Shown here: positions 1 through 38,961 of the stretch, one piece after another
Layout of the letters: each line of letters starts with the position of its first letter
How positions within the stretch are numbered: position 1 is the first letter of the stretch
Virus record (IMG/VR): IMGVR_UViG_3300005805_000204
Coordinates: 1-38,961 of that record
DNA length: 38,961 bases
Direction: 5' to 3' (one strand)
Source: a virus
Taxonomy: Duplodnaviria; Caudoviricetes
Notes under the pieces: model-generated
Told to the model about the DNA's origin: nothing
Seen by the model: only the letters and a program-made list of their open reading frames with translations
Databases searched by the model: none
Position numbers and translations under genes: made by a program

Positions 1-115
1 TCGCTATGCAGACTCTTTTGATGCAGCATCAGCGACTACAGGTAGCCCAACAGTTACAGTCACCGGTGGATTTAGAATTTATATATTCAATGGCTCTGGG
101 TCAATTACTTTTTAA
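1..115 (+). CDS. C-terminal fragment of a glycine-rich-family tail/virion protein (truncated by window edge)
   Basis: Frame from nt 2 reads RYADSFDAASATTGSPTVTVTGGFRIYIFNGSGSITF*, resembling the C-terminus of the protein at 7540-8355 (IRY...GGFTIHTFTSSGTYTA). Confidence 0.7.
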   Translation, partial: RYADSFDAASATTGSPTVTVTGGFRIYIFNGSGSITF

Positions 116-117
116 AG

Positions 118-125
118 TATAAATA
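118..125 (+). promoter_or_regulatory. T4-type late promoter TATAAATA
   Basis: Exact T4 late consensus 30 nt upstream of the ATG at 156. Confidence 0.6.
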
Positions 126-155
126 CAATTTAATAAAAATATATAGGGTTTAAAA

Positions 156-1601
156 ATGGCACTAACACAAATAACTACATCAGGTATAGCAAATGGAGCA
201 GTTACTACTGCACAATTAGCACCCGGTGCCGGTGGCGGCCCTAAAATAACACAAATACAAATCACAGACAGTAGTGGTACCGTACTGGACGATACTGCTA
301 TAAGTACCAGCGGTGGATTTATAAAAATTACTGGTACTGGCTTTGCAGCCGAAGCACAAGTAATAATAAACAATATTTCAGCTTCATCAACTACATTTAC
401 TAGCACTACTGTATTGAACGCACAAGTGGGCCCACAATCGGCAGGTACATATAATGTTTATGTAGTGAATACTGACGGTGGTTTTGCTATCGCAGTAAAT
501 GGATTGACATACAGTGTTGAACCTATATGGGTAACGGCAAGCACATTGCCTACAATTTATAATAATGTTGCTTATAGCGTACAATTAAATGCTACTAACG
601 CTACTACATATACATTACAAGCGGGCAGTAGTCTACCAAGTGGTCTTACACTAACTAGCGGTGGATTATTAAGCGGTTCAATTCCCGTAGTATCAGAAAC
701 AACATATAATTTTACTATAATAGCTACCGACGCAGAATTACAAGATAGTCCAAGAGCATTTTCGCTACCAGCCGCTATTAGTTTGGGTGCATTTACTATT
801 TCTCCTAGCGTTTCAGGTAAATCAACATGGGATTTATCTATAGATGGTCCATTAAATCTAGGCACTTCAGCAACATACACGATTGTACCTACATCAACCT
901 TTACTGGTAATATCACAATGTGGGGTGCTGGCGGAGGAGCAGGTGGTCAAGGAGGCTCTGGTGGCGGCGCTGGATACTCAACTGGTCTGTTTGCATTTCA
1001 ATCTGGTCAATCTTACTTTATTCTAGTAGGACAGGGCGGTAGAGCAGGCGGCGGTGGAACTGCGTTAGGTGGAGGCGGAAGTGGTGATTCACTCAGAGGC
1101 GGTGGTGGAGGATATACTGGTTTATTTTCAGGTACATCAGCAGTACACGCTAATAGTATAATGCTAGCAGGAGGTGGTGGAGGAGCAGGCGGCGGTGGCG
1201 GCAGCGGCCCAGGCGGTGCTGGTGGAGGTAGTTCAGGTCAAGCAGGTAATGGTGGCTCAGGAGCTCAACCCGGTGGAGGCACACAAAGTGCCGGCGGCGC
1301 GGGCACCGGCGCTAGCGGTTCAGCATCGGGTTCTGCTTTAACAGGAGCCAATGGACTGTCTGGCGGCGCCGGCGGATATTTTGGCGGAGCATCTGGTGGA
1401 GATAACGGTCCATATGCTCCAGGCGCAGGCGGCGGAAGCGGTTATTTGGCAGGTAATGTATCTAGTGGAACAACTACTACAGGGTCAACTACTACGCCAG
1501 CAGAATCGAGTAACTCACTTAGAAACAATGCAGGTAGTCCTAGAACAGGAAGTTCAGGTAACGGTAATGACGGAAGATATTATCTTGCACCAATATCATA
1601 A
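156..1601 (+). CDS. Virion adhesin/tail-fibre-like protein: Ig-like (IPT/TIG and putative Ig) N-terminus plus glycine-rich C-terminus
   Basis: GGFIKITGTGF...GTYNVYVVNTDG (IPT-like); GSSLPSGLTLTSGGLLSG...YNFTIIATD (He_PIG-like); long GGGGG repeats. Confidence 0.7.
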   Translation: MALTQITTSGIANGAVTTAQLAPGAGGGPKITQIQITDSSGTVLDDTAISTSGGFIKITGTGFAAEAQVIINNISASSTTFTSTTVLNAQVGPQSAGTYNVYVVNTDGGFAIAVNGLTYSVEPIWVTASTLPTIYNNVAYSVQLNATNATTYTLQAGSSLPSGLTLTSGGLLSGSIPVVSETTYNFTIIATDAELQDSPRAFSLPAAISLGAFTISPSVSGKSTWDLSIDGPLNLGTSATYTIVPTSTFTGNITMWGAGGGAGGQGGSGGGAGYSTGLFAFQSGQSYFILVGQGGRAGGGGTALGGGGSGDSLRGGGGGYTGLFSGTSAVHANSIMLAGGGGGAGGGGGSGPGGAGGGSSGQAGNGGSGAQPGGGTQSAGGAGTGASGSASGSALTGANGLSGGAGGYFGGASGGDNGPYAPGAGGGSGYLAGNVSSGTTTTGSTTTPAESSNSLRNNAGSPRTGSSGNGNDGRYYLAPIS

Positions 1602-1619
1602 TTTTTTGAGAATTAAACA

Positions 1620-4178
1620 ATGCCATTAACACAAATAACTACATCAGGTATAGCAAATGAAGCAGTTACAACTGCACAGTTAGCACCTGGCGCCGCGGGC
1701 GGCCCTAAAATAACACAAATACAAATCACAGACAGTGGTGGTACTGTACTAGATGACACTGCGATTAGTCTTAGTGGCGGCTATATAAAAATTACTGGTA
1801 CTGGCTTTGCAGCAGGAGCACAAGTTATAGTAAATAACACTCCGGCTTCATCAACTACATTTACTAGTACTACTGTACTGAACGCCCAAGTAGGCCCACA
1901 AGTTGCAGGTACATATATTGTTTATGTGGTGAATACCGATGGAGGTGTTGCTATCGCAGTAAATGGATTAACTTATAGCAGTGAACCAAGTTGGGTTACC
2001 GGCAGCACACTTCCAGTACAACAGACCGATATAGCAATCAGTATACAGTTGAGTGCAACCGGAGCAACTGTATATACATTAGCAGCCGGCAGCACATTGC
2101 CTTCTGGATTGTCATTAACTAGTGGTGGATTACTAAGCGGTACTGTCTCTGTTGTCACAGAAACCACATACAGTTTTGTTGTCGATGCTATTGACACTGA
2201 ACTGCAAGATAGCCCACGAACATTTAGTTTAACTGTGAATGTTGTAGTACCGGACTCATTCTTTTACTTAACCTCTTTATTGTTGCCAGGAAACGGTTCT
2301 AACAATGCAACCAACAATACATTCTTAGACTCTAGTACCAATAACTTCACTGTTACTCGCAACGGCAACACAACTCAAGGCAATTTTTCACCGTTTAGCC
2401 AAACTGGCTGGAGCAATTTCTTTGATGGCTCTGGAGATTCACTACAAGTTGGTTCTAGTAACACTGGAGTAACTTTTGGTACAGCAGACTTTACCATAGA
2501 AACATGGATCTATTGGAATAGTTTAAGCAGTGAATCTGCTATTATGTTTGGTAGTAGTGTCGGTTGGACATTTTATGTTTATCCTGCTAATAAATTGCAA
2601 TGGGGTAGAACAAGTCCGCAAACACCTGCAAACTTATTAACTGGTAACACTACACTGAATACAGGAGTCTGGTATCACATAGCAGTTACAAGAGCTAGCG
2701 GCACAGTGACATTATGGGTCAATGGTGTGTCTGATGGTACAGTGGCAGATAGTGCTAACTATTCGGCATCAGGTGATTTGCGAGTCGGTGTATCTCATAG
2801 TGGTCAATTTTTTAATGGTTATCTGAGTAATGTTCGGGTAGTAAAAGACACCGCACTTTACACTTCCACTTTTACACCAAGTACAACACCACTAACTGCA
2901 ATAACAAACACCAGTATATTAACCTGTCAGTCAAACAGATTTATTGATAACAGTACAAACAACTTTACCATTACCCGTAACGGTGATGTTAGAATACAAG
3001 CATTTAGTCCCTTCAATCCTACTATAGCTTATAGTGCCGCAGTAGTAGGTGGTAGTGGTTACTTTGATGGATCGGACTCATTGTCTTTGGCAAGCAACGC
3101 TGCTTTTGATTTTGGCTCGGGAGAATTTACAGTTGAAATGTGGGTATACTCAACTGCTGCAATTGGGTCAACTCAAACCATGCTAATAGGTGGCGTAAGC
3201 ACTGGGTTTGTGACTTTCAGAATTACTGACTCGGCACTGCTAATAGATAGATATAATCAAGCATTGGATTTATCCGGGTCTACGTCGAACCCTCCCAATA
3301 CATGGGCGCACATTGCATTTGTAAGAGATGTAAACACACTACGAATATATAAAAACGGTGTTCAAGTTACCAGCGGATCCACTAGCCAATCATATAACCT
3401 TGGCGAACCAAATATTGCAGCCGGAGCAGGACTAGGAAGTTTCACTGGTTATTTTTCTGGTTTAAGAATTCTCAAAGGACAATGCTTGTATCCCAACGGA
3501 ACAACCTTTGCAGTACCCACAGCACCACCGACAGCTATAGCAAACACTTCAGTATTATTGAATTTTACCAATGACCCAATTGCAGATGCAACTTCAAAAA
3601 ATGTTGTTGAAACTGTGGGCGATGCAAAAATATCTACACTTCAAAGCAAATGGGGCGGATCAAGTATATTGTTTGACGGAAACGGTGACAGTCTAGCCAT
3701 GAATCCTGCAAACCAGCTGTTATTAAATGATTTCACAAAAACAGGATATGTCGGTACCATTGAAATGTGGTACAGACCAATTGCACTTACCAGCCCTCGG
3801 TCGTGTCTCATAGGCCACTGGCTTAATAATGCGGGGTGGACAATTGACGTTAGTAGTGCAGGTGATGTGTTTCTTTCCAACAACGGTGCAGGAACATCTA
3901 TATCTCTTTCGACTAAGGTAACAACCGGAGCGTGGCATCACTTTGCTGTAGTGAATACTGGAAGTATCCTAAACATTTATTTGAATGGAATTAATGTAGG
4001 TACTGCTAGTAATTATTCTTCGTCTAATCCTGGAATTGGTCAACTATTATATGTTGGGATTAGATCGGACAACTCATTGCCCACAAACGGATACATAAAC
4101 GATCTTCGTATTACCCAAGGTCTCGCAAGATATACCTCAAACTTCACACCACCCACATCAGCTTTTCCAATTCAATGA
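1620..4178 (+). CDS. Virion adhesin/tail-fibre-like protein: same Ig-like N-terminus plus three LamG/ConA-like lectin domains
   Basis: First ~205 aa nearly match the previous ORF; repeated DFTIETWIY/EFTVEMWVY/TIEMWY, WYHIAVTR/WAHIAFVR/WHHFAVV and GYLSNVRV/GYINDLRI motifs. Confidence 0.75.
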   Translation: MPLTQITTSGIANEAVTTAQLAPGAAGGPKITQIQITDSGGTVLDDTAISLSGGYIKITGTGFAAGAQVIVNNTPASSTTFTSTTVLNAQVGPQVAGTYIVYVVNTDGGVAIAVNGLTYSSEPSWVTGSTLPVQQTDIAISIQLSATGATVYTLAAGSTLPSGLSLTSGGLLSGTVSVVTETTYSFVVDAIDTELQDSPRTFSLTVNVVVPDSFFYLTSLLLPGNGSNNATNNTFLDSSTNNFTVTRNGNTTQGNFSPFSQTGWSNFFDGSGDSLQVGSSNTGVTFGTADFTIETWIYWNSLSSESAIMFGSSVGWTFYVYPANKLQWGRTSPQTPANLLTGNTTLNTGVWYHIAVTRASGTVTLWVNGVSDGTVADSANYSASGDLRVGVSHSGQFFNGYLSNVRVVKDTALYTSTFTPSTTPLTAITNTSILTCQSNRFIDNSTNNFTITRNGDVRIQAFSPFNPTIAYSAAVVGGSGYFDGSDSLSLASNAAFDFGSGEFTVEMWVYSTAAIGSTQTMLIGGVSTGFVTFRITDSALLIDRYNQALDLSGSTSNPPNTWAHIAFVRDVNTLRIYKNGVQVTSGSTSQSYNLGEPNIAAGAGLGSFTGYFSGLRILKGQCLYPNGTTFAVPTAPPTAIANTSVLLNFTNDPIADATSKNVVETVGDAKISTLQSKWGGSSILFDGNGDSLAMNPANQLLLNDFTKTGYVGTIEMWYRPIALTSPRSCLIGHWLNNAGWTIDVSSAGDVFLSNNGAGTSISLSTKVTTGAWHHFAVVNTGSILNIYLNGINVGTASNYSSSNPGIGQLLYVGIRSDNSLPTNGYINDLRITQGLARYTSNFTPPTSAFPIQ

Positions 4179-4326
4179 TTTTTAATAAATATCGACAGTC
4201 ACTGATTAAATACTATCAATATAAAGAGATATTGATATCAGTAATGATAGGAATGCCTGTCATAGCGAATTTAGAGTATATCAAATCACTGACTCAGAAT
4301 CAATTACTTTTTAATAGGATATAAAC

Positions 4327-4686
4327 ATGGCACATTTTGCACAAATAGACAGTAACAATATAGTTCAACAAGTTATAGTAGTTAATAACACTGAATTGCT
4401 TGACGAAAATGGACAAGAAAGTGAAAGCAAAGGTATTCAATTTTGCGAATCACTATTGGGTGGTTTTTGGGTACAAACAAGTTATAATGCTAGTTTTAGA
4501 AAAAACTTTGCCGGAATAGGTTACACTTTTGACAGAGCAAGACAAGCATTCATTCCCCCTAAACCATACAATTCATGGGTATTAAATGAAGGTACCTGTC
4601 ACTGGGATTCACCAGTTAGTATGCCTTCAGACGGCGAAATATATGTATGGAATGAAGATACATTAAGTTGGGATAGAACAAGTTAA
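4327..4686 (+). CDS. Small conserved phage tail-associated protein (MAHFAQID family)
   Basis: WVQTSYN..FRKNFAGIGYT..FIPPKPY..W motifs; paralogue at 8352; AGGA RBS upstream. Confidence 0.65.
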   Translation: MAHFAQIDSNNIVQQVIVVNNTELLDENGQESESKGIQFCESLLGGFWVQTSYNASFRKNFAGIGYTFDRARQAFIPPKPYNSWVLNEGTCHWDSPVSMPSDGEIYVWNEDTLSWDRTS

Positions 4687-4789
4687 AATTACTTGACGTT
4701 TTCTCTAAGACTTAAAAGATAAATACACATAGAATTTTAGTCACGTGTATGGATCCAAAAAAGATAAATACATGTATTAGGGGTAATAA

Positions 4790-7543
4790 ATGTCATTAAT
4801 TTTAAAACAAGAAACATCAGGTAACGTACCAATACCGCCGGCCGGCAAGGGTACTTTATTTCTCACAGCCAATAACCAAATCGCAGTCAAAGATGCTGCC
4901 GGTAGTACGTCATCATTTGTTACTATATCTTCAGGTGGCAATACTCAAATATTATACAATGATGACGGATCTTTGGGTGGAAATTCATCGTTAACGTTTA
5001 ATAAAACAACATCAACAATGACGGTTACGAATCTGTCAGTTACTGGTAACTTGAATGCAGGCGATATTAGTGTTTCTTCTATTGCAAACGGTACAAGTAA
5101 TGTTGATATTATTGGTGTTAGTGGTAATGTAACAACAAGTGTAGCAGGTGTAGCTAATGTATTAGTTATTACAACTACCGGTACAAATGTCACAGGAACA
5201 TTTAGTGCTACCGGAAACGCTAATGTAGGTAACTTGGGTGCTATTGGTATTGTAGCAACAACACTAGATGGTTCTTTAATTACTAATGCACAGCCAAATA
5301 TTACTAGTGTTGGTACATTAACCAACTTAGCAATAACAGGTAATGCAAGTGCTGGTAATTTTGATACAGGGGGCAAAGTAATTGCCTCAACGTTTGAATC
5401 AAATGTTGCTAATGGCACTGCTCCAATAGTAGTTATTTCAACAACAAAAGTAACAAATCTAAACGCTGATTTGCTTGACGGTTACGACACCGCAACAACA
5501 GCAACAGCAAACACAGTTGTTATACGTGATAGCAATGGAAGCTTTAGTGCAAACGTTATTACAGCAACATTAAGCGGCGCGGCAACAAGTGCTACTACAG
5601 CGGGTACAGTAACTACTGCGGCACAACCCAATATTACAAGTACCGGTACTCTCACTTCATTGACAGTTACAGGTACTACAACTGCGGGTAATCTATCAAC
5701 CGGTGGCACATTAAGCGTAACTGGCAATGCTAACGTCGGTAACTTAGGAACAGCAGGACTCATTACTGCATCTGGTAACGTATCAGGCGGTAATTTAACT
5801 ACAGGTGGTCTAGTAAGTGCTACTGGCAATATCGTATCAAGTGCAAATGTTGTCACTGATTTGATTGTTGGTAAAACATCAGGCGTAACTATCACCGCAG
5901 CCGGCTCAAATCAAAACATTAACTTAGTTCCAACAGGAACTGGTAAAGTTAACGTTGGTAACTTTATAATTTCTAACGTTGCATCTCCAGTAGCAAGTAC
6001 TGATGCGGCCACTAAACAATATGTTGATGATGTTGCCCAAGGTTTACATACTCACGATAGCTGTAACGCAGCCACTCAAACTACATTGGCAAGTATTTCA
6101 GGCGGTACTGTTACATATAATAACGGTACAAGCGGTGTTGGTGCAACATTAACAACAACAGGAACATACACAACTATTGACGGTGTTACATTATCAGATG
6201 GTATGCGTATTCTTGTTAAGGACGAAGTAACTACTGCAAATAATGGTATCTATGTAAGAACAAGTAGTACAGTGTTAACACGTGCAGATGACTTTGATAC
6301 TCCAACTGAAATGGCAGGCGGTGACTTTACATTCGTTACTGCAGGTACATTGTATGATAACACTGGTTGGGTAATGCCAGATCCAGTAACAACAGTTGGA
6401 ACAAGTCCAGTTGTTTGGGTACAGTTCAGTGGTGCAGGTACATATACTGCTGGTACTGGATTAGCATTAAATGGTTCTGTATTCAGTATCGCTAATACTA
6501 CTGTGGTCGCAGGTGCATACGGTAACGGAGATTACAACGCTACGTTTACTGTTAATGGCCAAGGTCAACTAAGTGCTGCCGCTAACGTAGCAATTACAGC
6601 AAATGCTGCTAACTTAACAGGTACAACTCTCACCGCAACTATTGTTAATTCTAGTTTAACAAGCGTTGGTACATTAACTAATTTATCAGTAAGTAATGCA
6701 ACCGGAGTAGTAAATTTTACAACAACTGCTAATGTTACATTGGGCGCAGTATCTAACTTACACATTACAGGCGGAACTGCAAATTATGTATTAAGCACAA
6801 ACGGTTCTGGTAATTTAAGTTGGGTGGCACAATCCGGTGACGTAATGAGCACTACATCACCGGCCACCGATGGCGCTTTGACGGCTTTTGACGGTACAAC
6901 TGGCAAGTTGATAAAGAGCGCCAACTTGACAGCCAACAACGTCATCTTGGGCAACGGCACCTCTGCTGTACAGGTTGTGGCCCCGGGCACTACGGGCAAC
7001 GTGTTGACCTCCAATGGTACAACTTGGACTTCGGCTGCACCTGTACAGGTCTACCCTGCTGCGGGCATGGCGGTTTCCACTGGAACGGCGTGGGGCACAT
7101 CAAAAACCACCCCCACAGGCGATGTGGTCGGTACAAGCGACACCCAGACTCTGACCAACAAGACGATCAGCGGTGCGGACAACACGATGACTGTTGACGG
7201 CACTAACGCCGTGGGCTTTCGCAACATCCCGCAAAACAGCCAGAGCGCAGCCTATACTCTGGTGCTGGCCGATGCTGGCAAGCACATTCTTCACCCATCC
7301 GCAGATGCCAATGCAAGAACATTCACGATCCCTGCGAACAGCAGCGTGGCTTACCCAATCGGCACGGCGGTCACGTTTGTGAACATGACAAGCCAAGTGG
7401 TGACAATTGCCATCACCTCGGACACGTTGACACTCAGCCCTGCTGGAACCTCCGGCTCACGCAGCTTGGCTCAATATGGTTCTGCCACGGCCATCAAAAT
7501 CGGCACTACACAGTGGCTCATCTCCGGAAGTGGTTTGACATGA
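4790..7543 (+). CDS. Long tail fibre-like protein
   Basis: Thr/Gly/Asn-rich repeats (AQPNITSVGTL), DAATKQYVD, RILVKDE..NNGIY..TRADDFD fibre motifs; C-terminal YTLVLADAGK..WLISG domain. Confidence 0.75.
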   Translation: MSLILKQETSGNVPIPPAGKGTLFLTANNQIAVKDAAGSTSSFVTISSGGNTQILYNDDGSLGGNSSLTFNKTTSTMTVTNLSVTGNLNAGDISVSSIANGTSNVDIIGVSGNVTTSVAGVANVLVITTTGTNVTGTFSATGNANVGNLGAIGIVATTLDGSLITNAQPNITSVGTLTNLAITGNASAGNFDTGGKVIASTFESNVANGTAPIVVISTTKVTNLNADLLDGYDTATTATANTVVIRDSNGSFSANVITATLSGAATSATTAGTVTTAAQPNITSTGTLTSLTVTGTTTAGNLSTGGTLSVTGNANVGNLGTAGLITASGNVSGGNLTTGGLVSATGNIVSSANVVTDLIVGKTSGVTITAAGSNQNINLVPTGTGKVNVGNFIISNVASPVASTDAATKQYVDDVAQGLHTHDSCNAATQTTLASISGGTVTYNNGTSGVGATLTTTGTYTTIDGVTLSDGMRILVKDEVTTANNGIYVRTSSTVLTRADDFDTPTEMAGGDFTFVTAGTLYDNTGWVMPDPVTTVGTSPVVWVQFSGAGTYTAGTGLALNGSVFSIANTTVVAGAYGNGDYNATFTVNGQGQLSAAANVAITANAANLTGTTLTATIVNSSLTSVGTLTNLSVSNATGVVNFTTTANVTLGAVSNLHITGGTANYVLSTNGSGNLSWVAQSGDVMSTTSPATDGALTAFDGTTGKLIKSANLTANNVILGNGTSAVQVVAPGTTGNVLTSNGTTWTSAAPVQVYPAAGMAVSTGTAWGTSKTTPTGDVVGTSDTQTLTNKTISGADNTMTVDGTNAVGFRNIPQNSQSAAYTLVLADAGKHILHPSADANARTFTIPANSSVAYPIGTAVTFVNMTSQVVTIAITSDTLTLSPAGTSGSRSLAQYGSATAIKIGTTQWLISGSGLT

Positions 7544-8355
7544 GTGGCGCACTTCAAGCTGTATTTCAAAACCAGCGGTCTTTTATCCCGCCAACGTATG
7601 ACGTTGAGTATTTGGTGATTGCCGGAGGTGGATCGGGCGGTTCTCAAGTAGGCGGCGGCGGCGGTGCAGGTGGCTATCGCACTGCAACAGGATTTACTTT
7701 GACCCCCGGGACTGCATACACCGCAACCGTTGGCAGTGGCGGAGCGGGCGGAGGTTATGCAGAAGGCACTTCTGGATCAAATTCAGTATTTAGTTCAATC
7801 ACATCTACTGGCGGGGGAAGAGGTTCCTCTGGTTACGGACCGGGGGCTGCTGGGTCTGGTGGCTCTGGTGGTGGCGGAAATGGTGACGGAAGTTATAACT
7901 GGGGTGGAGGCTCCGGGATAGCGGGTCAAGGTAATGCTGGCGGCGGTTCTAGCGGTTATTTGGCGGGGAGCGGCGGCGGCGGCGCAGGTGCGGCTGGTAA
8001 TACTGGCACTACATATGCTGGCGCAAACGGGGGTTCTGGCCTTGAGTCAAGCATCAACGGATCGTCCGTAACCCGCGCTGGCGGTGGTGGTGGGTCTGGT
8101 CTTTATGGGACTGGGTCTGGTGGCTCTGGTGGTGGCGGAAATGGTGGCAGCACGAATGCTACTAGCGGCTCTGCAAATACTGGCGGCGGCGGCGGGGCCA
8201 ATTTCGATGGCAGTGGTACGGCTGGTGCAAACGGTGGCTCCGGCATTGTGATCATCCGCTACGCAGGTGCTCAACGAGGCACTGGGGGCACCGTCACATC
8301 ATCTGGTGGATTCACCATCCACACCTTTACATCTTCTGGGACATATACAGCATGA
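7540..8355 (+). CDS. Glycine-rich tail-associated protein
   Basis: VEYLVIAGGGSGG...GGSGIVIIRY; start moved to ATG 7540, which overlaps the upstream TGA (ATGA). Confidence 0.7.
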   Translation: MSGALQAVFQNQRSFIPPTYDVEYLVIAGGGSGGSQVGGGGGAGGYRTATGFTLTPGTAYTATVGSGGAGGGYAEGTSGSNSVFSSITSTGGGRGSSGYGPGAAGSGGSGGGGNGDGSYNWGGGSGIAGQGNAGGGSSGYLAGSGGGGAGAAGNTGTTYAGANGGSGLESSINGSSVTRAGGGGGSGLYGTGSGGSGGGGNGGSTNATSGSANTGGGGGANFDGSGTAGANGGSGIVIIRYAGAQRGTGGTVTSSGGFTIHTFTSSGTYTA

Positions 8356-8762
8356 GCCAATTTGCACAAATTAACGAAAACAACATTGTCCAGCACGTTC
8401 TGGTTATTGAACAAGCTGAGATCGACACAGGTAACTGGGGCGACCCGGCCAGCTTTGTGCAGACCAGTTACAACACACGGGGCGGCATTTATTACATCCC
8501 CAACACCAACACGCCTGATCCAGATCAGTCCAAAGCATTCCGCAAGAATTTTGCTGGGATCGGTTACACATGGCTGCCAAATGGTCCAGAGGGCGAAGGG
8601 TTTGTTCCACCATCGCCGTACCCATCATGGGTAATGAACAGCTTTTCATACCTGTGGGAAGCGCCAGTGCCAATGCCGGTGCCAAACAACCCGCCAGAGT
8701 ATGTGTGGGACGAAGCCACATTGTCTTGGGTACTTGCTGACCCGCAACCGGAGCAACCATGA
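8352..8762 (+). CDS. Small tail-associated protein, paralogue of 4327-4686
   Basis: MSQFAQIN..VQTSYNT..FRKNFAGIGYT..PPSPYPSW; ATGA overlap with upstream gene. Confidence 0.65.
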   Translation: MSQFAQINENNIVQHVLVIEQAEIDTGNWGDPASFVQTSYNTRGGIYYIPNTNTPDPDQSKAFRKNFAGIGYTWLPNGPEGEGFVPPSPYPSWVMNSFSYLWEAPVPMPVPNNPPEYVWDEATLSWVLADPQPEQP

Positions 8763-8827
8763 AAAACTGGGCCGTAGCATTCTGTGCAGCGGTCCTTCTG
8801 GTTGGGCCGGTGGTGTGGCGCGCCTAA
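8759..8827 (+). pseudogene. Probable truncated remnant of a membrane/signal-peptide gene at the end of the GC-rich block
   Basis: ATGA-coupled 22-codon ORF MKNWAVAFCAAVLLVGPVVWRA* ending where base composition returns to AT-rich. Confidence 0.35.
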
Positions 8828-8937
8828 TGTTATTGGATAAGCATTTGAAAAATTTTGGTTGCCTGTAAATAACGAATAATAGATGCTTATCGTATATCTT
8901 AAATACAATAAGATAAAAAAATGATAAGTAAGTGTGT

Positions 8938-9381
8938 ATGAACATCTTTCAATCATCGTATGAAGCAAGGCTTCAAGATTGGTTTCAATTACGGAATTCC
9001 GTAATTAATCTACCCATAGAACAACAATGTATAACCATAGACGAATGGTGGCAACATGCACCGTTGGTTACCCATCATTTACATCCACATGACGTAGATA
9101 ATTGGCCTGATCCTTGGGAACTTTTGTCCGAAAATACCTATTGTGAGGTTGCAAGAGCATTAGGAATGTGTTATACTCTATATCTAATTGGAGTAAACGA
9201 CATAGAACTAGTTTTGGCTAGAAATGATACAGCAGAAGATGTGGTATTAGTCCTAGTTGACAACGCAAAATATATACTTAATTACTGGCCCGATACGGTA
9301 ATAAGTAATACACTAAAAGATTTTAAAGTAGTAGACCGGTTAGATATTAAAAAAATAAAAGATAAAATAGGTAAAATATGA
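8938..9381 (+). CDS. Hypothetical protein coupled to nrdA
   Basis: Clean ORF (WPDPWELL..YCEVARALG); its stop overlaps the nrdA ATG. Confidence 0.6.
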   Translation: MNIFQSSYEARLQDWFQLRNSVINLPIEQQCITIDEWWQHAPLVTHHLHPHDVDNWPDPWELLSENTYCEVARALGMCYTLYLIGVNDIELVLARNDTAEDVVLVLVDNAKYILNYWPDTVISNTLKDFKVVDRLDIKKIKDKIGKI

Positions 9382-11696
9382 AGATACACGTAACGAAACG
9401 TTCCGGTGCAAAAGAACCACTCACATTAGAAAAATGGCAAGCACAAGTAGCACAAGTATGTAAAGGGATAGCAGATGTTAGCCCGAGCATGATAGAAATA
9501 AAATCTCAACTGCATTTTTACGATGGTATCACAACTAAACAGATTGATGGAATAACTTTACGTGCTATTGTTGATTTGATTGACGTAGAAAATAATCCTG
9601 AAGTTGGACATACTAACTATCAATATGTAGCAGGTAAACAACGTGTGTCTATGCTACGTAAAGATGTATATGGATCATATGAAGTTCCGCACCTATACGA
9701 AATAGTTAAAAAGAATGTAGCTACTGGTCTATACACTAGTGAACTATTAACTTGGTATACTGAAGAAGATTGGAACAAGATGAATGATATGTTGGATCAT
9801 TCTAAAGACGAACAATATAGTTATGCCGCCATTGAACAATTGATTGAAAAGTACTTAGTAAAAAATCGTAGTACAAAAGAAATCTACGAAACCCCACAGA
9901 TTCGCTACATGATTGCGGCAGCAACAGTCTTTCATAAGGAAGAACCTAACAGCGCAAGAATGCGCTATATAAAGGAATATTATAATGCCGCATCTGATGG
10001 ATTATTTACTCTTGCTACCCCTGTGCTTGCTGGGCTTGGCACTCCTACTAAGCAGTTTAGCAGTTGTGTTCTCATTCGTTCAGATGATGATTTAGACAGT
10101 ATTTTTGCTAGTGGCGAAATGATGGCCAAGTATGCTAGCAAACGTGCTGGCATTGGTTTAGAGATTGGACGACTACGCCCACTAGGATCACCTATCCGCG
10201 GTGGTGAGATTATGCATACTGGTATGATTCCGTTCTTAAAGAAATGGTTCGGCGACTTAAGAAGTTGCTCACAAGGAGGTATCCGTAATGCTAGTGCTAC
10301 AGTTTTTTATCCTATTTGGCATCATCAGTTTGATGATCTTATTGTCCTTAAGAACAACCAAGGAACAGAAGAAACCCGAGTCCGTCATATGGATTATGGG
10401 GTTGTGCTTAGTGCTTTCTTCTGGAGACGATTCAAAAACAAAGAAAACATAACATTCTTTGACCCCAATGAAGTTCCCGATCTATACGAAGCCTTCTATC
10501 AAAACACTGAACTTTTTGAAGAACTGTATGTCAAGTATGAAAAGCGTAAAGACTTGCGTACCAAAACTATGAGTGCTGAAGAAGTATTCAAGAGTGGCAT
10601 ATTAAAAGAGCGCACTGATACTGGTCGTATCTATCTTGTATTCATTGACAACGTAATGAAACAAGGCCCGTTCGATCCCGAATATCATACAATCTACCAG
10701 AGTAACCTTTGCTGTGAAATTCTACTCCCTACTAAGTCTTTTAAACGTCTTGATGATCCTGATGGTCGCATTGCTTTATGCACGTTGGGTAGTATTAACT
10801 GGGGAGCTTTCCGCAACCCAGAAGATATGCGTAGGGCTTGCCGTATACTTCACCGCAGTCTTAACAATATCCTCGATTATCAAGACTTCTTAAGCATTCA
10901 AAGTAAGTTAAGTAATGACGAGATTCGCCCGTTAGGCATTGGTATAACAAACTTAGCTTACTGGCATGCCAAGCGAAATTTCAAATACGGTGAGAAGGAT
11001 GCTCTAGCAGATGTTAAGAGTTGGATGGAACATCAGTCATTCTATCTAACTGAGGCAAGCGTTGAACTTGCTAAGGAACGGGGAAAGTGTTTAGGTAGTG
11101 ACCAAACTCGTTACGGTAAAGGTGTGTTCCCTTGGGAACTACGTGCTAAGGGTGTAAATGAACTAACAAACTTTGCTACAGAATTAGATTGGGAAACTCT
11201 CAGAAGTCAAATGAAAGAGCATGGTGTCCGTAATGCTACGCAAATGGCTGTAGCTCCTGTAGAATCTAGCTCAGTAGTTATTAATAGTACAAATGGTATT
11301 GAAATGCCAATGAGTTTAATTAGTGTAAAAGAAAGTAAAGCAGGGTCGTTTGTACAAGTCGTTCCCGAATATCATAAGTTGAAAAACAAATATCAAATGA
11401 TGTGGGAACAGAAAGATTGTGATGGTTACTTAAAGACAGCGGCAGTGATTGCGGCTTATGTTGACCAAAGTATCTCAACTAACACATTCTACAACCCTGC
11501 ACATTTTCCTGACAGAAAAGTTCCAACAACATTGATTGCCAAGAACTTGATGCAGTCACACTATTGGGGACTAAAGACATTCTACTATAGCTTGATCAAC
11601 AAAGCAGGTAGTAAGAGTCAAGACGAAACTGTATTAGATTTGCCAAGTGGCTTTAATGATATGGATGAAGAAGATTGCGAAGCTTGTAAGCTTTAA
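9378..11696 (+). CDS. nrdA: Ribonucleotide reductase class Ia alpha subunit
   Basis: N-terminal ATP cone (VTKRSG), TPVLAG..QFSSC, CSQGGIR, SNLCCEI, LKTFYY, C-terminal CEAC. Confidence 0.97.
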   Translation: MKIHVTKRSGAKEPLTLEKWQAQVAQVCKGIADVSPSMIEIKSQLHFYDGITTKQIDGITLRAIVDLIDVENNPEVGHTNYQYVAGKQRVSMLRKDVYGSYEVPHLYEIVKKNVATGLYTSELLTWYTEEDWNKMNDMLDHSKDEQYSYAAIEQLIEKYLVKNRSTKEIYETPQIRYMIAAATVFHKEEPNSARMRYIKEYYNAASDGLFTLATPVLAGLGTPTKQFSSCVLIRSDDDLDSIFASGEMMAKYASKRAGIGLEIGRLRPLGSPIRGGEIMHTGMIPFLKKWFGDLRSCSQGGIRNASATVFYPIWHHQFDDLIVLKNNQGTEETRVRHMDYGVVLSAFFWRRFKNKENITFFDPNEVPDLYEAFYQNTELFEELYVKYEKRKDLRTKTMSAEEVFKSGILKERTDTGRIYLVFIDNVMKQGPFDPEYHTIYQSNLCCEILLPTKSFKRLDDPDGRIALCTLGSINWGAFRNPEDMRRACRILHRSLNNILDYQDFLSIQSKLSNDEIRPLGIGITNLAYWHAKRNFKYGEKDALADVKSWMEHQSFYLTEASVELAKERGKCLGSDQTRYGKGVFPWELRAKGVNELTNFATELDWETLRSQMKEHGVRNATQMAVAPVESSSVVINSTNGIEMPMSLISVKESKAGSFVQVVPEYHKLKNKYQMMWEQKDCDGYLKTAAVIAAYVDQSISTNTFYNPAHFPDRKVPTTLIAKNLMQSHYWGLKTFYYSLINKAGSKSQDETVLDLPSGFNDMDEEDCEACKL

Positions 11697-11707
11697 GGAA
11701 AACAATA

Positions 11708-12808
11708 ATGTCAAAACAACAATACAACTTACACACTAAGACAGATTATTTGAATAGAAAAATGTTTTTGGATCCGGAAGGTCCCGTAACCATTCAAAGA
11801 TTTGAAGAAGTAAAATATAAAAAGATTGCAGACTTTGAAACAACAGCACGTGGTTTCTTCTGGGTACCGGAGGAAGTTAGTCTTACCAAAGATGCTAATG
11901 ATTTTAAGGAAGCCAGTGATGCTGTTAGACACATCTTTACTAGTAACCTACTAAGACAAACAGCATTAGATAGCCTGCAAGGACGTGCGCCTAGTCAAGT
12001 GTTCACGCCAGTGGTATCATTACCTGAATTAGAAGCATTGATTTATAACTGGAGTTTCTTTGAGACTAACATCCACAGTCGCAGTTACAGTCACATCATT
12101 CGCAACATTTACAATGTGCCAAAAGATGTATTCAATACTATACATGACACAAAAGAAATCGTAGACATGGCAAGTAGTGTTGGCCGTTACTATGATGAAC
12201 TACACAAAGTTAACTGTCGCAAAGAGTTAGGTCAAGATGTGAATGAGAAAGAACACATCAAGGCAATTTACATGGCATTACATGCCAGCTACGCATTGGA
12301 AGCATTCCGCTTTATGGTATCATTCGCTACTAGTTTAGCAATGGTTGAGAACAAAATCTTTATTGGTAATGGCAATATTATCAGTTTAATTCTCCAAGAT
12401 GAACTTCTCCATAAAGGCTGGACTGCCTACCTTATTAACCAAGTAGTTAAAGAAGATAGTCGTTTCGCACAAGTTAAATCAGAATGTGAAGCTGAAGTCT
12501 ACCAACTCTACTTGGATGTGATCCGTGAAGAAAAAGAGTGGGCAGACTATTTGTTTAAGATGGGTCCAGTCATTGGATTGAACGCAACAGTGTTGAAAGA
12601 CTTTGTTGATTACACTGCTGTATCTGCATTAAAAGAAATTGGTATTAGATATAATAGCCCCGCACCTAAAACGACACCTATTCCTTGGTTCAACAAACAC
12701 GTTGATACAAGCAAGAAACAAACAGCACTACAAGAAAATGAATCAACCAACTATGTCATCGGAGTGATGACTGATAGTATAGAGTATGATGATTTACCAA
12801 ATATCTAA
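11708..12808 (+). CDS. nrdB: Ribonucleotide reductase class Ia beta subunit
   Basis: FFWVPEE, DSLQGR, ETNIHSRSY, LEAFRF, DELLH di-iron ligands, QENESTNY tail. Confidence 0.96.
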   Translation: MSKQQYNLHTKTDYLNRKMFLDPEGPVTIQRFEEVKYKKIADFETTARGFFWVPEEVSLTKDANDFKEASDAVRHIFTSNLLRQTALDSLQGRAPSQVFTPVVSLPELEALIYNWSFFETNIHSRSYSHIIRNIYNVPKDVFNTIHDTKEIVDMASSVGRYYDELHKVNCRKELGQDVNEKEHIKAIYMALHASYALEAFRFMVSFATSLAMVENKIFIGNGNIISLILQDELLHKGWTAYLINQVVKEDSRFAQVKSECEAEVYQLYLDVIREEKEWADYLFKMGPVIGLNATVLKDFVDYTAVSALKEIGIRYNSPAPKTTPIPWFNKHVDTSKKQTALQENESTNYVIGVMTDSIEYDDLPNI

Positions 12809-12819
12809 AAGGAAACAAA

Positions 12820-13050
12820 ATGACAGCAATCGTATGGAGTAAGTATCATTGTCCGTATTGCGATCAAGCAAAGGCACTATTAAAAAGTAAAGGTATACAA
12901 TTTGAAGAACGCAAGATCGGAGATGGATATACTAAAGAAGAATTGCTAGAAGCAATCCCGTCAGCAAGAACAGTACCGCAAATCATTTTAGATGGCGTAC
13001 TAATCGGTGGATTCACTGAACTCAAACAAAAATTAACAGAAAGTAATTAA
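12820..13050 (+). CDS. Glutaredoxin
   Basis: CPYC active site, RTVPQI, IGGFTEL; directly after nrdB. Confidence 0.93.
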   Translation: MTAIVWSKYHCPYCDQAKALLKSKGIQFEERKIGDGYTKEELLEAIPSARTVPQIILDGVLIGGFTELKQKLTESN

Positions 13051-13355
13051 TGCAAATAGCACTAGAATCAAATAAAGTATTCACATTCAAACTTAACTCG
13101 GGCGAAGAACTTATCGCTAAAGTTACACAAGCAGGCGGAGACTTCATTATTATTGAAGAACCTGTCTCTATTGCACCTACACAGCAGGGTATGCAAATGA
13201 TCCCTAGTATCTTTACTGCAAATCCGAAGGGTGAATTCAAGCTAAATACTAGTAGCATTGCCATTTATGCAGAAACTGACGATAGTGTTAGAATGAAGTA
13301 TTTAGAAGCAACAACTGGTATCAAAGTACCAGATAAGAAAATCGTACTAGGATAG
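13050..13355 (+). CDS. Small conserved phage protein, possibly Sm-like fold
   Basis: TFKLNSGEELIAKV beta pattern typical of such myophage proteins; TAATG coupling. Confidence 0.55.
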   Translation: MQIALESNKVFTFKLNSGEELIAKVTQAGGDFIIIEEPVSIAPTQQGMQMIPSIFTANPKGEFKLNTSSIAIYAETDDSVRMKYLEATTGIKVPDKKIVLG

Positions 13356-13363
13356 GATAATTA

Positions 13364-13636
13364 ATGCCACAAATATGCCGTATAGGTGATACAAATGAGA
13401 TGAAGGGTGCAATCGTTGCAGGAGCCAGGACAGTCTTTGCTAATGGTATATTAGTAGGACAGCAAGGCAGCAAGATTAGTCCCCACGCTCCTTTCAAAGG
13501 ACCTCATCGTAGTGCTACAATAACAAATGGTAGTCCTTCTGTATTCGCCGACGGCATAGCAGTAGCTAAAGTAGGGTCAGGTAATTCTTGTGGTCATAGT
13601 ATGGCACAAGGAAGTCCTGATGTGTTTGTGCAATGA
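13364..13636 (+). CDS. PAAR-repeat spike-tip protein (T4 gp5.4-like)
   Basis: RIGD, GSPSVFADGIAVAKVG, SCGH..AQGSPDVFV. Confidence 0.88.
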   Translation: MPQICRIGDTNEMKGAIVAGARTVFANGILVGQQGSKISPHAPFKGPHRSATITNGSPSVFADGIAVAKVGSGNSCGHSMAQGSPDVFVQ

Positions 13637-15978
13637 GCGATACAGGAAAACAAAGTCCATTAGGTGTTAATAGTCTTAATGCACTATTAAACATACAGGG
13701 TTTACAAATAAACCCTAAGTTTGTTTCATGGATGGGAACATCACATACCTTTCCTAGTTACACGTTTGGTAGAGTGGTACAAGAAACTGTATTGCGTGTT
13801 ATAACACATGCTATACAGCAAGGTTATTATGGCAATCCAGATGGTATACCCTATACGAGTGTGTATAACAATTTGATTAGTATAGGCGGCGGTACTAGCT
13901 CTATTCCTATTACCAGTATTACTTCCGGAGTAATCTCAGGTACAGATCAATTTTATTTCGATGTAGTATACAATCAACCTTTTGCACTAACACCCGGATC
14001 ATATGTAAGAATTAACAGTGCTGCACCCGATGGATATAATGGAAATTGGTTAGTTGAAAGTGGATCACTCGGAACATTCAGAGTATACTCTACTGCATCT
14101 TACGGTAGTGCAACTACACCGGGGACATTTGTTATTGATAATCAAGTACCGGGACTAGGTAACGCTAAGGCAATGGTGTACACGTGGGAAGAATTGATAG
14201 GTAGATTTGGAACTGGCACATTTAACTTAGGCGATACTAAAGGCTGGGGCGGATCTACATATAAAAATAACTTAGAAAGCTCTGATCCTAATCCGGCAAC
14301 ACAGTGGGCATATTTAAGATTACTCCCATTACAAGCGTGGATGGAGTTCAACTATAATTCTACATTAGAAAGAGGTGATAGTCTAAACCCTGCAGGTTAT
14401 AGAGACTTTCTACAACAGTGGCAAAGTGCTTATGGCTTTATCGGTTATTCTAATAATGCTATTCTTAGTGTAGATAACAGTAAAGACTTTTTAAGTGGAA
14501 CATTTAGTAATATGAACGACTTGATAACAGCGGATATTACTAATGTAAGTTTAGCAACAAAAGTATTTGGTCAAGACTTGATAACATTGGGTAAAGCAAT
14601 TGATTTATCCACTATTGCTACATATGGGTTACCTTCTAATTTATTAAAAACATTAGTAAAGTATAACGCATTAACTAAAAATTTAAGTTTAGCAATTATA
14701 TCAGCAGGTATACCAGTAGATGAATTGGGAGCAATTATTTCTAATGTAACACAACCCACTATTGACCAAGAGCGTAAACTATACGCTTCATATTATATTA
14801 CAGTGGGAGATACATTAAATGAAGTGTTAGTTCCATTGAACTGTAAGACAGCAGGACTAGAATCATTAGCTGACTTATTGAACCCAAAAAAAATGTTCCC
14901 TAATAGTTATAATACATTAACTGTTCCTGTTTATAATACGGCTGCCTCATCTACAACTACAATCCCACCAACGCCACCACCACCTACACCAGCAGTTACT
15001 CCAAATGGTGTCACTATCGATACGTCATCGTGGGTATTTAATAATACTAGCCCTGCTACGGATTTCTACGAATTAACATCTACTACTACCAATAATTATA
15101 ACATTGGGCCCGGAAGATGCACATTTGAGTTCACCTTTATATCTAATAGTTACTTTGTTCAAAACTCGGGCGGCCATTTTGCTGTGGTCATTCGCTGTAA
15201 CAACTCTGCTATCTCTAGCGGTTATGTGCAAGGCCAGGGCATAGTTATTGGTAATGTGAGTGGGGCTAGTCCTACTAATATACCACCTAATGTCCCGTAT
15301 GCTCCTAACCCGGCTTTCCCATCAACACAGATTGAATCATTCTGGGCTGGAGTTGCTGTAGCCCCTAACGGAACTCTTTATTCTGCGAACACATTGTTGG
15401 CCAACACCAATGGTGCCAATCCTGTGTTGCTTGACGGAGTTGAATATAAATTTACTGTAATAAATGAAATATCAACATCAGGTAAGAGTTTTACTGGGTA
15501 TAAGATAATGCAAGGAACAACTGTAATCTATGACCAACCGTTGATTTACGATTACAATATCTGGTACAACCCTACAAAATCTGGAATTCTAGTAGGACAT
15601 GTATTTGAAAATCCTGGTGCTTCAGCCTGGTCAGTGACTATTGGAAACAAAGTCATTACATGGTCTCCGGTTGGAGGTACCGTAATCACACCTCCTACGC
15701 TGCCGGTTGAACCTATTGCTACATTTCCTAATAGTAAAGTATATTATCCAATATATGTCAATGGATCTATTAATTCCAACTTAACTAGTACTGCCGTAAT
15801 AGATCAAATTGGGACTCAAACGCCAGTTGGTACCCCGTTAATCAATGATATAGTGCCAGCTGCATCAGCGACAACTGACAACTTGACAGAGTTAAATGAT
15901 ATTACACAGACAACAACAACTCCGAGTAGAAGCACTACTACTCTAGATAGTAGTGGCAGAGCGTATGATACTTTATGA
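13633..15978 (+). CDS. Large hypothetical, probably virion/baseplate-associated
   Basis: 781-aa ORF coupled to PAAR; an internal beta-rich segment is flanked by Pro/Thr linkers. Confidence 0.55.
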   Translation: MSDTGKQSPLGVNSLNALLNIQGLQINPKFVSWMGTSHTFPSYTFGRVVQETVLRVITHAIQQGYYGNPDGIPYTSVYNNLISIGGGTSSIPITSITSGVISGTDQFYFDVVYNQPFALTPGSYVRINSAAPDGYNGNWLVESGSLGTFRVYSTASYGSATTPGTFVIDNQVPGLGNAKAMVYTWEELIGRFGTGTFNLGDTKGWGGSTYKNNLESSDPNPATQWAYLRLLPLQAWMEFNYNSTLERGDSLNPAGYRDFLQQWQSAYGFIGYSNNAILSVDNSKDFLSGTFSNMNDLITADITNVSLATKVFGQDLITLGKAIDLSTIATYGLPSNLLKTLVKYNALTKNLSLAIISAGIPVDELGAIISNVTQPTIDQERKLYASYYITVGDTLNEVLVPLNCKTAGLESLADLLNPKKMFPNSYNTLTVPVYNTAASSTTTIPPTPPPPTPAVTPNGVTIDTSSWVFNNTSPATDFYELTSTTTNNYNIGPGRCTFEFTFISNSYFVQNSGGHFAVVIRCNNSAISSGYVQGQGIVIGNVSGASPTNIPPNVPYAPNPAFPSTQIESFWAGVAVAPNGTLYSANTLLANTNGANPVLLDGVEYKFTVINEISTSGKSFTGYKIMQGTTVIYDQPLIYDYNIWYNPTKSGILVGHVFENPGASAWSVTIGNKVITWSPVGGTVITPPTLPVEPIATFPNSKVYYPIYVNGSINSNLTSTAVIDQIGTQTPVGTPLINDIVPAASATTDNLTELNDITQTTTTPSRSTTTLDSSGRAYDTL

Positions 15979-16004
15979 TATTTTTAATAATCAGGTGATA
16001 TAAC

Positions 16005-17954
16005 ATGGCAGATATACAAATACAACAACCAGCAAAAGGATATGGTTCATATCTATCAGGTATATTGCCACTTGATATTGCTACAGGTGCAGGCGCATTT
16101 AGTGCGGCAATGCAACAGATACAAAACATACAAGAAGTACAAATTGAAAAGTTTGCACAAGTTGTGACTAATATCGAAACAATGGTGGGGTTGAATACTA
16201 ACAGTAATAGTACTAATTTAGTTCCTACTAATTTATCACTACGCACGGCCGGCAGACCTAAAATTGCTTTAGGTAGTGGTCCTCAAGGTTCTTACACAAT
16301 GAGTGACTTCTTTGGTTGTATGAGTGGACTACCTTATAATGGACGCTCATACTTAGGCCCTCTATTACCTGAATGCGGTCTTGAAGGTATATACAATAAA
16401 CTAAAACAAGTAGCAACACGCAAGTTGTTTAACATATACCATGAAACATATCTTGCAGTAACAGAACACCGAGCTAAGTTCAGTATCGAACAACCATATT
16501 GGTATGTGATTACTAAACCATATGTACCACCTACACCGGCTGCTAATCCACCTAATCCTGCTTATCAGCCCGATCCAGAAGAACCTGACTATAACGATGC
16601 TCCATACACATTTCCCCCGACTAACTTACCAGTGTATTGGTCACATCCGGGTTCTGCGGAAGAATATGATTGGTACTATAGAATTACATTTAATTTATCT
16701 GTTTCCGGTGGAGGCTATGGTCGAGGTACCGCCCCGAATCCAATCGTTACTATAGCACCTAACAATGTAGGTGCGTCATCTGTGTCGAGTGTAGGTCGAG
16801 ATGATAATGATATCCCGGGCATGTTTGGCAGGGCAGCAACATCTGACAATTTTGGCGGCTCTTATTTATGGGCGCACACTATACAAGATAATTGGGCTCC
16901 AACTATATATCCAGCTACAACCCCGCCTTTTTACCCACCTAAAGATGATGCATGGGTTCGTGCTAACATGCCAGAAGAAATTATTACAATTGAAGCACCA
17001 CCTATTCAAATGTTACCAGTTCAACCTAATGGTGATTTTTCTACTGACGGACAAAATACTCCTGGATTTGCTGTTTCATACAAAGGTACAAAGTCTGAAG
17101 GTACTTGGTTCTGGCCAGCCGGCGGCTCTAGCCCAGGTATGAACTCACCTATAACAGGTTATATCGGACAAGCAAACGCAGAGATTGATAACATCAATGC
17201 TAATAATAGAGCAAATTGCCAAAAGTTAAATGACTACTGGAATTCAACCGGTGCACAATTAACAATTGAACAACGAGCTAGACAAGAAGGATTGCGTCCA
17301 CCATTAGATAGTCCTAGAGAAAACTTCTTATCTCTTTACCCAACTACAATTTACACATTTGTTGATTCTGTTCCACAATATGGCAAAGACACCGAACCAC
17401 ATATGTATGCCCAAACAATAGAAAACATTGCAAATTGGGACACAATAGGTGGACAGAGCATTGTGGGTATGATGAGAGAGAATCGTAACCAAAGTCGCTT
17501 GACAGTATTAGGCGTTTCGTTAGATAATAACATTATTGATGTATTACCGTATGAACAACAAAGAGTGTTAATAGCAAATGGAACGTTGCCAACTGGGACC
17601 TCTAATCCAAATATACCTAGTGGTTCTACTATTGCAAATCCAACAACACCGGTTGTTCCAGTGACAACTACACCATCTACTCCTATCACTATCCGCGATG
17701 GTGCAGATGTAATACCTCAACCACCTGGAAATATCAATGTGGTTACTGGAGAATATGCTATAGATGGTGTCCCAATCGACACTGGACTTTCGAGTGCACC
17801 TGGATCGTTTGCCGGATCTCCTTACTCAAACTTAATACCACCTAACTTAAATTCGTGGTATACATCAGCGACCCTCATGCCTAGCACATACACAGTTAAT
17901 GAAGCAATTGACGAAGTTATCCGTTGCAACTGTGATTGCTGGAATCTTGTATAA
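16005..17954 (+). CDS. Large hypothetical, probably virion-associated
   Basis: 649 aa, Pro-rich stretches, terminal CNCDCW; AGGTG RBS. Confidence 0.55.
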   Translation: MADIQIQQPAKGYGSYLSGILPLDIATGAGAFSAAMQQIQNIQEVQIEKFAQVVTNIETMVGLNTNSNSTNLVPTNLSLRTAGRPKIALGSGPQGSYTMSDFFGCMSGLPYNGRSYLGPLLPECGLEGIYNKLKQVATRKLFNIYHETYLAVTEHRAKFSIEQPYWYVITKPYVPPTPAANPPNPAYQPDPEEPDYNDAPYTFPPTNLPVYWSHPGSAEEYDWYYRITFNLSVSGGGYGRGTAPNPIVTIAPNNVGASSVSSVGRDDNDIPGMFGRAATSDNFGGSYLWAHTIQDNWAPTIYPATTPPFYPPKDDAWVRANMPEEIITIEAPPIQMLPVQPNGDFSTDGQNTPGFAVSYKGTKSEGTWFWPAGGSSPGMNSPITGYIGQANAEIDNINANNRANCQKLNDYWNSTGAQLTIEQRARQEGLRPPLDSPRENFLSLYPTTIYTFVDSVPQYGKDTEPHMYAQTIENIANWDTIGGQSIVGMMRENRNQSRLTVLGVSLDNNIIDVLPYEQQRVLIANGTLPTGTSNPNIPSGSTIANPTTPVVPVTTTPSTPITIRDGADVIPQPPGNINVVTGEYAIDGVPIDTGLSSAPGSFAGSPYSNLIPPNLNSWYTSATLMPSTYTVNEAIDEVIRCNCDCWNLV

Positions 17955-17971
17955 ACGAAAGGATTTTTCCT

Positions 17972-18583
17972 ATGAGCGATAAAATTAAATTTTTAAGGAT
18001 AGTCGCCGGCATACTAGTTCTAGTAGTTGGTTTATTTCTTACTAATACAGAAGAAAGATATTTCTTATTCGATAGCACACCTGAACCTGTTGCCGAAGTT
18101 GCTAAAGTTGCTAAAGCAGTAGATCCAAAACAACTTGCCTGCATGGCAAAAAATATCTACTATGAAGCAAAAGGTGAACCATTTAATGGACAAGCCGCAG
18201 TAGCTAGAGTAGTAATGAATCGTGTTAATCACGGCTTCGGTTCTAACCCATGCAATGTTATCTATCAATCAACTTATGTTGAAAAAGAGAATGAATACGG
18301 CGAGTCATATAAAGCCAAACTCTGTCAGTTCAGTTGGGTGTGCGATAATAAAGTAGAACCAAACAAAAACAACCCAAGCTACTTACAAGCAAAAGAAATA
18401 GCATATGATGTTATGGCATACAACGCTTATGAAGATGTTGTACCAAAGTCTACACTATTCTTTCATAACTTATCTGTTCAACCTTCATGGCCCTATCAAC
18501 AAGTAAAGAAGATTGGTAATCATATCTTTTATTCCAAAGAAAAAAGGAAACAAAAAGTTAAAACTAAGTTAGAAGATGCTTGA
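17972..18583 (+). CDS. SleB/CwlJ-family cell-wall hydrolase (Hydrolase_2) with N-terminal membrane anchor
   Basis: NIYYEAKGE, AVARVVMNRV, CQFSW, IGNHIFY; start placed at 17972 after AAAGGA. Confidence 0.9.
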   Translation: MSDKIKFLRIVAGILVLVVGLFLTNTEERYFLFDSTPEPVAEVAKVAKAVDPKQLACMAKNIYYEAKGEPFNGQAAVARVVMNRVNHGFGSNPCNVIYQSTYVEKENEYGESYKAKLCQFSWVCDNKVEPNKNNPSYLQAKEIAYDVMAYNAYEDVVPKSTLFFHNLSVQPSWPYQQVKKIGNHIFYSKEKRKQKVKTKLEDA

Positions 18584-19052
18584 TAAACCAAATTCAGCGA
18601 ACGGTGTTAGTAGTTATGATTCTACTAGTAGTGGATCATTGATTCACTTCTTTAATCGTAATATAACACCGTATGCTACAGAAAGTTCAGGTCCCAAATT
18701 TGACTTAGTTCCCGTAGAGAAGCATAAAGACATTATGCTTAATGTTGCAAGGTTGCACGCCAAGCAAGAATATGATAGAATCATGGAACTAGTAACTGTA
18801 TTACAGAAGCAAGCTGAACAGATTAAGCATAGACTTGATTTGACTGATATGGTTCATGCGGCTAAATATGATTTTCAATTAGCAAATGGTAGTATATATT
18901 GGTTGTTATATGACCATAGAAAACAGTTTACTAGGTTGAGTATTAATGGGCCCAATGATTGGTCTAGTAGTTCTCCCGCTGAGTATGAATATTTGTGCAA
19001 AGTAAAATGGTTAGGTGATCACACATGGATAGAGGTAGAAGATGATAAGTAG
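18576..19052 (+). CDS. DUF2452-like hypothetical protein
   Basis: Coiled coil followed by AKYDFQ..G.IYWL..GPNDW..DHTW pattern. Confidence 0.55.
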   Translation: MLDKPNSANGVSSYDSTSSGSLIHFFNRNITPYATESSGPKFDLVPVEKHKDIMLNVARLHAKQEYDRIMELVTVLQKQAEQIKHRLDLTDMVHAAKYDFQLANGSIYWLLYDHRKQFTRLSINGPNDWSSSSPAEYEYLCKVKWLGDHTWIEVEDDK

Positions 19053-19608
19053 TAGTCCAGAACGGCATACCTTTCAAGCTGAAGCGTATATCAAACGCTG
19101 TGCAGAAGAAGGTAAAGAGCCTAGTGAAGATTATTTAAATCTTTACAAGTCCTATCAACAACAAGATAAAGAAAAGATAGTAGATCCTGAATGGCAAAAA
19201 GATAACATGGAGTATGATCTGCGTTCTACTCAATGGATTATTGACAAGGTAAAAGCAAGTGATGTGTATGCACAAAACTTATATGCCGCAATGTGCAACA
19301 ATGACTTCACTAAGAACGATGTTATACCTATATTAACTGAGAAACGTTGGCATCGTAGTTGGAGAAGTGCAGGCGGTATTATTGCAGACATGCAAGAGAA
19401 AGGTGACTACATTGATTGGTACTGTAGTGGCATCAGAGATGCTAAGATACTGGATGATGATGAATTCCTTGCACTAACTAAAGAACAGCAAGAATACTAT
19501 ATACAAGGTAAAAAGTTTGTATCTGAAAGTGTTGTAACTGATGAGATACGAGAAGATTTATTGAAATTGGGTTGGATAGTAATAGATGAAGAACCTGAAG
19601 CATACTAA
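19042..19608 (+). CDS. Conserved phage hypothetical protein
   Basis: YAQNLYAAMCNN..SWRSAGGIIAD..GDYIDWYCSG. Confidence 0.6.
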   Translation: MISSSPERHTFQAEAYIKRCAEEGKEPSEDYLNLYKSYQQQDKEKIVDPEWQKDNMEYDLRSTQWIIDKVKASDVYAQNLYAAMCNNDFTKNDVIPILTEKRWHRSWRSAGGIIADMQEKGDYIDWYCSGIRDAKILDDDEFLALTKEQQEYYIQGKKFVSESVVTDEIREDLLKLGWIVIDEEPEAY

Positions 19609-19654
19609 ATACAATACAGGAGACTAAATAATAGAACACTATGAAAGTCCTGTT

Positions 19655-20317
19655 ATGTTAGAAAAAATTTGTGAGTATTGCAGTATAAAATTTACATTAC
19701 CTAATTTACATCAAAAAAATATAAAAAGAAGATTTTGCGGCGCACTATGTTCTAGGAGATGGGCGGCAAATAATCGATCTAATTCTTGGAAAGAAAAAAA
19801 TAGTTTATCTAAACAAGGGGAACTGAATCCTATGTTTGGCATTAAACAAACCAATCTAAATAGTATTGCTAACTTGAATAGAAAAGGGTCATCTGGAAAA
19901 ACTCAGTCATCGGAATCAAATCAAAAAAGATCCAAATCACTTATTGGAATAAAAAGAACTACGGAACATATTAATAAAGTTATACAAACTAAAATAAGTC
20001 GAGGAATTTTTTGGAAACCAGATGATCCCAAATATGTTGAGTTTAAAAAATATCGTAGAAAAGTATATTATTGGACCAACAAAAATGATTTATCACAATT
20101 GCTTAATTATGAAAAAAGAAGTAAAACAGGATATCATTTAGATCATAAATACAGTATATCAATGGGATTTAAAAATGATATATCCCCGCAGATTATTGGA
20201 AGTATGTCTAATTTAGAATTTATTTTATTTACAGATAATGTTAAAAAGGGAACTAACTGTTCCATAACAAAGGAAAAATTATATGAGTTATTCAGCAGCC
20301 GTCATAGACCATTATGA
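19655..20317 (+). CDS. Free-standing HNH homing endonuclease with NUMOD-like basic repeats
   Basis: N-terminal CxxC..CxxxC, GELNPMFG repeat motif, C-terminal HLDH..SNLEF..NVKKG; very AT/Lys-rich; overlaps the iscU start. Confidence 0.75.
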   Translation: MLEKICEYCSIKFTLPNLHQKNIKRRFCGALCSRRWAANNRSNSWKEKNSLSKQGELNPMFGIKQTNLNSIANLNRKGSSGKTQSSESNQKRSKSLIGIKRTTEHINKVIQTKISRGIFWKPDDPKYVEFKKYRRKVYYWTNKNDLSQLLNYEKRSKTGYHLDHKYSISMGFKNDISPQIIGSMSNLEFILFTDNVKKGTNCSITKEKLYELFSSRHRPL

Positions 20318-20663
20318 AAACCCACGAAATGTGGGAAGTTTTAGCAAAGACGAAAATGATGTGGGTATAGGTATGGTAGGTGCCCCGGCATGTGGTGACG
20401 TCCTTAAGTTAAGTATTAAAGTAGATAAAGAAACAGGAATAATAACAGATGCCAAATTTAAAACATATGGGTGCGGGTCGGCTATTGCTAGCTCAAGTCT
20501 TGTCACTGAATGGGTCAAGGGGAAAACACTTGACCAAGCTGCCGAGCTCCGAAACAGTCAAATCGCAGAGGAACTTGCACTCCCCCCAGTCAAAATCCAT
20601 TGCTCAATCCTTGCGGAAGACGCCATCAAAGCCGCAGTAAACGATTATAAACAGAGGCACTAA
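20283..20663 (+). CDS. iscU: Fe-S cluster scaffold protein
   Basis: DHYENPRNVG, GAPACGD, FKTYGCGSAIASSS, LPPVKIHCS. Confidence 0.96.
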   Translation: MSYSAAVIDHYENPRNVGSFSKDENDVGIGMVGAPACGDVLKLSIKVDKETGIITDAKFKTYGCGSAIASSSLVTEWVKGKTLDQAAELRNSQIAEELALPPVKIHCSILAEDAIKAAVNDYKQRH

Positions 20664-20965
20664 TGTCAAATGAAACAGCAAAATACATAAACAGCCACCG
20701 CCGACATAAAAATGATGTAGCAATTGCAAGACAAGTTAAGATTGCAAAGGCACATGGCTTAACAAATAAAGACAAAGCAATTAAAGAACCACATCGTTTA
20801 GCAAAACATCATGCAATGGATTGCGGTAATCCTGAATGCTACTTATGCGGAAATCCTCGCAAGACACATAAAGACAAACTTACAGCACAAGAGAAACGGT
20901 TGTTTCAGGATGTTGAAAAAACTACAGATAAACATAGTAATGGCTTAAGCCCATCAGAAGATTAA
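20663..20965 (+). CDS. Basic hypothetical protein with putative Zn site
   Basis: HHAMDCGNPECYLCGNPR. Confidence 0.55.
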   Translation: MSNETAKYINSHRRHKNDVAIARQVKIAKAHGLTNKDKAIKEPHRLAKHHAMDCGNPECYLCGNPRKTHKDKLTAQEKRLFQDVEKTTDKHSNGLSPSED

Positions 20966-21038
20966 TCTGTCCGTTTTATTGAATAAATAACATAGAGTAT
21001 GATATACTCAAACAGACTATTACACACAAGGAGAAATT

Positions 21039-21578
21039 ATGAAAACAATCGGTGATAAATTAGAAAAATTTGTTGTTACAGGTGTTAAGCCAGGTCAACC
21101 GGAAGATGCATTCTTCCCAATTACAGAAGAAAGTTTTGCAGGTAAATGGAAGATTATCGTTTACTATCCAAAGGACTTTACTTTCGTGTGCCCTACAGAA
21201 ATCGTAGCATTTGATAAACTAGCAAGTGACTTTGCTGACCGTGACGCAGTATTGTTAACAGGTTCAACAGACAATGAGTTCTGTAAAGTAGCATGGCAAA
21301 AAGCACATCCAGACTTAGTAAAGATTAGTCATAATCAATTTGCTGATACAGCCCGTGATGAGCGTAGTTTGATTAATCAGTTAGGAGTATTCTATGCTCC
21401 GGCAGGTGCGGCACTACGCGCAACATTCATTGTTGATCCACAAAACGTTATCCAACACATCACAGTTAATAACTTAGATGTTGGTCGTAACCCAGAAGAA
21501 ACATTGCGTGTATTAGACGCATTGCAAACTGGTGAACTATGCCCGTGTAATCGTGCTATCGGTGGTGCAACACTATGA
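21039..21578 (+). CDS. ahpC: 2-Cys peroxiredoxin
   Basis: YPKDFTFVCPTE, RATFIVDP, GRNPEE, C-terminal LCPC; AAGGAG RBS. Confidence 0.95.
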   Translation: MKTIGDKLEKFVVTGVKPGQPEDAFFPITEESFAGKWKIIVYYPKDFTFVCPTEIVAFDKLASDFADRDAVLLTGSTDNEFCKVAWQKAHPDLVKISHNQFADTARDERSLINQLGVFYAPAGAALRATFIVDPQNVIQHITVNNLDVGRNPEETLRVLDALQTGELCPCNRAIGGATL

Positions 21579-22120
21579 ATCAAATCAATCCAATCACAAT
21601 CGGTGGCGACTGGGTTACAAACGTAAAAGAATCTATCCCAGATCATTCTAAAGACATTAAGTTGAACATAGATGCGGTTATTAATCGCAGTGGACTAGAT
21701 TTAGTTGATGCACATGCATGTGCATTAGCAGCCGCAATTGCTTCAGGTAACGGTGAACTAGCATTTGAAATTCAAATGAATGGTCCATTAATGGGTGCAG
21801 TAGAACGTGAGGCCGCAATGACAGCCGCTAGCTTGATGGGCCAAAACAATGTTTGGTACCCATTTGTTGAAATGGCAGGTGACGAATCAATGAAGGGTTT
21901 ACCTGCAGGGTTGCGTATGAATGCGTATGCTACTCACGGTGGTGTATCAAAGAAGAAATTCGAAATGTATTCATTAGCCGCAAGTATTGTTGGTAAATGT
22001 CATTTCTGTGTCAAGGCACATTATGATACACTAAAGAAAGAAGGTATGACTACCCAAGAGTTAATGTCTGTCGGTCGTATTGCGGCAGTCGTTACAGCAA
22101 TTGGCAAGGTTGCTGTTTGA
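21575..22120 (+). CDS. ahpD: Alkylhydroperoxidase AhpD
   Basis: AASLMGQNNVWYP, SIVGKCHFCVKAH; coupled to ahpC. Confidence 0.9.
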   Translation: MNQINPITIGGDWVTNVKESIPDHSKDIKLNIDAVINRSGLDLVDAHACALAAAIASGNGELAFEIQMNGPLMGAVEREAAMTAASLMGQNNVWYPFVEMAGDESMKGLPAGLRMNAYATHGGVSKKKFEMYSLAASIVGKCHFCVKAHYDTLKKEGMTTQELMSVGRIAAVVTAIGKVAV

Positions 22121-22717
22121 TTGATGTTTAATTGACTCCCAATCAAAATCAAAGGTTGGATCTAGTTTCTCATACATGATCCATTGCTTTGTATATTGAA
22201 TAGTAACAGGGAACTCCGGTTCATTTATTCCATTAAAAAATAAGTGGTGTGATTGTCTAGGAGTTCTTTTTTCGCCCAAACGAACTCGTTTCCATATTTT
22301 AGTAATGTTTTTATTATAATCGTTAAAGCAAATAGCAATTGCTTTAAATTTGTTCTCAATCGCCCATAATTTTTCTGCAGGCAATAATACTTCTCTAGCA
22401 ATAGAAAGATGTCTATAGTTTTTTGCTACCCATGTTCTAGTTCCGGCAATCACTAAATCCTTGCAGAACGCACTAATATAAACCCCGCTACACCCTACTA
22501 TTTGATCTCCGTCAAATGCCACATGATATTCTCCACCTGTAGTAAATCTGCTAGTACGTTCTAATAAGTAAGGAAGTGTGTTAGTCTTATTTTTCCAATC
22601 ATCGTTCCACATGTTTTCATGTGCAGGGTGCGATGTTTCTTTGCTTGCTTCTATTAGGAAATTAACAAATAATTGTTTTTGTGCGGAGTCTAACTGATAA
22701 TAGCTAATAAGTTTCAT
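22061..22717 (-). CDS. GNAT-like acyltransferase (tentative)
   Basis: VAFDGDQIVGCSG..RTWVAKNYRHLSIA resembles GNAT strands and motif A; start could be 22717 or 22723. Confidence 0.45.
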   Translation of the reverse strand: MKLISYYQLDSAQKQLFVNFLIEASKETSHPAHENMWNDDWKNKTNTLPYLLERTSRFTTGGEYHVAFDGDQIVGCSGVYISAFCKDLVIAGTRTWVAKNYRHLSIAREVLLPAEKLWAIENKFKAIAICFNDYNKNITKIWKRVRLGEKRTPRQSHHLFFNGINEPEFPVTIQYTKQWIMYEKLDPTFDFDWESIKHQSNSNLANCCNDCRNTTDRH

Positions 22718-22743
22718 ATCCATATTTATGTACTAAATAGTTC

Positions 22744-23289
22744 ATGCTCTATTTTAAAAAGATTGAAATTGAGGTGTATCATGAAATAATAGAAGGTGCA
22801 CTAGCTTACTTAAAGATTGAAGCGCCGGACATATACAATCGTACCCGTAATACTACATATTATCCGCTAAACTTAGGAAAATTAATAGAATATTGTCCAA
22901 AATTAGAATCAGCATTTGATAAGTACTCGCTAAAATGCAATATGGCAGTAGCGTATGTCATGTATAACAATAGTCACAGCACTATTCATGTTGATAAATT
23001 TTACCATGACGCTAGGATAAATATACCGTTGCTTAATTGTACAGGAACAAAGACACTGTTTTTTAATGGGGGCGAGTACGAAATTGTACACAACCCGTTA
23101 ACACAAACTAACGCTAAAAAATTGAAGTCTACGCACGGACTGCAATTTAAAACATCAGTGGAAATAGACGGTCCCACGGTAGTACGAGTTAACGAGCCGC
23201 ATACTGTAGTTATGGTCGCTAAAAATAGCCCAAGAATAACGCTGTCATTGGGATTTGATAAAGACCCTGTATTTCTCTTAGAAGATTAG
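22744..23289 (+). CDS. 2OG-Fe(II) oxygenase/cupin-like protein
   Basis: HVD...PHTV...RITLS, i.e. HxD..H..RxxxS pattern. Confidence 0.55.
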   Translation: MLYFKKIEIEVYHEIIEGALAYLKIEAPDIYNRTRNTTYYPLNLGKLIEYCPKLESAFDKYSLKCNMAVAYVMYNNSHSTIHVDKFYHDARINIPLLNCTGTKTLFFNGGEYEIVHNPLTQTNAKKLKSTHGLQFKTSVEIDGPTVVRVNEPHTVVMVAKNSPRITLSLGFDKDPVFLLED

Positions 23290-24779
23290 ATTTTCATTAA
23301 TTCTTTATAGTATAATTTTTTCTTCTCATTACTTTTAATTGCTAATTGCATATTGATTGCTAACCTAGACAATGTTGGATTCTTAATCATATTATATATT
23401 TCTTCTATATTATAACCAAGACTTAGTATCCTTCCCAACCAAGTCGCGGCTCCGAACTTTACTTTTTTAGACACTCTAGGATCAGCAAAAAATTCTTTTG
23501 TTAACTGACTAGCTCTTGCAAAGTTCATATCTGTCCCGTCCCATTGATTGTCTTGGTGTATTGTCATTCCAAATTTAGTTGGATCTCTGTCTATTTTACT
23601 ATCTGATCTACCGTCTTCTTTTGCCCTAACAAATAAAGTAGTAAACCCAAAGATATCCAGATCACACTCATCACTTACTAACCAGTCCACGGTACTACGT
23701 AAACTTTCTTCACTCTCGCCGGGTAACCCCACAATAAAATTACTACTAGTAACAATGTTACCTCTCCAAGACTCCATGCAGTACGATAATGTTTCTTTAG
23801 TTCTTTTATTGCCTAACCCTTTTCCAATTTTCTTCCCTGCAACATCATTCATTGTTTCAATTCCAAAAGTGATACTCACCGCACCACTCTCTTTAATCAT
23901 TTCACGTTGCTCGGGAAATGCATGTATTAAATCTAGTCGTGCGTAACTAGTATATGTCATCTTAAACGGTAGTGTAGTAAACACCTCATGCACTAGTTGC
24001 ATTTTTGGCATACTCTCATTAATTAACTCATCTGAAACCATGTAATGTGTAGTACCAAACATCTCATAGTTTCTTATTAATTCTTCTCGCAATGAGTCCG
24101 CAGTTTTTTGCCAGTCACCTATACGCTTACCTATTAAATCAAAGTGACAATACGCACAGCTAAAAATACAACCCCTAGATACTTCAATAGGAATACACTC
24201 GCCCGGTAATATAATATCTTGTGGTTGGTACAAGATTTTACTAGTAGCAAATTGTTCTGGTGTATAGAAGTATTCACTGCTACTACCGTCGATTACAATA
24301 ACAGGATCAGTTCTCACTGCAGGTAAGTTGTTACCATATAACAAATGTTCTATAAGTCTGACTATGGCAATGTCACCTTTGTTAACAACAGCGTAATCAA
24401 TAAATGACCATCCCACACTCATATTAATACGGGCACCACCGACAACTGTTTTTATTTTATTGTTACGTGATTTTGCATATGATAATAGACTTTCTACCTC
24501 TGCGTCAGACCTACCAAAATTATATACTCTTGATTCTTTACTTCCGTAAATACCTATACGTTTCTCCATTAACGTACAACTAAATCCAATAAGTATAGTG
24601 TCATTGGTCACAAATTTGTTAATTATATTTTCAAGTTCTTGGTAATTATACTTACTAAACAAATCAACAACTTGGCAACTATATCCAGCTTTTCTGACCT
24701 CAGTCGCTACTTTATATGTTCCTGCGTATTTTCCATAGCCGGCAGTATCGGCAACGTCTGTAAAAAGAATAACTTGCAT
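23286..24779 (-). CDS. B12-binding-domain radical SAM enzyme
   Basis: SRGCIFSCAYC (CxxxCxxC), VVGGA, FGIET, FIVGLPGE; start reassigned to MQVILF to avoid overlap with the divergent gene. Confidence 0.85.
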   Translation of the reverse strand: MQVILFTDVADTAGYGKYAGTYKVATEVRKAGYSCQVVDLFSKYNYQELENIINKFVTNDTILIGFSCTLMEKRIGIYGSKESRVYNFGRSDAEVESLLSYAKSRNNKIKTVVGGARINMSVGWSFIDYAVVNKGDIAIVRLIEHLLYGNNLPAVRTDPVIVIDGSSSEYFYTPEQFATSKILYQPQDIILPGECIPIEVSRGCIFSCAYCHFDLIGKRIGDWQKTADSLREELIRNYEMFGTTHYMVSDELINESMPKMQLVHEVFTTLPFKMTYTSYARLDLIHAFPEQREMIKESGAVSITFGIETMNDVAGKKIGKGLGNKRTKETLSYCMESWRGNIVTSSNFIVGLPGESEESLRSTVDWLVSDECDLDIFGFTTLFVRAKEDGRSDSKIDRDPTKFGMTIHQDNQWDGTDMNFARASQLTKEFFADPRVSKKVKFGAATWLGRILSLGYNIEEIYNMIKNPTLSRLAINMQLAIKSNEKKKLYYKELMKI

Positions 24780-24816
24780 AATGTTATTTAGCAATAAATA
24801 CAGGTAGGAGAATAAT

Positions 24817-25578
24817 ATGCAATTAGGATCAACTTTACGAAACATTAACTTATTGACTTTGATAATAACAAGCATTGCCATACTTGGACTATTAGTACCA
24901 ACAATGTTTACATCGACCAATCTAATAATAACAGTAATAAGTTTTTATGTATTGAATATCTTAGGAGTTTTTATGATGTTGCATAGATATTATTCTCATA
25001 AGAGTTTTGAATTTAAATTTAAATCAGTTAAATGGATATTTACTTTGTTATCTGTATTGACGGGAAGAGGCAGTCCATTAGGATGGGCATATTTGCATAG
25101 AAAACATCATGCATATTCTGATACAGAAAAAGACCCGCATAGCCCTAAATATTTAGGTTACAAGATTTTTGGATTTGGTCACTATAAAAAACAAGAAGAA
25201 GAACAAATGAAAATCTTTATGGTTAAGGAGTTAATGACAAAAGAACATCTATTCATTCACAAATGGTATATAGCTATCGTTTTGTCATTTGTAGTTATGT
25301 TAGCATTAATTAACCTAGAGCTATTATATTTTGCTTGGATACTCCCTGCATTTTTAGTTCACCTAAGTCAAAATAATTTTAATTACTTTGGTCATACATA
25401 TGGATATCGCAATTATGAAACTAAAGATGATAGCAGAAATAATGTATTTTTATTTCCTTTTATTTTAGGGGAAGCATGGCATAACAACCATCATCATAAT
25501 GCTAAAAACTATTCAACTAAAAATAGAAAATATGAATTTGATCCATTGAGTTTTATCATCGATGTGGTAAAAAAATGA
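24817..25578 (+). CDS. Membrane fatty-acid desaturase (delta-9/DesC-like)
   Basis: His boxes HRYYSH, HRKHH, GEAWHNNHH; DPHSP; hydrophobic helices. Confidence 0.9.
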   Translation: MQLGSTLRNINLLTLIITSIAILGLLVPTMFTSTNLIITVISFYVLNILGVFMMLHRYYSHKSFEFKFKSVKWIFTLLSVLTGRGSPLGWAYLHRKHHAYSDTEKDPHSPKYLGYKIFGFGHYKKQEEEQMKIFMVKELMTKEHLFIHKWYIAIVLSFVVMLALINLELLYFAWILPAFLVHLSQNNFNYFGHTYGYRNYETKDDSRNNVFLFPFILGEAWHNNHHHNAKNYSTKNRKYEFDPLSFIIDVVKK

Positions 25579-26177
25579 TAATATACACACCTATTGATCT
25601 ACCTAAAATAGAACCGGATAATTGGGAAGTATTTTGGGATATTTGGAACAAGCATCAAAATTACTTAGTTAAAACGAAAAATAATACATCGTTATCTCTT
25701 ACACCCATTGGGGCCACTGATGTGTGGTTGGGTTTAGATATTATTAAAAATTCTAACAGATACACATCTTGGGAAGCACCGTTCTTTGATATTAAGGATG
25801 TATTGCCTAATATGTATAATTCACTAATTACAATTTTACCTAATTGTACTATCAGATTGGTTCAAAGTCAAAAAGACATTAATGCACATACTGATGATAA
25901 TCTAAATATTTGGCATTTGCGGGCATACTTGCATTATACTAGTTCAAAATCTCAATGGTACTTTACAAAACCCTACGACATGCAAGGAGATAGGACTTAT
26001 ATTGAAATACCAGAGACTACAAATTGGTTTTCATACAATGATAAACATTGTTGGCACGGTACTGATTTTGATCTTGACAATAAAAAGATTCTACTGCAAG
26101 TTTTCTTCAGATCAGTCCCGGCCAAATTGATACAGCAAAGTATTGAAAAATACAGAGATTATACGATAGACCTTTGA
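25575..26177 (+). CDS. 2OG-Fe(II) oxygenase/cupin-like protein
   Basis: AHTD...WHGT pattern. Confidence 0.45.
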   Translation: MIIYTPIDLPKIEPDNWEVFWDIWNKHQNYLVKTKNNTSLSLTPIGATDVWLGLDIIKNSNRYTSWEAPFFDIKDVLPNMYNSLITILPNCTIRLVQSQKDINAHTDDNLNIWHLRAYLHYTSSKSQWYFTKPYDMQGDRTYIEIPETTNWFSYNDKHCWHGTDFDLDNKKILLQVFFRSVPAKLIQQSIEKYRDYTIDL

Positions 26178-26178
26178 T

Positions 26179-26694
26179 ATGGCTGACAATTATTACAGAC
26201 AACTTAATATTAATTCTAACATAAGCACCCATCTCAAAAATAAGATTGCTGAAACACCTGAAAATTATTGGACTACGACATTAGAACAGAATTTAATTCG
26301 GCTAACAGTAGAAGATTTCGAACTCAACCCAAAGATAGTTCAACTTATATCAGATATAGGGGACGTTACCAGACTAGCAATATATAGATTTTTTGGAAAA
26401 GAATGCTATAATTGGCATACTGACTCGATTAGACTCATTTCTATCAATATGCTGATTTCTGGATTTGATAGCATGTGTATCTTTGGTATACCAACAGTTA
26501 ATCGTAGATTCACTAAAGTTAGTAGATTACAGCATGAACCCGATCAATATTATCTCATGAACGTTAAACAAATGCACACAGTCTATAATTTCGGTTTAGA
26601 GACTAGATATGTTTTAAGTTTGGGTTTGCCTAATATTAACTACCAGGCAGCATGTGACTATTTACAAAAAAACGATTTATTACTGAATAAATAA
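26179..26694 (+). CDS. 2OG-Fe(II) oxygenase/cupin-like protein
   Basis: WHTD...MHTV...RYVLS. Confidence 0.5.
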   Translation: MADNYYRQLNINSNISTHLKNKIAETPENYWTTTLEQNLIRLTVEDFELNPKIVQLISDIGDVTRLAIYRFFGKECYNWHTDSIRLISINMLISGFDSMCIFGIPTVNRRFTKVSRLQHEPDQYYLMNVKQMHTVYNFGLETRYVLSLGLPNINYQAACDYLQKNDLLLNK

Positions 26695-26698
26695 GTAC

Positions 26699-27475
26699 AT
26701 GACACACTATCTAGCATCAAGCACTAAAGGTGCACAAATATTTATGATACTCTCATTAGTGGGAACTATTGCCGCGCTTGTCGTATATGGAATTTCTAGT
26801 TCAACTTTTTTGTTATTATTAATAGGATATTTTGTGTATGGTTGTTTAGGGATAGTAGTAACTTATCATAGACGATTAACACACAACAGTTATGATACAA
26901 GCCCGACACTAACCAAAATATTATCGGTATTTGGTTGTTTTGCAGGCACAGGTAGTCCTTTAGCATGGGTGGCTATCCATATTAATCATCACTTGAAAAG
27001 TGACAAGCCATCAGACCCGCATAGTCCATTATACAAAGGCTTGCGTATTTTTAAGCTTGACTATGTGAATGAGGTTAACGCTGATACAAAATGGCGTATG
27101 AGAGGAATGGTTACGGACAAATTCCATCAGTTTCTACACCGTTATTACTTTGCTATCCTTGCTACATATAGTATAATATTGTTTATGATTGGTGGATTTT
27201 GGTTAATGATTTTCCTTCATTGGATGCCCGCACTACTAACAGGTCTGATGAGTAATGTAGTTAATTACGTAGGACACAAGCCTGGCTGGCTAGGTGGATA
27301 TCGTAGTTATAATCTTAACGACCAGAGTTCAAATAATTGGTTGTGGGCTATTCCTAGTTGGGGCGAAGCCTGGCATAACAATCATCATAGATTTCCCAAA
27401 GATTACACTTTTAAAAAGCAATGGTGGGAGTTTGACATTTCTGGTTTAATAATAAAGCTAATTAAAACCCAATGA
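26699..27475 (+). CDS. Second membrane fatty-acid desaturase
   Basis: HRRLTH, HINHH, DPHSP, GEAWHNNHH. Confidence 0.9.
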   Translation: MTHYLASSTKGAQIFMILSLVGTIAALVVYGISSSTFLLLLIGYFVYGCLGIVVTYHRRLTHNSYDTSPTLTKILSVFGCFAGTGSPLAWVAIHINHHLKSDKPSDPHSPLYKGLRIFKLDYVNEVNADTKWRMRGMVTDKFHQFLHRYYFAILATYSIILFMIGGFWLMIFLHWMPALLTGLMSNVVNYVGHKPGWLGGYRSYNLNDQSSNNWLWAIPSWGEAWHNNHHRFPKDYTFKKQWWEFDISGLIIKLIKTQ

Positions 27476-27903
27476 TAATACTGTATTTCTTACTATGGAC
27501 TCTAATGTTATATTGGATTCATAGAATATGTCATTTGGTGCCTGTCATCCGCCGGATACACATGCACCATCACAGATATATACTCAATCATGATACTAAA
27601 TGGCATTGGTCTAATTTATTTCTCTTTAACGATGACTGGACTAGCACAATAGACTTGTGGATCACAGAAGTCATCCCGACATTATTATTCTCATTGGTTA
27701 CAGGTCAATGGTGGATTAGTGTATTCTATTATGTGTGGGCCGCCTTTATACAAGAAACAATTGAACATAACAGCAATGTAGATTTACCTATACTTACTAG
27801 TGGCAAGTGGCATTTGATCCATCATATGTCATCGTCTAACTATGGGTTATTCTTCCCAGCCTGGGACATACTATTCGGAACTAATAAACATGTACACAAG
27901 TGA
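27472..27903 (+). CDS. Minimal sterol-desaturase/fatty-acid-hydroxylase family protein
   Basis: YWIHRICH, HMHHH, IEH, HLIHH, NYG..WDILFGT. Confidence 0.85.
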   Translation: MIILYFLLWTLMLYWIHRICHLVPVIRRIHMHHHRYILNHDTKWHWSNLFLFNDDWTSTIDLWITEVIPTLLFSLVTGQWWISVFYYVWAAFIQETIEHNSNVDLPILTSGKWHLIHHMSSSNYGLFFPAWDILFGTNKHVHK

Positions 27904-28801
27904 AAATAATTGGTATAGTTGGAGTTACAATGACAGACTGTTCGATAGACAAACCGGTCACGATACCTTCAATACTAAATTTACGAGTATAACTAAACTA
28001 GTTGGTACTTTTAAAGAAGAACTATTAAATGCTGCACGTAGTTCAATGGATCATTGTAATTCAAAACCTGTTATACTCTTTAGCGGTGGTGTTGATAGTG
28101 AAATAATGTTACGTGCCTTTTTAGATATAGGAGTTACACCCGAGATAGTGATTGCACGGTATGAGAATGACTACAATATCTATGATGTGAGTTATGCAGT
28201 GACGATTTGTTCGATATTAAATGTACCCTATAAGATATTAGACATGAATCTTCAGAAATTCTATGAAAATGACGCGGAACGAATGTCTGAATTATCACAA
28301 ATCGATAGACCTAGAGCGTTACCTTACTGTAAACTACTAGAGACAGTAGACGGATTCCCCATAATGGGGTCAAGTGATTTATCACCTTGGAGAACCAATG
28401 ACGATTATAGTAGTAACGGAACTTGGATGATACGCTGTTGGGAACACGATATAGGATGGTCAAAGTTTTTACGTGAGATAGACAAACCTGGAATTGCTGA
28501 ATGGTTTAAATGGACTCCTGGATTAGTGCTATCATATTTGAGCACTGATTGGTTTAATAAGTTAATCAATGATGAATACATTGGAAAGTTAGGTTCTAAT
28601 TCAACTAAGATTATTGGCTACAGGGAAGCATATCCTGATATTATTGAACGCAAAAAACAAACAGGCTTCGAGAAAGTTGATCCACTGATTAATGAGTTCG
28701 AAACATTCTTACAAACAAAATACAAAGGATTACCGTATAGACAAGTAGTAGATAGAACTATCACTGAGCTTTATAATGATATACAGGGAACTATTAGATG
28801 A
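27890..28801 (+). CDS. PP-loop ATPase (adenine nucleotide alpha-hydrolase; asparagine-synthase/QueC-like)
   Basis: ILFSGGVDSE; C-terminal RKKQTGFE; start placed at MYTSEN. Confidence 0.7.
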   Translation: MYTSENNWYSWSYNDRLFDRQTGHDTFNTKFTSITKLVGTFKEELLNAARSSMDHCNSKPVILFSGGVDSEIMLRAFLDIGVTPEIVIARYENDYNIYDVSYAVTICSILNVPYKILDMNLQKFYENDAERMSELSQIDRPRALPYCKLLETVDGFPIMGSSDLSPWRTNDDYSSNGTWMIRCWEHDIGWSKFLREIDKPGIAEWFKWTPGLVLSYLSTDWFNKLINDEYIGKLGSNSTKIIGYREAYPDIIERKKQTGFEKVDPLINEFETFLQTKYKGLPYRQVVDRTITELYNDIQGTIR

Positions 28802-29916
28802 ATGAATGTGGATTTTACCAGGTAGGAGATAACATCTTTCACATAAAGAATCGTGCAGTGTATGAGTCAATCTGTACCAAATCTCCCATGTCATGGAATT
28901 TCCATGACGATATTTTTGCTAATTTTAAAAAGACACAATTTCACAATTTGGGTAAAATACCACTAGATGACTGGTACAAACTAAGAGCCCAGCAATTGCG
29001 AGATGAGTATGATTATCTAATATTGAACTATAGTGGTGGCCCTGATAGTCATAATATCTTGGCGACTTTCTTACGAAACAAAATTCATTTAGATGAGATT
29101 CATGTAAAATATAGTCATTCAGTAGACTCAAAAATTTATTCTCCTACTAATCAAATCAAGAGTGCAGAAAATATTCATAGTGAATATGATTTGGTTATAA
29201 AACCAGTATTAGAACAGTTAACGGTTACAAATCCTGAAATTAAAATTTCAATCCATGATATTTTTGAGACCGGAACTAACATATTAGAAGATGAAACTTT
29301 TTTAGCATCAGGTCATTTTACAGGTGCATTTGAACTGTTCAGGCAACAACAATATTCTAAAACGATAGATACACTTTCTGAAAAAGGTAAAAAAGTAGCT
29401 GACATATTTGGTGTAGATAAACCTTTGTTAGTGTATAAAGATAAGTGCTTATATACATTCTTTTCAGATGCAGTGGTTAACACTGCGGGAAATCGCCATA
29501 TGAATAAATCAAATGCATCAGTTGAACTTTTCTACTGGACTCCCGATATGCCACAAATTGCAATGGAACAGGCATACGCTCACTACTTGCATTTTAAAAA
29601 AAATCCGTCACTGTTATCATTAATTGATTACAATACTGTTACCCCGTATGATCCAATTAGACTAGAAATGATTAGGCAATTGTCAATTAATTTGATATAC
29701 ACTACTTGGGACCACTCAAAATTTCAAGCTGAAAAATCTGTATATTATTCTCAATACGGGAGGTCACGTGATAAGTATTACATAAATCATAAAGAATTTC
29801 AGAAATATTTGCAGATATACAATTACCATGCATCTGCGTGGTCTTCGGTAGCACAGTCGCAAAATTCAAAAACTTTTTATTCACCATGGATTAATATAGG
29901 ATATTTAGATGTATAA
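28798..29916 (+). CDS. PP-loop ATPase-like protein
   Basis: RAQQLRDEYDYLILNYSGGPDS, GVDKP, ELFYW. Confidence 0.7.
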   Translation: MNECGFYQVGDNIFHIKNRAVYESICTKSPMSWNFHDDIFANFKKTQFHNLGKIPLDDWYKLRAQQLRDEYDYLILNYSGGPDSHNILATFLRNKIHLDEIHVKYSHSVDSKIYSPTNQIKSAENIHSEYDLVIKPVLEQLTVTNPEIKISIHDIFETGTNILEDETFLASGHFTGAFELFRQQQYSKTIDTLSEKGKKVADIFGVDKPLLVYKDKCLYTFFSDAVVNTAGNRHMNKSNASVELFYWTPDMPQIAMEQAYAHYLHFKKNPSLLSLIDYNTVTPYDPIRLEMIRQLSINLIYTTWDHSKFQAEKSVYYSQYGRSRDKYYINHKEFQKYLQIYNYHASAWSSVAQSQNSKTFYSPWINIGYLDV

Positions 29917-30838
29917 ATTATTTTCGTTGTTAGTACTATTGATGTTTACTACATCAGCTAAAGCAGAAGATTCGATTAAATTTTTAGTAGGGTTTGCACC
30001 CGGCGGTGGCCAGCATATTGTCACTACTATAATTAGTAACGCGGCCACATCTAACGGGATTTCTAATCGGTTGATATTCAAAGAAGGTGCAGGTGGGATA
30101 ATAGGAATGAATGAATGTGTAGCATTAGCAAGCAAAAATACATTATGTATGGCTACTCAAGCACAATATGTTCATTCAATTGTATTAAATGAGAATGTAC
30201 GTAAATTTAATCCAGAAGAGCTTACTTATGTAAAACCGATTGGACTTAGTCCGGGTGTACTAGTAACTAATATAGAAAATACCAAAACTTTAAAAGAAAT
30301 TGTGAGTGAAATAAAAACAAAGAAAGTTAATTTTGGCAATGGCGCATTAGGTTTAACAGTTCTTACTAATTGGGTATTAAAACAATTAGGCCCGATAGAC
30401 GCGGCTATGGTTGACTTTAAAGGTACAGGCCCGGTACTAACTAATATTATGGGGAAACAAATTGATTATGCTATAATGCCATATGCGGTTGCTAAGAATG
30501 CATATGCACAAGGACAAGTCAGAATTGTAGCATCATTGGGTGAATCTGAAGAATTATCTAGACGAGGAGTACCTAGATTGCAAACAATGGTCCCGAATGT
30601 AGATGATGACTATACTATTTTTGGATTTGTAATGGCACCCAATATGAATAGACAAATCGTAAAGCAACATGAAAATATGTTGACCACATTGTTAGCTTCA
30701 CCTATTGTGAGACAGCAACTATTGGAACAAGGTATTTCCCCCATTGGGGACAAAATGCAAAATTATACTTTTGCGGATATTGCTAAGAGTGAGAGAATCA
30801 AATTAGCAAAATTATTAGAAGCAATGCCAAAACGTTAA
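29909..30838 (+). CDS. Bug/TctC-family periplasmic substrate-binding protein (divergent)
   Basis: Signal peptide, VGFAPGGG, EGAGGIIG, FKGTGP..G.QID. Confidence 0.75.
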   Translation: MYKLFSLLVLLMFTTSAKAEDSIKFLVGFAPGGGQHIVTTIISNAATSNGISNRLIFKEGAGGIIGMNECVALASKNTLCMATQAQYVHSIVLNENVRKFNPEELTYVKPIGLSPGVLVTNIENTKTLKEIVSEIKTKKVNFGNGALGLTVLTNWVLKQLGPIDAAMVDFKGTGPVLTNIMGKQIDYAIMPYAVAKNAYAQGQVRIVASLGESEELSRRGVPRLQTMVPNVDDDYTIFGFVMAPNMNRQIVKQHENMLTTLLASPIVRQQLLEQGISPIGDKMQNYTFADIAKSERIKLAKLLEAMPKR

Positions 30839-31131
30839 TTAATATCTTCTTTAAATCGGATAATTGAATTATTGAGTTCATACTCATTGCGTTCAGCAAT
30901 ATATAATACTACTATTGGGTCTGATTTAAATTGTAGAAACGAAGCCTCATCTAAAAAAGTTATTTCTTTGATTAGGATATCCATACCGTCGGCAGATTCT
31001 TCACTAATTAAAGTTGATACCAATATATTGGTATTTCTGTATGTTTCATCCAAATGTGCTTCTAGTGCCAGATTTTTTTTATACCATTCTATTGAACTAG
31101 GTTTTATAGTGGTGATGCGATACTTGTACAT
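30835..31131 (-). CDS. Small hypothetical protein (98 aa)
   Basis: Fills the gap between convergent/divergent genes; GAAGGA RBS and a reverse TAAATA upstream of MYKYR. Confidence 0.6.
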   Translation of the reverse strand: MYKYRITTIKPSSIEWYKKNLALEAHLDETYRNTNILVSTLISEESADGMDILIKEITFLDEASFLQFKSDPIVVLYIAERNEYELNNSIIRFKEDIN

Positions 31132-31211
31132 GGATATTCCTTCTATTATCAATATTGTATTTATCAAATCTAATTAATTATCAAATCCAAAATATCTGTA
31201 TAAATAGTTTA

Positions 31212-32354
31212 ATGTGGACTACAGAACGATTAATTGATATGCCCCACTATAAAGTGGGTGAAGAGGTATTTGCTAGTAAGGTGCTAGCTTCTATCCGCAG
31301 TAGGGAAACTAATACTGCAATGACATGGCATTACTACGACCATATATGGAAACAGTTGGATATTAACTCTCTACCACGTAGAGACTTACGTACGGTGTAC
31401 AAAGAACGAGCACAAGAATTACGAGACAAATATGATTATCTAGTGTTAAACTATAGCGGCGGGGTGGACAGTTGGAATATTTTACATGCATTCATCTCTA
31501 ATAATATAAAATTAGATCAAGTTACTGTTAGATTTCCTTTTAAATTTTTAGATAAAAAATTCCACAATCCAAACACATTAGATACCGGGGACGGTAATAG
31601 ATTAAGTGAATGGGATTACACTGTAAAACCGGATCTAGAGTGGTTAGGAAAAAATTATCCTGATGTATACATACACTTAGAAGATTGGATTCCTGATAAT
31701 CCTTTAGATTTAAAAATTGATGACTCTATATTTGAAGAAATACATTGCCAATATGGGTTTGGTTCAGTATTGCGTGGTCGGGGACACGAACCCTCAATAA
31801 AAGAAAAATATCAGATGGATAAAGGTAAGACTGTTGGAACTATAAGCGGAGTAGATAAACCCAAGCTAGCTGTAAAAAATAATAAGATGTATTATTATTT
31901 TGCAGATAGTCCTATAGGCAGCAGTCCCCCTAGAAATTATTCACCAAATGATAGGGCAATTGAATATTTTTATTGGGGTCATCAAAATCCATCAGTACTA
32001 TATTCTCAGATAAAAGTTATGTATGAATGGTTCTCTAACAACAAAGAATTTATATGGTGTTTAAATGAAATCGCAATAAAAAACTGGAGAATATACGCTA
32101 CTATAACCAAATCTATATTGTACCCTGATTGGGATCATCGTAAATTTCAATGCGAAAAACCCTCATTTGGATTGATAGATAAAATGAGACCGGGTGATGT
32201 GGTGTTCGAAACACACACCGAAATAGCTCCAATCAAACAACGCTATGAATTTCTTAGAAAGGATTATGATAAATTATTAAATCCTGACCATTTGCTTCCT
32301 AATGGGGAATTTAAGAGATGCATATCTAAGCCCCTATTTGTGGGTGAGATTTAA
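31212..32354 (+). CDS. PP-loop ATPase-like protein, paralogue of 28798-29916
   Basis: RAQELRDKYDYLVLNYSGGVDS, GVDKP, EYFYW; start placed downstream of TATAAATA (31199-31206). Confidence 0.7.
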   Translation: MWTTERLIDMPHYKVGEEVFASKVLASIRSRETNTAMTWHYYDHIWKQLDINSLPRRDLRTVYKERAQELRDKYDYLVLNYSGGVDSWNILHAFISNNIKLDQVTVRFPFKFLDKKFHNPNTLDTGDGNRLSEWDYTVKPDLEWLGKNYPDVYIHLEDWIPDNPLDLKIDDSIFEEIHCQYGFGSVLRGRGHEPSIKEKYQMDKGKTVGTISGVDKPKLAVKNNKMYYYFADSPIGSSPPRNYSPNDRAIEYFYWGHQNPSVLYSQIKVMYEWFSNNKEFIWCLNEIAIKNWRIYATITKSILYPDWDHRKFQCEKPSFGLIDKMRPGDVVFETHTEIAPIKQRYEFLRKDYDKLLNPDHLLPNGEFKRCISKPLFVGEI

Positions 32355-32372
32355 TTTACAAGAAAGAATATT

Positions 32373-33323
32373 ATGTCAAAATTTTTTACATTGCTATTAT
32401 CAATGTTCTGTTTTATTAATTCTGCTAGCGCAGAAATCTATCCTAATCCAAATAAACCGGTTACTATAATAGTTAATACAGCAGCAGGAGGAACACTGGA
32501 TATTACTGCTAGGTATCTAGCAAAAAAATTAGCATTGAGTACTAATGGAAATTATATAGTTGTCAATAAACCCGGCGCCAATGGAAACATTGCGATGAAT
32601 GCAGTTAAAGAAAGTGATCCTGATGGATACACTCTTTATTTGATGAACCCAAATCATATTACTAATCCTATAGCTAATACACAAATGGTATATGATCCTT
32701 ATAAAGATTTTACTATCATTGGTCCTATTATTAAAAGTCCTATGGTATTGATGACTACTCATAGTAGTCCGGTACAATCAATTGAGAATTTAAAACTAGG
32801 ATCTGACAATCAATATACATACACTGCTTCTCAGATAGGCAGTGGCCCGCATTTGGGAGCTATGGCATTAGAACGAGCACTAAACAAAAGTTTTTTATAT
32901 ATCCCTTATAAAGGTGCAGGCAACAGCTATACTGACTTTATTAACGGCACGGTAGACTTTGCAATGTACATATATCCTAGTGCAATGGCTGTTTTACGAA
33001 GCTCAAAAGTTAAACCAATAGCTATATCTACAATTGAAAGACTGCCAACACTGCCCAATGTACCAACCTTTAGAGAAATAGGAATAAAAAATTTAGAAAT
33101 AGATACCTTTTACGGAATAATAGGGCCAAAGAATATTCCCCCTGAAATAGTAATATACTTGAATAAAGTATTGAATTCAATAATAACTGATAAAGATAAT
33201 ATCATAGAAATGAATAATATTGGCTTATTCCCGTCACGCATGACACCACAAGAAACCATTACTTTTTTAAAGAACCAAGAAGCGAGATTAAAGCCATTGG
33301 TTGAAAAAATAGTATCTAAATAA
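32373..33323 (+). CDS. Bug/TctC-family periplasmic substrate-binding protein
   Basis: Signal peptide, AAGGTLD..AR, VVNKPGANG, PDGYTL, IPYKG, LPNVPT. Confidence 0.88.
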   Translation: MSKFFTLLLSMFCFINSASAEIYPNPNKPVTIIVNTAAGGTLDITARYLAKKLALSTNGNYIVVNKPGANGNIAMNAVKESDPDGYTLYLMNPNHITNPIANTQMVYDPYKDFTIIGPIIKSPMVLMTTHSSPVQSIENLKLGSDNQYTYTASQIGSGPHLGAMALERALNKSFLYIPYKGAGNSYTDFINGTVDFAMYIYPSAMAVLRSSKVKPIAISTIERLPTLPNVPTFREIGIKNLEIDTFYGIIGPKNIPPEIVIYLNKVLNSIITDKDNIIEMNNIGLFPSRMTPQETITFLKNQEARLKPLVEKIVSK

Positions 33324-33330
33324 ATTCAAT

Positions 33331-33879
33331 ATGAACTCATCAACACACGTTTATTATCGCATTTGTAATGACTTACCTAATATACCTGAGGATTTAGAAA
33401 ATGATGCATATGAATGTATGAACATCGATAACTGTTTCTATGAACGATTGGGTATTAATAAATATAATGTATCTCCTAAAATAACACAATGGCTTAACGA
33501 TTTCATTATACCACAGTTAGACGAAAAAACATACATAGGAAACATAAGCATACAAAAAATAACACCTAGTTATTCCACTAACCCACCTCATACAGATGGA
33601 TCAGGTGAATGTGTCTTATTTTACTTTTTGACATTGGGAGGTACTAATGTCACAACACGATGGTGGCAAGAAAAAGATGAACCATTAATTCGCAAGTTAG
33701 GTATAAAAAATTCAGATAAAGAGAATTTCAAAGAAGTATGCAGTACAGTAATACCATTGAAACAATGGGTATCAATTACGTCAAACATATTCCATAATGT
33801 AGATGATGTTACTTCGGATAGGATTAGTATAAGTATTAGGCTCAAACAGCATAATATCATTACTGATAACAATTTTTAA
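33331..33879 (+). CDS. 2OG-Fe(II) oxygenase/cupin-like protein
   Basis: PHTD...FHNV...RISIS. Confidence 0.5.
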   Translation: MNSSTHVYYRICNDLPNIPEDLENDAYECMNIDNCFYERLGINKYNVSPKITQWLNDFIIPQLDEKTYIGNISIQKITPSYSTNPPHTDGSGECVLFYFLTLGGTNVTTRWWQEKDEPLIRKLGIKNSDKENFKEVCSTVIPLKQWVSITSNIFHNVDDVTSDRISISIRLKQHNIITDNNF

Positions 33880-33881
33880 AT

Positions 33882-35342
33882 ATGATAATACTATTCAACG
33901 AAGGTGCAAATGTTCCTAATCGTACTGTTGGTGTTTATAGGATTGCCACTGTACTACGCAGGCAAGGACTAGAAGTAGAGGTGATAGATTATCTTTCACA
34001 CTGGGAACCTGACACATTAATAAAATATCTAGACAAGATTGAAAACATTGATTGGATTGGATTTAGTACTAAGTTTCATCAACCAGGATTTAAAGTACAA
34101 AGCTATTTGACAGAACGAAATGTTACTAGCTCGGGTCTGTTCACTCGTTTTACCATAGAAGAAGAAAATAAATTAATTTCATACATAAAAAGCAGAAATA
34201 AAAAGATTGTTTTGGGCGGCCCCAATGCAGAATTAGTTAGACATATGACTAGTGATTTTGATATAGTATGTATGGGTTATTCTGATATTTCTATTATTGC
34301 GGTGCATAATCATCTTACTAACAATGCCCCTCTAATTTGTGAACAACAAAACGGAACGTTAATAGTAAATAGCGACAAAGATTATCCGGTTACCGACTTG
34401 TCTGACTTAGAGACTGAATACCACTATAGCGACTTTATATATGAAGACGAGGTCTTTCCTATAGAGATAGGTAGGGGATGTATATTTCATTGTGCATTTT
34501 GTGAATTCGCACATCTAGGCAAAAAACCAGGAACATATATACGTAATAAAGAAAGTATTAAACGAGATATAGTGGATCGGTATGAAAAGTACGGGACTAC
34601 CAAGTTCATTTTTGTAGACGATACTTTCAATGATAGCATTGAAAAGATGCAAATGGTCAAAGAGATTCGTGACGAGACTAACATCGATTTTGAGTTCTGG
34701 GCGTATTGTAGGCTAGACTTGCTAGCATCGAACACTGACCAAGTAGACTTGATACCAGAGATTGGGTGGAAATCAATGACATTTGGAGTTGAGACCTTCA
34801 ACAGAGATAGTGGCAAAGCTGTAGGGAAAGGTGCGGACCCTAATAAACTGAAAAAATTCTTATTAAGTTTAAGAAAAAGATTCCCGAACATCAGATTTCA
34901 AATAAATCTAATATTAGGTTTGCCACATGATACTGAAGAAACAGCAAGAGACACTGTGCAATGGTTCATTGATAACCCCTCACTTACACAACATGTAAAG
35001 GTTGGCTCATTGGCTATACGTAATCCTGAAGGCAGGTTGTTCTCTAGTAAATTTGCATCCGATCCTCAAAAGTACGGATACACTATTATAGATAACCCAT
35101 TGTATAAGGCAATGAAATGGACAACAACGAATATGACTAGTGAACAAGCATCTAAATTGTCTAGTGAACTTCAATCTACATTTAATAGATCAGTGAAGGG
35201 ATTGTACGATAACAAGAACCCAATCACTGAAATGAGAGCAGAATCGGTTATTGTAGTAGATGATGAGGGCGGTGTCTACAACAATATGAAACATATAGTA
35301 CACGAGTACATAGCTAAAAAGTTAGCATATAGAAATATTTGA
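33882..35342 (+). CDS. Second B12-binding-domain radical SAM enzyme
   Basis: VLGGP, GRGCIFHCAFC, FVDDTFN, FGVET, ILGLP; paralogous to 23286-24779. Confidence 0.87.
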   Translation: MIILFNEGANVPNRTVGVYRIATVLRRQGLEVEVIDYLSHWEPDTLIKYLDKIENIDWIGFSTKFHQPGFKVQSYLTERNVTSSGLFTRFTIEEENKLISYIKSRNKKIVLGGPNAELVRHMTSDFDIVCMGYSDISIIAVHNHLTNNAPLICEQQNGTLIVNSDKDYPVTDLSDLETEYHYSDFIYEDEVFPIEIGRGCIFHCAFCEFAHLGKKPGTYIRNKESIKRDIVDRYEKYGTTKFIFVDDTFNDSIEKMQMVKEIRDETNIDFEFWAYCRLDLLASNTDQVDLIPEIGWKSMTFGVETFNRDSGKAVGKGADPNKLKKFLLSLRKRFPNIRFQINLILGLPHDTEETARDTVQWFIDNPSLTQHVKVGSLAIRNPEGRLFSSKFASDPQKYGYTIIDNPLYKAMKWTTTNMTSEQASKLSSELQSTFNRSVKGLYDNKNPITEMRAESVIVVDDEGGVYNNMKHIVHEYIAKKLAYRNI

Positions 35343-35367
35343 CAACAATTCAAAAGGCATATATACT
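35339..35367 (+). promoter_or_regulatory. sigma70 promoter P1
   Basis: TTGACA-N17-TATACT. Confidence 0.8.
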
Positions 35368-35427
35368 ACACACATGCATCGAGAAGTCGTTGCATTGAAG
35401 TTTGGGTAAGATGATAGAAAAAAGTTG

Positions 35428-35456
35428 TTGACAATTATTCCTATCTCTGCTATACT
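35428..35456 (+). promoter_or_regulatory. sigma70 promoter P2
   Basis: TTGACA-N17-TATACT with TGn extension and upstream A-tract. Confidence 0.85.
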
Positions 35457-35525
35457 TCAGTCATGAATTGAGAAATCGATTCATGAAAGAATTTTTGAAG
35501 TTGGGTAGATAGTTGAAAAAAAGTG

Positions 35526-35554
35526 TTGACACTAATTCGATCTTCTGCTACAAT
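35526..35554 (+). promoter_or_regulatory. sigma70 promoter P3
   Basis: TTGACA-N17-TACAAT with TGn extension and upstream A-tract. Confidence 0.85.
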
Positions 35555-35632
35555 TCATACATGAATTAACAAAAGGCACATAAAAACGCCTTAAAAAGAC
35601 GAAATTTTTAACCAGGACTAAATAAACATACT

Positions 35633-35806
35633 ATGAAAAACATTACTTGTCAATCGCTAAAACACACGGGTCAGTGGCATATAGCCTCTTTGACACCAGT
35701 GTTAGCCTTTGAGGGTAACATGTCTACACCGAGTATTCGCGGATCACAGTTTAATTATGATGCGAGAATTCCGGGGAGTTTCATAGAAGGAGCAGGTTAC
35801 GCTTAA
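35633..35806 (+). CDS. Putative attenuator leader peptide (57 aa)
   Basis: MKNITCQSLKHTGQWHIASLTPVLAFEGNMSTPSIRGSQFNYDARIPGSFIEGAGYA*; its 3' end is complementary to the 5' arm of the downstream terminator. Confidence 0.65.
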   Translation: MKNITCQSLKHTGQWHIASLTPVLAFEGNMSTPSIRGSQFNYDARIPGSFIEGAGYA

Positions 35807-35829
35807 AGTAACTACTCTAACAAGTTTAT

Positions 35830-35870
35830 GAAAACCCTGGGAAACTAAAAAGTCTCAGGGTTTTTCGTTG
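35830..35870 (+). terminator. Intrinsic terminator, probably conditional
   Basis: AAAACCCTGGG (35831-41) pairs with CTCAGGGTTTT (35854-64), ending in a T-rich tract. Confidence 0.75.
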
Positions 35871-35899
35871 TATGTCTCTAAAATACAACAAAAGAAAGG

Positions 35900-35928
35900 T
35901 TGACGATAATTGGAAGTTAAGATAGAAT
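35900..35928 (+). promoter_or_regulatory. Possible sigma70 promoter downstream of the terminator
   Basis: TTGACG-N17-TAGAAT. Confidence 0.55.
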
Positions 35929-36068
35929 ACAAGACTTCTTCTAGCGACAAAGTTGATTGGTTAGCTAATCATACTTTGACAAAAGAACAAGTCGCACAAT
36001 TGATCCGTAACAAGGTCGAACGTGCAAAAGTCTATCAGCGCAAAGAATACAAAGTATTTTTTGCTTGA
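35910..36068 (+). CDS. Small hypothetical protein (52 aa, TTG start)
   Basis: (M)EVKIEYKTSSSDKVDWLANHTLTKEQVAQLIRNKVERAKVYQRKEYKVFFA*; protein-like helical pattern; not in the ORF track. Confidence 0.45.
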   Translation: MEVKIEYKTSSSDKVDWLANHTLTKEQVAQLIRNKVERAKVYQRKEYKVFFA

Positions 36069-36369
36069 TAGCAGTGTTGAATAAGTGCGTAAAGCCCAGG
36101 GAACGAGGCCCTGAAAGAACACTATAATAATCTTTGAACGGGCGGACAGTATACATGAACGTGTGGCGATAACACATTAGTAAGACTACTGGGTAGGGTA
36201 TCAACCCTATCATGTCGTGTAGCAATACACGGCATTCTAAAACATACTAATCCCGAGAGCAGTCCTAACAGATAGAGGGTACGGATCAAGTGTGTTTTAG
36301 AATGCTTACTACAGATGAACAATTCATATATCCCTCTGACGGATCTATGCTGTAGTGACATATTTTTAT

Positions 36370-36448
36370 TCCGTAGAACCCGAGCATGGTGCATGGGCTT
36401 GACTGTTAATCAATGACTAGCTGGGATCGTTACCCAGATACGGAGCCA
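36370..36448 (+). tRNA. tRNA-Asn(GTT)
   Basis: TCCGTA/TACGGA acceptor, loop CTGTTAA, atypical T loop ATCGTTA, CCA. Confidence 0.8.
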
Positions 36449-36454
36449 AATTTA

Positions 36455-36529
36455 GGTGCGTTCATATAATGGTCATTATCTCGGATTGTCTATCCGAAGA
36501 CGGGAGTTCGATTCTCCCACGCATCGCCA
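36455..36529 (+). tRNA. tRNA-Asp(GTC)
   Basis: GGTGCGT/ACGCATC, TCGGA-TTGTCTA-TCCGA, TTCGATT, CCA. Confidence 0.92.
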
Positions 36530-36537
36530 GTATTTGT

Positions 36538-36613
36538 TGGGGTATAGTGTAATGGCTTATCACATCGGGCTTTGAACTCGATAATCTTGGTTCGATTCCA
36601 AGTACCCCTACCA
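36538..36613 (+). tRNA. tRNA-Gln(TTG)
   Basis: GGGGTA/TACCCC, TCGGG-CTTTGAA-CTCGA, TTCGATT, CCA. Confidence 0.9.
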
Positions 36614-36620
36614 GTTTTAT

Positions 36621-36697
36621 CCTTGAGTTAAGCGGGGGCTGTATACACCCTTGCTAATAGTAGGGAATGTCAACATCGGCGTTGACCTCAAGGGCCA
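36621..36697 (+). ncRNA. tRNA-like RNA with possible AAT anticodon
   Basis: Perfect CCTTGAG/CTCAAGG acceptor plus GCCA, 77 nt; non-canonical D and T arms. Confidence 0.55.
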
Positions 36698-36704
36698 AGT
36701 TTAT

Positions 36705-36778
36705 CTCCGAGAGATGTTACGGTAGCATCCCTGGCCTGGAACCAGGAAGCGGCAGTTCGACTCTGCCCTCGGTGACCA
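36705..36778 (+). tRNA. tRNA-Pro(TGG)
   Basis: CCTGG-CCTGGAA-CCAGG, GGCAG-TTCGACT-CTGCC, CCA. Confidence 0.88.
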
Positions 36779-36787
36779 AAATTTAAT

Positions 36788-36874
36788 GGAGTGTGTTCCC
36801 TGTCGTCGGCTGTAACCCGATGGTCATGTTAAGCAGGGTGGCGACAAGAGGTTCGATTCCTTCACACTCCACCA
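36788..36874 (+). tRNA. tRNA-Tyr(GTA), no canonical D arm
   Basis: GGAGTGT/ACACTCC-A-CCA, CGTCGG-CTGTAAC-CCGATG, TTCGATT. Confidence 0.75.
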
Positions 36875-36885
36875 AACACTTTAAT

Positions 36886-36960
36886 GGGGGCAGTAGCGGG
36901 CTACGGGTGATCCTTGCAAGATTGCTGACTAGAAGGGTTCAACTCCCTCGGCTTCCACCA
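36886..36960 (+). tRNA. tRNA-Ala(TGC), atypical D arm
   Basis: GGGGGC/GCTTCC with G3:U70, loop CTTGCAA, TTCAACT, ACCA. Confidence 0.78.
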
Positions 36961-36966
36961 AACAAT

Positions 36967-37042
36967 GCAACTTTAGCTGATGTGGTCATAGCGGCGGTGT
37001 GAAGTACCGTTGAAGTAGGTTCGATCCCTACAGGTTGCACCA
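36967..37042 (+). tRNA. tRNA-Phe(GAA)
   Basis: GCAACTT/AGGTTGC, GCGGT-GTGAAGT-ACCGT, TTCGATC, CCA. Confidence 0.88.
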
Positions 37043-37049
37043 AGAATTT

Positions 37050-37106
37050 AGGATGCTAACAGCAAAGTTAAAAACTTTTCTTTTGGTGAAAACAAAACGC
37101 ATCCTG
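37050..37106 (+). ncRNA. Small stem-closed RNA containing an anticodon-like hairpin
   Basis: AGGATGC/GCATCCT closing stem; inner TTTTC-TTTTGGT-GAAAA. Confidence 0.45.
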
Positions 37107-37114
37107 TTTTATAT

Positions 37115-37185
37115 TGCGGGCATTCAGGCGATCGGTCAGTCTCATAAGCTCGGCCCAGGTGTTTCGAATACACCGTCCGCAACCA
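37115..37185 (+). tRNA. tRNA-Met/Ile2(CAT), shortened D arm
   Basis: TGCGGGC/GTCCGCA-A-CCA, loop CTCATAA, GGTGT-TTCGAAT-ACACC. Confidence 0.75.
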
Positions 37186-37190
37186 GTTAT

Positions 37191-37265
37191 ACTCAGTTCG
37201 TCTATCGGTAAGGACGACAGCCTTTCAAGTTGTAAAGACGGGTTCGATTCCCGTACTGAGTACCA
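37191..37265 (+). tRNA. tRNA-Glu(TTC)
   Basis: ACTCAGT/ACTGAGT, ACAGC-CTTTCAA-GTTGT, TTCGATT, CCA. Confidence 0.92.
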
Positions 37266-37274
37266 ACAATTTAT

Positions 37275-37352
37275 GTCCGCGTAGCTCAGTTGGATTAGAG
37301 CACTTGTCTACGAAACAAGAGGTCGGAGGTTCGAATCCTTTCGCGGGCGCCA
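37275..37352 (+). tRNA. tRNA-Arg(ACG)
   Basis: Canonical cloverleaf, CTTGT-CTACGAA-ACAAG, TTCGAAT, CCA. Confidence 0.95.
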
Positions 37353-37356
37353 AGAT

Positions 37357-37385
37357 TTGACAATAATTAAATTGTCTGATACAAT
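37357..37385 (+). promoter_or_regulatory. sigma70 promoter inside the tRNA array
   Basis: TTGACA-N17-TACAAT with TGn extension. Confidence 0.82.
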
Positions 37386-37407
37386 ACATTTTTAAAAGGA
37401 GAACGAC

Positions 37408-37467
37408 ATGAAACGTTCAGGTAAACGATAGTGTCATTCTTGACCCCCGTATGGTGCAGAATAGTGC
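37408..37467 (+). other. Minigene MKRSGKR* plus hairpin with ACCCCCGTATGGT apex (copy 1)
   Basis: AAGGAG RBS, ATG 37408, TAG 37429-31, hairpin immediately after. Confidence 0.6.
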
Positions 37468-37486
37468 GTGTGGACTAAATAAGTAT

Positions 37487-38212
37487 ATGAAAGACTTATT
37501 ACCTACACCGAAAAAACAAGAGTTTTTAGATTTGTATATGACACTAATAGCGAGTGCTGTTAGTGACAGCAACTTAAAAACCGAACTACATCATATTTTG
37601 CCACGTAGTATGGGCGGCTCAAATGAAAAATCAAATGTGGTACACTTGACTACTGCCCAACATTATGAAGCACATTATCTGTTATGGAAAGCATATAGTA
37701 ATCAGCAAATGTCTTGTGCGTTTCATTTAATGACTACTAACCGAGCAGACCGTCGTCAATTATCCGTTGACGAGTTTGTCCAGTTAAGAGAAGATTATAG
37801 AAACTCTAAAAAAGAATATTGGAAATCGTTGCCCGAAGAAAAGAAAGAGCAACACAGAAAAAACTCTAATCCTTGGGCTAATAAAACACCCGAAGAGAAA
37901 AAAGTTTACAAACAAAAATGTAATTCTTGGATCAACAAGCACGAAGAAGAACTTAATAGTAGGAAAGAAAAACAATCTGCTAAAATGTCTGCTTTATACA
38001 AGGGTGTTGGTTTTGGAAATAAAGAAGATAGGATACAGGCATACAAAGAGACTGTATCAAAACGAACTAGCGAAGACAGAGTAAATCTAAATTATGGCAA
38101 CAATCGGAGCACAATTTGGATTAATGACGGAGCTAGTAACAAAAGGCAAAACTCTACTGATAGTATACCTATTGGTTGGGTCAGAGGAAGAATTAAACAA
38201 GGAACTATATGA
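37487..38212 (+). CDS. HNH homing endonuclease inside the tRNA array
   Basis: ELHHILPRSMGGSNEKSNVVHLTTAQHYEAH; C-terminal WINDG..GWVRGR module; start placed after TAAATA. Confidence 0.85.
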   Translation: MKDLLPTPKKQEFLDLYMTLIASAVSDSNLKTELHHILPRSMGGSNEKSNVVHLTTAQHYEAHYLLWKAYSNQQMSCAFHLMTTNRADRRQLSVDEFVQLREDYRNSKKEYWKSLPEEKKEQHRKNSNPWANKTPEEKKVYKQKCNSWINKHEEELNSRKEKQSAKMSALYKGVGFGNKEDRIQAYKETVSKRTSEDRVNLNYGNNRSTIWINDGASNKRQNSTDSIPIGWVRGRIKQGTI

Positions 38213-38270
38213 AGCGAACTGCTAAAATGTAGAGCCATTCTGTAACCCCGTATGGTAACATGGATGGCTC
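38209..38270 (+). other. Minigene MKRTAKM* plus hairpin with ACCCCGTATGGT apex (copy 2)
   Basis: AAGGA RBS, ATG overlaps the HNH TGA, TAG 38230-32, stem GAGCCATTC/GGATGGCTC. Confidence 0.6.
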
Positions 38271-38297
38271 GTTAAAGATAATCTAATACGAATCCAT

Positions 38298-38372
38298 CCA
38301 TGCTAAACTTTGCTGGCGAAGTACCCGGCTCTTACCCGGACAAACTGAGTTCGATTCTCAGAGCATGGACCA
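38298..38372 (+). tRNA. tRNA-Lys(CTT)
   Basis: CCATGCT/AGCATGG, CCGG-CTCTTAC-CCGG, TTCGATT, CCA. Confidence 0.88.
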
Positions 38373-38375
38373 TAT

Positions 38376-38450
38376 GGGGGTATAACTTAACGGCTAAAGT
38401 AGTCGGCTTTTAACCGACCTATCAGAGTTCAATTCTCTGTGCCCCTACCA
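38376..38450 (+). tRNA. tRNA-Lys(TTT)
   Basis: GGGGGTA/TGCCCCT, GTCGG-CTTTTAA-CCGAC, TTCAATT, CCA. Confidence 0.9.
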
Positions 38451-38539
38451 TATAAAAACACGCCGATTGAGGTGATGTGCCCCGACGCTAGGTTTCGGGT
38501 ATGACTATGGACCCTCCCATAGTGTGTTTCTATATGGTA
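38446..38539 (+). repeat. Inverted-repeat-bounded cassette A
   Basis: TACCATATAAAAACACGC ... GTGTGTTTCTATATGGTA. Confidence 0.7.
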
Positions 38540-38577
38540 CAAGACTGCTCATAAAACACTGCAATGGGTTATGACAG

Positions 38578-38687
38578 GTTGCTTGGTGTATTGGCAAGCA
38601 CAGCAGAAGGCAGTACCCGACGAAAAGTTTGCAGACCCAGTAAGCGGCGAAGTCGGAGCAGGGGTAGGTTCGAATCCTACAAGCATT
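38578..38687 (+). ncRNA. tRNA-like RNA with D and T arms, expanded centre and no CCA
   Basis: TGCTT/AAGCA stem, GTGT-ATTGGCAA-GCAC, GTAGG-TTCGAAT-CCTAC. Confidence 0.5.
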
Positions 38688-38694
38688 AGTTTGT

Positions 38695-38823
38695 TACCAT
38701 ATAAAAACATTCGTGACGGACAGACCTCGCAATTGGAGCGAGTGTTCTCTTCGGTCTCCTGGCAGAGGCGAAAGGTTCTTTGTGCCAGCATTGAACTAAT
38801 ATTGGGAGTGTTTCTATATGGTA
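38695..38823 (+). repeat. Inverted-repeat-bounded cassette B
   Basis: TACCATATAAAAACATTC ... GAGTGTTTCTATATGGTA. Confidence 0.7.
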
Positions 38824-38835
38824 GACTTCTTTGGT

Positions 38836-38910
38836 GTGGCCATGTTGTAACGGTTAGCAACAGAGATTGTGATTCTCTTAGTCTGGGTTCGAATCCCTGT
38901 GCCCCTACCA
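38836..38910 (+). tRNA. tRNA-His(GTG) with a 3' end matching tRNA-Lys(TTT) (chimeric or pseudo)
   Basis: AGAGA-TTGTGAT-TCTCT anticodon arm; two acceptor mismatches and one T-stem mismatch. Confidence 0.7.
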
Positions 38911-38961
38911 TATGCAAACACATTAGAGATAAGCAGGAACTTGTGGCCACGAGGTCGCCTC

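Follow-up and report, generated by a model that had tools for sequence, protein, structure and literature searches.

In the attenuators of amino-acid operons (trpL, hisL, leuL and pheL, and the multivalent thrL and ilvL) the leader reading frame carries runs of one to three amino acids, and the design includes a 1:2 protector helix. The logic of the trp and leu systems is also stated in PMC10274678, which describes the system closest to the one reported here: in actinobacteria, efficient translation of the upstream open reading frame (uORF) of whiB7/wblC leads to an intrinsic terminator, and stalling to an antiterminator. The composition of the whiB7 uORF sets the amino acids that are sensed; the Mycobacterium smegmatis uORF contains all of them but cysteine, and removal of its single tryptophan lowered the response to tryptophan (PMC10274678). 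The tRNA-cleaving toxin VapC5 upregulates whiB7, an effect linked by the authors to stalling (PMC10287673). Two further papers describe antibiotic-sensing uORF attenuators, of vmlR (PMC9226507) and of a DUF1127 gene (PMC12218461), which like the phage leader described below report translation trouble to a terminator, but which unlike it govern bacterial resistance or stress genes. Phage tRNAs have been described as a counter-defence, replacing host tRNAs cut by defence systems (PMC10264068, PMC11464382), and so provide a motive for such a leader; the accessible text of these papers concerns the tRNAs themselves and not a transcription sensor. No title on attenuator or leader control of phage tRNA arrays was found among those listed in a literature search that covered mainly non-subscription papers.

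The locus reported here lies in a 38,961-nucleotide stretch of DNA (the window) from an uncultured, freshwater-type phage. An earlier note, made from the sequence of the window, had pointed to a 57-codon reading frame ahead of a tRNA array and had proposed a "pan-codon" attenuator sensing the loss of almost any tRNA. The reading frame is present at 35633..35806 (+ strand, like the other features of the leader region), with 57 sense codons, 41 of them distinct, and all 20 amino acids. We consider it probable (about 0.8) that this is a real, selected, ribosome-coupled leader attenuator for all amino acids, placed ahead of the tRNA array. The covarying switch, the tRNA-array context and selection for broad sensing all support the earlier proposal; the breadth at the level of codons does not hold, as set out below.

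The phage leader works like the whiB7 attenuator, sharing with it a long, mixed uORF and a stall-dependent antiterminator, but it is a member of neither the whiB7 nor the trp/his type. The whiB7 uORFs are enriched in alanine and in some species lack several amino acids, and selection for completeness is not reported for them in the accessible part of PMC10274678; they govern a bacterial transcription factor, whereas the phage leaders, of 38–59 codons, are selected for all 20 amino acids and precede a full tRNA set. No whiB7/wblC gene lies downstream in the phage and alanine takes up only 3 of 44 codons, so that gene context and composition set the leader apart. With the amino-acid operons it shares a leader reading frame, an antiterminator overlapping an intrinsic terminator, and a decision made by ribosome position. 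In place of their runs, it has each rare amino acid about once, and its commonest residue occupies at most 5 of 44 codons; downstream are a small reading frame (ORF2), a structured RNA and tRNAs, not biosynthetic or synthetase genes. As regards a 1:2 protector, an upstream helix here competes at equilibrium for early stalls, but the near-leaderless, untranslated RNA is predicted to fold as the antiterminator.

Relatives and translation of the leader

Relatives were gathered in two sets. A peptide search gave 17 loci, of which 15 were true relatives, all with tRNA genes downstream; the other two (L016 and L017) were spurious. Three further scans enlarged the pool to 215 loci including the window. 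From it, 99 distinct records anchored on the upstream motif were taken as set 1; an open leader frame was found in 93, and these were kept (87 DNA and 78 peptide variants), while four short reading frames without a terminator and two incomplete records were excluded. The set 1 peptides are 43–59 residues long with a mean identity of 50%, and tRNAs lie downstream in 54 of the 55 loci having at least 1200 nt of 3' sequence. Set 2 was assembled from loci recognised by the structured RNA that lies downstream, with no regard to the leader, from among 120 matches listed (about 770 are estimated); the leader was then chosen by geometry and length only. Of 115 distinct loci, 61 were set aside because the context or 450 nt of flanking sequence was missing; a further 4 of 54 gave no leader call and 3 of 50 duplicated set 1, which left 47 new leaders with a mean peptide identity of 29%.

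A CTAAATA box (35618..35624), which we take to resemble the T4 late box, lies 8 nt 5' of the ATG and, judged by the spacing of this motif in relatives, may be a late-type promoter: TAAATA stands 7–8 nt ahead of the ATG in 72 of 78 set 1 leaders, part of that set having been found with the TAAATA motif. A Pfam search for a late-transcription coactivator was negative in 5 of 5 records and equally in 14 of 14 controls, and so does not bear on this reading. There is no Shine–Dalgarno sequence at normal spacing before the studied leader, and SD-like sequences occur in only 5 of 78 set 1 leaders, a pattern suggestive of initiation on near-leaderless mRNA. In set 2 the region upstream of the ATG is more mixed, with a -10 hexamer at 6–9 nt in 16 leaders, an SD-like sequence in 13, TAAATA in 7 and none of these in 11. 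Among 27 independent close pairs, 62 synonymous and 51 nonsynonymous single-base changes were counted (omega ~0.24), which supports translation of the leader.

The antiterminator and the terminator

The arm pairing proposed in the earlier note was recovered on folding, and arm swaps and covariation agree with it. The 5' arm of the antiterminator (35771..35787, codons 47–52) pairs with 35825–35840, with a 2x1 internal loop in which A35777 and G35778 lie opposite A35834. Within it, inner stems spanning 35789..35818 (35789–92/35815–18 and 35795–800/35808–13), found by folding and again covarying, place the TAA stop codon (35804–06) in the apical loop. The segment 35825..35842 serves both as the 3' arm of the antiterminator and as the 5' arm of an intrinsic terminator (35834..35869), which consists of the stem 35834–42/35853–61 followed by a U5 tract (-17.4 kcal/mol, z -2.8). 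In the 9 nt after the stem, 71 of 78 terminators have 7–8 T and the remaining 7 only 5–6. The antiterminator thus has one strand in common with the terminator and its other arm inside the leader reading frame. The mutual exclusivity that had been claimed for the two folds extends over 6–7 bp: it applies to the bottom 6 bp, where CCGGGG and CUCAGGG compete for CCCUGG, but the 9 bp at the top of the antiterminator are compatible with a terminator of 8–10 bp.

Both folds are maintained in the relatives. In an alignment of 35 distinct rows of the long type, 87.9% of antiterminator cells are paired and 6 of 26 pairs have changed on both sides; for the terminator the values are 99.3% and 3 of 12. 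Slid controls reduced pairing to 18–74%. Most two-sided changes in the antiterminator are in the inner stems, with only 1 of 16 outer pairs so changed among the long-type leaders, and the studied antiterminator has one mismatch more than its relatives. Over 125 leaders, the mean pairing energy of the arms was -20.0 kcal/mol for native partners, -14.5 for swapped and -7.7 for shuffled ones. An upstream CCAGG that pairs with the terminator arm in the fold of the studied leader was rejected as a conserved element, since native partners (-9.7) were no better than swapped ones (-9.6).

The influence of a stalled ribosome was modelled with an RNA ending before the U tract. In this model the terminator of the studied phage has a probability of only 0.01–0.11 for stalls from 10 codons before the end of the sensing window (defined below) up to that end, and of at least 0.995 once the stall lies one codon or more past it; averaged over the family, the values are 0.32–0.56 before the end and 0.96–1.0 beyond. 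At a stall 20 codons before the end, where the upstream helix competes, the predicted value is 0.83 for this phage and 0.59 on average, and if pairing of the U tract is allowed, the terminator wins in this phage wherever the ribosome stalls (0.69–1.0). Sensing by the early codons would therefore need a kinetic trap, given that early stalls protect poorly at equilibrium and that the terminator wins once the U tract is present. Before the 3' arm of the terminator emerges, the antiterminator has a modelled probability of 0.97–1.0 at all early stalls tested, and its conversion into the terminator faces a barrier of 9.5 kcal/mol in this phage. The model thus suggests a switch that acts kinetically and not at equilibrium.

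Contigs of relatives from RNA sequencing runs touch on the same region. All 24 runs listed consisted of contigs, with shares of at most 0.20, and eight were examined; contigs in X1, X2 and X3 (two studies) bridge the terminator, and adapter ends lie near 35942–35945 in X2 and X7. DNA may be present in these runs and depth cannot rank the parts, so that they carry no weight here.

Amino-acid completeness and the proposed sensing window

The codon count of the leader exceeds that of the phage genes: 41 distinct codons were reached in none of 9648 57-codon windows from 38 genes (mean 30.8, maximum 40). Random sequence of the same base make-up attains 41 codons with P ~0.05 and all 20 amino acids with P ~0.08, and so a single leader is no more than suggestive. 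The inferred sensing window comprises codons 1–44 (35633..35764), in which the twentieth amino acid, Asp, first appears at codon 43 and seven residues (C, W, V, E, R, Y and D) are present in single copy.

In set 1, all 20 amino acids are found in 72 of 78 peptides, the remaining six having 19, and in 70 of 78 all 20 fall within a sensing window of 37–46 codons, against 0.4–2.6% of 37–45-codon stretches of random sequence. As these leaders are kin, three nulls that preserve conservation were used; column permutation gave 12 complete windows, permutation within clades (long and short types) 20, and re-dealing of the column changes over the tree 7.9 (maximum 39 in 1000 trials). Residues present as the sole copy changed 51 times, where the rate seen for these amino acids in duplicate predicts 251 changes, and in 39 of the 51 cases the loss was compensated elsewhere on the same branch. 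Correspondingly, C, W, H, F, Y, E and V shift between alignment columns across the relatives. A protein search returned 22 close homologues, overlapping set 1, of which 21 contain all 20 amino acids.

Set 2 gave the same picture at greater divergence, with all 20 amino acids in 27 of 47 leaders (1.5 expected) and at least 19 in 40 (7.9 expected); among other reading frames of 38–57 residues in the same loci, 2 of 356 contain all 20. When both sets were clustered by single linkage at 50%, 8 of 22 clusters had a median of 20 (0.56 expected). Not all leaders follow this design: five of 27–33 residues (L228, L247, L262, L285 and L217) that carry the same RNA switch hold only 12–18 kinds of amino acid; these are possibly narrower sensors or decayed copies.

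Completeness might alternatively be a by-product of purifying selection that preserves a small peptide for its function or for ribosome arrest, the leader sensing ribosome speed, coupling or antibiotics by position alone. The omega of ~0.24 and the recurrence of peptide motifs (a W near residue 15, and SIRG or NDR ahead of the arm) fit such a reading, and uORF attenuators that sense antibiotics are known, vmlR being an example (PMC9226507). Yet nulls that retain the conservation yield 8–20 complete windows out of 78 and not 70, rare residues relocate with compensation, and completeness persists at 29% mean identity. Moreover, searches of PHROG and Pfam with the leader peptide gave no family match at E<0.01, and its homologues are labelled only "hypothetical protein" or are unnamed. 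This explanation is quite unlikely.

The boundary of the sampled residues adds a geometric constraint. With the last new amino acid placed in the A site and the start of the antiterminator arm counted from the first base of the P site, the arm starts between +11 and +22, so that 11–22 nt separate the two, in 76 of 78 set 1 leaders (75 of them at +12 or more, with a mode of +13), compared with 18 expected from residue shuffling. According to PMC8861025, a stem beginning at +12 remains folded at the mRNA tunnel entry of the bacterial ribosome; taken together with the arm offset, this means that the sampled residues end approximately where a stalled ribosome would start to melt the switch. The rule is tight in the clade of the studied phage and loose beyond it: in set 2 no residue is exclusive to the tail in 24 of 47 leaders (9.6 expected), and all 20 lie inside the sensing window in only 14 of 47.

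It is barely credible that the leader is no more than a common small late gene ending in a terminator of its own, with pairing further upstream that is incidental. TAAATA with a short spacer does also precede other genes of the window (it lies within 35 nt 5' of 8 of the 38 listed start positions), and the fully emerged terminator is thermodynamically dominant; against this, the arm pairing is sequence-matched over 125 leaders and covaries, and the arm and the last new amino acid are held apart by a constant spacing of ribosome length.

It remains to ask at what level the breadth is selected. If selection drove codon variety to its maximum, enabling the leader to read the loss of any isoacceptor, the 41 codons of this leader, above all 9648 gene windows, would be accounted for, and with the peptide held fixed their P is 0.011 under the codon usage of the phage. 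Under uniform synonymous use, however, P rises to 0.18, and over the family the sensing windows contain on average 31.6 distinct codons, against 31.3 expected from the peptides under uniform use and 29.6 under phage use. AGG, CGA and CGG occur in 0 of 78 sensing windows, and GUY and CUY in 8 of 78 each. Internal Met is present in 77 of 78, and Leu CUR and UUR, Ser UCR and AGY, Arg CGH, and Ala GCY and GCR are each present in 70–78 of 78, which would suit such a sensor of codons; but in a tree null on 19 isoacceptor classes none was significant alone (lowest P 0.032). The GC-ending codons CCG and GGG that had drawn attention are simply part of the RNA arm. Selection for codons is accordingly very improbable as the explanation, and its strong form is already disfavoured. 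Of what the earlier note had predicted for related phages, the divergent peptides and covarying stems were found, while codon diversity was only at expectation and completeness was kept instead. What is under selection is the complete complement of 20 amino acids, perhaps with that of the main tRNA classes, and "pan-amino-acid" describes the leader better than "pan-codon".

Downstream genes and proposed operation of the switch

The three promoters claimed upstream of the leader are present as predicted sigma70-type sites, each matching at 11 of 12 positions: P1 (35339..35367, TTGACA-17-TATACT), P2 (35428..35456) and P3 (35526..35554), the last two with TG, all on the + strand. A sigma70-like site lies at most 120 nt 5' of the ATG in 77 of 78 leaders. 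The possibility of bypass, raised in the earlier note as a caveat, proves stronger than was stated there. Predicted promoter P4 (35900..35928, + strand, 10/12) lies behind the terminator, and its relaxed motif is kept in 59 of 73 relatives, with a chance expectation of 0.7% per sequence; a further predicted internal promoter is found at 37357–37385 (11/12). Since P4 is so widely kept, it would be unsafe to regard the switch as the only gate of the tRNA genes; the switch is probably a booster beside P4.

The first gene past the attenuator in most relatives is ORF2 (35910..36068, + strand), which encodes a conserved small protein (52 residues in the studied phage) assigned to PHROG 20536, of unknown function (E 6e-5); members of the family have about 50 residues and a conserved, helix-like core. 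It is followed by a conserved structured RNA of unknown kind (36080..36235, + strand, approximate ends), recognised by covarying hairpins in 35 sequences. This has a core motif at 36102–36149, a hairpin whose 7-nt loop is invariant, a multi-branch arm and a further two hairpins in which pairs covary; inspection by eye suggested a possible pseudoknot. A looser version of its pattern is estimated to occur in about 770 viral stretches, part of them by chance. The structured RNA had no match in Rfam, and neither a T-box nor any other riboswitch was matched at E<=1 across 33000–38961.

The tRNA array (36455..38910, + strand) has 10 called genes and runs into the end of the contig. Two relatives rated 100% complete have 34 and 28 tRNAs covering all 20 amino acids, and a third, partial record has 14. 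Two tRNA-like sequences in the window escaped ARAGORN, one at about 36370–36449, the position of tRNA-Asn in relatives, and one at 36787–36871, with a weak Rfam match of tRNA type (28 bits). In one relative's array ARAGORN called a tRNA with anticodon TTA (L007, 5343–5415), a possible ochre suppressor. The array of the window also contains twin Lys/Arg mini-ORFs (37409–37432 and 38210–38233; MKRSGKR and MKRTAKM), both with one and the same short motif behind them; the copy at 37409–37432 has an SD sequence and the promoter at 37357. In all, 16 similar matches, redundant loci included, were seen in the relatives' loci. Between the copies, directly 5' of two tRNA-Lys genes, lies an HNH endonuclease gene (37451–38212). 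Repeated inserts with complementary ends that would form long stems, and with variable interiors, occur among the tRNA genes at 36240–36305, 38452–38540 and 38700–38822.

The gene order raises the question of what the switch chiefly governs. It could be that the attenuator is real but mainly controls ORF2, with the structured RNA, and that the tRNAs come mostly from P4 and the promoter at 37357. P4, present in 59 of 73, could supply most tRNA transcripts, and the ORF2 start codon lies in the P4 spacer, so that a full-length ORF2 mRNA would need read-through. On the other hand, five relatives (L025, L102, L099, L109 and L156) lack ORF2 yet keep the leader and the tRNAs; P4 has no match in 14 of 73, and in L015, L030 and L103 the terminator leads straight into the structured RNA and tRNAs; and the arrays and the leader cover the same 20 amino acids. 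ORF2 is kept in relatives without P4, and P4 in relatives without ORF2. Control of ORF2 in the main is therefore unlikely, and the most economical reading is basal transcription of the tRNAs from P4 with a conditional boost from the attenuator, which would be the sole control where P4 is missing.

No match to the leader region, the structured RNA or ORF2 was found in the GenBank phage collection, and no cultured carrier. The nearest NrdA proteins, 59–60% identical, are in Xanthomonas phages, and two TctC-like genes hint at a host among the Betaproteobacteria. In bacterial genomes, where the search covers only leaders linked to the structured RNA, its pattern gave 24 matches, 23 of them chance-like; the remaining one, a contig of 2 kb, shows the whole arrangement with a 48-residue leader that holds, by reading, all 20 amino acids, and is probably phage DNA in a bacterial bin. 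Elsewhere in the window, 22061–35342 is a host-like block of metabolic genes with two B12-binding radical SAM-type proteins (one confirmed) and desaturase-like and TctC-like genes (one of the latter confirmed), adjoined at 20283–22120 by peroxiredoxin-like and IscU-like genes; all but the confirmed names come from reading the translations.

The operation that can be proposed from these features is as follows. Whenever a charged tRNA of any kind ran short, the ribosome would stall early in the leader and so allow read-through toward ORF2, the structured RNA and the tRNA array. By fold prediction, with the A site at codon 44 or earlier the arm at 35771 would be free and the antiterminator would hold CCCUGG, disfavouring the terminator; once the ribosome had advanced by one or two codons, or stood at the stop codon, the arm would be covered and the terminator would form. 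The trigger in vivo may be starvation, decay of tRNAs during infection, host anticodon nucleases or antibiotics, and the response would be a conditional boost atop transcription from P4 and not the only route to the tRNAs. It is tempting, though tentative, to extend this to a widespread "omnivalent" attenuator of freshwater jumbo phages, in which about 40 codons sample every amino acid and the main tRNA classes, the last of them ending at the edge of the ribosome footprint. Depletion or cleavage of any host tRNA would then turn on a complete replacement set of tRNAs, a small protein and a structured RNA, and the switch would be a counter-defence, available on demand, to anticodon nucleases.

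It has long been asked why phages should carry nearly complete sets of tRNAs. To find a sensor of shortage of any amino acid placed before an array for all 20 would be regulatory evidence that such arrays rescue failing decoding and do not serve codon bias. The attenuator would, besides, be one that evolution has shaped for breadth and not for specificity, and its 240-bp module might be put to use as a small reporter for the damage that defence systems do to tRNAs.
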